A stretch of 64,000 nt of DNA from Alphaproteobacteria bacterium (GTDB lineage: Bacteria; Pseudomonadota; Alphaproteobacteria; CAAHEQ01; UBA3637), in assembly GCA_045614025.1 (NCBI GenBank), contig JAZLCE010000027.1, positions 63,033-127,032 on the forward strand, written 5' to 3'. The notes beneath the pieces were generated by a model, which did not search any database, was not told where the DNA came from, and saw nothing but the letters and a program-made list of their open reading frames with translations. Position 1 is the first letter of the stretch. Every line of letters begins with the position of its first letter. A program made the translations under genes and the position numbers. This document shows positions 1 through 64,000 of the stretch, piece after piece.

Positions 1-473
1 TAAAACGCCCGATATTTTCCTTTTAAACAGTAAGAATCTAAAATATGCCCATCCATTGCTTTCAAAAGAGCTTCATATGAAAACCCCTGTTCTAAAGAAA
101 GCTCTGTATCTAAAGCATAAACCGTTAAATCATAAACATGATCTTTATCAGGTGGTGCCATTCCACCATAAAGATTTTGATTCCAACTATTTGATCCTTG
201 AATAAATTCAGCATTAATGTTTGTTGATTCACCAGCAACCAAATGATTTTTTTTCAAATTACAAATTAACCAATGAATCCAATCAAATCCACAAACAGGT
301 ATAGCATCTTTATCATCTAAAATAACAGCAAAAGAAACCGTTTTTTCTGGCTCATCTTCAATTTGAAATGGCAGTGAAAAACTTGGCATATCACCAATAA
401 AACTATTCCCAAATTTTCCAAATTTATCTTCGATTATACCATTATGAATACCTGATGATAAAACCTTCATAAT
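1..473 (-). CDS. PEBP/YbhB-YbcL family protein (Raf-kinase-inhibitor-like). The 3' end is at the window edge, so the stop codon is only partly visible.
   Basis: ATG at 473-471 preceded by GGAGGT RBS. Translation MKVLSSGIHNGIIEDKFGKF...DKDHVYDLTVYALDTEL is typical of bacterial YbhB/YbcL PEBP proteins. Confidence 0.55.
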   Translation of the reverse strand, partial: MMKVLSSGIHNGIIEDKFGKFGNSFIGDMPSFSLPFQIEDEPEKTVSFAVILDDKDAIPVCGFDWIHWLICNLKKNHLVAGESTNINAEFIQGSNSWNQNLYGGMAPPDKDHVYDLTVYALDTELSLEQGFSYEALLKAMDGHILDSYCLKGKYRAF

Positions 474-479
474 TACCTC

Positions 480-1328
480 CTATTTACTTAAAACAGATTC
501 CAGATATTTTAAATGAGTATCCGTTACAACTTTATCAATAATTGACTTAACAAAAATATCAATTGATTGATTAGATGAATAATCTGCAGGCGCAATAATA
601 TCAGCGCGTTCCGAACCCAATAAACTTTTCATTTTTTTCTTATTCTTTTTTTGATAAACAGCAATCGTATGCCCACCTTCGCGCTTCACTGTTTTCATTG
701 AAGGAACATCTGTATCCCCATCTCCAATATATATAATATTTGAAAATGGAATTGGTTTATCTTTATCATCCATATGAGCATTTAAATGCGCATCATCACT
801 TACATCTAAACAACCTTTATTAATGCGATATAAAAATTGCGTTTTATTCGTATAATTTACAACAAGTGCTGGCCAAATCGCATAATTATTATCATCATAC
901 ATAAAAGATGACGCAAAAATTTCTTTAAAAAATGGTGCAATCTTTGTGCCCTCCACCATTTCTTTTAATCCCGATGAAATGATATAATGCTCTAATTCAA
1001 CCCCTCTTTTTAACGCATATTCATTTATACGCTTAAACCAAGTTTCAACACCATCAAAAAGCTCAACCTTGGCAGCATAATCTGTTAAATCTTGTTTTGT
1101 AAAAGGAATTGCTCGCTTTAATGATTCCTTTTTCATTTGATACATATATGCTAAAATGTTATCCACTTTTTTTGTTTTAGCCAATGTATTACTCTTTTTC
1201 CAAAACTCTTCTGGCGTCATCCCAAGCTTTTCAATAAACCCATATTCTTGCATATTTCCAGGAGCCAGCGTTCCATCAAAATCATAACAAATTGCCATTT
1301 TTATCAATTGTGGAGTTTCTTCTTTCAT
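480..1328 (-). CDS. HAD-superfamily hydrolase
   Basis: DxDGT motif (ICYDFDGTL) right after the internal Met. The ORF-track start at 1400 is trimmed to the ATG at 1328, giving MKEETPQLIKMAICYDFDGT. Confidence 0.6.
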   Translation of the reverse strand: MKEETPQLIKMAICYDFDGTLAPGNMQEYGFIEKLGMTPEEFWKKSNTLAKTKKVDNILAYMYQMKKESLKRAIPFTKQDLTDYAAKVELFDGVETWFKRINEYALKRGVELEHYIISSGLKEMVEGTKIAPFFKEIFASSFMYDDNNYAIWPALVVNYTNKTQFLYRINKGCLDVSDDAHLNAHMDDKDKPIPFSNIIYIGDGDTDVPSMKTVKREGGHTIAVYQKKNKKKMKSLLGSERADIIAPADYSSNQSIDIFVKSIIDKVVTDTHLKYLESVLSK

Positions 1329-1483
1329 TTTGTTCCTCTTTTGTTTCTTAAAAAGACATTTTATAACAAAAGTATGCTTTTGTAAAGAGCAAAACAACAA
1401 TTGTATTTATACTTATAATAATCCTCTTGTTATCAAAATACAAAAAGAGCCCGATAAAATCGAGCTCTTTTTTCACTATTCTT

Positions 1484-3286
1484 TTATTTTAAACGACATT
1501 CAAGAAGCGTTAGCTCTGCTTCAAATTCTTTTGGCAATCGTTTTTGTTTTTTAAAAGTTTTAAAATAATCACGTTGCGCTTGAACATCAGATAAGGCCAT
1601 TTTTTTATCCACAGCCATTAACTCTTCAAATCTTTCTTCAGTCATGGAAAGACCTTTCCAGTTTAAATCGTTATAGGTTGGAGAATATCCTAAAACAGTT
1701 TCTGTTGCTGCCGCTGATCCATTAACGCGTTTTAAAATCCATTCAAGAACACGCATATTTTCCCCAAATCCTGGCCAAATAAATTTGCCTTCAGCATCTT
1801 TTCTGAACCAGTTTACACGGAAAATAAGAGGTTTTTTAGAGACCTTTTGTCCCATAGACAACCAATGAGCCCAATAATCACCCATATTATATCCACAAAA
1901 TGGTAACATGGCCATTGGATCTCTGCGAATTTCACCTGTTTTACCTTCAGAAGCTGCTGTTTTTTCAGAACCCATTGTGCTGGCAAGATAAACACCATGT
2001 TGCCAATTATAAGATTGATACACAAGCGGTGTATTTGTTGCCAAACGCCCCCCAAAAATAAACGCATCAATTTCAACCCCTTTTGGATCTTCCCATGCAT
2101 CATCTATTGAAGGGCATTGAGCTGCAGGTGCTGTAAATCTAGAGTTTGGATGAGCAGCAGGTCTTCCACAATCAGGAGTCCAATCATTCCCTTGCCAGTC
2201 AATTAAATGAGAAGGAGTTTTATCTGTTAACCCTTCCCACCAAACATCACCATCATCTGTTAAAGCAACATTTGTGAAAATCGTATTTGCTCGGCATGAT
2301 TCAATTGCATTTTTATTTGTTTTTGCAGATGTTCCTGGCGCAACACCAAAAAATCCAGCTTCTGGATTAATTGCTCTTAAAACCCCATTTTTATCTGGTT
2401 TAATCCAAGCAATATCATCACCAACAGTTGAAACTTCCCAATCAGACATTGATTTTGGCGGAATCAACATGGCCATATTTGTTTTTCCGCAAGCGCTTGG
2501 AAATGCAGCTCCCACATAAGAAGAAAGGCCTAATTTTTTGTTTTTAAGTCCAACAATTAACATATGTTCTGCAAGCCATCCATCTTTTCTTGCCATAGAA
2601 GAAGCAATTCTTAATGCTAAACATTTTTTGCCTAACAAAGCATTACCGCCATAACCTGATCCATAAGAAATAATTTCATTTGTTTCTGGGAAATGAGTGA
2701 TATATGTTTCTTCTGGATTGCATGGCCAAGCCACATCTTTTTCACCTTGTTTCAATGGAGATCCAACCGAATGGAAACACTTAACAAAATCTCCATCTTT
2801 TAAAACCGTCCAAACCTTTTTACCCATTCTTGTCATAATACGCATATTTGCAACAACATATGGCGAATCTGTAATTTCAACACCAATTTTTGCAATATCA
2901 GAACCCAATGGGCCCATTGAAAATGGAATAACATACATTGTTCTTCCTTGCATGCATCCCTTCATCAATTTGCCTAATTTCTTTTTCATTTTTTTAGGAC
3001 TTGCCCAATTATTTGTTGGACCTGCATCAATTTCTTTTTCAGAACAAATAAAGGTTCTTTTTTCAACACGCGCCACATCTTTTGGATTTGAACGAGCCAA
3101 AAAACTATTAGGGCGTTTTTTAGGATTAAGTGGAATAAAAGTTCCATTTTGAACAAGCAAGGAACAAATATTTTTATTTTCTTTTTCTGTTCCATCACAC
3201 CAATAAATGGAATCTGGCTTTGTTATTTTTGCAATTGAATTTACCCAGTCAATAACTTTTTGATTTTTTGTTGGATATTTTTCCAT
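1484..3286 (-). CDS. pckG: Phosphoenolpyruvate carboxykinase, GTP-dependent
   Basis: 600 aa. Diagnostic GTP-PEPCK motifs are [13 protein letters not shown] (kinase-1a) and FPSACGKTN (P-loop). Confidence 0.9.
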
Positions 3287-3475
3287 TATTTATCTCTCCT
3301 AAGTTTATGAAACATAAGAATATGATAACAACTCCCTTAAAAAAGTCAAAACATTTTTAGTTAAAATATTAAAAACATATATCCCTATGTTTTTTCGGTT
3401 GTAGCAATAAAAAAGTTGAAATCTAAAAGAATTTTTGTTAGCATTAAGAAAACAAAAAATCAAAAGGATGTAATC

Positions 3476-4234
3476 ATGAAAAAATTTCAAGTTGGACTTT
3501 GTTTTTCTTTGTTCGGATTATTATTAACAGGCTGTGCGGCTGGCGATAATTCAATTCCAGATACGCCTGTTGAATATCTTTACACGGAAGCTCATACATA
3601 TTTTAAAGATAAAAATTATGAAGAAGCCGCTAAATATTTTGATGAAGTTGAGCGTCAACATCCCTACTCTGTTTGGGCTCCACGCGCTCAAATTATGGCA
3701 GCTTATTCTTTTTATAATGCCGATAAATATGATGATGCTATTTTAGCACTTGATCGTTTTATTCAATTGCATCCTGGAAACAGAAACATTGCATATGCTT
3801 ATTATTTAAAAGGCCTTTGTTATTTTGAACAAATGTCTGATGTGAGCCGTGAACAAAAAATGACAGAAGATGCTCTTGAAACATTTAAAGAATTGCTTTA
3901 TCGTTTCCCAAATTCTATTTATGTTGCTGATGTGAATGAAAAATTAAAAGAAATTTATTCACACTTGGCTGGAAAAGAAATGTCTGTTGGTCGTTATTAT
4001 CAAAGAAACAAAGAATTTGTTCCTGCTCTTAATCGTTTCCAATCTGTTTTACTTGATTATCCAAACGCAAATCAATCTTCAGAAGCGCTTTATCGCTTAG
4101 CAAGTTGTTATGTTGCGCTTGGCATGATAAATCAAGCAAATCAAATGCTTTCTATTTTAAATTATTATTATCCACAAAGCGTGTGGACACAAAAAACTAA
4201 AACCTTAACTCAAAAATATAAAAAAGAGAAATAG
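3476..4234 (+). CDS. bamD: Outer membrane protein assembly factor BamD (TPR lipoprotein)
   Basis: Lipobox LLLTGC and TPR repeats. Start trimmed to the ATG at 3476 with an AAGGA RBS. Stop overlaps the recN start (TAGATG). Confidence 0.8.
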   Translation: MKKFQVGLCFSLFGLLLTGCAAGDNSIPDTPVEYLYTEAHTYFKDKNYEEAAKYFDEVERQHPYSVWAPRAQIMAAYSFYNADKYDDAILALDRFIQLHPGNRNIAYAYYLKGLCYFEQMSDVSREQKMTEDALETFKELLYRFPNSIYVADVNEKLKEIYSHLAGKEMSVGRYYQRNKEFVPALNRFQSVLLDYPNANQSSEALYRLASCYVALGMINQANQMLSILNYYYPQSVWTQKTKTLTQKYKKEK

Positions 4235-5911
4235 ATGATTGATTCTTTGTCAATTCGTAATGTTGTTTTAATTGACAAACTTGATTTAACTTTTGAAAAA
4301 GGTTTAGGGGTTTTTACAGGGGAAACCGGCGCGGGTAAATCAATTTTGCTGGATTCATTGTCGCTTCTTTTAGGAGCGCGAGCCGATTCTTCATTGGTAA
4401 GATATGGCGAAAATCAACTTTCTGTTGCAGCCGAATTTTCAGCAGTTTCACCTGAAGTTATTTCGTTTCTATCAGAACAAGGCATTGAATGTGAAGATAG
4501 AAATATTTTAATCAGGCGCGTTGTTACAAAAGATGGCAAAAGCAAATCTTTTATCAATGATCAAAACGTGAGTGTTTCATTTTTAAAAGCGATTGGTGAA
4601 AATTTGGTTGAAATCCATGGTCAATTTTCAACACATAGTTTGCTTAATCCTTCAACACATTTATTTGTGTTAGATACTTTTGGAAAATTAACCAATGAAA
4701 CATCAAAAACAAAAGATTTATGGCATCAATATCAACAAGCTGTCAAACAAACCGTTGTTGCCAGAGAAAAATTAGAAAATGCAACTAAGCAAAAAGAATA
4801 TCTTGAACAATCACTCGAAGATTTAGAAAAATTAAATCCATTAGAAGGCGAAGAAGAATCTCTTGTTCAAAAAAGAACGAACTTAATGAATAGTGAAAAA
4901 ATTCTATCTTCCACAAGTGCAGCTTATCAACTTTTATCGGATGAACAAAACGGTATTGAACGACAATTATCCCTTGCCACAAGACATCTTGAAAAAGCAA
5001 GTCAATATGATGAAAAATCATTCACAGAAATTATTGATATTTTAGATCAAGCACAAAATCTTCTTTCTGAGGCAGAATATAAACTTGAACAAATTACCGA
5101 AAATTTTGGCGATACGAGTGAACTCCCCATCATTGATGATAGGTTATTTTCTTTAAGAGCGGCTGCAAGACGACATCAAACAAACATAGATGATTTGCCA
5201 AATCTTATTCAAAGATTAAAACAAGAACTCATAGCTATTGATAATGCTGATGACACATTAAAACAACTTGAATCTCAAGAAAAAAAACTTTTTAAATTAT
5301 TCATTGAGCAAGCTGAAAAATTATCAGAGAAAAGAAAAAAAGCTGCAGCTCAACTAGATGAAAAAGTTAAAACAGAATTACCTGCATTGAAACTTGAAAA
5401 AGCGATTTTTAAAACAATCGTGGAAACCAAAGGTTTAGAAGAAGCATCAGAAACAGGTTTAGATGTTGTTTCATTTACTGTTTCAACAAACACGGGAACG
5501 CCTTTAGCTCCTTTGCATAAAATTGCTTCTGGAGGGGAATTATCTCGCTTTATGTTAGCCCTTAAAGTTAATTTAGCAAAACAAAGCGCGTTGCCTACAA
5601 TTGTTTTTGATGAAATTGATAGCGGGGTTGGAGGATCGACGGCTGATGCTATTGGATCAAGATTAAATAAATTAGCATCTGATTGCCAAGTTCTTGCAGT
5701 CACTCATGCACCACAGGTTGCTTCTTATGGCATACAGCATTGGACTGTTTCTAAATCTGAAAAAGAAGGAAAAATTATTACATCAGTTCAAAAATTAAAC
5801 AGTGATGACCGATTAAAAGAAATTGCACGAATGCTTTCTGGTGATAAAATCACTCAAACAGGCCTTGAAATGGCAAAAGAATTACTTTGTAAACAAAAAA
5901 CATTACTTTAA
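4235..5911 (+). CDS. recN: DNA repair protein RecN
   Basis: 558 aa. N-terminal Walker A GETGAGKS, a central coiled coil and C-terminal SMC-like signature motifs. Confidence 0.9.
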   Translation: MIDSLSIRNVVLIDKLDLTFEKGLGVFTGETGAGKSILLDSLSLLLGARADSSLVRYGENQLSVAAEFSAVSPEVISFLSEQGIECEDRNILIRRVVTKDGKSKSFINDQNVSVSFLKAIGENLVEIHGQFSTHSLLNPSTHLFVLDTFGKLTNETSKTKDLWHQYQQAVKQTVVAREKLENATKQKEYLEQSLEDLEKLNPLEGEEESLVQKRTNLMNSEKILSSTSAAYQLLSDEQNGIERQLSLATRHLEKASQYDEKSFTEIIDILDQAQNLLSEAEYKLEQITENFGDTSELPIIDDRLFSLRAAARRHQTNIDDLPNLIQRLKQELIAIDNADDTLKQLESQEKKLFKLFIEQAEKLSEKRKKAAAQLDEKVKTELPALKLEKAIFKTIVETKGLEEASETGLDVVSFTVSTNTGTPLAPLHKIASGGELSRFMLALKVNLAKQSALPTIVFDEIDSGVGGSTADAIGSRLNKLASDCQVLAVTHAPQVASYGIQHWTVSKSEKEGKIITSVQKLNSDDRLKEIARMLSGDKITQTGLEMAKELLCKQKTLL

Positions 5912-5915
5912 ATAA

Positions 5916-8018
<2,103 letters not shown>

Positions 8019-8084
8019 AAAAATAGTTATGATATTTTTACATGTAAGGGGAAAGAATTTTGTCTTAAAATCGGGGTTAAAAAC

Positions 8085-10724
8085 ATGGCAGAAGATAGGG
8101 AACAAAATCAAACAGAAACAAAACAAACTGCTAGGCCTGCATACGGGATAAACAGCGAAGGTGAATTACTTCAACAAATCGCTTCAGCCGATATTCAAAA
8201 AGACCTTGCTAAGAAAAAGAAAAAAAAGGTTGTTCATAAATCTTTATCCTCTTTTTCAATTGTTTTCGTTATGAGAACAACTCTTTTTATTGATTCTCTT
8301 AAAAGAAATCATAAAAATTTTTTCAGAATTTGTTCTTACTTGTGGGCGTTTTTCCTTTCGCTGATTTATGCGGGTGGAATTACTATGATCAGCACCATTC
8401 ACTATTCTAAAATCCACTTTCCAACAATTGTTTCAAATCATTTAAAAAGAAATGAAATTTCAGTTGAATCTCTTAAAGTTGTTGATAACTCCTTATCGCA
8501 TATTCAAATTGCAGGACTTGAGGATACTGAAAAAACATATCGTGTTTCATATGTAAACCTTTATTCAACATTTGGTGATTTTTTAAGAAAAAAAGTAGAA
8601 CGCGTTGAACTTGAAAACGTTGTTGTAAAAATCAAAGAATCACAAAACTCTGTAAATCTCAGTCCATTGCTTTCACTGATTTTAAATTTAAGCGAAAGAT
8701 CAAGAATTAACATTCAAACAGTTGTTATTAAAAGTGGTGTTCTTGAATTTGAAGGTGAAAATTACAAAATCCCTATCAACTTTTCAATGGATGCAACATT
8801 GCAAAACAATAACCGTATGGATATTCCATTACGCATCAAAGATGAAAATACCAACTTAATGGCCCATTTAACCATTTCAAAAAATGGTGAAGATTTCATT
8901 TGGTCTATTAAAAACTTGCGAGGCAGTACAGATATTTTAAGCAAAAAACCAGAAAACGTTTCTGGATCTATCACATTAAAAACAAAAGAACTTTCCCCAA
9001 CTGAATTAAATATTGAAACAAACTTTTCATTAGGGTCTTCCAAAAAAACTCTTTTTATCGATTTGAAAAAAAATGGTCGCCTTTTCGAAGGGATAACAAC
9101 CTATACAAAATCTCATACACAAGATGATAAAACACAAATTGATGCAGATATATCCTTTAACTTTAAAGGATTAGAAATAACATCTTTTTCTTCTTTTTCC
9201 ACAAAAAAACCTTTTTCAATTAATGTTGAAACTTTAACACAACCCTCGTTCGAGTTAAATAGCCTTAAAACAACAATTAATGGTGATTTAAATTGTCAAA
9301 GGCGAATTTGTCAAATTGATATAACTCAACCATCCTCTATTCGTATTAAAGAAATTTCTTATAAAGATGGTGTTAACTCATATTCAAATACAAATCCTTT
9401 ACTTTTCACATTGTTACCTCAAAAAAATACTATGAAACTTGCCAATAGTTTTGTTAATATGAATATTAAAGGTGAAGATTTAGAGTTTAAAGGGAAAAAA
9501 TCAATCACAAATACACCTATTGAATTAACAAGCAAAGAATTTATCATTGCAACTGATATATCAAAACCAGATCAACCAGCTTCTTTTTCTGGTAGAAACT
9601 TAAACTTCAAAAATAAATCTCATGAAATCAAAAATGCTGCTGTTTATGTAAAAGATATTTATAACACATCTAATCAATTTTCTTTGAGCACAGATTATAT
9701 TAAATTATTTGAAAACAGCGTCATCAAACAACCTTTTGCTTTAGATATCCAATCTGAAAATGGGGATACAAAAGCTAAAGCTATTTTTGCTGATGGGCAA
9801 ATTGAAACCCTCTTCAATGGCACGATCAATTTAAACTCTGGTCACTTTTCTGGAACTATTTACATGCCACCAGTTAATTTGGCACATATTAAAAATATTT
9901 CAGAAGTTTCAGATTTATTCCCCGAGAGATTAACAGATTTAACTGGTAAAATATCTTTATATGGGAATATTGACTGGAAAAATGAACGTCAAATTTCAGG
10001 ACCAATGTATCTTTCTCTTAAAAATATAAACTTTGCCAAGGGAGAAACAAAGATTAAAAATTTAAACTCGGTTTTAACTCTTCAATCTTTAGCTCCATTT
10101 GTTTCACAAGCAACCCAAAATTTAGCTATTGATGAAATTGAAGCAGCCATTCCTTTGCAAAATGTTCGAGCCTCTGTTAAATTTGAAAATCAATTATTAC
10201 GTATTTTCTCTTTAACAGGATCTTTTGCGGGAATCCCTTTGACGGCTGATCATACAACTATTCCATATAAATCTTATAGCTCTTTACTTTATTTTAGAAA
10301 TGGTTCTTTTGATTGGAAAGATATCAATCCTTATTTAAATGTTACAGATTTAACATTACAGGGAACAGGAAGTATTTATATCCCAATTGAAGCCACACCA
10401 ACAAGTACAAAAATTAACAATGCCGAAGCAAGATTAATTAATACAACTTTGCTTTATAATGGAGATAATGAAGAACTCAAGAAAAACTTCTTTACAAAAG
10501 GAAATGAATATTCTGTGCGTAGTGGAACCATTGTTTTAAACAGCAAAGAAAAAAATGTTTTAGATGCTTATATTAACTTTGAAGGGCGCGAAAAGAATGA
10601 AACAGAACGCTCTTTTTATAGAGCAGATAAAACTTTTAACTTCCAAGAATTGTTTAAACCAGAGGCCACAACACCTCTTCCTTCAAACATTTTAAAAATG
10701 CAAAAACAACTTTTTGGGAACTAA
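8085..10724 (+). CDS. Large membrane-anchored beta-rich protein, possibly AsmA-like (function uncertain)
   Basis: 879 aa. Poly-Lys stretch then one N-terminal TM helix (FFRICSYLWAFFLSLIYAGGITMI), followed by a long Asn/Ser/Thr-rich domain with alternating hydrophobics. Confidence 0.5.
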   Translation: MAEDREQNQTETKQTARPAYGINSEGELLQQIASADIQKDLAKKKKKKVVHKSLSSFSIVFVMRTTLFIDSLKRNHKNFFRICSYLWAFFLSLIYAGGITMISTIHYSKIHFPTIVSNHLKRNEISVESLKVVDNSLSHIQIAGLEDTEKTYRVSYVNLYSTFGDFLRKKVERVELENVVVKIKESQNSVNLSPLLSLILNLSERSRINIQTVVIKSGVLEFEGENYKIPINFSMDATLQNNNRMDIPLRIKDENTNLMAHLTISKNGEDFIWSIKNLRGSTDILSKKPENVSGSITLKTKELSPTELNIETNFSLGSSKKTLFIDLKKNGRLFEGITTYTKSHTQDDKTQIDADISFNFKGLEITSFSSFSTKKPFSINVETLTQPSFELNSLKTTINGDLNCQRRICQIDITQPSSIRIKEISYKDGVNSYSNTNPLLFTLLPQKNTMKLANSFVNMNIKGEDLEFKGKKSITNTPIELTSKEFIIATDISKPDQPASFSGRNLNFKNKSHEIKNAAVYVKDIYNTSNQFSLSTDYIKLFENSVIKQPFALDIQSENGDTKAKAIFADGQIETLFNGTINLNSGHFSGTIYMPPVNLAHIKNISEVSDLFPERLTDLTGKISLYGNIDWKNERQISGPMYLSLKNINFAKGETKIKNLNSVLTLQSLAPFVSQATQNLAIDEIEAAIPLQNVRASVKFENQLLRIFSLTGSFAGIPLTADHTTIPYKSYSSLLYFRNGSFDWKDINPYLNVTDLTLQGTGSIYIPIEATPTSTKINNAEARLINTTLLYNGDNEELKKNFFTKGNEYSVRSGTIVLNSKEKNVLDAYINFEGREKNETERSFYRADKTFNFQELFKPEATTPLPSNILKMQKQLFGN

Positions 10725-10781
10725 AAAACTAAACAACATATTAAAATCTATGTAAATTTTTCAAGAATTATAAAAAAATAC

Positions 10782-10810
10782 TTGCAAATTAGATAATTTT
10801 TATGTATAAG
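10782..10810 (+). promoter_or_regulatory. Candidate sigma70 promoter of rpmF-plsX-fabH (TTGCAA-17-TATAAG)
   Basis: -35 TTGCAA at 10782-10787, a 17-nt spacer, and -10 TATAAG at 10805-10810, about 70 nt upstream of rpmF. AT-rich background makes chance matches likely. Confidence 0.3.
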
Positions 10811-10882
10811 ATAAGACCTATTATAAGCAAAAAACATCAATGGTTGGTGTTTAATACATTAAAATGAAGAAGAGAGATTAAA

Positions 10883-11074
10883 ATGGCAGTACCTAAGAAA
10901 AAAACATCTAAATCCAAAAAGAACATGCGTCGTTCACATTTGGCTTTAGGCACAAATGCTTGCATTGAATGCCCAAAGTGCGGTGAATTGGTTCGTCCAC
11001 ACCACGTTTGTGAATCATGCGGTCATTACAATAAAAAAGATATTATTGTAAAGGAATCATCTGAAGCAAAATAA
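10883..11074 (+). CDS. rpmF: 50S ribosomal protein L32
   Basis: [20 protein letters not shown]-terminus and a C4 zinc ribbon (CIECPKCG...CESCG). Confidence 0.9.
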
Positions 11075-11086
11075 GGAATTTGACTG

Positions 11087-12130
11087 TTGAGTGAAACATT
11101 AGTCATATCAATTGATGCAATGGGGGGCGACAATGCTCCCCAATCAGTGATCGAAGGCGTTAGCCGGGTTATCAAAAAAGATTCGGATACGTTTTTCTTT
11201 TTATTTGGCGACGAAGCAAAAATAAAAAGTTTAGCGGACGAGTATCATATTCCGGATACGAGATATAAAATTCATCATACAACTGATGTTATCAGTGGTG
11301 ATGCTAAACCATCTGTTGCGATTCGAAGTGGTCGTGAAAGCAGTATGTGGAAAGCAATCATGTCTGTTAGAAATGGTTATTCAAAAGCCGTTGTTTCAGC
11401 TGGTAACACAGGCGCCTTAATGGCAATGAGCAAAATTTGTCTTGGAACATTATCTGGTATTGATAGGCCAGCAATCGCGGCTATTTTACCAACAAGCAAA
11501 AATCCTCTTGTTGCCCTTGACTTAGGGGCAAACGCTGAGTGCAATTCTCAAAATCTTGTTGAATTTGCCATTATGGGACATGTTCTTCACCGTGTTTTAT
11601 ATAAAACTGAGCATCCAACAGTTGGCTTGCTTAATATCGGATCTGAAGAAACAAAAGGGCGAGATGAAATTAAAGAAGCCGCCACAACTCTCAAATCATT
11701 AGATGGCAAAATTAACTTTATTGGATTTGTTGAGGGAAATGATATTTGTGCTGGCAAAGCAGATGTAATTGTTTCTGATGGTTTCTCAGGAAATGTTGCT
11801 CTTAAAACTATTGAAGGAACGGCAAAGTTTATTTCAAATGTTTTAAAACAAACAATCCGTCAATCAATTATATCAAAAATTGGCTTTGTGTTGGCAACAC
11901 CCGCTCTTTTAAAAATGAAGAAAAAGATGGATCCAAGAAATTATAATGGCGCCATGTTTTTGGGATTAAAGGGCATATCAGTTAAAAGTCATGGTGGCGC
12001 AGATGCTTATGCTTTTGCATGCGCAATTGAATCTGCAATCCGAATGGCTAAAAATGATTTGTGCAACAAAATCAAGGATGAACTGCGTCATGCAATTGAT
12101 GTAGATATCCCAGACGAAGTTATTGAATAA
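11087..12130 (+). CDS. plsX: Phosphate acyltransferase PlsX
   Basis: 347 aa. IDAMGGD N-terminus and conserved rpmF-plsX-fabH synteny. Confidence 0.9.
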   Translation: MSETLVISIDAMGGDNAPQSVIEGVSRVIKKDSDTFFFLFGDEAKIKSLADEYHIPDTRYKIHHTTDVISGDAKPSVAIRSGRESSMWKAIMSVRNGYSKAVVSAGNTGALMAMSKICLGTLSGIDRPAIAAILPTSKNPLVALDLGANAECNSQNLVEFAIMGHVLHRVLYKTEHPTVGLLNIGSEETKGRDEIKEAATTLKSLDGKINFIGFVEGNDICAGKADVIVSDGFSGNVALKTIEGTAKFISNVLKQTIRQSIISKIGFVLATPALLKMKKKMDPRNYNGAMFLGLKGISVKSHGGADAYAFACAIESAIRMAKNDLCNKIKDELRHAIDVDIPDEVIE

Positions 12131-12145
12131 AAAAAGGGTTATAAA

Positions 12146-13117
12146 ATGATTAAATCTATCATCACTGGTGTCGGAGGATACCTTCCTGAAAAAATTTTAA
12201 CAAACTTTGATTTGGAAAAAATGGTTGAAACCAGCGATGAATGGATCCGTGAAAGAACAGGCATTCAATCTCGTCATATTGCTTCTGATGAACAAACAAC
12301 ATCATCATTAGCTGTTTTGGCTGCAAAAGAAGCCATTGAAAATGCTGGAATTTCAGGCGAAGAAATTGACCTTATTATTTTAGCAACAACAACTCCTGAT
12401 GATACAACACCTGCAACAGCTATGCGTGTTCAAGCAGAAGTTGGGGCTGTTAATGCTTTTGCATTTGATGTTCAAGCTGCATGCTCTGGCTTTATGTATG
12501 CTTTAAGCGTTGCTGATAAATTTATTAAAACAAAATCAGTTAAAACAGCTCTTGTTATTGGTGCAGAAACCCTTTCAAGAATTGTTGATTGGAAAGATAG
12601 AAATACCTGTGTTCTTTTCGGTGATGGAGCTGGCGCTGTTGTCGTAAAAGGCGAAGAAGAAACAGATCAAAACAAAGATCGAGGTATTCTTAATATTATT
12701 TTACACTCAGATGGCAGATTAAGAGAATTATTAACAACAACTGGCGGTGTTTCAAGAACACAAAATGCTGGTTTTGTTCACATGGAAGGCAGAGAAGTAT
12801 TTAGACACGCTGTTACAAACCTTTCAAATGTTGCTCAAGAATTAATTGATGCTTCCAATATCCAACTTTCTGACGTTGATTATTTGGTTCCTCATCAAGC
12901 TAATTTAAGAATTATTGAAGGAACAGCAAAAAAATTAGATATTCCAATGGAAAAAGTTATTGTAACATTACCAGAGCAAGGTAACACCTCTGCTGCATCA
13001 ATTCCACTTGCATTATACAATGGAATTAAATCCCAAAAAATCAAAAAAGGCGATCTGGTTTTACTAGATGCTATGGGCGCTGGGTTCACATGGGCAGGCG
13101 CTTTAATTCGTCTTTAA
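12146..13117 (+). CDS. fabH: 3-oxoacyl-ACP synthase III FabH
   Basis: 323 aa. Active-site Cys in AACSGF and His/Asn motifs (PHQANLRI, GNTSAAS). Confidence 0.9.
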   Translation: MIKSIITGVGGYLPEKILTNFDLEKMVETSDEWIRERTGIQSRHIASDEQTTSSLAVLAAKEAIENAGISGEEIDLIILATTTPDDTTPATAMRVQAEVGAVNAFAFDVQAACSGFMYALSVADKFIKTKSVKTALVIGAETLSRIVDWKDRNTCVLFGDGAGAVVVKGEEETDQNKDRGILNIILHSDGRLRELLTTTGGVSRTQNAGFVHMEGREVFRHAVTNLSNVAQELIDASNIQLSDVDYLVPHQANLRIIEGTAKKLDIPMEKVIVTLPEQGNTSAASIPLALYNGIKSQKIKKGDLVLLDAMGAGFTWAGALIRL

Positions 13118-13208
13118 TTTTTTTGTTATAAATTAAAAAAGTACTTGATTATATTTGAAATTTATGACATTCTAACAACAGAAAATTTGAAATAAAAAGG
13201 AAAATAAT

Positions 13209-13496
13209 ATGACACAAAAAACGATTACACGTGCAGATATTGCAGATGCTATTTATAGGGAACTTGGTTTTTCCCATGCTGAATCATTCAAATTAATTGA
13301 ACAAATTTTGCAAGACATTATTGAAGCATTAGCAAAAGGCGAAACTGTTAAAATTTCAAAATTTGCATCATTTATTCCACATGCAAAAAAAGAAAGAATC
13401 GGCCGTAATCCAAAAACAGGTGTCAAACATGCCATTTCTCCTCGCACGGTTGTTTCTTTCAAAGCTTCAAATACTTTGAAAAACACTTTAAAATAA
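13209..13496 (+). CDS. ihfA: Integration host factor alpha subunit
   Basis: 95 aa HU/IHF fold (GFGxF-like, RNPKTG arm), followed by a MerR-type gene as in alphaproteobacteria. Confidence 0.85.
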   Translation: MTQKTITRADIADAIYRELGFSHAESFKLIEQILQDIIEALAKGETVKISKFASFIPHAKKERIGRNPKTGVKHAISPRTVVSFKASNTLKNTLK

Positions 13497-13508
13497 CAGG
13501 AGTGATTT

Positions 13509-13853
13509 ATGCTTAAGGCCGAAAACGCCTATCGAACCATTACTGAAGTTGCCGAACTTTTACAAGTTCCAGCCACAGTTCTTCGCTTTTGGGAAACTCA
13601 ATTTCACCAAATAAAACCAATGAAGAGAATGGGACGACGTTATTATCAAGCTCAAGACGTTGTATTACTAGCAAGAATTCGTGATTATCTTTATAAAGAA
13701 GGATATACGATTAAGGGCGTTCAAAAACGGCTTAAAAATACTGATAAATCTTCTGATTCTTCCATTTTTGAAAAAGAAAAAAATAATCTTGCAACAGATA
13801 CATTAATCAGAGAAATATCAGATATTAAAACATCTCTTGAAGATTATATTTAA
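13509..13853 (+). CDS. MerR-family transcriptional regulator
   Basis: N-terminal HTH ([22 protein letters not shown]). Conserved partner downstream of ihfA. Confidence 0.8.
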
Positions 13854-13864
13854 GTTAATGAAAA

Positions 13865-13890
13865 GCGCCTCATAAAGGCGCTTTTCTTTT
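13865..13890 (+). terminator. Rho-independent terminator after the merR-like gene
   Basis: Stem GCGCCT/AGGCGC with a 5-nt loop, followed by TTTTCTTTT. Confidence 0.5.
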
Positions 13891-14065
13891 AAAGAAAATA
13901 AATTATTTTTTCTTTGTTCCGCATCCACAACCTGGCATGAAAATCCCCTCCTTTCCTAATTTTAAATATTATCATCACAAATAAATTAATTCCTTCTTTT
14001 ATACTTGTCAATAGATGATAAATTTGATACACTTATCTTTAGATTAATCAAAATTAAGGCAAAAC

Positions 14066-14842
14066 ATGTTTTTAAAAAAAATGAAAAACTCTTTTATACT
14101 TGCTTTTCTGCTTTTAGCAACTGGTTGTGCACATAAAAATCCATTAACAGACTTTCAATTTCAAACCGTTATGGCGCCTCCTTATGTTTTAGCCTCTTGG
14201 TATCGCATATCAGAACCTGGAACCCCTATTCGCATCTATATCGAAGGGGATGGTCATTCGTTTGATGCCTATAACAGACCAACAGCAAATCCAACACCAA
14301 GATCAACATTTCTAAGAGAAATAGCTGCAAATGATCCAAATCCAAATGTTGCCTATTTGGGAAGACCTTGTCAATATCTTCAAACAAATACATGCACGCA
14401 AGATGATTGGACCTGTGGCCGTTTTTCTCCACAAATCATTAATTCTATGGAACAATCTGTTCTTCAACTTTCAAAAAAGAGTCAAACGAAAGAAATTATA
14501 TTAATTGGATATTCTGGCGGCGCTCAAATTGCTGGCCTTGTTGGGGTTAGACATCCCAAAATGATTAATAGAATTATCACAATTGCTGGTGTATTAGATC
14601 AACAAGCATGGACTGCTTATCATAATGACTCTCCATTAGATAAATCATTAAATCTTAAAAATTATGAAGAAATTTTTCATCAAATTCCTCAAACACATTT
14701 TATTGGGAAAAAAGATAGAGTTGTTCCAAATCATTTAACTGAAAGTTTTGTGAAAGATAAAAGTTCAATTATCACTCTTGAAAAAGCAGACCATCAAAAA
14801 GGATATGAATCTGCTTTAAAACAGTTGTATCACTTAAATTAA
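14066..14842 (+). CDS. Lipoprotein with alpha/beta-hydrolase-like GxSxG motif
   Basis: Lipobox LLLATGC and GYSGG nucleophile-elbow motif, 258 aa. Confidence 0.5.
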   Translation: MFLKKMKNSFILAFLLLATGCAHKNPLTDFQFQTVMAPPYVLASWYRISEPGTPIRIYIEGDGHSFDAYNRPTANPTPRSTFLREIAANDPNPNVAYLGRPCQYLQTNTCTQDDWTCGRFSPQIINSMEQSVLQLSKKSQTKEIILIGYSGGAQIAGLVGVRHPKMINRIITIAGVLDQQAWTAYHNDSPLDKSLNLKNYEEIFHQIPQTHFIGKKDRVVPNHLTESFVKDKSSIITLEKADHQKGYESALKQLYHLN

Positions 14843-14851
14843 GGAGCCAAA

Positions 14852-15805
14852 ATGACAAAAACCGTTTGGATACTTGCTGACGATAGAACTGGAAATGTTA
14901 ATCAACTTTTAGGCATTGCAGAACGCCTTCCCTTCCCTTTTGAACGAAAAGAAATTCGTTATAATTCATGGATTAAATTACCAAATTTTTTAAGAGGGAA
15001 AAGCTTGATTGGATTAACGAGTGAAAGCAAAAAAAATCTATCAACAGCTTCATATCCAGATCTTGTTTTAAGTGCAGGAAGAAGATCATACCCTGCCGCT
15101 TTATGGATCAAAAAGAAATCAAAAGGTAAAACTAAAATTATTCAATTAATGAATCCTGGAAAAGCATATTTTAAACAAGCAGATTTAGTTATTTTGCCTG
15201 AACATGATTTATATAAGGGATATTCCAAAAATGTTTTAATCTCAACAGGAACACCACACAGAATAACTCCTGAGCGATTAAAACAAGAAAAAGAAAAATG
15301 GGCTTCTCAATTTAAAAAATATTCCTCTCCACGACTTTCATTAATTGTTGGGGGGGCAACAAAAAATAATCCATTTACATTAGAAATGGCTCATGATTTA
15401 CTTAAAAATGTTAATGCACTTAAACCAAAAAGCGTTTTAGTTACAACCTCTAGACGAACACCAAAAGAAATTGTTTCCTATCTCAAAAAAAATCTTGATA
15501 AAAAAACAACTTTCTTTTATCAATTTGGAGATAAAATTGAAAATCCTTATTTTGGGCTCCTTTCTTCAGCAGATATAATTCTTGTTACAGGGGATTCAAT
15601 GTCTATGTGTTCTGAATGCTGTGCAACGAATGTTCCTGTTTTTATTTTTGCGCCAGATTTAATGATGAGCGAAAAACACAAACGTTTTCACAAAAGCCTT
15701 TTTAAAAATGGATATGCCCTTCCAGCTGGATCAAAGCTTAAACCCACAAAAGGGAATTTCAATCCTGCTGGAAATATTATTCATCAGATTCTAAAATTAT
15801 TTTAA
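14852..15805 (+). CDS. ELM1/DUF1022-family protein (glycosyltransferase-like, mitochondrial-fission ELM1 homologue)
   Basis: 317 aa. The N-terminus VWILADDRTGNVNQLLGIAERL resembles alphaproteobacterial DUF1022 proteins. Confidence 0.45.
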   Translation: MTKTVWILADDRTGNVNQLLGIAERLPFPFERKEIRYNSWIKLPNFLRGKSLIGLTSESKKNLSTASYPDLVLSAGRRSYPAALWIKKKSKGKTKIIQLMNPGKAYFKQADLVILPEHDLYKGYSKNVLISTGTPHRITPERLKQEKEKWASQFKKYSSPRLSLIVGGATKNNPFTLEMAHDLLKNVNALKPKSVLVTTSRRTPKEIVSYLKKNLDKKTTFFYQFGDKIENPYFGLLSSADIILVTGDSMSMCSECCATNVPVFIFAPDLMMSEKHKRFHKSLFKNGYALPAGSKLKPTKGNFNPAGNIIHQILKLF

Positions 15806-15819
15806 ACCGGAGATTTGAC

Positions 15820-16815
15820 GTGCCAAAAATAAGTATTATCATTCATCTAACTGCTCAAGAAAATATTGCAAATCTCTGTATTGAAAGTTTGCTTAAGCAA
15901 ACATTTCAAGACTTTGAATGTTTATGCGTTCTGTCAGATGCTGAAAAAGAATATCCTTTTTTAACAACTCTTTCAAAAAAAAATAAAAAATTCAAAATAT
16001 TAAAACAAATAAATTCCCCATCCAAATGGCACTGTTATAATGAGGCGCTTTATCAAATGAAGGGCGAATATGCGCTTTTCTTAAATGATTCTGATTTATT
16101 GCATCCACAAGCTTTAGATATTTATATGGATGCCTTACGTTATTCGCATGCTGATATTGCCACTGCAAATCCTTTTTATTTTTCTGGAACAAAAAAAATA
16201 AAAGCATTGGAAAAGAAAATTGCATTTGAAAAAAGCTCACTCAAAAAGAAAAACAATAATTTAATTGCCGAATTTTGGCAAGAAAATTTACCCTATATTG
16301 ATGAAACACTTGAAGGAAAAATGTTTTCTCAAACTATTCTTGCTTATCTTAAATTTCATCCGTCTCTTTGTGAATTTGCACCATACTTTTTTATTGAGCA
16401 ATTTTATTCTATGACACAATCTTTGGTATATATTCGCCATCAACTTTATTTTTATCGAAAAGAGGCTCATATCCCTTCTGTTGCCTCTTATGAAACGCTT
16501 ATGAATTTAAAAGAGCGCATTTCATTTGAATATGCCTATTTTGTTGATGATGGAAGAATAAGCTCATACACCGAAACGCTCTTAAACCATAGATGTTCAC
16601 AAGATTTGTTTTTAGCAGTTAAACATATTTTAACACACACACCTGAGAGATCTTTTATCTGCATTAATCAACAAATTATCACTTTGATTGAAGAGCTTAA
16701 AGATTTTGGTTTATTAAAAGGCCTTAGTCTTTCTTTAGTTCAAAAAAGCATTCTTTGGGCCCTAACAAAAGGCCATCTATCCTTGGCTAAAAAACTTATT
16801 CAATTCTTTTATTAA
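15820..16815 (+). CDS. Family 2 glycosyltransferase (GTG start)
   Basis: N-terminal SIIIHL...QTFQDFE pattern of the GT2 Rossmann domain. GTG start is tightly spaced after the upstream gene. Confidence 0.55.
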   Translation: MPKISIIIHLTAQENIANLCIESLLKQTFQDFECLCVLSDAEKEYPFLTTLSKKNKKFKILKQINSPSKWHCYNEALYQMKGEYALFLNDSDLLHPQALDIYMDALRYSHADIATANPFYFSGTKKIKALEKKIAFEKSSLKKKNNNLIAEFWQENLPYIDETLEGKMFSQTILAYLKFHPSLCEFAPYFFIEQFYSMTQSLVYIRHQLYFYRKEAHIPSVASYETLMNLKERISFEYAYFVDDGRISSYTETLLNHRCSQDLFLAVKHILTHTPERSFICINQQIITLIEELKDFGLLKGLSLSLVQKSILWALTKGHLSLAKKLIQFFY

Positions 16816-17402
16816 ATGTTGTTTTTTAAAATTTCATCATATCGACGCTTAATTTCTTGGATATCTTCCCACATAAGTGCTTTTGGTGAACCTGGTCTTG
16901 CGATTGGATTTCTAAGCAAATATGATGGATGAAAAATAGGCATCATTTTTGAACCATTTGGCCCATCAAACCATTTTCCACGAACTTTTGAAATGGCTGA
17001 TGCATTTGGCAAAAAGCTTGTTAATGCAACACGTCCACACAGCAAAATAATTTTTGGTTTCAAAATATTTAATTGAGCATCTAAATAATTTCTACAAGCT
17101 TCTTTTTCACTTGGCAATGGATCTCTATTTTCTGGAGGACGACACTTTAATGTGTTACAAATATAAATATCTTTTTCTCTGCTTAAACCAACAGATTCAA
17201 AAATTTTATCAAGTAATTGACCGGCGCGACCAACAAATGGCTTTCCTTGCAAATCTTCATTAGCCCCTGGAGCTTCACCAATCAAAACAATATTTGAATT
17301 TGGCTTCCCATCAGAAAAAACAACATTTGTTCTTGTTTTTGCTAAAGGACATTTTTGACAATTTAAACATTCTAATCTAACTTTTTCTAATTCTTCTAAC
17401 AT
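16812..17402 (-). CDS. Uracil-DNA glycosylase, family 4 (4Fe-4S type)
   Basis: GEAPG motif (LIGEAPGANEDLQGKPFVGRAGQLL) and CxxC...C cysteines near the N-terminus. Confidence 0.85.
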   Translation of the reverse strand: MLEELEKVRLECLNCQKCPLAKTRTNVVFSDGKPNSNIVLIGEAPGANEDLQGKPFVGRAGQLLDKIFESVGLSREKDIYICNTLKCRPPENRDPLPSEKEACRNYLDAQLNILKPKIILLCGRVALTSFLPNASAISKVRGKWFDGPNGSKMMPIFHPSYLLRNPIARPGSPKALMWEDIQEIKRRYDEILKNNI

Positions 17403-17510
17403 GGTGTCTCCTATAAAATTTTATGTTGGCAGTTTATCCAAAATAAAAGAAAAAAACAATCTAAAAACACTCTCTTGATTTTTTTTATAAATTTATGATA
17501 TAAAAAACGC

Positions 17511-18485
17511 ATGAAAAAAAAAGAAAATTCAGCTCCATGCAAAAAAGATTTAATCTCGTTTTTAGAAAAAAACGTTTTTAAAGAACCTGTTGTTTCTCTT
17601 TATCAATTTGAAAGAGGGGCATCTTCTTATAATTATTTAGCAACCCTTCAAAATAAAAAAGTTTTGGTGAAACTAGCTTGGAAATATAAAAAATCTGGGG
17701 TTGAACGGCTTGTTCAAATTATTTCTTTACTCTCTAAACAAGATAAACTTCCAATTGCAAAAATTCTTACATTCAATAATAAAAATATTTTCAAATATAA
17801 AAATAGTTATGGTTTTGTTTTGGAATATATTGAAGGGGCTTCTCTTGCAGCAACAAAAATATCAATAGATCATATTAAGCAAGTTATTTCAGCATATAAA
17901 AATTTTGAAAAAATAAAAATCACAAATGAAAAAATTCTTGTTCCAGCTTATAATTTTTCAAAAATACAACAAGAATATCTTCTTAATTGCGAAATAATGA
18001 TTAAAAAATCAAAAACAAATCCCATCTCGGCTTTTTTGCTAAACAAATGCAAAAAAAATCTTGTTAAAATTGGCAACTCTCCTTTAAAAATTTCGAAAAA
18101 CAAAAAAAGCATTATTCATGGTGATTTTCATCATAATAACTTGCTATTCAAAAACAACAAACTTGTTGCTATTTTAGATTTAGAAGATTTGGGATATGGA
18201 TATACAAGCGAAGATTTATTGCGCTTTATTTTATGCTTAACGGCGCGGCAACCTCTTTTTTATCCAAAGAAGAAATATCTATATACTTATCTTGATTTTA
18301 TAACAAAAGAATTTTCCTATTCAAAAGAAGAATGGTTAACGGGCCTTAATTCTTTCACTCTACAAAAATATAAAAAAGTATTCTCAAAAGATAAAAAAGC
18401 CAACTTCTCAAGTTGCAAAAAAATGCTTCAACTTTTGTTTTTCATGCGCCAATATAATTGGATTCAATCATATTTTGAAAAGTAA
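17511..18485 (+). CDS. Phosphotransferase (APH/choline-kinase-like) family protein
   Basis: Brenner-type catalytic motif HGDFHHNN and a DLED divalent-cation motif. Confidence 0.6.
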   Translation: MKKKENSAPCKKDLISFLEKNVFKEPVVSLYQFERGASSYNYLATLQNKKVLVKLAWKYKKSGVERLVQIISLLSKQDKLPIAKILTFNNKNIFKYKNSYGFVLEYIEGASLAATKISIDHIKQVISAYKNFEKIKITNEKILVPAYNFSKIQQEYLLNCEIMIKKSKTNPISAFLLNKCKKNLVKIGNSPLKISKNKKSIIHGDFHHNNLLFKNNKLVAILDLEDLGYGYTSEDLLRFILCLTARQPLFYPKKKYLYTYLDFITKEFSYSKEEWLTGLNSFTLQKYKKVFSKDKKANFSSCKKMLQLLFFMRQYNWIQSYFEK

Positions 18486-18495
18486 AAAAATTTAA

Positions 18496-20097
18496 TTAAT
18501 CAGCTAAACTTTTTTCTTTTTCAATATCTTGATTTTCTAATCCCGCCAAACGAATAACTGTATGAATCACGTGTTCTGTATTATATGATTTTTCTTGATT
18601 TTGATAAAGATTATAAACAATTTGTTTTCTCATATGACGATACTTATCAGAAATCCATAAAACAAATGGAATTGTTGTCATCGGTTCATTTGCAAGTTCA
18701 GAATGTCCCAAAATTTTTGTTTCAGAAGTATCATATATATCTTCACCATGATCACTAAAATATAAACAATATGAAAGTTCTTCTTGTTTTTGAGTCATAC
18801 TTATAATTTCATTAACAACATAATCCGTATATCTAATCGAATCATCATAAGCATTCAATAATTCGTGTCCTTGGTCTGATAAATTTTTATTTGGCATTTT
18901 ATCTTTAAAATAAACCCATTCAGATGGATATCTATTTGTATAAGCAGAGTGAGATCCAATTAAATGAACAAAAATCACTTTTTTATGAGAAGACTTGTCA
19001 TTTAAAATTTTTTCAATGTCTGGCAACATATCTCCATCAAAACCTGTTTTTTCAAATCTTTTCATACCACTAAAATTATAAGATTTTTCCCAATCTGCAT
19101 GAGAAGAAATTGCAGTTACTAAAGTATCTGATAATGCATATTGATTTGAAAGCCAATATGTTTTAAAACCGGCTTGTTTAAAATAATTAACAATCGTTCC
19201 TTTTTGTGTTAAAAAATTCATCTTACCTTCTTCTGCAAACGTTAACACGCGTTCTAAAACAGGCATGGTTTGCGCAAAGGGTGATTTAACATTTTTAAAA
19301 ACAAACAAATCTTCTTTTCTTGCATCAGAAAAAGGCGTTGTTTGACGTGGATATCCATATAAAGATAAATGTGTTCGATTAGATGATTCACCAATAATCA
19401 CAACATATGTTTCTGGGATATCTTGTTGAACATCAGAAACAATATTTTCAAAAGGATTGGCATTATTTTTAGCTAAAGTTTCTTTCAATTCTCCATATGT
19501 TTTTTTGTATAATAAAAAATGATAGATAACATTGCTGTATGGATTTAAAACATATCCATCTTTAAATTTAAACCCTTTTTTAAAAAGATTTCGAATAAAT
19601 GGAATTCCCAAAATTAAGCAAATAAAGAAACCTAAAAACTGTTGTTTCAAGCTCAAAGAAAGTTCAGGCAAATTAATAATTAAAAAAACAGGACAAATCA
19701 AACAAATACCGGCTAAAACAAAAATTGAAACAGGTATATTTTGCATTAAAAATTCTTTTGTTTCTTTCATGTTAGAAACAAATAATGTGAAAAATGTATT
19801 TAACCCAATTCTTGTTTTAAAAAAATAAATATGCCCAATTTCTAACAACATTAATGGCACAAAAACAAAATGCAAAATAAGCAAATAGCCTTTTAAACAG
19901 GATGGAAGAAGAAAAAGAGGCGTCAACATTAAAAAACAAATTGGAAATGTGCGCACAACATCTTTTAAAAATAACTTATAAAAAAGTTTATTCTTCAAAT
20001 CAGCCTGTTTAATTGATTTAAAAAAAGTATAGAAAAGAGGCAAAAAACCAATTAAAAAGACATATGTAAAAGAAAAAATTAGATTTGACATTTTCAA
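18496..20097 (-). CDS. Lipid A / LPS phosphoethanolamine transferase (EptA-like sulfatase-family membrane enzyme)
   Basis: 533 aa with an N-terminal multi-TM region and an alkaline-phosphatase-like domain (GSHSAYTNRYP, YFSDHGE). Confidence 0.75.
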   Translation of the reverse strand: MKMSNLIFSFTYVFLIGFLPLFYTFFKSIKQADLKNKLFYKLFLKDVVRTFPICFLMLTPLFLLPSCLKGYLLILHFVFVPLMLLEIGHIYFFKTRIGLNTFFTLFVSNMKETKEFLMQNIPVSIFVLAGICLICPVFLIINLPELSLSLKQQFLGFFICLILGIPFIRNLFKKGFKFKDGYVLNPYSNVIYHFLLYKKTYGELKETLAKNNANPFENIVSDVQQDIPETYVVIIGESSNRTHLSLYGYPRQTTPFSDARKEDLFVFKNVKSPFAQTMPVLERVLTFAEEGKMNFLTQKGTIVNYFKQAGFKTYWLSNQYALSDTLVTAISSHADWEKSYNFSGMKRFEKTGFDGDMLPDIEKILNDKSSHKKVIFVHLIGSHSAYTNRYPSEWVYFKDKMPNKNLSDQGHELLNAYDDSIRYTDYVVNEIISMTQKQEELSYCLYFSDHGEDIYDTSETKILGHSELANEPMTTIPFVLWISDKYRHMRKQIVYNLYQNQEKSYNTEHVIHTVIRLAGLENQDIEKEKSLAD

Positions 20098-20149
20098 AGT
20101 ATCCTGTAGAATAAAAAGACCGAAAATATCTTACTGAAAGGGCGTTAAA

Positions 20150-21397
20150 ATGTCAATATTAATCAGACACGTTTTGTTAAACAATAAACCTGTTGATATT
20201 CTTATTAAGAATAACAAAATTGAACAGATTTCTGATCATATTCCGACAGCTCTTTCGGACGAAATTATTTCCGGTGAAGGTAAAGCCATTACGCCCGCAT
20301 TTTATAACATGCACACACATTCACCAATGACATTATTCAGGGGAATTGGCGAAGATAAAGATTTGTTTGAATGGCTTCAAACAGATATTTGGCCTCGCGA
20401 AGAAAAATTAACAAATGAACAAGTTTATATTGCTTCTAAATTATCTATTTTAGAAATGATAAAATCAGGAACTGTTTTATTTAATGACATGTATCCTTTT
20501 GCATCTGAAACTGAAAAAGCGGCTGATGAAATGGGTGTCAAAATGCTTTCTTCTTGCGTTGCATTTGATTTATTTAATCCCCAAATGACTTCAGAAAAGA
20601 AAAAAAACATGAGTGAATTTATGGAAAGAAAAATAAATTCTCCACTCATTAAAAAAACTGTTTCCTGCCATGCAGTATATACTGTTTCGGAAGAACTTTT
20701 GCGTTTTTCAAAAGAATTAGCATTAAAACACCATGCCTTCTTGCATATTCATTTAGCTGAAACACAAAAAGAAGTTTCTGATTGCATCGAAAAAACGGGG
20801 CTAACACCAACAAAATATTTGGATAAACTTGGTCTTTTAACAAATAAAACAATTCTTGCTCATTGTGTGTGGTTAAATGATGAAGATAGAAAAATCATCA
20901 AGGAAAGAGGGTGCTTAATTGCTCATTGTCCAACATCAAACTTGAAACTTAATTCAGGCCAAATGCCTTTTAATCTTTATAAAGAGGAAGGTCTTAAAAT
21001 TTCACTTGGAACAGATGGCGCATCATCAAATAATTCACTAAGTATGCTCAGCGAAATGAAAATAGCCGCCTTATCTGCCAAAGGAGAATCTAAAAATATC
21101 ACGGCAGGAAAAGTTGATCATATTTTAGAATCCTCTCAAAAAGAAGCTGCAAAATTCTTGGGATTAAACGCTGGAGAAATTAAAGTTGGTACCATTGCTG
21201 ATTTCATCCTTTGGGATTTAAATAATTTGCTTCTTCAACCACAAGCCTTTTTAAAATCACATCTTGTTTATAGCGCTGATTCAAGTTGCATTTCAGATGT
21301 TTGTTCAAACGGGCGGTTTATCTTAAAAGATAAGCACCACCCGTTCGAAAATGAAATTATTGATTCATTTTTAAAAGTAACAGAATCAATTATTTGA
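20150..21397 (+). CDS. Amidohydrolase (MTA/SAH deaminase or chlorohydrolase family)
   Basis: Metal-binding HxH (YNMHTHSPM) and the downstream His/Asp pattern typical of MtaD / guanine-deaminase-like enzymes. Confidence 0.7.
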   Translation: MSILIRHVLLNNKPVDILIKNNKIEQISDHIPTALSDEIISGEGKAITPAFYNMHTHSPMTLFRGIGEDKDLFEWLQTDIWPREEKLTNEQVYIASKLSILEMIKSGTVLFNDMYPFASETEKAADEMGVKMLSSCVAFDLFNPQMTSEKKKNMSEFMERKINSPLIKKTVSCHAVYTVSEELLRFSKELALKHHAFLHIHLAETQKEVSDCIEKTGLTPTKYLDKLGLLTNKTILAHCVWLNDEDRKIIKERGCLIAHCPTSNLKLNSGQMPFNLYKEEGLKISLGTDGASSNNSLSMLSEMKIAALSAKGESKNITAGKVDHILESSQKEAAKFLGLNAGEIKVGTIADFILWDLNNLLLQPQAFLKSHLVYSADSSCISDVCSNGRFILKDKHHPFENEIIDSFLKVTESII

Positions 21398-22354
21398 TTT
21401 GCCACTTATCTTTCTTGTTTGATAAAGCGAAATCAAAATACCTAATATTAAAATACCAAAAGTAACAATTAAAGAAACACTTGTTGTTACTTTTAAACCG
21501 ATATAAGGCAAAAAGATTTTTGACCCAATAAAGATTAAAACAAAGGATAATGCATGTTTTAAATAGACGAATCTGGAAACAGCTTGAGCCAATAAAAAGT
21601 ATAAAGACCGCAAACCCAAAATAGCAAAAATGTTACTTGTGTATACAACAAAAACATCTTGCGTAATTAAAAAGATGGCAGGAATGCTATCAATCGCAAA
21701 AATTACATCCATTGTTTCAATAATTAGCAAAGCCAAAAACAAAGGTGTTGCTACCCATTTACCAGCTTGCTTGATAAAGAAATGTTCTTCATGAATTTTA
21801 TTTGTCATTGGAAGATATTTCTTAACAAAAGATAACATTTTTCCTTCTGTTTCTGGCTCATTTTCTTCTTTTTCATCCTTCATTGTTTCAATAAGCATTT
21901 TTGCGCCTGTATAAATTAAAAAGGCCGAAAAAAGATACAACACCCAATGGAATTGACTAACTAATTGAGCGCCAATTAAAATCATCACAGCGCGCATCAC
22001 AACGGCCCCTAAAACACCCCAAAATAATACGCGGTGTTGATACATAGATGGCACTTTTAATGAAGTAAAAATAAGCGAAATCACAAAAATATTATCCATG
22101 GATAAACTAAACTCAACGAGATAGCCTGTATAAAAAAGCATTCCCGTTTCCATGCCCTTTTCAAACACAACAAACAACCCAAACAATAGTGATATAATCA
22201 CATATGAAAGGCAAATCTTAAAAGTTCCTTTCATTGTTGGCATTTCTGTTTTTTTATGAAAAACAAACAAGTCTAAAAATAAAATAGTAAAAACAATAAA
22301 ACCAAAAATTCCCCACATAACACCTGTGGATAAGTGCGATAATGCATCTAACAT
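21386..22354 (-). CDS. TerC-family integral membrane protein
   Basis: 322 aa, multiple TM helices and the conserved SxDNxF-like motif (SMDNIFVISLIF). Confidence 0.7.
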   Translation of the reverse strand: MLDALSHLSTGVMWGIFGFIVFTILFLDLFVFHKKTEMPTMKGTFKICLSYVIISLLFGLFVVFEKGMETGMLFYTGYLVEFSLSMDNIFVISLIFTSLKVPSMYQHRVLFWGVLGAVVMRAVMILIGAQLVSQFHWVLYLFSAFLIYTGAKMLIETMKDEKEENEPETEGKMLSFVKKYLPMTNKIHEEHFFIKQAGKWVATPLFLALLIIETMDVIFAIDSIPAIFLITQDVFVVYTSNIFAILGLRSLYFLLAQAVSRFVYLKHALSFVLIFIGSKIFLPYIGLKVTTSVSLIVTFGILILGILISLYQTRKISGKSNN

Positions 22355-22905
22355 TTATCTTGTTCCTTTACAAATAAATTATTCCCATTTTCATCTAAAA
22401 CTGGTCGGCGATCGGGATTTATCGCCAGTCCTTTTTGAACAAAAATTTCCCATGGAAATGTAATACCTGGATCAAACTTGCGAAAAGGAGCAATATCTGA
22501 ATGACCGACAACATTTTCTGGTTTAATTTTATATCTGTTCATAATATCTTCGCAAAGCAAAAGACCTGATTCAATTTGCTCTTTTGAAAAATCAATGAAT
22601 GTTTTTTCACCACTTGGAGGACATTGAAATTCAATCCCAATAGAATGAGAGTTTATATCTTCTTTAATTTCATTCCATGAAGAAACACCCGCATGCCAAG
22701 CTCTTTTTTCTTCTGGAATAACTTGATAAATTGTTCCATCTCTATCAATCACATAATGAGAGCTTACTCGCCCACCATCTTCTTTTTCAATAAAAATCTT
22801 AAGCGTTTCTTCTATAGAGTTTGTTGCTGTTGCGTGAAAAACAATCATATCAATTTTTGCTTTTCTTTCATCAAAATGCGTAGAAAATTTTTGAATAATC
22901 TTCAT
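22348..22905 (-). CDS. N-acetylmuramoyl-L-alanine amidase (AmpD/Amidase_2 family)
   Basis: 185 aa. IVFHATA...AWHAGVSSW...IGIEF pattern of zinc amidase_2. Confidence 0.75.
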   Translation of the reverse strand: MKIIQKFSTHFDERKAKIDMIVFHATATNSIEETLKIFIEKEDGGRVSSHYVIDRDGTIYQVIPEEKRAWHAGVSSWNEIKEDINSHSIGIEFQCPPSGEKTFIDFSKEQIESGLLLCEDIMNRYKIKPENVVGHSDIAPFRKFDPGITFPWEIFVQKGLAINPDRRPVLDENGNNLFVKEQDKC

Positions 22906-22915
22906 TTCGTCCCCA

Positions 22916-23404
22916 TTACTTTTTCAAACTAATTGGCCGCATAAAACTGTGACATAAAGAAATAGCTAAGGCATCTGCTGCATCAGGTGGAATTTTTTCT
23001 GGAACACTTTTTAATAATGTTCGAACCATCATATCCACTTGTTTTTTATCAGCATGACCAACACCAACAACCATTTTTTTTATCTGATTCGGTGTATATT
23101 CTGCAACAGGAATATTAAACAAAGCAGGCGTTAATAAAACAACACCTCTGGCCTGCCCTAATTTAAGCGTTGAAGTTGGATTGTTATTAACAAATGTTTC
23201 CTCAACGGCAGCTTCATCTGGTTGATAAGCTTCAATAACTTTTTTTAAATCAGTATGCAACTCTCCCAATCTATTGCATAACTGATTTTCTGTATCCGGA
23301 TTAATTACACCGGCTGCAATAAAACGCAAACGGGAGCCATCTTTTTCGATGACTCCCCAACCTGTGTGTCTTAATCCTGGATCAAGTCCCAAGATGCGGA
23401 CCAT
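22916..23404 (-). CDS. ruvC: Holliday junction resolvase RuvC
   Basis: ILGLDPGLRHTGWGV N-terminus and a catalytic acidic tetrad pattern. Confidence 0.9.
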   Translation of the reverse strand: MVRILGLDPGLRHTGWGVIEKDGSRLRFIAAGVINPDTENQLCNRLGELHTDLKKVIEAYQPDEAAVEETFVNNNPTSTLKLGQARGVVLLTPALFNIPVAEYTPNQIKKMVVGVGHADKKQVDMMVRTLLKSVPEKIPPDAADALAISLCHSFMRPISLKK

Positions 23405-23407
23405 CGA

Positions 23408-24160
23408 TTATTCCCCCAATTGTGCCATAATTTCTTCTGAAATATCAGCGTTTGTGATCACGCGTTGAACGTCATCATCTTCATTTAAGACATCTAAAAA
23501 TTTCATTAATTTTTGTGCTGTTTCTAAATCAGTGATTTCTTTTTGAACCATTGGTTTCCAATCACGTCTTGCAACATTTGGTGTTCCAAGCTTTGCTTCT
23601 AAAGCATCACGAACAGAGCCCAAATCATCAACTTGACAAGTAATTTCATGTGTTTCATCTGTTGAAACAACATCATCTGCACCTGCATCTAAAGCAGCTT
23701 CAAAAATAGCATCTGGAGTTCCAACTGCAACAGGATATTCAATATATCCAATACGTTCAAAATTAAATGTTACAGAACCTGTTTCGCCCAAAGCACCACC
23801 GCTTTTTGAAAACAATGAACGTAAAACTGGAGCTGTTCTTGCGCGATTATCTGTTAACGCTTCAACAATCACAGAAACTTTACCCGGCCCCATACCTTCA
23901 TATCTAACTTCTTCATAGTTAGAGGTATCTGTTCCTTGAGTTCCTTTTAAAATTGCGCGTTCAATATTATCTTTGGGCATATTTTCAGAACGAGCTGTTT
24001 GAATTGCCAAACGCAAACGAGGGTTAGATGCTGGATCACCACCACCTGTTTTTGCAGCAACAGTGATTTCTCTTGCCAACTTTGAAAAAACTTTTGCACG
24101 CATCTTATCTTGCGCACCTTTACGATACATAATATTTTTAAACTGTGAATGTCCTGCCAT
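23408..24160 (-). CDS. yebC: YebC/PmpR-family transcriptional regulator
   Basis: [19 protein letters not shown]-terminus. Start trimmed from the ORF-track 24229 to the ATG at 24160, which removes the overlap with the upstream gene. Confidence 0.88.
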
Positions 24161-24206
24161 ACTTTTTCCTTTTAAAATAATAATAAAAAATGGTTTAATC
24201 TTTATA

Positions 24207-25019
24207 TCACACTTCGTGCGTATTTTCAAGTATTTGCCCTAAACGAAGGGGAAAAATTTCTTTTGCACAGCCTGTTTTTTCATCAACATCAACAACAACA
24301 GCACAAAATGTTGCATTTTTTTCAGCTGGTTCTAATCTGCTTCTTTTTGCTTCAGTTAAAAATCTTGGAAACGCCAATTCTTTTTTCATACCAATAACCG
24401 AATCATAATCTCCACACATTCCCACATCAGACATATATCCTGTTCCTGAAGATAAGATATGCGCATCTGCCGTTGGAATATGAGTATGCGTTCCAACAAC
24501 AAGAGAGGCGTGCCCATCTAAATAATGACCTAAAGCAACTTTTTCAGCTGTTGCTTCCGCATGAAAATCAACAACTAAAACATCATAATCTTTGCCTTTT
24601 TTATATGTTTGCAACCACTTTTGAATTGATTCAAATGCGCTTTCGCTTGTTCGCATAAAAACATTTCCAAGCAATTGAACAACGGCAACTTTTACCCCGT
24701 TTGCAGATTGAATAATTGTGAATCCTTTTCCAATGGTATTTTCAGGATAATTCATCGGACGAATAATATTATCAGCTGTTTCCAAAATTGGGAAAATATC
24801 TGCTTTATCAAAAGAATGATTTCCAAGCGTGATCACATTAACACCAGCTTCCAAAAAGGCATTATATATTTTTGGTGTTATACCAAATCCATGAGCTGCA
24901 TTTTCACCATTAACAATAATAAAATCTAATTTGAATTTTTCTTTTAATTTTGGCAAATAAGATAAAACCAATTTTCTGCCGGATTTACCGACAACATCAC
25001 CGCAAAATAATATTTTCAT
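24207..25019 (-). CDS. YmdB-like metallophosphoesterase (TIGR00282 family)
   Basis: [15 protein letters not shown]...GENAAHGFG...GNHSFD calcineurin-like motifs. Confidence 0.7.
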
Positions 25020-25022
25020 TCG

Positions 25023-25349
25023 TTATTCTTCTTTATTTGTTTCTTCTGACAAACCTGCTGTCAAAGAATTAATTTTCAATGTTAAATTTTGAATCAAATC
25101 AATAACTTGTTTTTGATTATCTAAATAAGTTCCACTATGTGCATTTTTTTCAATTTGACTTTTTTCTTCTGCCAACAATAAACACAACATTGCTAACAAC
25201 TGGCCTTCTTGCATAAAACCAATCGATTTTAACAACTTTTCTGCACGCGCATCTAAACTTTCCGCCAAAGAAGCCATATAACTTTCCTGCCCATCTGCGC
25301 AAGAAAACTTATAATATCTACCGCCGATTTTTAATGAAACAACAGCCAT
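25023..25349 (-). CDS. zapA: Cell division protein ZapA
   Basis: 108 aa. The N-terminal beta region VSLKIGGRYYKFSC plus a C-terminal coiled coil is characteristic of ZapA. Confidence 0.65.
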   Translation of the reverse strand: MAVVSLKIGGRYYKFSCADGQESYMASLAESLDARAEKLLKSIGFMQEGQLLAMLCLLLAEEKSQIEKNAHSGTYLDNQKQVIDLIQNLTLKINSLTAGLSEETNKEE

Positions 25350-25543
25350 TATTCACTCCCTTGATCTTGATGATATGTTGTTAATGCATTATCTAAACGT
25401 TCATAAGTTGTTTCGATAACTTTTTTCAACTCATCCACTTTTGCAATTGATTGTTCTTTATCTTTTTTTGTTTGCAATAATGCCGTCTCTAAAGAAACCA
25501 AAGCTCGTTCTAATCCATTAATTGCTTTTTTAATTTCTTCCAT
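25349..25543 (-). CDS. Small coiled-coil protein (DUF4164/ZapB-like partner of ZapA)
   Basis: 64 aa, all-helical heptad pattern. Its stop overlaps the zapA start as TAATG. Confidence 0.5.
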   Translation of the reverse strand: MEEIKKAINGLERALVSLETALLQTKKDKEQSIAKVDELKKVIETTYERLDNALTTYHQDQGSE

Positions 25544-25550
25544 ATTTCAC

Positions 25551-26144
25551 CTACACATTTCGCCTGGCCTTAAATGCAAGTTGCAAAGTGCCGTCATCTA
25601 AATAATCTAATTCACCACCCACAGGAACGCCCCGTGAAAGCGTTGAAACACTTATATTAAACTCACTTAATTTATCAGATAAATAATGAACTGTTGTTTG
25701 CCCTTCTACTGTTGCTGGAAGAGCTAAAACAACTTCTTTAATTGTTCCTAAAGCTGCTTTTTGAATCAGCGAATCAATTGCTAATTCATCTGGACCAACG
25801 CCATCTAATGCTGAAAGAACACCACCCAAAACATGATATGTTCCTTTAAACACCCCTGCCCGTTCAAGCGCCCAAAGATCGGACACATCTTGAACAACGC
25901 AAACAACCGATTTATCTCTTTTTTCATCTTGACAAATGGCGCAAGGCTTTAAAGTATCCATATTTCCACAAATAGGACAAGCATCCACCTTTTCAAGAAC
26001 CGTTTGCATTGCACCAACAAGCGGAACAAATTTACTTTCTTTTTGCTTTAACAATGACAAAACCGCCCGTCTTGCAGACCTTGGTCCCAAAGCAGGCAGT
26101 TTTGAAAGCAAACCGATTAATTGTTCAAGTTCCGGCGCCGCCAT
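25551..26144 (-). CDS. recR: Recombination protein RecR
   Basis: C4 zinc finger CPICGN...CAIC and a Toprim region. Confidence 0.9.
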   Translation of the reverse strand: MAAPELEQLIGLLSKLPALGPRSARRAVLSLLKQKESKFVPLVGAMQTVLEKVDACPICGNMDTLKPCAICQDEKRDKSVVCVVQDVSDLWALERAGVFKGTYHVLGGVLSALDGVGPDELAIDSLIQKAALGTIKEVVLALPATVEGQTTVHYLSDKLSEFNISVSTLSRGVPVGGELDYLDDGTLQLAFKARRNV

Positions 26145-26154
26145 TTATTCTTCC

Positions 26155-26478
26155 TTAGAATGGCATTTTAAAACCTGAAGGCAATCCAAGAGAAGATTGA
26201 ATTCTTTCCATTTCACTTGCCATTGCTGTATCAACATTTTCATATGCGGAACGCATAGCAACCAAAACCAAATCTTCCAATGTTTCTGTATCTTGTGGAT
26301 CAACAACAGATGGATCAATTGAAACCTTAACTGGAATATGCTTTCCTGTTACTGTTACTTTAACAGCACCACCAGCAGAAACCCCTTCAAATTCTTGCTT
26401 TTCCATCTTTTGTTGCAAGATTGTCATTTGAGATTGAACCATTTGAGCTTTTTTCATCAAATCGCCGATATTACGCAT
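26155..26478 (-). CDS. ybaB: Nucleoid-associated protein YbaB/EbfC
   Basis: 107 aa, typical ybaB-recR pairing. Confidence 0.88.
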   Translation of the reverse strand: MRNIGDLMKKAQMVQSQMTILQQKMEKQEFEGVSAGGAVKVTVTGKHIPVKVSIDPSVVDPQDTETLEDLVLVAMRSAYENVDTAMASEMERIQSSLGLPSGFKMPF

Positions 26479-26656
26479 ATTTTTCTCCTTAAAAATGAAT
26501 GAATAAACGTTATTTAAGGGTATTATAGAAAAAAAACTTTTAAAAGTAAACGATTATCTTTCATTTTTAACAAAAAGATTTAAGGAAAAAAGGCCGTTTC
26601 AAACTTTTTTATTTGAATATTTTTATCTTCCAACACAAAACATTAAATGGCATCAG

Positions 26657-28534
26657 CTAAAAACCTCCTCCGCCACCTCCGCCGGCACCACCACCGGCAC
26701 CACCACCAGAACCACCGCCGCCTGATCCTCCCGATGAAGAACTATGCGAAGTTGAGGCACTATGCAAACAGGAGCTAACACTTGAAAAAACAGACGCATC
26801 TGAAAAAACATCGTCATCCGGCGGTATAAAATTAAAGTATGTTTCCATTTTTTCACACCACTGATTTTGTAACCCAAGCAAAATGGCATAAGGCAATAAC
26901 TTTTCCATTTCAACTTGCTCAGGTGTTTTATCTTTTAAATCATCAGTTCCTTTTAAGAACATTTCTATTCCTTCTAAATGCTCTATCAAATCCAAACCTT
27001 TATCATAAACGCGAACAATAATGTATTTATAAAAAGCAACAATACAAGAAAATAAAAAGACAAAACACCATACTTTATAATCTGCCATACTTGTTATAAG
27101 CTCATCAACCTCTTTTAATAATAAATCAGAAAGCTCATATATAGCATGTAAAAACAAGAAACTAAAACAAGATAAAAAAACCGTCAATATGATCACACCA
27201 ACTGCAATTATAATCCAATTTTTACCTCTTGTAAAAACACTTAAAACAACATTTGAAAACCCAAGCGTTACACCACCCAAGATAAGAGAAACAAATAAAA
27301 ACGAAAAATCATTAAAATATAACATGAAAAAACAAAAACAAAAAACAAACATTAAAAATTTAAACATCAAAAGACATTTTGTGTTATATTTAAATAATAC
27401 AGATGTCTGTTTTTCAGAATATTGTTTATACTCTTCAACATACTTTACAAACGAAGAACTATATACCCCCTTTTTAAGCGAATACTTGTTTTTTGCCCTT
27501 TCAATAAAAAACTTTTCATCTGAATTGCTTGGCTTTATCTTCATATTTTTTTCAAGAGTTATTCCTTTTTTATCGGTTTTTATTTTTAACAATCCTTTTT
27601 GTGAAAGATATGCTAAATGAGGCATGATTAAATCACAAGAATCAATACCTAAACATTGATAATTCTTAAGAAAAAATAAAGCGCCCAATTTATTAAATTT
27701 AGGGATATCAAATCTTGGATAGGCAGGCCTTCTTATACCGTCTTCTCCATGTTTTTTCCATGAAAAATAAGCATAATATGCCACCCAATAGAACACAAAA
27801 AGTATAACTATTATAAATAAAATATTTACATACTTATTAAAAGGAATGCCTGGCTCTTGTATTTTAAAAAAACCTGAGTCAAAATCCACGTTCAAACTCA
27901 AAGCTTCTCGTTTTTTTAATCCATTTGGTAAATGAATTAAAATTTGATTATCTTGTTTTAAAAAGGGAGTGTCTTGATTTTTTGAACCATATTTCCCGAA
28001 AAATACTTTTGGTTCTTCTGCCAATGTGACACCAGAAGGCAAGCGAACAATGGCTGCAACGTCCAAAATATTAAACATCCATTCATTGCAAATCAAATTA
28101 TAATAAAACACATCCTGTATTTTCTCTTCATTATACCTTACAATATTTTGATGTTTATATGTTATTTTATATTCATAAATCCCCGGATAAATATATCGAT
28201 TCATATCCCCCAAATAAACACGTTTTTGATTATCTCCCCTTTTGGTGGTATAGGGAATATCTTTCCCATTTCTTGTTACAGATATAATTGAAACAGGAGT
28301 TTTTTCGCCCGCATAACGTGTTGGTAAATCCCTATAAATACCTCTTTTAATATCCTTACCTTGCGCTCTTACTTTAATTGTTTCGTGCACAAGCAAAGAC
28401 GAATCTTGATTTAATTCAGCATAAATATGATAAGATAAAATTTCTTCTTTTTGCACACTAGCATTTGCTATTAAATTGCAAAAAAAACAACCAAATAAAA
28501 AAACAAAAAGAAATAACGCTTTTTTAATCTTCAT
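26657..28534 (-). CDS. DUF2207-family membrane protein with a C-terminal poly-Gly/Ser tail
   Basis: Signal peptide, a central block of TM helices, and the tail SSSSGGSGGGGSGGGAGGGAGGGGGGGF. Its start overlaps the lemA stop (ATGA), the conserved LemA-DUF2207 pair. Confidence 0.65.
   Translation of the reverse strand: MKIKKALFLFVFLFGCFFCNLIANASVQKEEILSYHIYAELNQDSSLLVHETIKVRAQGKDIKRGIYRDLPTRYAGEKTPVSIISVTRNGKDIPYTTKRGDNQKRVYLGDMNRYIYPGIYEYKITYKHQNIVRYNEEKIQDVFYYNLICNEWMFNILDVAAIVRLPSGVTLAEEPKVFFGKYGSKNQDTPFLKQDNQILIHLPNGLKKREALSLNVDFDSGFFKIQEPGIPFNKYVNILFIIVILFVFYWVAYYAYFSWKKHGEDGIRRPAYPRFDIPKFNKLGALFFLKNYQCLGIDSCDLIMPHLAYLSQKGLLKIKTDKKGITLEKNMKIKPSNSDEKFFIERAKNKYSLKKGVYSSSFVKYVEEYKQYSEKQTSVLFKYNTKCLLMFKFLMFVFCFCFFMLYFNDFSFLFVSLILGGVTLGFSNVVLSVFTRGKNWIIIAVGVIILTVFLSCFSFLFLHAIYELSDLLLKEVDELITSMADYKVWCFVFLFSCIVAFYKYIIVRVYDKGLDLIEHLEGIEMFLKGTDDLKDKTPEQVEMEKLLPYAILLGLQNQWCEKMETYFNFIPPDDDVFSDASVFSSVSSCLHSASTSHSSSSGGSGGGGSGGGAGGGAGGGGGGGF
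26684..26707. repeat. Tandem 2 x 12-nt direct repeat (GGCACCACCACC) inside a GC-rich tract that encodes the poly-Gly tail
   Basis: Read directly at 26684-26695 and 26696-26707. An in-frame unit inside the CCACC-rich stretch 26665-26730. Confidence 0.8.
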
Positions 28535-29073
28535 AAAAAATCCTTCACATTTGGCACAACTTTTTCATGAGAGCCCTCTAATTGGAAAAAAGATTTATCG
28601 GAAAGCTTAAAGGTTTTTTTTAATAAGCAAATCGGAAATAAATTGATAAAGGAGTTAAATTTTCTTACCACCCCATTATAATAACGACGAGCATGTTGCA
28701 AATCATCCTCAATTAAAGACAATTCTTTTTGTATTTTTAAAAACGCTTCATCTGCTTTTAAATTTGGATAATCCTCTTTTAATCCCAAAATCAAACACAA
28801 TCCTTGCTCAAATTGATTTTCCAAATTTTCTTTTTTTTGCAATATTTTTTGATTCATTGTTTGATTTCTAAGACGAACAACTTCTTCAACAGTTTTCGAT
28901 TCATGTGTGCAATATGCCGAAACTGTTTTCACAAGATTAGGAACCAAATCATACCGGCGTTTCAATTGCACATCAACTCCGCTTTCGGCTTCAAGAATCA
29001 AATTTTTAAGATGGATGGTTTTATTATAGATAAAAATTAATCCAAGTATAAAAGCTAAAATAAAAATAAACAT
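28531..29073 (-). CDS. lemA: LemA-family membrane protein
   Basis: N-terminal TM (MFIFILAFILGLIF) then a helical LemA domain. Start trimmed to the ATG at 29073, which has an AGGGAG RBS. Confidence 0.78.
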   Translation of the reverse strand: MFIFILAFILGLIFIYNKTIHLKNLILEAESGVDVQLKRRYDLVPNLVKTVSAYCTHESKTVEEVVRLRNQTMNQKILQKKENLENQFEQGLCLILGLKEDYPNLKADEAFLKIQKELSLIEDDLQHARRYYNGVVRKFNSFINLFPICLLKKTFKLSDKSFFQLEGSHEKVVPNVKDFL

Positions 29074-29164
29074 ATCAAATCTCCCTGTTTGTTTTTTTAT
29101 AGAACAAAAAATGCCAGAATACAAGAATAATCACCCTGCACAAGAAAATAAAAAAAACAAACCC

Positions 29165-29192
29165 TTGACAAGAAATTTTTATTTACTATACT
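29165..29192 (+). promoter_or_regulatory. Near-consensus sigma70 promoter (TTGACA-16-TATACT) with no obvious downstream CDS
   Basis: -35 TTGACA at 29165-29170 and -10 TATACT at 29187-29192, in the lemA/lepA divergent intergenic region. Confidence 0.4.
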
Positions 29193-29247
29193 GAAGAGGA
29201 AGGTTTGGTTGTTTACCAACTAAATTTTTGTTACTTTTACCCTAAAA

Positions 29248-29283
29248 CGTTTATCATTTTTTGATAGGCGTTTTTTATTTTTT
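29248..29283 (+). terminator. Rho-independent terminator-like hairpin about 55 nt downstream of the orphan promoter
   Basis: Stem CGUUUAUCA/UGAUAGGCG (with G-U wobbles), loop UUUUU, then a T-run (TTTTTTATTTTTTA). Confidence 0.4.
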
Positions 29284-29299
29284 AAATTCTTTGAAAAGC

Positions 29300-29328
29300 T
29301 TGATTTTTTGATTTTTTTTTGGTATGAT
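29300..29328 (+). promoter_or_regulatory. Candidate lepA promoter with extended -10 (TTGATT-17-TGgTATGAT)
   Basis: -35 at 29300-29305, TG at 29320-29321, and -10 TATGAT at 29323-29328, about 25 nt upstream of the lepA ATG region. Confidence 0.4.
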
Positions 29329-29353
29329 ACGCCAAAATTAAAAGGAATAAAAA

Positions 29354-31156
29354 ATGACAGATTTATCACATATTAGAAATTTTTCAATCGTTGCCCATAT
29401 CGATCATGGCAAATCAACTTTAGCTGATCGACTCATCCAAAAATGCGGTGCTGTTTCAGATCGCGAAATGAAAGAGCAATTGCTTGACAATATGGACATT
29501 GAACGTGAACGCGGAATTACAATCAAGGCCCAAACAGTTCGCCTTAATTACAAAGCTCAAGATGGAAAAGATTATATTTTAAACCTTATAGACACGCCAG
29601 GACACGTTGACTTTGGGTATGAAGTTAGCCGTTCTTTGGCCGCTTGTGAGGGTTCATTATTAGTTGTTGATGCCTCTCAAGGCGTGGAAGCGCAAACGCT
29701 TGCCAATGTTTATAAAGCTCTTGATGCAAATCACGAAATTGTTCCTATTATCAATAAAATTGATTTACCAGCCGCTGAACCAGACAGGGTGAAAGCTCAA
29801 ATTGAGGATGTGATCGGTATTGATGCATCTGAAGCTCCGCTTATTTCCGCAAAAACAGGGATTGGAATTGATGAAGTTCTTGAAACAATTGTCACAAAAC
29901 TTCCAGCTCCTGAAGGAAACTCTGATGCCCCATTAAAAGCCATGCTTGTTGATTCTTGGTATGATTCATATTTAGGAATTATTGTTTTAGTGCGCGTAAT
30001 TGATGGAACGCTAAAAAAAGGCATGAACATTAAAATGATGGCAACAAATGCAGCTTACAAAGTCGAACGCTTGGGGCACTTTATGCCAAAAATGCAAGAC
30101 ACAACTGAACTAAAAACTGGCGAACTTGGCTTTATTATTTGCGGAATCAAATCAATCGGCGAAACACGAGTTGGTGACACGATTACTGATGAAAAAAATC
30201 CAACATCAGAAGCGCTTCCTGGTTTTAAACCTTCTTTAAGCGTTGTGTTCTGTTCCTTATTCCCTGTGGATATGAGTGATTATGAAAACTTAAAGGAATC
30301 ACTTGGAAAATTGCAATTAAATGATGCTAGTTTTCAATTCACACCAGATAAATCTCAAGCTTTGGGGCAAGGATTCCGTTGTGGTTTCTTAGGCCTTTTG
30401 CATATGGAAATTATTCAAGAACGGTTAAGTCGCGAATTTAATTTAGACTTAATTACAACAGCACCTTCTGTTGCTTATAATGTTCATATGACAAACGGAA
30501 ATATGACAACCATGCATAACCCAGCTGACATGCCTGATCCATCCTCTATTGTATTTATTGAAGAACCATGGGTAAAAGCTAGCATTTTAACACCAGATGA
30601 ATATTTAGGTGGTATCTTACAGTTATGCACAGAAAGACGTGGTGTTCAAAAAGATTTAACTTATGTTGGCAACAGAGCAATGGTTGTTTATCACTTACCA
30701 TTAAATGAAATTGTTTTTGACTTTTATGACCGTTTAAAATCCATTTCAAGAGGGTATGCTAGCTTTGATTATGAAGTTTCTGATTATGAAAAAAGCGATT
30801 TGGTACGCGTAAACATTATGGTTCATGGCGAACAAGTTGATGCCCTTGCCTTTTTGGCACACCGCTCCCAAGCAGAACGTCGTGGCCGTCAAATTTGCGA
30901 ACGGTTAAAAACACTTATTCCAAGACATCAATTTAAAATTCCAATTCAAGCCAGCATTGGTGGAAAAATCATTGCAAGAGAAGACATTTCTGCTTATCGA
31001 AAAGACGTAACGGCAAAATGTTATGGTGGCGATATTACCCGTAAACGCAAACTCCTTGAAAAGCAAAAAGAAGGTAAAAAGAGAATGCGTCAATTCGGGA
31101 ATGTTGAAATCCCACAAACGGCATTTATCAATGCCCTTAAAATAGGTGACGAATAA
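29354..31156 (+). CDS. lepA: Elongation factor 4 (LepA)
   Basis: 600 aa. G-domain motifs [18 protein letters not shown] and a LepA-specific C-terminal domain. Confidence 0.93.
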
Positions 31157-31198
31157 TTTTTTAATTCAATAAAATAATTAACTATTTGTTAAAAAAAT

Positions 31199-31228
31199 AA
31201 GCGCGCAACCCTTGACTTTTGCGCGCTT
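31199..31228. promoter_or_regulatory. Perfect 10-bp GC-rich inverted repeat (AAGCGCGCAA-N10-TTGCGCGCTT) overlapping a sigma32-like groESL promoter
   Basis: Read directly. The spacer contains CTTGAC, followed 13 nt later by CATACTAT (resembling sigma32 CTTGAA...CCCCATNT). No CIRCE (TTAGCACTC-N9-GAGTGCTAA) is present. Confidence 0.35.
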
Positions 31229-31275
31229 ACATACTATTTAATATACACCATTATTAAAGAAAGGAAGTATATACA

Positions 31276-31563
31276 ATGAACTTTAAACCATTACTCGATC
31301 GCGTTGTGATTAAACGCACTCAAGAAGAAAACAGAACAGCTGGTGGAATCATCATTCCAGACACAGCAAAAGAAAAACCATCACAAGGTGTTGTTGTTTC
31401 TGTTGGCCCTGGTGGTCGCGATGAAAGAGGGAACCTCATTCCAATGACGCTCAAAGAAGGTGATAAAGTTTTGTTCAGCAAATGGTCAGGCACAGAAGTT
31501 AAAATCAGTGGCGAAGATTTGTTGATTATGAAAGAAACAGATGTATTAGGTGTTTTAGAATAA
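31276..31563 (+). CDS. groES: Co-chaperonin GroES
   Basis: 95 aa. Mobile-loop and roof-hairpin pattern ([22 protein letters not shown]). Confidence 0.93.
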
Positions 31564-31568
31564 GTTAA

Positions 31569-33230
<1,662 letters not shown>

Positions 33231-33242
33231 GCCAAACAAATT

Positions 33243-33280
33243 AAAAAAATCCCTGCTTTTTAGTGGGGATTTTTTTTATA
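33243..33280 (+). terminator. groESL terminator hairpin
   Basis: AAAAAAATCCC...GGGATTTTTTT stem with a roughly 12-nt loop, followed by a T-run. Confidence 0.4.
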
Positions 33281-33380
33281 TATAACACTTTTATAAAAAC
33301 TTCTTTTTTTTATATAAATCAAAAAAAATATATAAGTAACTGTTAAATTATTTATAATAAACTCATTCTAATCATTAAAA

Positions 33381-33410
33381 AAAGGCGACCTTTGGGTCGC
33401 CTTTTTATTT
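33381..33410. terminator. Bidirectional terminator between convergent groEL and pnp
   Basis: Stem GGCGACC/GGTCGCC with loop TTTG, flanked by an A-run and a T-run, just downstream of the pnp stop. Confidence 0.55.
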
Positions 33411-33424
33411 AAGAAGAAAACATC

Positions 33425-35614
33425 TTATTCTGCTGTTTCTGTTGTTTCAACAGTTTCTTCTGAATGTTCTTTATGATGTTTTTTCTTATGTGGTTTTTCT
33501 TCCAATTGAACTGGTTCACCTGTTGTTTGGTCAACGCGTTTCATTGAAAGTTTAATCTTGCCACGGTTATCAATTCCCAAGCAAACAACTTTAACTTTAT
33601 CGCCTTCTTTTAACACATCAGCAACTTTTTCAACACGGTGAGGTGCAATTTCAGAAACATGAACTAAACCATCTCTTGTTCCCATAAAGTTAACAAATGC
33701 GCCAAAATCCATCAATTTCACAACAGTTCCATCATAGATTTGACCGATTTCTGGTTCACAAACAATGCCTTTAATCCAGTTCAATGCAGACTCACCTGCA
33801 CCACCATCAACTGAAGCAATGTGGATTAAACCATCATCATCAATATCAATTTTGGCACCCGTTTTTTCAACGATTTCTCTAATAACTTTACCACCTGTTC
33901 CAATAACATCACGAATTTTTTCTTTATCAATTTTATAAGAAATAATGCGTGGTGCATTTGGGCTTAATTCTGCACGTGGTTCAGCCAAAGATTCGGCCAT
34001 TTTACCCAAGATAAACAAACGACCTTCATGAGCTTGTTCAAGAGCAATAGCCATAATTTCTTTTGTGATAGATGTGATTTTAATATCCATTTGAAGAGCT
34101 GTAACACCATCTTTTGTTCCAGCAACTTTAAAGTCCATATCGCCCAAGTGATCTTCATCACCCAAGATATCAGATAAAACAACAAATCCATCTTTTTCTT
34201 TAATTAATCCCATTGCAATACCTGCAACAGGTTTTTTCATTGGAACACCAGCATCCATTAATGCCAATGTTGAACCACAAACTGTTGCCATTGATGAAGA
34301 ACCATTTGATTCCATAATTTCAGAAACAACACGCAATGTGTATGGGAATTCTTCTTTGCTTGGCAACATTGGATGAATGGCGCGCCATGCTAATTTACCA
34401 TGACCAATTTCACGACGACCCGGTGAACCCATGCGACCAACTTCGCCAACAGAATATGGAGGGAAGTTATAATGCAACATAAAGTGTTCTTTATATTCGC
34501 CTTGCAATGCATCAATAATTTGTTCATCTTCGCCTGTTCCAAGTGTTGCAGTTACAAGAGCTTGTGTTTCACCACGAGTAAACAATGCAGACCCATGTGT
34601 TTTTGGCAAGACATTAACTTCTGTTTCAATCACACGGATTGTTTTTGTGTCACGGCCATCGATACGAAGACCTGTGGATAAAACCATATCACGAACTGTT
34701 CTTGCTTCCAATTCATGGAAAACTTTATCGCAAATTGCATCTTCGGCTTCTCTATCAGCAAATAAAGCATGAGCTTTTTCTCTGATCACAGAAATTTGAT
34801 TTAAACGATCTAATTTATTATGAATATGATAAGCTTCTTTTAATTCTTCGCCTAAATTTTCCAAGATTTCAGAACGAACTGTTGCATATTCTGCAGGTTC
34901 TTCTTTCACATCCCATGGATCTTTAGCACATTCTTCAGCTAATTCAATAATCATATCGATAACTGGTTTAATGCTTTCATGACCAAAAGCAACAGCGCCT
35001 AACATTGTTTCTTCTGAAAGTTCTTGAGCTTCAGATTCAACCATTAAAACGCCTTCTTTTGTTCCAGCAACAACCAAATCTAATTTGCTTGATTTAATTA
35101 AATCTAAATCTGGGTTTAAAACATATTCGCCATCAACATAACCAACTCTAGCGCCACCAATTGGGCCCAAGAATGGAATACCAGAAATTGTTAACGCTGC
35201 AGAAGCACCAATCATGGCAATGATATCTGGTTGTGTTTTTAAATCATGGCTAAGCAATGTTACCGTCACTTGTGTTTCATTGTTAAAGCCTTTAACAAAT
35301 AAAGGTCTGATTGGACGGTCGATTAAACGAGATGTTAAAATTTCAGCTTCAGATGGTTTACCTTCGCGCTTAAAAAATCCCCCAGGGATGCGACCAGCTG
35401 CATAGCTTTTTTCAATATAGTTAACTGTTAATGGAATAAAATCTTCAAACGTATCTGGTGATTTCTTGCTTGCACAAACAGCTGCATGAACCATTGTGTC
35501 CCCATAACGAACAATCACGGCACCATCAGCTTGACGTGAGATTTTACCTGTTTCAATGGAAAGTATTTTGCCCCCCCAAACGATTTCTTTCTTAAATGTT
35601 TTAAAAATTGTCAT
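33425..35614 (-). CDS. pnp: Polyribonucleotide nucleotidyltransferase (PNPase)
   Basis: Two RNase PH domains plus KH and S1. Start trimmed to the ATG at 35614, which has an AGGAA RBS. Confidence 0.93.
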
Positions 35615-35707
35615 ATTATTTTCCTTCATACATACAAAAGACTTAAAACCCATTTTCAAGTCTTGAAAGGGGATCATCCCTTGATGACCCCCTTTAAAAT
35701 TTTTTGG

Positions 35708-35977
35708 TTATTTACGTAAACCTAAACGTTTGATGAGTTCGCCGTAACGGTTTTCATCATCTTTCTTCAAATAAGCAAGCAAACGACGACGATTTGAAAC
35801 CATTTTAAGCAACCCACGTCTTGAGTGGTGGTCATGTTTGTTTGATTTCATGTGTTCTGACAAATAGTTAATTTTAGCTGTCAAAACTGCAACTTGAACT
35901 TCTGGTGAACCTGTATCACCATCTTTAATTGCGTAATCTGTGATAATTTGCTTTTTCATTTCTTTTGAAAGCGACAT
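35708..35977 (-). CDS. rpsO: 30S ribosomal protein S15
   Basis: 89 aa. Conserved rpsO-pnp linkage and [11 protein letters not shown] motif. Confidence 0.93.
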
Positions 35978-36005
35978 CGTTAATTTCCTTTCTTAAATAT
36001 TAAAT

Positions 36006-36917
36006 TTAATTTTCTGCTGGAAAAACACGAAAAGGTTTAAATAATCCTTTTTCATATTTAACCAACGCGATTGGTTCTTGATCCAAAGCTAATGCTATCA
36101 CCTGCCCCATTTGAAAATTTTGATTATTACAAACAGTTTTGGCTTTCAGCGCTTTGCCTTGTCTCAACATACTTGCCATTTCGCTATCTACAGCCAGCAC
36201 CAAGATGTCGTCCAGTGCGGTTAAAATACCGATAAGTGGCAAATTCAATGTATTATACTCTTCTTTTTCAAATTTTTCAAGTAAAATCGAATGGTTAAGC
36301 GAAAAAGGTCCACATTTTGTTCTTCTTAAAAGAGTGATATATCCAAAACATCCAAGTTTTCGCCCCATATCATGCCCTAAAGAACGCACATATGTTCCTT
36401 TTGAACAAACAACTTCAAAAAGAGTTTTATCTTCCGAATGTGATAAAATTTTTAATTCTTCAACCGTTACTAAACGTGGTTTTAATTCAACATCAACGCC
36501 TTTTCTTGCCAAATCATAAGCCCGCTCTCCATTAATTTTAATTGCAGAATAAAGCGGTGGAACTTGAGAAATTTCCCCTATAAAAAATGGCAAAATGGCT
36601 TCAATTTCTTCTCTTGAAGGCAACACATCTGATTGAAATAAAACTTCGCCTTCTAAATCATCTGTTGAAGTTTCTTTTCCCCATGTTACTTCAAATTGAT
36701 AAACTTTTTTTCCATCCATCACATACGGGATTGTTTTTGTTGCTTGCCCCAATGCTATCGGCAAAACTCCAGTCGCCAATGGATCTAGTGTTCCTGCATG
36801 TCCAATTTTTGATGGATGCAAAAGCCGTTTGAGACGGTTTACAACAGTTGTTGATCCCATCTCATACGGCTTATCAATAATTATCCATCCATTAATTTGA
36901 TTAACAATTTTTGCCAT
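36006..36917 (-). CDS. truB: tRNA pseudouridine(55) synthase TruB
   Basis: Catalytic Asp in HAGTLDPLATGVL. Confidence 0.9.
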   Translation of the reverse strand: MAKIVNQINGWIIIDKPYEMGSTTVVNRLKRLLHPSKIGHAGTLDPLATGVLPIALGQATKTIPYVMDGKKVYQFEVTWGKETSTDDLEGEVLFQSDVLPSREEIEAILPFFIGEISQVPPLYSAIKINGERAYDLARKGVDVELKPRLVTVEELKILSHSEDKTLFEVVCSKGTYVRSLGHDMGRKLGCFGYITLLRRTKCGPFSLNHSILLEKFEKEEYNTLNLPLIGILTALDDILVLAVDSEMASMLRQGKALKAKTVCNNQNFQMGQVIALALDQEPIALVKYEKGLFKPFRVFPAEN

Positions 36918-36922
36918 TCAAA

Positions 36923-37339
36923 TTAAAACTCTTCCTCAATTTCTTTTTCAACATCAGCACGCACTTGTGGATTATTTAAAAGCTGATTAATATGTTCTGA
37001 AACTGCAAATCTTTTATCTGCTTTAAAAATAATATCTGGCACAATGCGTAAACGAATAGCCTTACCAATGCGATAACGAAAAGCGCCTTTATGCAAATTT
37101 AAAAGCTTAATTTGTTCATCAACATCTGTATCTCCAATTGTTTCAACAAACGCTGTTGCATATGATAAATCTGGTGAAATCGTTACTTGAGTGATCATTG
37201 TGAATGAAGGTTTTAATCCTTCAATAAAAAGATCATCTTGAGAAAGCATTTTTGCAATAATATGACGAATTTCTTCTGCAACACGAAGCTGACGTTGACT
37301 TGGAGCTTTTGATTGCCCTTTTTCTGTTTGTTTCATCAA
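36923..37339 (-). CDS. rbfA: Ribosome-binding factor A
   Basis: 138 aa, KH-like fold. Positioned between infB and truB. Confidence 0.88.
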   Translation of the reverse strand: MMKQTEKGQSKAPSQRQLRVAEEIRHIIAKMLSQDDLFIEGLKPSFTMITQVTISPDLSYATAFVETIGDTDVDEQIKLLNLHKGAFRYRIGKAIRLRIVPDIIFKADKRFAVSEHINQLLNNPQVRADVEKEIEEEF

Positions 37340-37345
37340 AACCTC

Positions 37346-39796
37346 CTATACATCAAAATTAAGTTTAACGGCAATTTCTTCCATTTCAAAACATTCGATC
37401 ATATCACCAACTTTGATATCATCATAATTTTCAAAACTCATACCGCATTCATAATTTTCGCGAACTTCTTTCACATCATCTTTAAAGCGTTTCAATTGGC
37501 TGAGAGCGCCTGTATAAATCACAACAGAATCGCGAAGTAATCTAACTTTTGCACCACGTTTAACAAGACCTTCTTTAACCATACAGCCTGCAATTTTGCC
37601 AACTTTTGAAATTGAAATAACTTGTCTGACTTCTGCATAACCTAAAATCTTTTCTTTCAATTCAGGTTCAAGCAAGCCTTCAACAGCATGTTTCATATCA
37701 TCAGCCACATCATAAACAATGGAGTAATAACGAATATCAACGCCATCACGTTTTGCCATTTCACGAGCAGTTGGATTAGCGCGAACATTAAATCCAATAA
37801 TAATTGCTTTTGATGCACGAGCCAAAGTAACATCTGATTCATTAATAGCACCAACTGCGCTATGTAACACATGAACTTTAACTTCATTATTTGCAATTTT
37901 AGAAAGAATACCATTTAAAGCTTCAACAGAACCTTGAACGTCACCCTTAATTAAAACAGGCAATTCTTTAATTTCACCAGCTTTAATTTTTGCCAATAAA
38001 TGTTCTGCACCACTCATTGTTTTTACTTGCAATTGTTCACGGGCTTTTCTTTGACGATAAGCAGAAATTTCTCTTGCTTGAGCTTCAGAATCAACCACAA
38101 CAAAATCATCACCTGCTGATGGTGTTCCTTGTAAACCAATTACTTCGACAGGTTGAGATGGCAATGCTTTTTCAACGCGTTGCCCTTTATCATTAAAGAG
38201 CGAACGAACACGACCCCATTCTTGTCCCGAAATAAAGATATCACCAACATTAAGTGTTCCCTTTTGAATCAAAACAGTTGCAACAGATCCACGGCCTTTA
38301 TCCATTCTTGCTTCAACAACAACACCTTCAGCACTTCTGCTTGGAGATGCTTTTAAATCCAAAACTTCTGCTTGCAATAAAATTGTTTCAATCAATTTAT
38401 CTAAATTAATGTGTTTTTTAGCTGATACTTCAACATCTAAAACTTCACCACCCATTGATTCAACAACAACATCATGTTGCAACAAGTCTGTGCGAACTTT
38501 TTGAGGATTGGCTCCTGGCACATCAATTTTGTTAATGGCAACAACAATTGGAACACCCGCTGCTTTAGCATGGTGAATAGCTTCAATTGTTTGAGGCATA
38601 ACACTATCGTTAGCCGCCACAACTAAAACAACTAAGTCTGTTACTTTTGCCCCACGAGCACGCATAGCTGTAAATGCTTCGTGACCCGGCGTATCAATAA
38701 AGGTAACTTTTTGACCTTCGGATAACATCACTTGGTAAGCACCGATATGTTGTGTAATACCACCTGATTCTCCACCAGCCACATTTGAAGAACGCAAAGC
38801 ATCTAATAAAGATGTTTTACCATGGTCAACGTGTCCCATAACAGTAACAACTGGAGAACGTGGCAACAAATCTTCTGGCGCATCTTCTTCTTTTTTCAAA
38901 ATATCTTCAACATCCGATTCTGCAACACGTTTTGCCTTGTGACCCAATTCTTCCACAACTAATTCAGCTGTATCAGCATCAATGGTTTGCGTAATTGTTA
39001 CCATCATACCAAGCTTCATCAAAACTTTAACAACAGCAGCTCCTTTTTCGCTCATACGGTTAGCCAATTCAGCAACTGTAATCGTTTCAGGAATAACCAC
39101 TTCTCTGATCACTTTTTCTTGAACCTTTGGTTCCATATGTTTCAAACGTTCTTTTTCTCTTGAACGTTTAATAGATGCCAATGAACGACGTTGATGACGA
39201 ACACCATCTTCCATATCATCACCATCAGAATCACTTACACTCATATTTCTATAAGCATTCATATTCACTTTTGAAGAGCGTTTTTCCTCATGATATCCAC
39301 GGTTACGACCTCGATCGTCTCCTTCTGATTCACGTTCTTTTTTGCGAGAAAATTGAGCTGGCTCAGAAACTTGTTTTTTCTCAAATTTCTTTTCTTGTTT
39401 TTCTTGAACAGTTTCTTTAACCGTAACTTCTTCAACCTCTTCAACTTCCTGAGCTTGAATTTCAGTCTCTTCTTTTAAAACCTTTTCCTCAGCCTCTTTT
39501 TGAATAAGCAATTTTTGCTCTTCTTCACGTTGTTTTTGTTCAGCTTCTAATTTTGCTTTTTGAGCCGCACGTTGTTGCGCTTCTTGAATAAGTTTTAATT
39601 TTTGAGTTGCCTCACTTGAAAGGACGTTAGAAGGCTGTTCGCTTGTAATAACGCGTTTTTTACGCACTTCAACTTGAACCATATTCGACTTACCCGTCCC
39701 AGTATTTTGACGAACATGCGTGTTCAAAGAAAGAGTTTTATTTTTCAGTTCTAAAGTCTTTCCTGATAATGAGAGTTGTTTTTTTTCTTCAGCCAT
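37346..39796 (-). CDS. infB: Translation initiation factor IF-2
   Basis: 816 aa. Charged N-terminus and G-domain motifs [18 protein letters not shown]. Confidence 0.95.
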
Positions 39797-39799
39797 AGC

Positions 39800-40414
39800 T
39801 TATCCTTTCTTTTCAATACCTTTTAAAAGGCTTATCTTTTTTATGGTTTGTTCTAAAACACCAGCAATTTTTTTATCCGTTACTGCAACATGCACTTGGC
39901 TTTCCTGCCCAGTTATTTCTCCTAATTCTTCACGGGTAAAACAATCAAAAATCAAAAATTCATCTGTTGGTTTATATAATTTTTTTCGACCATTTTGAGC
40001 AGAATCATCCGCCTCTATTGCCAAACAAACAATCCCTGATTCTATTGCTTTTTTAACACCTTCATAACCAAAAACCAAAGAACCAGATTTTCTTGCAAAC
40101 CCGATTAATTTTAAGGCTTTTTCTTTTAAGGCGGATAAAACAATTTCTTCTAAATTTTCAGGAATTTTCACCGTTCCTTTAGCTGCTTTATAAAAAATTC
40201 TTTTTTGAACGGCTTGATCAAAATTTTCTTTCGAAGGATATAACCAAATACCGCTTCCTGGCAATTTTTCATTTGCATCAAAAACAACCTCTTTAAAGGG
40301 AGAGATAACAAATCTAATCATCTCTTCCCTTGGATAAAAGGTTTTAGTCACAAAACAGCATTTTAGTCCTGTTTCGGCAGCGCGTTTATGCTGATGTCTG
40401 TTAATTTTATTCAA
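39800..40414 (-). CDS. YlxR(DUF448)/L7Ae-like fusion protein of the nusA-infB operon
   Basis: N-terminal RKC-type motif (GLKCCFVTKTFYPREEMIRFV) and a C-terminal L7Ae-like region. Its start overlaps the nusA stop. Confidence 0.65.
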   Translation of the reverse strand: MNKINRHQHKRAAETGLKCCFVTKTFYPREEMIRFVISPFKEVVFDANEKLPGSGIWLYPSKENFDQAVQKRIFYKAAKGTVKIPENLEEIVLSALKEKALKLIGFARKSGSLVFGYEGVKKAIESGIVCLAIEADDSAQNGRKKLYKPTDEFLIFDCFTREELGEITGQESQVHVAVTDKKIAGVLEQTIKKISLLKGIEKKG

Positions 40415-41906
40415 ACCAGTGTTCCCGTGCTTTCATGATTAAGGCATTTGCGTCTACTTCCGTAATAGATCCTTTTCCTAAAATATCAATCAATTCATCC
40501 GCAGCCAAATCAGCTAAATCATCTAATGTTTTAACATTGTTTTCACCTAATTTAACCAACATATCTAATGTCAATCCTTCAAAATCCTTTAAAGAGTTAT
40601 CAAGATTTAATTCTTCAAGTTGTTTTTCCATAGAATCTTGTTTCATGATTAAATAAGCTTTTGCTCTGTTTTGAAGTTCTTCTGCCAAAGCTTCATCAAA
40701 ACCTTCAATATCGGCCAATTCATTCATTGAAATAAAGGCAATATCTTCAACTTTTGAGAATCCTTCTTGAATAAGCAAATGAGCCATCATATCATCAATA
40801 TCTAAAGCTTGCATAAAGAGATCAACACGTTCTTTTGTTTCATTGATACGGTGTTCCGATTCTTGAGCTTCATTCATCATATCAATATGCCAACCAGTTA
40901 ATTGACTGATCAAACGGATGTTTTGACCACGACGACCAATAGCTAATGATAATTGTTCTTCACTTAAAACAACTTCAACATTTTTGGATTCTTCATCAAT
41001 AACAATTTTTAAAACTTCACTTGGAGCTAAGGCATTCACAATAAATGTTGCTGGATCAGATGACCATTGAACAACATCAATTTTTTCACCTTGTAACTCT
41101 TGAACAATTGCTTGAACACGAACACCGCGCATACCAATACAAGCTCCTCTGGCATCCAGAGTGTTATCTTTTGACCAAACAGCAATTTTTGCTCTTGAAC
41201 CTGGATCACGTGAAACAGATTTAACTTCAATTGTTCCATCATAAATTTCTGGAACTTCTGCAGCAAACAATTTAGCCAAGAATTGAGGATGGGAACGGCT
41301 TAAGAAAACTTGTGGTCCTTTGACTTCAGCACGCACATCTAACACATAAGCACGTAATCTATCTCCCACACGATACGTTTCTCTTGGAATTAATTCATCT
41401 CTGCGAAGCAAGGCTTCAACATGAGATACTTCAATAATTAAATTACCACCTTCAACACGTTTAACAATACCGCTAACGATTTCACCTTTACGGCTTTTCA
41501 TTTCGTTATATTGACACATTCTTTCAGCTTCACGAACTTTTTGAGTGATAACTTGCTTAGCTGTTTGTGCTGCAATACGACCAAAATCCATTGGTGGCAA
41601 TGGATCAACAATTTCATCACCCAATTTTAATGAAGCATCTTTCTTTTGAGCGCTTTCTAATGAAATTTGGGTGAATTCATCTTCAACAACATCAACAACC
41701 GTAATATAACGAGCCATTTCAATTGCACCCGTTTGAGGATCAATTTTTGTTCTGATATCATATTCAGGACCATACTTTGAACGACCAGCTTTTGAAATAC
41801 CTTGTTCCATAGCTTCTAAAACATCTTTTTTTGAGATGTTTTTTTCACGGGCTAATAAATCAGCCATTTGAATAAGTTCCGGTCTTGGAAGAGTTGCAAT
41901 TTGCAT
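40407..41906 (-). CDS. nusA: Transcription termination/antitermination factor NusA
   Basis: 499 aa. S1 and two KH domains (GRRGQNIRL) and an acidic C-terminal repeat region. Confidence 0.93.
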   Translation of the reverse strand: MQIATLPRPELIQMADLLAREKNISKKDVLEAMEQGISKAGRSKYGPEYDIRTKIDPQTGAIEMARYITVVDVVEDEFTQISLESAQKKDASLKLGDEIVDPLPPMDFGRIAAQTAKQVITQKVREAERMCQYNEMKSRKGEIVSGIVKRVEGGNLIIEVSHVEALLRRDELIPRETYRVGDRLRAYVLDVRAEVKGPQVFLSRSHPQFLAKLFAAEVPEIYDGTIEVKSVSRDPGSRAKIAVWSKDNTLDARGACIGMRGVRVQAIVQELQGEKIDVVQWSSDPATFIVNALAPSEVLKIVIDEESKNVEVVLSEEQLSLAIGRRGQNIRLISQLTGWHIDMMNEAQESEHRINETKERVDLFMQALDIDDMMAHLLIQEGFSKVEDIAFISMNELADIEGFDEALAEELQNRAKAYLIMKQDSMEKQLEELNLDNSLKDFEGLTLDMLVKLGENNVKTLDDLADLAADELIDILGKGSITEVDANALIMKAREHWFE

Positions 41907-41923
41907 TGTTATTCCTTTCTTTT

Positions 41924-42412
41924 TTATTTTTTAGGTTGTTTTTGCATAATGGTGTCTGTTAACAATAATTTTGCTTTTGAAATTTCAGAAAAAGCAATTT
42001 CAAGACGTTGATCTTCAAAAGAAAAATGAACTGTATGAGTTATTTCATCATAACTTAAAATTTTTCCCTTAAAACGTTTGCGACCATTAATATCATGAAG
42101 TGTTTCAATTTTAGCATCATATCCAGAAAATCTTGAATAATCAGATTCGCGAACCAGTGGCCTGTCAACACCTGGAGATGAAATTTCAAGCATATATTTA
42201 TTTTGAAAAATATCTTCAACATCCAACAAAGCTGAAGCCGTCCTACTAATTTTTTCACAATCAGAAAGCGTCATCGCATTTCGATCTTCTCTTTCAGCCA
42301 TAATCTGAACCGTTTTAACATCACCACCTTGAATTGAAATACGAACGATTTCATACCCCAAATCAGCCATGGAGGGCGCCAACATCTCAGTTAACTTTAC
42401 ACTTATTTCCAT
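41924..42412 (-). CDS. rimP: Ribosome maturation factor RimP
   Basis: 162 aa. First gene of the rimP-nusA-infB operon. Confidence 0.88.
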   Translation of the reverse strand: MEISVKLTEMLAPSMADLGYEIVRISIQGGDVKTVQIMAEREDRNAMTLSDCEKISRTASALLDVEDIFQNKYMLEISSPGVDRPLVRESDYSRFSGYDAKIETLHDINGRKRFKGKILSYDEITHTVHFSFEDQRLEIAFSEISKAKLLLTDTIMQKQPKK

Positions 42413-42633
42413 TTTATTTCCTTTATCAAAAAAGGTGAGTCAAACGACCCACCCTCATTAAACTATTGAGAATATGTTTGTATTATATACATTTTTTTTA
42501 AAAAATACAAGCTCTTTTTTTAAAAAACACTAAAAAAAACAATGAAAATTTATTCCAAACATAAAATAACTTGCAAAATCACAAAAAATAACCTTTAAAT
42601 TAAAGAAGAAAAAAATAAAAAAAGGGGATTAAT

Positions 42634-43884
42634 ATGCTATTTTCAAAAAAACCACCTATGCCAACAAACTTTAAATTAGGGACTCAGGAAAAAACCTTAA
42701 ATCAACCTTTTGAAAATGAACCTAAAATTCAACAACCAAAACCGTCTTTTCAAATGCCTGAACCTCCTGCATTTAAAGAGCCAATGTTTATGCCTCAAGC
42801 ACCTAAATTTTCTCAAGATAATTCATCTTCTCAATCTTTTACCCCCCCCATTGAAACAACGGTTATTAAAGAAGAAACAACCCCTCACGAAGAAATAAAT
42901 GAAAATGGGCAAAAAGTTTTTAAAGCAAAATCCATTAAAGATGTTGATTTTTCAGACATTTGGTTCACGCCTGAAAAAATTGCTTATATCCGAGATAAAA
43001 ACACAAAATTTGCCCTCATTCCATTTGAAACAGAAGATTTAGATGATTTCTTAAAAATTTTGGAACAAGGGTATCAAGGATCCGCAAGCTATGCCATTCG
43101 TTTTTTAAATGAAGCATATCGTGTTGAACGCGTTATCACTTCAACAGGAACTCAATATAATTGCCGTAAAATGCCGGCCACAACACCAAGTATCTATAAA
43201 TTAGGATTACCTGAGCCAATTGTAAAATATATGACTTCTTTAGCAACCGAATCAGGTCTTATTTTACTTGCAGGACCAACTGGTATGGGGAAAACAACAA
43301 CAGTTTCAGCTTTAGTTAAAGAGTTTTTGGAAACACATGGTGGCTTTTTATACACCATTGAAGATCCACCTGAAATGCCTCTTGATGGTCTTTATCATGC
43401 AAGAAATGGAGGCCTAGGGTTATGCAAACAAAGCTCTGTTGAAAATGAAAGATGGGGAGATGCATTAAAATCAGCTCTACGTTCACGTCCAAGATATATC
43501 CTTGTTGGGGAAATCAGAACGCCTGAAGTTGCCTCTCAAGCTTTACGGGCCGCTACATCTGGTCACCTTGTTCTTTCAACCATTCATGCCAATAGTGTTG
43601 AAGATGCATTAAATTCCGTTATTAAATATGCTTCTGGCGCCGGGTTGGATGAAAAACTTGTTTGTGACTTATTAGCACGCGGGATTTTAGGTGTTGTACA
43701 TCAACAATTAGAAGGAACAACAAATTTAAGACCCATTATTCATACAGCATTTGCAAATCCAAATCCTTTAGTTGCTTGCCAAATGCGAATGACTATCAGA
43801 GAAGGAAAAATCTCACTCGCTACATTTATGGAAGCCCAAAATACAAGAATATTTCAAGGGCGACCAATGTTTAGAGAACTATAA
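42634..43884 (+). CDS. PilT/VirB11-class secretion ATPase (orphan) with a proline-rich N-terminal extension
   Basis: Walker A GPTGMGKTT, Asp box EDPPE, Walker B RYILVGEIRTPE, His box GHLVLSTIHA. The first ~90 aa are Pro/Gln-rich and low complexity. Confidence 0.75.
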   Translation: MLFSKKPPMPTNFKLGTQEKTLNQPFENEPKIQQPKPSFQMPEPPAFKEPMFMPQAPKFSQDNSSSQSFTPPIETTVIKEETTPHEEINENGQKVFKAKSIKDVDFSDIWFTPEKIAYIRDKNTKFALIPFETEDLDDFLKILEQGYQGSASYAIRFLNEAYRVERVITSTGTQYNCRKMPATTPSIYKLGLPEPIVKYMTSLATESGLILLAGPTGMGKTTTVSALVKEFLETHGGFLYTIEDPPEMPLDGLYHARNGGLGLCKQSSVENERWGDALKSALRSRPRYILVGEIRTPEVASQALRAATSGHLVLSTIHANSVEDALNSVIKYASGAGLDEKLVCDLLARGILGVVHQQLEGTTNLRPIIHTAFANPNPLVACQMRMTIREGKISLATFMEAQNTRIFQGRPMFREL

Positions 43885-43900
43885 TCCTTTTCCTATATTA

Positions 43901-43930
43901 AAAAAAAGCCCCTTCACGGGGCTTTTTTTA
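43901..43930 (+). terminator. Rho-independent terminator after the ATPase gene
   Basis: Stem GCCCC/GGGGC with loop TTCAC, then T7. Confidence 0.6.
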
Positions 43931-44118
43931 ATTAACCAATGATTTTACCAAATTCTTAATCATCAAAATACATCTTAAAAAACAAGATTTTTAAAGCTGT
44001 TAACAACAAAAATCACTTTTTCATCTTTATCATAAGTTATCAAATAAATATGTTTAAAAAAACAACTAAATAACCATTAATAAAATAAATATATTTTAAA
44101 TTTATCTACATCTAACCA

Positions 44119-44157
44119 TAAAAAAAAGCCTCTGACGAGCAGAGGCTTTTCTTTTTA
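44119..44157 (-). terminator. tuf terminator
   Basis: Stem AGCCTCTG/CAGAGGCT with loop ACGAG and a T-run on the minus strand immediately after the tuf stop. Confidence 0.6.
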
Positions 44158-44171
44158 GCGTTTGCTTTGAA

Positions 44172-45362
<1,191 letters not shown>

Positions 45363-45423
45363 TATTGATTTCCTTAACTGATCAGTGTTAAAAAATTAAA
45401 ATCCCAAATGGGACTTCGTTAAT

Positions 45424-45497
45424 TGGAGCGGGTGAAGGGAATCGAACCCTCGTAATCAGCTTGGAAGGCTGGAGCTTTACCATTAAGCTACACCCGC
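45424..45497 (-). tRNA. tRNA-Gly (anticodon UCC)
   Basis: Cloverleaf folded by hand: acceptor GCGGGTG/CACCCGC, anticodon loop CUUCCAA, T-loop TTCGATT, 74 nt. Confidence 0.85.
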
Positions 45498-45516
45498 GCA
45501 TCAGTCGGGTTCGTCC

Positions 45517-45602
45517 TGGTGGAAGGGGAAAGATTCGAACTTTCGTAGACATAAGTCGGCAGATTTACAGTCTGCTGCCATTAACCACTCGGCCACCCTT
45601 CC
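45517..45602 (-). tRNA. tRNA-Tyr (anticodon GUA), type II with long variable arm
   Basis: Acceptor GGAAGGG/CCCTTCC, anticodon stem GCAGA/TCTGC, loop CUGUAAA, 14-nt variable arm, T-loop TTCGAAT, 86 nt. Confidence 0.85.
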
Positions 45603-45724
45603 ATCTTTGGACGGACAACTTACACAAAGCTCTGTGCAAGTAGGGCTATTATGCCCCTAAAATAACAAGATGTCAAGAACTTTTTTTAAAAATTAATAAC
45701 TCTCTAATTTTTAAGAGAAAAAAG

Positions 45725-47452
45725 TTACTTTAAGCGCTCTAAAAGCTTTTGTTCAAGCTCTGGGGTTAAATCAAATTCAAGCGCCAAAGCCTTTTCATAT
45801 TGCGATTGAGCCTCTCTGATTCGGCCCAAATCTTTATAAATATCGCCCAAATGCATATTTGCAACGGAACTAGCCCCCAAAAGATCAACAGCTTTTTCTG
45901 CATAAGGAAGAGCTTTTTCAGGCTCACCTTTCTTATAATAAGCCAAAGCCAAAGAATCTAAAACATCTGGCGAATCGGGGGCTTTTTCATAAGCTTTTTC
46001 AAGGAATGCCAAAGCTTCTTTTAAATTAATATCCCTTTCAAGCCAAGCATATGCCAAATAATTTAAGATATTGGCATCATAAGGATCTTCTTGCAAAGCG
46101 GAATATGCATATTTTTCAAACTCTTTAAAATTATCTTCTTTTAAATAACATCTTGCCGCTTGGAATTTAATATCTTTTGCTTGTTTAATTCCCCAACGAT
46201 TCATCAAAAACAACGCTCTTTCATAAAATGGAAGAGCAGATTTACAATCCCCAGTTGATTCATATCCTTGCGCAACTAAAAGCAAAACAACTGGATTTGA
46301 AACATTTCTTTTTAATAACTCTTTAAAAATTTTAAGTGCCCCTTCTGAATTTTTATGATGCATATAAACAAGGCCTTTTTTATAAAGAATAATATCAGCA
46401 GAAGGTTTTTCTTTTAAAATTTGATCATAAATTTTATGCGCAAAACCATATAAATCCATCACATCTAAAACTTCGGCAGACCATACTTTTGCCATTGTGT
46501 GTTCTGGATTTAAGAAAACGGCAACATTTGATAATAAAACCGCTAAATCAGGTTGCGAACCTAAACTATTTGCCCAAGCATAAAAAAGTTCAGAAACAGC
46601 TTCTTGAACCGTTTTAATTGGATTCATCCCCACTTGGGAAATAACATCATAAAAAACTGGATTTTCTTCTGATAAGCCTTCATATTGTTTATAAAAAACA
46701 TTTTGGCTATCCCATTTATTTTTTTGTTCAAAAAAGTTTTTGGCTGAAATATAGAAAGTGAATGAAATATCTTTCGTTAATCCTTGCAACTGATTATAAT
46801 AAACTTCAGCTGTTTTTGGATCATTAAAATATTCATGCATCAATGCTAAATGATATCGTTTAATTTGATGAAGTGGCGATTCTTCTTTCAAAGAATTCAA
46901 AGTTAAAACTGCCTTTTGTTTATTATCTAATCCAGCATAGCACCATGCTTTTAAAACCGTTATAAACGGCGATTTGTTTTGATGTAACGAAATAAAATCA
47001 AGAGATTCTTGATATTTTTTCTCTTTAATTAACTGAGCAATTTTTAATTCTGATGCATAATGAAGGGTTTTATCTTTATAAAAATCATTTTCAAACAAAT
47101 CAAAAAGAGATTGAATATCGCCAGCCAACCCCTTCATAGCATAAAGATCTCTTCTGATGTCATAATTTTCTTTATCGGCCAAATAAGCTTTTTCTAAATA
47201 TGAAAGAGCCGTTTTAAAATCACCATTGTTTCTTGCAACAACACCGGCTAAATAAGCGCCCAATTCTGCGGATTCTGGGATTTTTCTGGTTGTTTTTAAA
47301 AGCTTATCTATTTCTTTATCATCAACTGAAGCTATTTGTTTTTCTTTAACATGTTTTTTAACGATTTCTTGAACATTCACTGTAATTTTATCATAGAAAA
47401 AACCAACTGACAAAACACCAGTTAACATAAGCATATATATAATTTTTTTCAT
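45725..47452 (-). CDS. Secreted TPR-repeat protein
   Basis: Signal peptide MKKIIYMLMLTGVLSVGFF and multiple TPR-like 34-residue repeats (AxxYxxxG...Y patterns). Confidence 0.6.
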   Translation of the reverse strand: MKKIIYMLMLTGVLSVGFFYDKITVNVQEIVKKHVKEKQIASVDDKEIDKLLKTTRKIPESAELGAYLAGVVARNNGDFKTALSYLEKAYLADKENYDIRRDLYAMKGLAGDIQSLFDLFENDFYKDKTLHYASELKIAQLIKEKKYQESLDFISLHQNKSPFITVLKAWCYAGLDNKQKAVLTLNSLKEESPLHQIKRYHLALMHEYFNDPKTAEVYYNQLQGLTKDISFTFYISAKNFFEQKNKWDSQNVFYKQYEGLSEENPVFYDVISQVGMNPIKTVQEAVSELFYAWANSLGSQPDLAVLLSNVAVFLNPEHTMAKVWSAEVLDVMDLYGFAHKIYDQILKEKPSADIILYKKGLVYMHHKNSEGALKIFKELLKRNVSNPVVLLLVAQGYESTGDCKSALPFYERALFLMNRWGIKQAKDIKFQAARCYLKEDNFKEFEKYAYSALQEDPYDANILNYLAYAWLERDINLKEALAFLEKAYEKAPDSPDVLDSLALAYYKKGEPEKALPYAEKAVDLLGASSVANMHLGDIYKDLGRIREAQSQYEKALALEFDLTPELEQKLLERLK

Positions 47453-47534
47453 ACAAAATCCCTATCTTTAGAAAAACCTTTACTTTTTAGGTCATTTTAT
47501 GCTATCATCTTTTTATAAAAAAAAGAAGTAAAAA

Positions 47535-48347
47535 ATGAATTATAGCGCTATTTTAAAATGGTATCAACTTTCTGGGATTTCGGAAGTCATCAGTGAAACA
47601 CCTGTTGACCGTTTTTTTGCGTTTAAAATGGGGCAAACTGAAACACCCCTTCAAAAAGAAGAAACAAAGAAATTTGTTTCACCGAAAAAAGAAACGACAA
47701 TTCAACCAAAAGATGAAAGTTTATCTTTTGTTGCCCAAGCCAAAAATCTTGCAAATGAAGCAACAACGCTTCAACTTTTAAAAGAAAAAGTTTCTGCTTT
47801 TGAAGGATGCTCTCTTAAAAAGACAGCGTTAAACACGTTTACTGGCGTTGGAAAAGAAAAAAATCCAACTGTTTTTTGCATTTTTGATGCCCCAAAAGCG
47901 CCTGCAGAACGATCAGGAAATCTTTTTGAAGGGCCTCAAGGTATTTTGCTTCAAAAAATGCTTGCCGCTATTCAACTGTCACCCCAAAATAGTTTTATAG
48001 CACCATTAATTCCTTGGCGCCTTCCAGGGGATAGAAAACCCTCTTTAACGGAAGAAAAAATTTGCGCGCCGTTTATTATGAGGGCATTGGAATTAACAAA
48101 TCCTGATTTTATTTTAATTTTTGGATCCATTCCAACAAGAGCTTTGCTTGGCATTGAAAGCATTTCAAAAGCGCGTCAACAAATTCAAAAAATAAACATT
48201 AACAACAGGGAAATACCCGTTATTTCAACTTTTGGACCAGACATGGTCTCAGCCTCCCAAACATCAAGAAAAAATGCATGGGATGATTTAAAAAAACTTT
48301 CTGAACTTATTCAAAATAAAGCACCTAACAACGAAGAGGATAAATAA
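47535..48347 (+). CDS. Uracil-DNA glycosylase superfamily protein (divergent family-4-like) with an N-terminal extension
   Basis: C-terminal domain has VFCIFDAPKAPAERSGNLFEGPQGILLQKML (a GEGPG-like motif variant). About 100 aa of unknown N-terminal region. Confidence 0.6.
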   Translation: MNYSAILKWYQLSGISEVISETPVDRFFAFKMGQTETPLQKEETKKFVSPKKETTIQPKDESLSFVAQAKNLANEATTLQLLKEKVSAFEGCSLKKTALNTFTGVGKEKNPTVFCIFDAPKAPAERSGNLFEGPQGILLQKMLAAIQLSPQNSFIAPLIPWRLPGDRKPSLTEEKICAPFIMRALELTNPDFILIFGSIPTRALLGIESISKARQQIQKININNREIPVISTFGPDMVSASQTSRKNAWDDLKKLSELIQNKAPNNEEDK

Positions 48348-48348
48348 A

Positions 48349-49623
48349 ATGCTTGATATAAAATTCATCAGAGAAAATGCTGATTTAGTTAAAAAAACAT
48401 TGCAAGAAAAATGCTTAACGCTTGATATTGACGAATTGCTTTCAATTGATAAGCAAATCATTCAAATTAAGCAATTGATGGAAGCAGAACTTCAAAAAAG
48501 AAATGCTTTAAGCAAAGAAATGCCAAAAGCAAGCCCTGAAAGAAAAGAAGAAATCAAAGCTCTTTCAAAACAATCTGGGCAACAAGCCGCCGCTTATGCT
48601 GAAGAATTAAAACCACTGGAAGAAAAATTCAAAACCATGATGGGGATGACACCAACCATTCCAGCTCCAGATGTTCCTCGTGGCGAAAGTGAAGAAGAAA
48701 ACGTTGTTGTTCGCACAGTTGGTGAAAAACCTGTTTTTGATTTTGAAATGAAAGATCATGTTGCTTTAATGGATTTAAACGATTGGGGTGAATTCAAAAA
48801 AATCTCTCAAATTTGTGGCAGCCGAACAGTTGGCATTAAAGGCGAATTATTGCAACTTGAAATGGCCTTGTGGCAATATACGGTTAATAAATTAATCGAA
48901 AAAGGTTTCCAAGTAATGAGTGTTCCATCACTTTCATTTGAAAATGCTTTTTATCACACAGGGCACTTCCCATTTGATTATGAATCAGTTTATTCTATGC
49001 CAAAAGATAACCTCTTTTTAGCGGGAACAGCTGAAGTGATTTTAAACAGCATTCATGCCGGCGATATTTTAAAAGAATCTGATTTGCCAATCATGTATGC
49101 TGGATTTTCTCCATGTTTCAGAAGAGAAGCTGGCGCTGCTGGTAAAGATACGCGTGGCCTTATTCGCGTTCACCAATTCAGCAAAGTTGAACAATATATC
49201 ATTTGTAAAGCAGATGTTGCAGAATCAGATAAAATGCATCAATTCATTCTTCAAAATGCAGAAGAAGTTATGCAAGATATGGAAATTCCTTATCAAATTA
49301 TTGCAAACTGCACGGGCGACATGGGCGCAGGGAAATATCGCATGAATGATATTGAAGCTTGGTGCCCTGGTCAAGATAAATATCGCGAAACACACAGCTG
49401 TTCTTCATTATTAGATTGGCAAGCACGACGCACAAATATTCGCTATCGTGAAGATGAAACAGGCAAAGTTAAATATGCATATACATTGAATAACACTGGC
49501 CTTGCAACACCTCGTGTTTTGGTTGCCTTTATTGAAAATCATCAACAAGCAGATGGCTCTGTTAAAATTCCAACTGCCTTACAACCATATATGGGTGGCA
49601 AAACAAAAATTGGCGGAAAATAA
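48349..49623 (+). CDS. serS: Seryl-tRNA synthetase
   Basis: 424 aa. N-terminal coiled coil and class II motifs (FRREAGAAGKDTRGLIRVHQF, TGLATPR). Confidence 0.93.
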   Translation: MLDIKFIRENADLVKKTLQEKCLTLDIDELLSIDKQIIQIKQLMEAELQKRNALSKEMPKASPERKEEIKALSKQSGQQAAAYAEELKPLEEKFKTMMGMTPTIPAPDVPRGESEEENVVVRTVGEKPVFDFEMKDHVALMDLNDWGEFKKISQICGSRTVGIKGELLQLEMALWQYTVNKLIEKGFQVMSVPSLSFENAFYHTGHFPFDYESVYSMPKDNLFLAGTAEVILNSIHAGDILKESDLPIMYAGFSPCFRREAGAAGKDTRGLIRVHQFSKVEQYIICKADVAESDKMHQFILQNAEEVMQDMEIPYQIIANCTGDMGAGKYRMNDIEAWCPGQDKYRETHSCSSLLDWQARRTNIRYREDETGKVKYAYTLNNTGLATPRVLVAFIENHQQADGSVKIPTALQPYMGGKTKIGGK

Positions 49624-49644
49624 TCCGTTTAACTTAAAAAGAAA

Positions 49645-49680
49645 AACCCATCTGTTTTCAGATGGGTTTTCTTTTGGTTT
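49645..49680. terminator. Bidirectional terminator between serS and the convergent CC-repeat operon
   Basis: 10-bp stem AACCCATCTG/CAGATGGGTT with loop TTTT, and T-runs on both strands. Confidence 0.6.
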
Positions 49681-49738
49681 TGATTTCAAAAGAGGAAGAA
49701 TTACCAAATATTTTCATTGGTAACCCTTCCTCTTTTTT

Positions 49739-51208
49739 TTATCGTCCACCTAACGGACCAGCATATCCCTTATCTCCTTCTTCTGGTAGGCCATCAGCAA
49801 CACAAGCACCATTAATTTTTTTGCCCCATGTGATGCAACAAAATGAATTATACATCCATTTACCACCAGCATTTTCGCAACAAGCTGCTGTTCTTGAACC
49901 AGTCATAATATCCATTGATCCTCTACAGCAAGAAGCGCTCGATTCTTCTTGATCTGGATCGCCAGGAGCACTACTGCTACTAGTAACCCATTCACCATAT
50001 GCATGTTCGCAACAAGCTTGAGTTGGTTTACCCTTTATATTTCTCGGAGAAGTTGGGTCTTCGCAACATTCCCCTTCACCACCATTACCGCCATCTGCAT
50101 AATTAGAGCTTGGGCAACAACCATAATAATCTCCATCAGGATACTCTTTATCATCACTGTTTTGACAGCAAGCCCCACCTATAGCAAACTTTCCAGTTTC
50201 ACAACAATCCGTATCGCCATAATTGCCGTTTTGTGGATTCACAAATTTTTTAATATAAACATTACCCTTACAACAAGCCCCTGATTTTAATTCAGAACCA
50301 TCGTCCAGCGTTACTTTTTTCACATAACCATCTTCATCTGATGCACAACAAGCATCAATATCTCCGAGATCTGATACTACTTTAGGGCTTTTACAGCAAT
50401 CTTCTATCACATCTGTTTCACTTGAATCATTATAGGCGCGCCCATAAACAGTTCCTCCTATACAACAACCAAGATCGGCCACCCCTGAATCAAAAGCTTT
50501 GTTATAGGCGTTTCCTCCATCCCCTACGCAACAATTAGAGGTTACTTTTGCGCCTGAATAAGTGATTACAACTTTACCATCTAGAGTCATCGATTGATAC
50601 ATTTGATTTGCCATTGCCGTGCCATCTTTTTCGGTTGCACAGCAATCGCCATTTTCCCATTTACCCTCTGCCGCCTTGCAACATTCCTTTGAATGGGCTT
50701 TTTTATCAAAATCATAAGCTTGAAAGCAACAGCGGTCTGAGTGTTCTTCCCCACCTTGCGCCCGGCAACATCTGGCATTATTCGACCCAGTTGACCAATA
50801 TTTCCAACTATCTGCAATGCAACAAATTCCACCGTTTCCTGGCATATTTTGAGTATCTGCAGCTCCTTCTAATGGCCAAAAGACATAGTTCCCAGGATCC
50901 TTTCCTTTTGCTATTTGACTTGTGCAACAATCTTCTGTTACAACTCCACCGCGAATTGGAATACCCTCTGGAGATAAAGCATATGCCGCGGTAACATTAT
51001 TGATTGAACAACAAGTGCCTCCACGCCATTCAAAGTTTTCTTCATTTCCCCAACCACCTTTGCAACAATCTTCAGAGGTTGAAATTTTAGACATGTAACA
51101 ACAATTTGGATTTAATACGGCTCCACCTCCACCTGACTGAGACATTACTTCGGTTGAAATCACCAAGGCGCCACTCAAAGATAAAATCATTCCCCATTTT
51201 TTCATCAT
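49739..51208 (-). CDS. Secreted vicinal-cysteine (CC-doublet) repeat protein B. Novel; no family recognised.
   Basis: Start trimmed to the ATG at 51208 (MMKKWGMILSLSGALVISTEVMS signal peptide, preceded by a G8 RBS-like tract). The mature ~465 aa contain about 22 Cys-Cys doublets spaced 8-35 residues apart and one single Cys. Gly/Asp/Asn-rich. Confidence 0.7.
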   Translation of the reverse strand: MMKKWGMILSLSGALVISTEVMSQSGGGGAVLNPNCCYMSKISTSEDCCKGGWGNEENFEWRGGTCCSINNVTAAYALSPEGIPIRGGVVTEDCCTSQIAKGKDPGNYVFWPLEGAADTQNMPGNGGICCIADSWKYWSTGSNNARCCRAQGGEEHSDRCCFQAYDFDKKAHSKECCKAAEGKWENGDCCATEKDGTAMANQMYQSMTLDGKVVITYSGAKVTSNCCVGDGGNAYNKAFDSGVADLGCCIGGTVYGRAYNDSSETDVIEDCCKSPKVVSDLGDIDACCASDEDGYVKKVTLDDGSELKSGACCKGNVYIKKFVNPQNGNYGDTDCCETGKFAIGGACCQNSDDKEYPDGDYYGCCPSSNYADGGNGGEGECCEDPTSPRNIKGKPTQACCEHAYGEWVTSSSSAPGDPDQEESSASCCRGSMDIMTGSRTAACCENAGGKWMYNSFCCITWGKKINGACVADGLPEEGDKGYAGPLGGR

Positions 51209-51214
51209 TTTTAT

Positions 51215-51222
51215 CCCCCCCC
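51215..51222 (-). repeat. Homopolymeric G8 tract (C8 on + strand) in the ribosome-binding spacer of CC-repeat gene B
   Basis: Read directly. It lies 6 nt upstream of the ATG at 51208 and 2 nt downstream of the stop of the preceding gene. Unusual in this AT-rich genome. Confidence 0.85.
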
Positions 51223-51224
51223 TT

Positions 51225-52484
51225 TTAATTGCGCTCTCTGGATGCGCTTTGATTCCGGCGTGTATTTCGCGCATTTCTTGAACTTGTTGTTCTTGTTCTA
51301 GATGAAGATCGGGATGATGCTCTGGAAGAGGATCTTGAAGAAGACCTGCCATCATATAATCCCCTAATAGGAACAACATCATAAACATGGTTCACCCCTT
51401 CTTCAATCTCATACGTATTAAAAGAGTTTACAACATATGTGTGCTTTACCAATTCTTCAACATACCGATTTGCTTTTTGATAGGTAAGGCAAAGCGCTCT
51501 GGTTAAGGGGGTTTTATTCATTGAAAGTGAGCGAACATTTCCACCTTTTTGTTGAATAATTTGTTCTAGCCCATCCATCATTTCCCTTAAAGCGGCTGGA
51601 GCATTCAATAATTGAGCTGCGCGAGCTGATAAGGATGGATTAATATCCTCTGGACTTGGTTGATTAAAAAAGGTGAGACTTATTGTACGATTATTGGCAA
51701 AAGATGTCGTAACAATTCCTTTACCTCCACAATCAGAACCAATGCCTAAAATTCCTGTTTCTAATAAACCTTCATAAGAATAAAGTGGATGCCCCAAAGT
51801 GCGATAAAGCGAAGCTTGTTGCTCTGTATAATTGGATAAATCCAATGCATCCGTATGTTGTCCAAAAAGAATCCATTTTGTTGGTATAAATTTACCCATT
51901 AATTGAGCTGGGTCCACCTCAGGATCGCGCCCCAAATCAACCAATTGCATGCCATAAAAATAATGAAAGTTTTCATTTAAAATAGCAAGAACATCTTTTA
52001 AAAATTCTTGATCAGGTTCATCCATCACTTTATTTCCGCGGTTCACTGCTCTTAATTCAGAAGCCGATAATTCAATCCATGGCCGATCCGTTTGCGGGTT
52101 AATGGCGGGTTCTTTTCGATATTCCCATGCTTGATCATCCCCAAAAAAGCGCGTGCGATATAAAAAGATATGCCCCCCTTTTTCATAAAGACCAATGCCA
52201 TCTTCATCATTCACATAAAGCAAGCTTTCGCCTGACATCAAATATCGATAATTGTTTCTATTTTGCTCTATCCATTCTTTAAAAACAGGATGAAGGGTGG
52301 CATAGTTATCGGCTTCTCGATAAAGCCTATAAATCGAAGTAGGGTTTTTGCGTTTGGATCCAAACCTTCCACTTGAAACGCGTTCACTTGGCGTATATTC
52401 GCAAGCAAGCAAATCCCTTGATTCCAAGGTGGAAGCGCAAACGCCCCACATAACCGATAATAACAATAAGTCTTTATATCTCAT
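51225..52484 (-). CDS. Secreted protein with a C-terminal Arg/Ser-rich (RS-repeat) tail. Unknown function.
   Basis: Signal peptide MRYKDLLLLSVMWGVCAST. The last ~40 aa read GRSSSRSSSRASSRSSSRTRTTSSRNARNTRRNQSASRERN. No recognised catalytic motifs. Confidence 0.65.
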   Translation of the reverse strand: MRYKDLLLLSVMWGVCASTLESRDLLACEYTPSERVSSGRFGSKRKNPTSIYRLYREADNYATLHPVFKEWIEQNRNNYRYLMSGESLLYVNDEDGIGLYEKGGHIFLYRTRFFGDDQAWEYRKEPAINPQTDRPWIELSASELRAVNRGNKVMDEPDQEFLKDVLAILNENFHYFYGMQLVDLGRDPEVDPAQLMGKFIPTKWILFGQHTDALDLSNYTEQQASLYRTLGHPLYSYEGLLETGILGIGSDCGGKGIVTTSFANNRTISLTFFNQPSPEDINPSLSARAAQLLNAPAALREMMDGLEQIIQQKGGNVRSLSMNKTPLTRALCLTYQKANRYVEELVKHTYVVNSFNTYEIEEGVNHVYDVVPIRGLYDGRSSSRSSSRASSRSSSRTRTTSSRNARNTRRNQSASRERN

Positions 52485-52517
52485 TTATCCTCACTTTCAC
52501 TTTGCTTTTTTAAGCAA

Positions 52518-55337
52518 TTATCCATTCCCCCCAACAACGCCTTCTTCAGGACAGGAGCCAACATATGTGCCATAACCATTTTCAACACCTGGAGGACAAT
52601 CATATGTTCTTAGCGTTTTTCTTCGCTCAACTTCAACAATGCCACCAGGTTTTGAGCTTCCAGGAATATGCGTATATTTAAAGCATTCTTTTGCTGGCTT
52701 ATTTTTCAAACCTCTGGGTATGAAGCAATCATCCCCATAAGCAAGCCCACTTGGATTACTTGGACAACAAGCACAAGATATTGTTCCATTAGCCAAAACA
52801 CCTTCCTCTTGACAGCAATTTCCATTAATCTCTTTACATACTGTGGTATCACATTCCATTTCTTGCGTGTCTGGAATCACTTCTTCTTCTGTCTTAATTG
52901 TATCTATATACGTGCAATAATCATAGCATTTATCTGGGTTTGGTTGGGGCCCCTCTGTGCACTTTTTACAACTTGTGCATTTTGAACCATCCCAATATAT
53001 GCCTTTTCCACCAGCTTGCATGGATGCATAATCACAACAAATTTTACTTTCCGTTCCATCAATAGCTTGCCCCGTTTTTAAATCACAACACATACTTTCA
53101 GTTGTGTTATATGAGATACCCGTTGGATAACAAGTTGTTCCAGAGGTCCCAGTTGGGCACTGACCCGCCTGAGCATACCCTTGAATCGTTGTTCCCACCA
53201 AAACAAACGTTCCTTTGGAGCGAATAAGTGGATTTGTTGTATTATAATAAAGAGGAGATTCGCAACATTCTTTATAATTATTTTTCACATCACCTTCTGT
53301 TGCGCTCATAGAAGTACCCTCTAATGTTTGGCAACAATATTCTGGCGAAGGCATCCCGCTCCAATCTCTAATCTTTTGATCATAAGTTAACGCAGTTCCA
53401 GAACGTTCAAGCTCTTTATAATCCACACAACAGTTGCGATCTGGCTCTGGAACACTGGTAGGCGCAGTCGCAATAATTCCACATTCTTGTGAAATATTTT
53501 GTCCAACTTGATAATGTGGGCCATGAACATAAGAAAGTTTTCGTCCATTCATATCCGTTGCCACATTACAGCATTCTTGAGAATATTTAAGCACACCACC
53601 TTCATAAGCACAAGCAGATGTTTTTAAACGTTTTTGAAGCCCTTCCATTTTATAACAGCAATCTGTTGTTGGCGTTCCCATAATATCCAATGGAGCAGCC
53701 CCTGTAATCGGCGTTCCCAATGTTGGAACATTAGAAACACCTTCCCATGGACATTGCTCAGTTGTTGAAGCCGTGCGAAACGCCAGCACATCATTTTGCG
53801 AACAACAAAGCGCTTTTCCAGTTTCTGATGTAAGATTTGTACCAGCAACTTGGCCATCGGCTTCTGCCCAATATCCTCCTCCTGCAATGCAACACTGATC
53901 GACCGTTACTTCACTTGTTTGAGATGAACTTCCCAATGGACAGTTTTGATATTGGGTGGATGTTGATCCTTTTGATGTAGCAATTGTCCACGGCAATACT
54001 GCCCCCGTGATGGATGAAATGTGACATGGCACGGTAATAGATGTTGTAGGAGGTTCACCCGGGCAACAAGATGCATCCATCTCACCAGCCCAGTTGCCGC
54101 CAATATAAATCTCTTCTTCCGAAGTGATAGCGTCCGTATCAAAAACCCACGTTTCTTCATAAACCGGTATTCCATTTTCATCTACAACTGGTTTACCTGT
54201 GGCATCTGTTTTAGCAGTGATACGAACAGAATAACGCCCATCTGGGCCCACTTTACAACGAGGTGTATTTTCAATATTTTCAACCAGTTTACAACATTTT
54301 GGCCCCCCTGGAATGAAAACAACATCATCACCCAACAATTCACAACATTCTTGCGATTCAATGTGTCCACCACTTTCTTCAGTATATGGCGTACCAGGAA
54401 CACAAGTCATATCCGGTGTTGGCAGTAAATCAATCCCTTGTTTTTGACCGAAATAAAGAACCAATGTTTGAAGTGGAATCATTTTCTTTGATCCATCCTC
54501 ATTTTTTTCACCCGTATCTACCCTTGCCCCATAGGCCATACAAGCCAAACTTTTTTTATTTTCGCAAACAGAACCTGCCCCTGGAGCGGTTTCTGGATTA
54601 TCTTCATCTTCAAGATTTCTGAGATATTTTTGCGCTAAAGAAATATTTCCTTTAGTTGGGTCAATCATGGTGCAAACTTTATCAATTTGTTCTTTTGTTG
54701 CAATGCCTTCTTCCCCACCCCGTTCTGGGTTTGCATATTTATTTTCTTTTGAAATATTCAAAAAGTCTGGCGTAAAAGGATCCATCGGCGATCCACTCTG
54801 ACTTTGAAGCGCAACATATGCATAATCAAAACCTAAATCGCTTTTGTATAATAACTTTTCACATAACGTATAGGAAAGCCCTGTAACACGAACAGTCCAG
54901 TTATTTTCATCTTCAGCACGAACCCAAGCTGGTGCATCAAGCAAGGTATCAAACGATTCATGTTCGCGCACCTCAACCATCTTGGATCTATCGCCACCAA
55001 CAAGCTTGCCCTCTTCGTCAATTAACCCAGCATCAAAGGCCGATTCTTCCGAACGATACCGCACCCTTGAAACAACATCTCTGATTGGAATAATATATGG
55101 AACATAGTCATCAGCAATACCAACTGTTTGAAATCCATAATGAAGAGGAATATCCCATGAACGACCACCTGCAACTAAAACACTAAGCTGATCCAATGTT
55201 TCAGCTTCTTGATATAAACGCATTGCGTAGCCATAACCAACAATTCCACCAATTGATAAAACCCCCGCCAAGGCCAAAACGCCAAGCATTTCAGCCATTG
55301 TTCGTCCGTTCTCCATCCCAATTTTTTCTTTTTGCAT
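52518..55337 (-). CDS. Large membrane-anchored/secreted Cys-rich protein A with CC doublets and a pilin-like N-terminus. Novel.
   Basis: ATG at 55337 with AGGGGA RBS is preferred over the upstream TTG at 55364. N-terminus MQKEKIGMENG/RTMAEMLGVLALAGVLSIGGIVGY has a Gly before a hydrophobic helix and Glu at +5. The ~900-aa Gly/Thr/Ser-rich body has 14 or more CC doublets plus about 30 single Cys. Confidence 0.65.
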   Translation of the reverse strand: MQKEKIGMENGRTMAEMLGVLALAGVLSIGGIVGYGYAMRLYQEAETLDQLSVLVAGGRSWDIPLHYGFQTVGIADDYVPYIIPIRDVVSRVRYRSEESAFDAGLIDEEGKLVGGDRSKMVEVREHESFDTLLDAPAWVRAEDENNWTVRVTGLSYTLCEKLLYKSDLGFDYAYVALQSQSGSPMDPFTPDFLNISKENKYANPERGGEEGIATKEQIDKVCTMIDPTKGNISLAQKYLRNLEDEDNPETAPGAGSVCENKKSLACMAYGARVDTGEKNEDGSKKMIPLQTLVLYFGQKQGIDLLPTPDMTCVPGTPYTEESGGHIESQECCELLGDDVVFIPGGPKCCKLVENIENTPRCKVGPDGRYSVRITAKTDATGKPVVDENGIPVYEETWVFDTDAITSEEEIYIGGNWAGEMDASCCPGEPPTTSITVPCHISSITGAVLPWTIATSKGSTSTQYQNCPLGSSSQTSEVTVDQCCIAGGGYWAEADGQVAGTNLTSETGKALCCSQNDVLAFRTASTTEQCPWEGVSNVPTLGTPITGAAPLDIMGTPTTDCCYKMEGLQKRLKTSACAYEGGVLKYSQECCNVATDMNGRKLSYVHGPHYQVGQNISQECGIIATAPTSVPEPDRNCCVDYKELERSGTALTYDQKIRDWSGMPSPEYCCQTLEGTSMSATEGDVKNNYKECCESPLYYNTTNPLIRSKGTFVLVGTTIQGYAQAGQCPTGTSGTTCYPTGISYNTTESMCCDLKTGQAIDGTESKICCDYASMQAGGKGIYWDGSKCTSCKKCTEGPQPNPDKCYDYCTYIDTIKTEEEVIPDTQEMECDTTVCKEINGNCCQEEGVLANGTISCACCPSNPSGLAYGDDCFIPRGLKNKPAKECFKYTHIPGSSKPGGIVEVERRKTLRTYDCPPGVENGYGTYVGSCPEEGVVGGNG

Positions 55338-55394
55338 CGGACATCCCCTTTTTTCATATGTCAAAAAGAAGGGTTAACAACCCCGTATACTTTC

Positions 55395-55423
55395 AGAATA
55401 CCAAAAAATACGCATATCGTCAA
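55395..55423 (-). promoter_or_regulatory. Candidate sigma70 promoter of the CC-repeat operon (TTGACG-17-TATTCT on minus strand)
   Basis: -35 at 55423-55418 and -10 at 55400-55395 (minus strand), giving a leader of about 50 nt to the ATG at 55337. Confidence 0.4.
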
Positions 55424-55470
55424 TAACTTTTCTGTTTTTACATAATTTTTTAACAAATAAAAAATGATTT

Positions 55471-56172
55471 TTAATCAACAGATAACCAAGCCCATGCTCC
55501 CAAAATGGCAATAGATGCTGTTTCAGCCCTTAAAATGGTATCCCCCAAATGAAGGGGCACAACATTTTTTTGACATAAAATAAAATCAACTTCATCTGGT
55601 GTAAAACCACCTTCAGGACCAATAATAAATGCTGGATTTTTCACTTCAAATAACGTTTTTGATCCTGTTTTACCGCGCTCGGTTAAAAAAACAGGCGTGA
55701 CCTCTTTTGAAAATTTTAAAAACAAATCTTTTAAAAGAATCGGTTCAAAAATTTCAGGCACATCCAACCTTTCTGATTGTTCAGCCGCCTCTTGTATAAT
55801 TAAATGAGCTCTTTCAATATTAAATCCACGCACAACAGTTCGATTTGTTATAACAGGATAAATTTTGGTGACCCCCAATTCCGTTGCCTTTTCTAACACA
55901 AGGTCCATATTTTCTTTTTTAATCACAGAGGGGCATAAAATAAGCTCTGCGCGCTTTGAAAATTCTTTTGTTTTTTCTAATACTTGCAATAAACAATTTT
56001 TTTTCTTTACATTGCTTACTTTTGCTTTAAATTCGCCATCAACCGAATTAAAAAGCAAAATTTCAGAACCTTCTTTTTGGCGCATCACATGAACTAAATA
56101 ATGCGCTTGTTTTTCATCCAAAGAAAGTTCCTGCCCTGTGGATAACTTTTCTTTTACAAATAATCTAATCAT
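55471..56172 (-). CDS. rsmE: 16S rRNA (uracil1498-N3)-methyltransferase RsmE
   Basis: 233 aa. N-terminal PUA-like region and a C-terminal SPOUT domain. Start overlaps the stop of the upstream gene (ATGA). Confidence 0.75.
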   Translation of the reverse strand: MIRLFVKEKLSTGQELSLDEKQAHYLVHVMRQKEGSEILLFNSVDGEFKAKVSNVKKKNCLLQVLEKTKEFSKRAELILCPSVIKKENMDLVLEKATELGVTKIYPVITNRTVVRGFNIERAHLIIQEAAEQSERLDVPEIFEPILLKDLFLKFSKEVTPVFLTERGKTGSKTLFEVKNPAFIIGPEGGFTPDEVDFILCQKNVVPLHLGDTILRAETASIAILGAWAWLSVD

Positions 56173-58169
56173 CTTTTTTTCCTGTGTGATGAAAGTGGCA
56201 ATCCTTCAACCCAAACAAGGGTCACATCATCTTGCGGAGGTGGGGGTATCATTTTGAAAAAGAGTTGCATTAATTCAGAAACAGCTTCCCTGCTATCCTT
56301 ATAGTCAAAAACTGTTTGTAACAAACTTAAAAAGCCATCTGTTCCCAAACGCAAACCATCAGAAGACATTTCCTCAGTGAGCGCATCACTATATAAAATT
56401 AACTTATCGCCAGCACAAAAATCAATTTTATAATCATCATATTTTGCATCAGGACTAATTCCCAATGGAAGCCCTTGTGTTGAAAGCAATAAAACGCCAT
56501 TTCTTGTTTTTAAAAATGGCGCAGGTGACCCTGCTCCTGCATAAGAAAGTGTTTGGGCATTTGTATCAAAAATGCAAAAGAAAAACGTTGCATACTGCCC
56601 ACGTGGTAACAACTGACACAACTGCAAATTTAAAAGACGCAAGAAATCTGATGGATTTTTAACTTCTTTTTTCAATTGATGAACCAATGTATGCAGCCTA
56701 AAGGTATTTAACGCCGCTGAAAGCCCATGCCCTGAAAAATCGCATAAAAACAATCCAAATTTCTTTTCAGAAAGCTCTATAACCTGCCAAAAATCGCCAC
56801 CTAATCTATCTGATGGTGAAAAATAAGAAGCAATATCAATATGACATTTTTCCCGAATATTTTCAAGAGTATCAACCGTTGGCAAAAGCGATTGTTGCAT
56901 TTCTTGAGAAATCTTCATTTCCTCATTCAGCTGATCTAATTGATCTGATAAATATTCAACCAATTTTTTATTTTCTAAATGAACACGAACCCTTGTGAAA
57001 AACTCCAAGGGATTAATTGGCTTTGTGATAAAATCAGAAGCACCTGCTTTAAATGTTCGATCCCTTGCTTCCCGCGTGTCACTTGATGTTTGAATTAAAA
57101 TTGGAATATTTTTAACTTCAGGAATTTTTTTAAGCTCCAATAAAACATCATATCCATCCATTTTTTCCATTACAATATCAAGAATAATTAAATCTGGATG
57201 AAATAAAATAGCTTTTTCTATTCCTTCTTCGCCGGAAGAAGCGACCTCAATTTTATGGATTCCCATTTGGGTTAAAAGGCCAGCTAAAAGTGCCTGATTA
57301 CTTTTATTATCTTCAATAATTAATACTCTTCCTTTTGAAATATCTGTTTGCATAACAAATTCTGGAATAGAAGATAAATTTTGAATAGAGGTATTTTCTT
57401 TATTCTCCTTCAAAAAAGAAAGAGTAATTTCTTTACCATAATTATCAATCGTGCATGAATCAACAGCATGCGCAATAATTTGAAGACCACGACCACTTTT
57501 AGAAGAAACATCCCCTGAATTTCTTTTTAAAATTTGCTCTAAAGAATAACCCACACCCTCATCTTTAATTTTAATTTCTAATCGCATTTTATTCCATACA
57601 GAGCAAATTGATATGGCTTTTTGGGCATATGCAGGCGTATTTAACCTTCTTGCAACCAAATCTAAATAAGAAACAAATCCAACAACATCTTGACGCATTG
57701 AACTTGATAATTGCAAATTTCCATGAAAAAGACCATTCACTAAAGCTTCATGAACAGCCAAGTGAATCGCTTGTTTTCGTTCATCTGAAAATTTTCTTCG
57801 TTGTTGCAAAGCTGTTGTGAAAACTTGCGCAACATCATACCTATAAACCATTGGCCCTGTTAAAAGCAAACTTAAAGAAAAAGGATGCTTTCTTTCTTTT
57901 TGTTGCTCAACAAAATCAACGATACTTTTTTTCGTTGCATTTGCATCAATAATGCAAGCAATCGGCAATTTTAAAATTTCTCGCCCATGTTCTTCAGAAA
58001 CATCTGGCGTTACAACAACATATAAAATCGGATGGTCTTTTTTAAGTGGGGTTACTAAAAACGGCTCTTCTTCACTTGGCCAAAGTGGCAACTTAACCCA
58101 AGATGAAATTTTTTTCATCTTTTCAAGACTAACGCCAACCCCTGTTAAACATATTTGTGTCTCACTCAT
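56169..58169 (-). CDS. Fused signalling protein: RsbW/SpoIIAB-like GHKL serine kinase domain, then a response-regulator receiver, then a PP2C/SpoIIE phosphatase
   Basis: GHKL N-box HEALVNGLFHG, G1 DEGVGY and G2 GRGLQI. Receiver VLIIEDN...DLIILDIVM...K. PP2C region GGDFWQV...LCDFSGHG. Confidence 0.7.
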   Translation of the reverse strand: MSETQICLTGVGVSLEKMKKISSWVKLPLWPSEEEPFLVTPLKKDHPILYVVVTPDVSEEHGREILKLPIACIIDANATKKSIVDFVEQQKERKHPFSLSLLLTGPMVYRYDVAQVFTTALQQRRKFSDERKQAIHLAVHEALVNGLFHGNLQLSSSMRQDVVGFVSYLDLVARRLNTPAYAQKAISICSVWNKMRLEIKIKDEGVGYSLEQILKRNSGDVSSKSGRGLQIIAHAVDSCTIDNYGKEITLSFLKENKENTSIQNLSSIPEFVMQTDISKGRVLIIEDNKSNQALLAGLLTQMGIHKIEVASSGEEGIEKAILFHPDLIILDIVMEKMDGYDVLLELKKIPEVKNIPILIQTSSDTREARDRTFKAGASDFITKPINPLEFFTRVRVHLENKKLVEYLSDQLDQLNEEMKISQEMQQSLLPTVDTLENIREKCHIDIASYFSPSDRLGGDFWQVIELSEKKFGLFLCDFSGHGLSAALNTFRLHTLVHQLKKEVKNPSDFLRLLNLQLCQLLPRGQYATFFFCIFDTNAQTLSYAGAGSPAPFLKTRNGVLLLSTQGLPLGISPDAKYDDYKIDFCAGDKLILYSDALTEEMSSDGLRLGTDGFLSLLQTVFDYKDSREAVSELMQLFFKMIPPPPQDDVTLVWVEGLPLSSHRKKR

Positions 58170-58318
58170 AGTATCGAGTATAATAAAACAATTAAAAAAA
58201 ACAAGTTTTTTTATTGTTATATGAAAAAAACTTTGCTCTTTATTTCTCTTTTTGTTATATTATCCCTATTAAATTAACTCTTGTTCCAAAAAAAACAAGA
58301 TAACTGAAAGGATAAAAA

Positions 58319-59875
58319 ATGAAAAAAGTTAATCCCGTTATGATTTCCGGCAAAGAGGTTATTCCTTTAATTGAAGGCGGAAAAGGTATTGCTGTTTCTG
58401 ATGGACAATCATCAGGCGCTTGGGCAAAAGCTGGTGCTGTCGGAACAATTTCTGGGGTTTTTGCTGACGAATATGATGAAAATGGAAAAATCATTCCAAA
58501 AGTTTATCAACATAAAACCAGACCTGAAAGACATAAAGAACTTATTGAAATGTCAATCAGAGGGGGGATTTCTCAAGCGAAATTAGCTCATGAAATTTCA
58601 GAAGGTAATGGCAGAATTCATATGAATGTTCTTTGGGAAATGGGTGGAAGTATCCCTATTTTGGAAGGCGTGATGAACTCTTGCGAACAAGTTGTTCGTA
58701 ACTTAAGAGAAAAAGCCCCTGAAAAATATCAAGAAAAAATCACTGCTGTTGGTGAAAAAGTTCAAGAAACTTTAGGCTCTCTTCGTTTTCAATATCAAAA
58801 ACGCATGAATGATGCTGTTCCTGTTGTTGATGGAATGTTAGATAAAGTTCACAATCTTGTTCATGGGATTACTTGTGGCGCAGGGATGCCTTATAAATTA
58901 GCAGAAATCGCTTCAAAATATGGTTTATTTTATTATCCAATTGTTTCATCAGCCAGAGCTTTCCGTGCTTTATGGTTAAGAAGTTATAAAAACTGCATGG
59001 AATATTTGGGCGGGGTTGTTTATGAAGATCCATGGCGTGCTGGTGGTCACAATGGTTTATCAAACTCTGAAAATCCAGAAATGCCTGAAAGCCCATATCA
59101 ACGCCTTGTTGAATTAAGAAAACAATTAAATGAATATGGATTACAACATGTTCCATTAATTATGGCTGGTGGTGTTTGGAATTTAAAAGAATTTGAAGAT
59201 TTAATTGATAATCCAGAAATTGGCCCTATTGCTTTCCAACTTGGAACAAGACCATTGCTCACAAAAGAAAGCCCTGTTGCAAAAGCTTGGCAAGGTTGTT
59301 TAAGATCTTTGAAAAAAGGTGATATTATCTTGCAAAGATTTTCACCAACAGGTTTCTATTCTTCTGCTGTGAATAATAAATTTTTAAAAACATTAATGGA
59401 AAGAAAAGATACCGAAATGCCATATACTGAAAAAGCTGAAGGCATTTTCGTTAAACCTTTTGCATTAAATGCCGCTTTAACTGTTTATTTAACAGAACAT
59501 GATTTTAAAAGAGCAAATGAATTTTTAAGCAGCACCAGACCTGTTGTTGCAAGAACACCAGATAAATCCATTATCTTCTTAACAAATGAAGAAAATGAAC
59601 AAATTAAACAAGACAGAGCTAATTGTGTTGGTTGTTTATCTGCTTGTGCATTCTCTGGTTGGTCTCAAGCAGATGGCCACTTAGACAGATTGCCCGATTC
59701 ACGCTCATTTTGCATCAATAAAACTTTAACAGCTATTGCTCATGGTGAAAGTATTGATAATAACTTAATGTTCTGTGGTCACAGCGGCTATCGCTTTGGC
59801 GAAGATCCAATGTATAAAAATGGAAATATCCCAAGCGTTCAAGAATTAATTGATGCTTTATTACAAGGAAAATAA
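58319..59875 (+). CDS. Putative TIM-barrel flavin oxidoreductase (nitronate monooxygenase/FabK-like), enlarged
   Basis: 518 aa. N-terminal IEGGKGIAVS and AGGHNG-like motifs resemble the NMO family. A C-terminal Cys cluster CVGCLSAC follows. Assignment is weak. Confidence 0.35.
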   Translation: MKKVNPVMISGKEVIPLIEGGKGIAVSDGQSSGAWAKAGAVGTISGVFADEYDENGKIIPKVYQHKTRPERHKELIEMSIRGGISQAKLAHEISEGNGRIHMNVLWEMGGSIPILEGVMNSCEQVVRNLREKAPEKYQEKITAVGEKVQETLGSLRFQYQKRMNDAVPVVDGMLDKVHNLVHGITCGAGMPYKLAEIASKYGLFYYPIVSSARAFRALWLRSYKNCMEYLGGVVYEDPWRAGGHNGLSNSENPEMPESPYQRLVELRKQLNEYGLQHVPLIMAGGVWNLKEFEDLIDNPEIGPIAFQLGTRPLLTKESPVAKAWQGCLRSLKKGDIILQRFSPTGFYSSAVNNKFLKTLMERKDTEMPYTEKAEGIFVKPFALNAALTVYLTEHDFKRANEFLSSTRPVVARTPDKSIIFLTNEENEQIKQDRANCVGCLSACAFSGWSQADGHLDRLPDSRSFCINKTLTAIAHGESIDNNLMFCGHSGYRFGEDPMYKNGNIPSVQELIDALLQGK

Positions 59876-59892
59876 TTCTGTTAGAAAAAAAT

Positions 59893-59925
59893 AAAAAAGC
59901 GCTTTAAAAGCGCTTTTTTTTATTC
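59893..59925. terminator. Bidirectional terminator between convergent genes
   Basis: Stem AAGCGCTTT/AAAGCGCTT flanked by an A-run and a T-run. It abuts the stop of the minus-strand GT11 gene. Confidence 0.6.
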
Positions 59926-61323
59926 GGTAATAAATTGATTCTTTTTTTTGCTCCAATAATGCTTTTCAACTTCAATTACAACAAAATTTGGAGCAAGCAA
60001 ATTTTTAATCCAATCGGTGTCCCAACTCGTATGTTTATCTGGAGTAATTATAATTTTATTTTTATTTCTGCTTAAAAAAGATCCCCACCAAGAAAAGCTT
60101 GAGTTTGCATTGATAAAATGTTTACAATTGCTCATCAGTTGCAAATCTTCATAATCTTTACGTGTCCAGTCAACATAAACATGTGGTGCATCAATTTTTA
60201 TATTTTCTTTTGACCATTTCAAATCATTTGAAAAAATATAAAATACTGGATTTTTTACATTTCTTTTAATATATTCAATAGCTTGAGAATAATAATTTTG
60301 TGTCAACAAAATATATTCAAAATAAATATAGTCACCTCTTCTAACATGAAGGGCCACACTATTTTCTGACTTCATTTTATTCATGATTTCTTTATTTTTA
60401 TCACTTACTTCATTTTTAAAAACAACATTTTCGCGAATATAATCTTCGTATCCAGCAAAGTTCTTCCATGATTGCAAATACCACCCTGTTTCATAGCATG
60501 ATGCATTAGTTGGAAATTCATGATTAAAATAACATTTAGTCAAATTTAAATAGCGCTTAACAAATTCTGGAGCTCTTTTATATTTCAATAATGAGTTATC
60601 TGTTGTTGCCTTTATCGGTGTATCTAAAAAGTTATCAAAATAAGACCATTCTACCCTATAAAGCGTTTTATGATTTCTTTTCGCATAAACCAATCCACTT
60701 AAATATGAAAAAAGCTGGTTACCTAATCCACCAATATTTGGCGAACTTAAAACATAATCATTAATATTCTTAAAACCTTCTTTTTCTAAATAAGGATCTA
60801 AATTATATTTTTCATTTGTTTTCACATACTCAAATTCTTTATTTTTTTTAAAAACTTCTACGCCATGATTTAACCAACCCAAAACAACTTTTTGATTATT
60901 ATCTTCAAGCAAAACCGCACAATCATTTCTGGATTTGCATAACAATTTGGAATCATTAGATTGATACATGATAGCATTCCAATGTGGATGTTTGAAATAT
61001 GACATATCCGCATCTGGTGTTTTGCATTTTATATCTAAAAATCTATTTAATCTTGAAACATCAAAAACTTTTTTTGTTGCATTTTGATCTATTATCTCGT
61101 TTTTAAATAAACATAAATGGGATTGATCAATTTCTTTTATTTTAGATTCCGAAAAAATCTTTTTCAAAAAAACATTTCGCCGTTCTTGATCATTAAAAAT
61201 TGTTTTTTCAAATCCCCAATAAAAATGCTCAGGGAACTGTTCTTCTAAAGAGATGGATTGCTCCTTAACTCCTTTAGAAAAAAACATACACACTATGCTT
61301 AAGAAAATAATAATTATTTTCAA
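59920..61323 (-). CDS. GT11-family alpha-1,2-fucosyltransferase homologue with a ~190-aa N-terminal extension
   Basis: GT11 motifs HVRRGDY, GGLGNQLFSY, SNDLKWSKEN in the C-terminal 280 aa. N-terminal signal peptide or anchor MKIIIIFLSIVCMFFS. Confidence 0.75.
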   Translation of the reverse strand: MKIIIIFLSIVCMFFSKGVKEQSISLEEQFPEHFYWGFEKTIFNDQERRNVFLKKIFSESKIKEIDQSHLCLFKNEIIDQNATKKVFDVSRLNRFLDIKCKTPDADMSYFKHPHWNAIMYQSNDSKLLCKSRNDCAVLLEDNNQKVVLGWLNHGVEVFKKNKEFEYVKTNEKYNLDPYLEKEGFKNINDYVLSSPNIGGLGNQLFSYLSGLVYAKRNHKTLYRVEWSYFDNFLDTPIKATTDNSLLKYKRAPEFVKRYLNLTKCYFNHEFPTNASCYETGWYLQSWKNFAGYEDYIRENVVFKNEVSDKNKEIMNKMKSENSVALHVRRGDYIYFEYILLTQNYYSQAIEYIKRNVKNPVFYIFSNDLKWSKENIKIDAPHVYVDWTRKDYEDLQLMSNCKHFINANSSFSWWGSFLSRNKNKIIITPDKHTSWDTDWIKNLLAPNFVVIEVEKHYWSKKKNQFITE

Positions 61324-61473
61324 AATAACCCCTCTTTCATTATTAATATAACTACAAAAAATACTTTTTCATGTCAACTTAAAAAGGGAATTTTTTTACA
61401 AGAACTTTTTATTTGCAATTTATTTTTCTTTTAGTTAGAATGAAATAAACCACTTTTAGGGAAGGGATTTACC

Positions 61474-62772
61474 ATGCATATTCGCTCGTTTATGTTTTTA
61501 TCCACTATCGCTTTTTTATATACAGGTCTGATAGCTCAAGCAACAACTTTACCCTCTGTTGTTTGTCAAAATAAAAAATGTTACCCAGCAGAAGCCTCTT
61601 TAACAAGAAAGAGTTTGTTTGATCGTGTTCAAAATTTAATCAATGAAAACGTTAATAAAGATATTTTAATTTGCGAAGCAGATTCCTATTCAAAAATGTG
61701 TTTAACAAAAGGATTTTCCCTTCCATTACATTCATCTTCTGTTTCAACAAAAATAAATTTTCTTTCAGCCAAAATTATCAGTAATGAAAGTATTGAAAAT
61801 TCCACTGGAACTGATTTAATTATCGATTATAAAACAAAATCAGACAATATTTTTCCTAATTGTCAAACTGCACCCAGCCGTTTAGGAATTTTAGATAAAA
61901 ACAGCATTCAAATGGTGACTCCAGACTTTACCTGCAGTTTCGGAAACTTAAACCAATCCACTATCAGTCTTACTTATCATATTGACTATATCAATTTTGA
62001 TAATGGAACTATTGGTGCCCATTATAGTATTGCAGCAGGGCAAAGATTAAAAGGGCAATCTTATGGATATGTGTTATTTAGATTTGCTCAACCAAGCTCT
62101 ATCAATTCAAACGAACCATTCCCTATGCAAGATGTTTTGCAAAACTATCAAATAGAGCATCAAAACGCTCAAATGCAAATGCCTCCTGTTTGGATGAAAC
62201 CAACACCTGTTCTCAATATTGAAACACCACAAGTAATAACAAAAGCAGATGGATCCTTAGTTGTTCAAAACCAACAACCGCAAAACACACCATCAACACA
62301 AGGTGTTCCCTCAACAACTGGATTAATTACACAAGAAAAAAATATTTTACCTCCAACACAAGGCTTAAGAAAAACTGTTACAATAAAAAAACAGATATTC
62401 CAAGAAGGCAAACCCGTTGTTTATGAGGAAGATGTTCGCCACTATGTTCAAGAAAATGAAAATGCACCATTAATTGAGGAAAAACAAAACGCTCAACAAG
62501 TTGAAGAAAAACAGCCTGATATTCCTCAAATGCCAACCCCGGTTAATCATTTACCACAAAATCAAATAAACCCTCAAATTCCAAGTTATATTTTTCCACA
62601 TGAGGTGATATTATCTCCAGAAGAAATGGAACAAATTCAAAAAGAATTACCCCCAGAAACACCTGTTCAATCTCATCAGATAAACCCTCAAAATATCATG
62701 CCGATTGAAACAGATGAACCATCTGGTTTAAATAAACTTTGGAATAAAATTGAAAAATTACTTTACTTTTAA
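61474..62772 (+). CDS. Secreted protein with a Pro/Gln-rich low-complexity C-terminal half. Unknown.
   Basis: Signal peptide MHIRSFMFLSTIAFLYTGLIAQA. The N-terminal half is Cys-containing and globular. The C-terminal half has PQ/NPQ repeats. Confidence 0.6.
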   Translation: MHIRSFMFLSTIAFLYTGLIAQATTLPSVVCQNKKCYPAEASLTRKSLFDRVQNLINENVNKDILICEADSYSKMCLTKGFSLPLHSSSVSTKINFLSAKIISNESIENSTGTDLIIDYKTKSDNIFPNCQTAPSRLGILDKNSIQMVTPDFTCSFGNLNQSTISLTYHIDYINFDNGTIGAHYSIAAGQRLKGQSYGYVLFRFAQPSSINSNEPFPMQDVLQNYQIEHQNAQMQMPPVWMKPTPVLNIETPQVITKADGSLVVQNQQPQNTPSTQGVPSTTGLITQEKNILPPTQGLRKTVTIKKQIFQEGKPVVYEEDVRHYVQENENAPLIEEKQNAQQVEEKQPDIPQMPTPVNHLPQNQINPQIPSYIFPHEVILSPEEMEQIQKELPPETPVQSHQINPQNIMPIETDEPSGLNKLWNKIEKLLYF

Positions 62773-62782
62773 TGGATAAAAA

Positions 62783-64000
62783 ATGTTACAAACAGCTACC
62801 CTAAAAAACCAAATTAGAGTTATCACAGATTCAAATTCAAATGCCGAAAGTGTTTCTTTAGGTGTTTGGGTTAATGTTGGTGCCCGTTTTGAAACAGAAG
62901 AAATAAACGGCATTTCTCATATGTTAGAACACATGGCTTTTAAAGGAACAAAATCTCGTTCTGCTTTCCAAATTTCAAAAGAAATTGAAGATGTGGGAGG
63001 TTTTATTAATGCGTACACAGGGAAAAATATGACGGCATATTACGTGCGCGTTTTAAAAGAACACCAAGAAAAAGGCCTTGATATTATTGCTGATATTTTG
63101 CAAAATTCTGTAATGGATAAAGAAGAACTTCAAAAAGAAAAAGGCGTTATTATCCAAGAAATAAATATGCAAAATGATACACCTGATGACTTAGTATTTG
63201 ATTATTTCAATGAAGTTGCTTATCCAAATCAACCATTAGGTAGAGCTATTTTGGGAACTGTTGAAACAGTTAAACGTATTTCCAGTGAAGAATTATTAAA
63301 TTATATGCACACGGAATATACAACTCCTAGAATTATTATCAGTGCATCTGGCGCTGTTAATCATGACGAATTTATTCAACAATGCGAAGAAAAATTTACT
63401 GCATTTAATCAAAATCAAAGACCAAACGCACAAAAAGCCCTTTATAAAGGCGGAGAAAAACGCGTTTTAAAACCAAACGAACAAGTGAACCTTGTTGTTG
63501 GATTTGAAGGTGTTTCTTATACGGATGAAAATTATTATGGACATAAGATCCTTTCCAGCGTTTTAGGTGGTGGAATGTCTTCAAGATTATTTCAAGAAAT
63601 TAGGGAAGAACGCGGTTTAGTATATTCCATCTATGCTTTTTCATCTTCAGAAACAGATACTGGTATTTTTGGCGTTTATGCAGGGACAGGAGAAAAAGAA
63701 GTCGAAGAATTAATCCCTGTCTTATGTGATGAATTAACAAGATTACCACACACATTAACAGATGAAGAAATTGAAAGAGCAAAAGCAAGATTAAAAGCCG
63801 GCCTTCTTATGAGACATGAAAATATTTCTTCGCATGCAGAAATGAATGCCATTGATACGATTTTATATGGAAAAGTTATTTCTAAAGAAGAGGTTATTAA
63901 AAAAATTGAAGATGTTTCTAAAGAAAATCTTGAACGAATCGCTAAAGAAATAATTCAAAAACCATTAACTCTTTCAGCCTTAGGACCTATTGGCAAAATT
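62783..64000 (+). CDS. M16-family zinc metallopeptidase (pitrilysin / processing-peptidase-like), 3'-truncated by the window end
   Basis: HxxEH zinc motif (ISHMLEHMAFKGT) near the N-terminus. Open in frame to position 64000. Confidence 0.8.
   Translation, partial: MLQTATLKNQIRVITDSNSNAESVSLGVWVNVGARFETEEINGISHMLEHMAFKGTKSRSAFQISKEIEDVGGFINAYTGKNMTAYYVRVLKEHQEKGLDIIADILQNSVMDKEELQKEKGVIIQEINMQNDTPDDLVFDYFNEVAYPNQPLGRAILGTVETVKRISSEELLNYMHTEYTTPRIIISASGAVNHDEFIQQCEEKFTAFNQNQRPNAQKALYKGGEKRVLKPNEQVNLVVGFEGVSYTDENYYGHKILSSVLGGGMSSRLFQEIREERGLVYSIYAFSSSETDTGIFGVYAGTGEKEVEELIPVLCDELTRLPHTLTDEEIERAKARLKAGLLMRHENISSHAEMNAIDTILYGKVISKEEVIKKIEDVSKENLERIAKEIIQKPLTLSALGPIGKI

Follow-up and report, generated by a model that had tools for sequence, protein, structure and literature searches.

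The open reading frame at 56169-58169 on the minus strand of the window (the whole 64-kb stretch of DNA that was analysed) encodes a 666-aa protein, referred to here as the regulator, which is an uncharacterised relative of the SypE-type architecture and not a new kind of system or a new signalling principle. We consider it probable that the regulator is a SypE-type tripartite response regulator, derived from fused operon genes, that acts on a separate STAS-type substrate. As the first-pass annotation of this DNA had proposed, a kinase, a receiver and a PP2C phosphatase are joined in one chain. All three score above their Pfam thresholds, in the order kinase-REC-PP2C: HATPase_c_2 (RsbW-type kinase) at residues 113-251 (43.2 bits; cut-off 27.4), Response_reg at residues 282-394 (85.4 bits) and SpoIIE (PP2C) at residues 468-655 (134.3 bits). 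Its current annotation, "SpoIIE family protein phosphatase", captures only part of the protein. The AlphaFold2 (AF2) model was confident (mean pLDDT 83.5), and the regulator is not a one-off, since alphaproteobacterial MAGs from gut and rumen contained hundreds of full-length orthologs. The features of the locus are listed in Table 1.

Table 1 Features of the regulator gene and its surroundings, in positions of the window.
Feature	Position	Strand	Basis
Intergenic region, 149 bp, AT-rich, flanked by the regulator gene and a divergent NMO-family gene	58170..58318	.	Sequence
N-terminal alpha/beta module, residues 1-92	57894..58169	-	AF2 and conservation; without Pfam match
RsbW/SpoIIAB-type GHKL serine kinase domain, residues ~95-255	57405..57887	-	Pfam HATPase_c_2
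Variable linker, residues ~256-279, presumed fusion junction	57333..57404	-	Low pLDDT, indels
Receiver (REC), residues ~280-397	56979..57332	-	Pfam Response_reg
Long alpha-helical REC-PP2C linker, residues ~398-443	56841..56978	-	AF2 secondary structure
PP2C/SpoIIE serine phosphatase domain, residues ~444-656	56202..56840	-	Pfam SpoIIE
rsmE (16S rRNA methyltransferase family)	55471..56172	-	Pfam Methyltrans_RNA and PUA_4
Terminator-like hairpin then T-run, just 3' of rsmE	55370..55384	-	Consensus scan only

The fusion is not a new arrangement: the biofilm regulator SypE of V. fischeri already has the same domains in the same order, namely an RsbW/HPK-like serine kinase, a central REC and a C-terminal PP2C domain, and phosphorylation of its receiver turns SypE from a kinase of the STAS protein SypA into a phosphatase (PMC10120452, PMC3610818). 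The N-box Asn of SypE (N52), whose counterpart here is N145, is essential for kinase function (PMC3610818). SypE is gammaproteobacterial and its gene shares the syp polysaccharide locus with sypA; the regulator is alphaproteobacterial and has housekeeping neighbours and no linked STAS gene. The kinase domain of SypE runs from residue 1 (NTD of 140 aa), whereas the regulator has an extra N-terminal module of ~92 aa (N-module). Because the SypE kinase starts at residue 1, with its N-box Asn at position 52 as against 145, the two fusions are probably independent, and the likeness, which we draw from the published description of SypE, would be one of architecture and not of orthology. Two matches considered as SypE or SypE-like were rejected: the protein retrieved from Vibrio is of the HsbR/CrsR type (locus L083, 6992-8674), and the Chondrinema match is an ordinary hybrid histidine kinase of 1233 aa. 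Experimental study of SypE-type kinase-REC-PP2C regulators has been confined to Vibrio, where the arrangement is still termed "unique"; the equivalent architecture described here is fixed, with strong conservation, throughout a clade of uncultured Alphaproteobacteria from gut and rumen whose small genomes are dominated by housekeeping genes. In this clade it most likely arose independently, through the joining of a pair of overlapping genes in an operon of the STAS-kinase-REC/PP2C type.

The catalytic residues of each domain were intact. The kinase motifs picked out at first pass were confirmed: HEALVNGLFHGN forms the N-box (E141, N145), DEGVGY is the G1 box (D203, G205, G207) and GRGLQI is the G2 box (G226-R227-G228), and the GHKL catalytic residues have not been lost, being kept in 119-120 of 120 homologs. 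The domain is a GHKL kinase of the RsbW type and not of the histidine kinase type. The receiver contains an acidic pair (E286-D287), the phospho-acceptor D331 (kept in 119/120 homologs), T361 and K383, with its signature residues overall kept in 117-120 of 120, and its best sequence matches in the PDB are PleD and P. aeruginosa RssB. In the PP2C domain, which matched the PP2C domains of RssB, SiaA, Rv1364c and SpoIIE by Foldseek (TM up to 0.84, normalised to target length), the metal-binding residues D459, D477, D595, D647 and D648 are present in all 120 homologs. We argue from this conservation (117-120 of 120 homologs for catalytic residues throughout) that selection is likely to be maintaining the two enzymatic activities as well as phosphorylation of the receiver.

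Between REC and PP2C a single helix of ~40 residues spans residues 387-427 in the AF2 model, and a role in PP2C activation has been described for helical linkers of the REC-linker-PP2C kind (PMC12143880). The best structural match to the whole model was P. aeruginosa RssB (3f7a/3eq2; Foldseek E 3e-20), which shares the REC-helical linker-PP2C portion; RssB differs in having no kinase domain and in being a proteolysis adaptor for sigma-S. The best NCBIfam model for the regulator was likewise RssB_Pseudo, with a score below its cut-off.

The origin of the fusion is suggested by stand-alone homologs of the kinase (~245 aa), some of which bear the source annotation 'anti-sigma regulatory factor (Ser/Thr protein kinase)'. 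These sit in STAS(-STAS)-kinase-REC/PP2C operons (L079, Ca. Sulfotelmatobacter; L085, an Azospirillaceae MAG; L086; L087), in which one or two Pfam-confirmed STAS genes precede the kinase gene and the kinase and REC-PP2C genes overlap by 4 bp (ATGA; L085, L079). Residues 94-254 of the regulator align with the stand-alone kinase of the Azospirillaceae MAG, whose gene adjoins STAS genes, to the last residue of that kinase (31% identity, E 5e-26), and residues 266-605 align with the adjacent REC-PP2C gene product (37% identity, E 2e-82). Profile-profile alignment with hhalign related the fused family to the stand-alone kinase family with 99.95% probability. The linker at the junction (~256-279) is the least conserved stretch of the homolog alignment and carries indels, and residues 258-273 were modelled with pLDDT below 50. 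The split operons, which are of the RsbV-RsbW-RsbY / RbaV-RbaW-RbaY type, are true homologs of the regulator at these identities, with a gene order that equals its domain order and a kinase that bears an equivalent N-extension of ~95 aa. They differ in encoding separate polypeptides, with STAS genes adjacent and often Che/MCP or PilZ genes nearby, whereas in the window a single polypeptide is encoded and STAS, Che and PilZ genes are not linked to it. The regulator gene is most likely a fusion of adjacent, translationally coupled kinase and REC-PP2C genes, and the homology to split operons offers a clear evolutionary route to kinase-REC-PP2C fusions.

The regulator lies among housekeeping genes, of which rsmE is the sole constant neighbour. 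It follows the regulator gene immediately in 74 of 77 related loci and in most of them overlaps it by 4 bp; in the window the rsmE start codon overlaps the regulator stop codon by 4 bp (ATGA). This coupling was seen with the fused family only. Co-transcription with rsmE, raised at first pass, is plausible given the overlap and its recurrence, and the two genes probably form a co-transcribed, translationally coupled two-gene operon with rsmE second, of which the terminator-like hairpin is the probable end. The linkage also proposed to a Cys-rich 'CC operon' is not supported, since that hairpin and a promoter-like site preceding the Cys-rich gene (55423-55395; consensus scan) intervene after rsmE. 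The 'CC operon' adjoins the regulator locus in its closest relatives only and is for that reason placed outside the conserved unit. The intergenic region upstream of the regulator is presumed to be the promoter region for both the regulator and the divergent NMO-family gene, which is kept in 29 of the 77 loci.

Opposing activities under the control of an internal receiver, as the first-pass annotation envisaged, are the best-supported mechanism. The upstream kinase, the direction of the switch and the substrate are parts that we infer by analogy with SypE. A histidine kinase, a CheA-like kinase or an Hpt protein, encoded at an unlinked site, would phosphorylate D331 of the receiver, the signal would pass via the long helical linker and the PP2C domain would be activated. 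The net effect on a STAS-type substrate, itself the product of a separate gene, would thereby move from phosphorylation, for which the kinase domain is predicted to need N145 and the G1 and G2 boxes, to dephosphorylation, and the phosphorylation state of the substrate would be the output. The SypE analogy and the RssB/RsbU-type helical linker both support a switch from kinase to phosphatase on receiver phosphorylation. The direction is not simply transferable because known systems differ, CrsR binding unphosphorylated CrsA and HsbR binding phosphorylated HsbA (PMC6482189).

Partners of the regulator, which the first-pass annotation had suggested searching for, were sought in its surroundings. 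Neither the window nor the flanks (+-10 kb) of the 77 related loci contained a STAS gene when small ORFs were scanned with Pfam, confirmed STAS sequences served as phmmer/hmmsearch seeds and the precomputed Pfam annotation of neighbours was consulted, and no histidine kinase, Hpt or CheA gene was linked in the fused-family neighbourhoods examined. The proposed STAS substrate is hypothetical for the fused lineage since none of the 77 loci links a STAS gene to the regulator; adjacent STAS genes were seen for the homologous stand-alone kinases and not in the sampled neighbourhoods of the fused family.

One alternative, which we regard as unlikely while giving it some weight, is that the kinase domain acts mainly as an anti-sigma factor, in the manner of CrsR/HsbR and RsbW, such that a dephosphorylated STAS antagonist would free a sigma factor and the output would be transcription. 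This overlaps with the SypE-type explanation because the output is the sole difference. The membership of the kinase domain in the HATPase_c_2 (RsbW/SpoIIAB) family in Pfam is consistent with such a role, as are P. aeruginosa HsbR and S. oneidensis CrsR, which combine the same three domains (REC, PP2C and an RsbW-like kinase/anti-sigma domain) in a single chain, control the phosphorylation of their STAS partners HsbA and CrsA and bind RpoS through the kinase domain (PMC6482189). These proteins differ from the regulator in their permuted order (REC-PP2C-kinase), in being encoded beside the STAS partner and in the binding of RpoS by the kinase. However, no sigma factor gene was linked to either the fused family or the split operons, and for SypE (PMC10120452) and the alphaproteobacterial Rba proteins the output appears to be the STAS protein, with no cognate sigma factor found.

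It is also conceivable, if quite improbable, that the STAS partner has been lost and that the substrate is the regulator itself (e.g. S82, T104) or an unrelated protein, possibly one tied to ribosome maturation. STAS genes are absent from all sampled fused-family neighbourhoods while the split relatives always have one adjacent, and the restriction of rsmE coupling to the fused family would fit such a loss, as would, for self-phosphorylation, the retention of S82 in 116 and T104 in 120 of 120 homologs. However, known systems commonly have unlinked STAS genes and the sampled neighbourhoods are a small fraction of each genome; T104 is also kept (as T103) in stand-alone kinases that have STAS partners, and is thus probably structural; and synteny with a housekeeping gene such as rsmE needs no functional link. 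We are similarly doubtful of a wider scenario in which the gut/rumen family fused the genes, dropped STAS and retargeted the two activities, with the N-module, a diverged form of which is also borne by a subfamily of 'long' RsbW-like kinases, as a new docking or regulatory domain; ribosome maturation would be a conceivable target in view of the near-invariant translational coupling to rsmE.

The N-module bears directly on whether the SypE-type explanation needs a separate substrate. The first-pass annotation was correct that part of the N-terminal region is unassigned, but this part is ~92 aa and not ~110 aa, because the strand at 97-104 and the helix at 105-124 already belong to the kinase domain (AF2 model and alignment with the stand-alone kinase). 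The module has a beta-alpha-beta-alpha-beta-alpha topology in the AF2 model, was modelled alone with pLDDT 84, and carries invariant P47 and D75 and near-invariant W30, P31, S82 and F86. Its profile retrieved 20 proteins at E <= 0.001 from 1.84 billion representatives, nearly all of them members of the same family or fragments, and the short matches considered as stand-alone N-module proteins proved to be truncated fragments of the fused family. In full-length profile alignment the module is in register with the N-extension of the stand-alone kinases; compared alone with that extension, it gave a match that was not significant (E 0.009, probability 4.5%). The N-module appears to be part of the kinase, to which we assign it because stand-alone kinases (~245 aa) carry an equivalent N-extension. 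The finding points to an N-terminal module, as yet unannotated, in one subfamily of the RsbW-like kinases.

The self-contained partner switch proposed at first pass, with the N-module as a STAS-like antagonist that would be phosphorylated in cis like that of M. tuberculosis Rv1364c, is very hard to sustain. Rv1364c illustrates that kinase, phosphatase and STAS domains can be combined in one chain, and the N-module, an alpha/beta domain, is close to a STAS domain in size, but it has no Pfam match (STAS and STAS_2 absent at E <= 1), hhalign against a bona fide STAS domain of a related operon gave 0.4% probability, STAS was absent from the top 50 Foldseek structural matches and no 'DSxG'-type Ser is conserved at the STAS motif position in the alignment of 120 homologs. 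In addition, the stand-alone kinases have their N-extension together with separate, adjoining STAS genes. Rv1364c resembles the regulator in joining an RsbU-type PP2C domain and an RsbW-type kinase in one chain (structural match 3ke6) and differs in its PAS-PP2C-kinase-STAS order, in having a PAS sensor and not a receiver, and in its own STAS domain. Since the N-module is not STAS-like, the regulator requires an external substrate. The module was also rejected as a true receiver: its best Foldseek matches in the PDB are weak CheY-like receivers (E 0.02-0.2), and hhalign against the REC domain of its own family gave less than 1% probability. Position 58 is variable among the 120 homologs (T in 74, S in 17, E in 11, D in 11, N in 5 and G in 2), for which a helix N-cap preference is a simpler explanation than a phosphosite with phosphomimetic variants.

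That the regulator is a hybrid histidine kinase whose HisKA/DHp region escaped recognition, with a PP2C output, can be practically discounted, for while GHKL ATPase motifs are common to histidine kinases and RsbW-type kinases and some NCBIfam hybrid histidine kinase models match the regulator (through the receiver domain only), the regulator matches HATPase_c_2, the missed HisKA that had been raised as a possibility was looked for and neither HisKA nor HATPase_c matched at E <= 1 in Pfam, the stretch preceding the N-box, made up of a strand and two helices, is SpoIIAB-like in the AF2 model and not a DHp hairpin, and the closest homologs are the ~245-aa stand-alone kinases of STAS operons.

Among sequences of solved structures, the top match for the kinase domain was PDB 9qih, 'SenB' (REC and GHKL domain), at E 0.013. 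A literature search returned no paper for this entry, and the SenB of the literature is an unrelated Se-glycosyltransferase.

Sequence comparison identified the regulator as one chain with an RsbW-type kinase, a receiver and a PP2C phosphatase, all with intact catalytic residues. The first-pass annotation had placed the ORF exactly and was right in its domain calls and general logic; the motifs it quoted, HEALVNGLFHG, DEGVGY and GRGLQI, are the N-box (H140-E141...N145), G1 (D203-E-G205-V-G207) and G2 (G226-R-G228) of a GHKL kinase. The kinase reading stands, as Pfam gave no match to HisKA or HATPase_c in the protein at E <= 1, and the GHKL part has not decayed. NCBIfam returned sub-threshold matches only, the top one being RssB of Pseudomonas, a REC-PP2C protein. 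The best sequence match of the kinase domain among solved structures was PDB 9qih 'SenB' (E 0.013), a 304-aa protein with REC plus a GHKL domain; a literature search for it gave no publication, the published SenB being an unrelated Se-glycosyltransferase.

Coordinates and composition of the regulator, its neighbours and related loci
Feature	Position	Strand	Details
Regulator ORF	56169-58169	-	666 aa
HATPase_c_2	residues 113-251		Pfam 43.2 bits, cut-off 27.4
Kinase domain	57390-57887	-	
Response_reg	residues 282-394		Pfam 85.4 bits
SpoIIE	residues 468-655		Pfam 134.3 bits
rsmE	55471-56172	-	4-bp overlap (ATGA, 56169-56172) with regulator stop codon
Promoter-like site	55423-55395		between rsmE and Cys-rich genes
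Terminator-like hairpin	55384-55370		between rsmE and Cys-rich genes
Three consecutive large ORFs ('CC operon')	49739-55364	-	948 aa (very Cys-rich), 419 aa, 549 aa
Glycosyltransferase family 11 gene	59920-61323	-	fucosyltransferase-like
432-aa ORF	61474-62772	+	no Pfam match
L079 (Ca. Sulfotelmatobacter)	6912-11655		MCP, STAS, STAS, 251-aa HATPase_c_2 protein, REC-SpoIIE protein
L085 (Azospirillaceae MAG)	5167-8312		STAS-STAS-kinase-REC/PP2C-PilZ
L086	5238-8281		STAS-STAS-kinase-REC/PP2C-PilZ
L087	1-9246		CheA-CheW-CheR-CheD-CheB-MCP-STAS-kinase-REC/PP2C-REC/PP2C
L083 (Vibrio campbellii, NZ_CP050465.1)	6992-8674		560 aa, REC-PP2C-kinase

A database search gave 659 matches to the protein. The best 120 of these were mostly ~650-680 aa, 45-100% identical to the query and all had the same three Pfam domains; the few named ones, from Alphaproteobacteria MAGs, were called 'SpoIIE family protein phosphatase' or 'response regulator'. 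Scanning species-representative genomes yielded 77 loci, nearly all labelled uncultured Alphaproteobacteria, with rumen, gut or faecal material as the source of many. When 120 fused-family members were aligned, the N-, G1- and G2-box residues of the kinase were kept in 119-120, receiver residues E286, D287, D331, T361 and K383 in 117-119, and PP2C aspartates D459, D477, D595, D647 and D648 in all 120. With these residues kept nearly throughout, we conclude from the alignment that the fusion is genuine and old, and that selection maintains all three activities.

The AlphaFold2 model of the protein was confident (mean pLDDT 83.5). The beta1-alpha1-alpha2 start of SpoIIAB/RsbW-type kinases is recognisable in it as strand 97-104, helix 105-124 and, carrying the N-box, helix 129-152. 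Since the kinase fold already begins at strand 97-104, the uncharacterised N-terminal region, first estimated at ~110 aa, shrinks to residues ~1-92 (the N-module). REC and PP2C are joined in the model by one helix (387-427). Structurally the model came closest to RssB of P. aeruginosa (REC-linker-PP2C, E 3e-20); the other top matches were PP2C domains from SiaA and SpoIIE and, in M. tuberculosis Rv1364c, an RsbU domain fused to an RsbW domain. Rv1364c is PAS-PP2C-kinase-STAS, whereas the window protein is kinase-REC-PP2C. As modelled, the linker is of the RssB/RsbU helical type. Crossing helical linkers of this kind have been proposed as the general means of activating PP2C phosphatases from N-terminal sensor domains, among them receivers (PMC12143880).

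An opposing kinase and phosphatase in one chain under an internal receiver had been presented as unusual, but this architecture is already known. SypE of Vibrio fischeri, which has these three domains in this order, both adds phosphate to Ser56 of the STAS protein SypA and removes it, and turns from kinase into phosphatase on phosphotransfer from RscS (PMC10120452); its 140-aa N-terminal domain suffices for inhibition and requires the N-box Asn N52 (PMC3610818). HsbR and CrsR have the same three domains, ordered instead REC-PP2C-kinase (PMC6482189). A further protein of the HsbR/CrsR type lies unannotated in L083, on a 2.06-Mb Vibrio replicon filed as 'plasmid' with only 2 annotated features. 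The window protein falls into this SypE-type class as an uncharacterised member that was probably fused independently; it carries the extra N-module and has no linked partner genes.

Its homology to components of a STAS partner-switching operon was established by sequence comparison with split operons, in which kinase and REC/PP2C are separate genes. L079, the sole non-alphaproteobacterial locus of the genome scan, encodes two STAS proteins, both confirmed by Pfam and bearing the classic FIDSAG motif, and the ATG of its REC-SpoIIE gene overlaps the stop of the kinase gene; the corresponding overlap is 4 bp in each of L085, L086 and L087. Searching with the L079 kinase collected a family of stand-alone kinases in which the nearer members, roughly the first 18, consistently measure 237-253 aa and have ~95 residues ahead of HATPase_c_2. 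Profile-profile comparison joined the fused family to these kinases (99.95% probability, E 3e-38) in an unbroken alignment over residues 6-251, with the invariant D75 paired to the kinases' invariant E76; the N-module alone kept this register against their extension, at a non-significant E of 0.009. Residues 94-254 of the window protein aligned with the Azospirillaceae kinase right through to that kinase's last residue (E 5e-26), residues 266-605 matched the REC/PP2C protein encoded next to it, starting at residue 9 of that protein (37% identity, E 2e-82), and the junction, residues 256-279, had the lowest conservation and model confidence in the protein. The simplest reading of these alignments is that the window gene arose by fusion of two adjacent, translationally coupled genes of a STAS-kinase-REC/PP2C operon, and that the N-module arrived together with the kinase. 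The SypE kinase starts at residue 1, with N52 in place of N145 and no N-module; fusion therefore probably happened separately in Vibrio and in the alphaproteobacterial lineage, each time preserving operon gene order.

The N-module had been suggested to be STAS-like, which it is not. Pfam found nothing in it at E <= 1, hhalign gave 0.4% probability against a genuine STAS protein of a related operon, and the top 50 Foldseek matches contained no STAS. Modelled by itself (pLDDT 84), it has beta-alpha-beta-alpha-beta-alpha topology and matched only CheY-like receivers weakly (E 0.02-0.2, TM about 0.5); homology to receivers was not detectable by hhalign against the family's own REC (<1%). When 1.84 billion representative proteins were searched with its profile, 20 matched at E <= 0.001, nearly all fused-family members or truncated fragments of them. 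P47 and D75 are invariant; position 58, considered as a phosphosite, has an S/T/D/E/N/G pattern that fits a helix N-cap instead. A subfamily of stand-alone RsbW-like kinases (P0140-P0171, ~237-253 aa) carries an unannotated ~95-aa extension (residues ~1-95) with one invariant Glu (E76), in register with the N-module and likewise without a Pfam domain.

The reported adjacency to rsmE held: the gene lies directly downstream of the regulator in 74 of the 77 related loci (44-98% identity), mostly with the ATGA overlap, forming a two-gene arrangement. The proposed link to the 'CC operon' did not. Among the related loci, its Cys-rich genes follow rsmE in none but the two closest (L003 and L005), a terminator-like hairpin and a promoter-like site intervene, and they are outside the conserved unit; Pfam found nothing in the three ORFs. 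In 29 of the 77 loci the upstream neighbour is a divergent NMO-family gene, and the remaining neighbours are housekeeping genes varying by lineage; the rest of the window is housekeeping too. The 64-kb window contained no STAS gene, no second REC, GHKL or PP2C gene and no gene for a histidine kinase, Hpt protein or sigma factor, and the flanks of related loci, about 1.4 Mb in all, gave none either except in L079 and as a lone 122-aa REC ORF in L063.

By analogy with SypE and the linker model, an unlinked kinase (a Che-type kinase in some split relatives) would phosphorylate D331, activating PP2C through the helical linker and tipping the regulator's action on a separately encoded STAS-type protein from phosphorylation towards dephosphorylation; the phosphorylation state of that protein would be the output. 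The kinase domain may additionally sequester a sigma factor, as in CrsR/HsbR. In SypE and the alphaproteobacterial Rba system, the output seems to be the STAS protein itself. The main weakness of the proposed mechanism is that no substrate gene for the window lineage was found within the window or the related flanks. A STAS-less system, retargeted and coupled to rsmE, is unlikely.

Split-operon relatives have no rsmE at the corresponding position. A complete Che cluster directly precedes the operon in L087 and an MCP gene in L079, while a PilZ gene follows in L085 and L086, suggesting chemosensory-type input and c-di-GMP-linked output in those lineages. In the window, the glycosyltransferase gene lies in the locally lowest-GC stretch (28% over 60001-62000 vs ~34% nearby) and may therefore have been horizontally acquired. 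Closer homologs of the 432-aa ORF (39-90% identity) share its upstream placement in 6 loci, and weak homologs (24-34%) come right after rsmE in about 16 of the more distant loci; in the lineage of the window the gene has apparently moved with respect to the regulator-rsmE pair.
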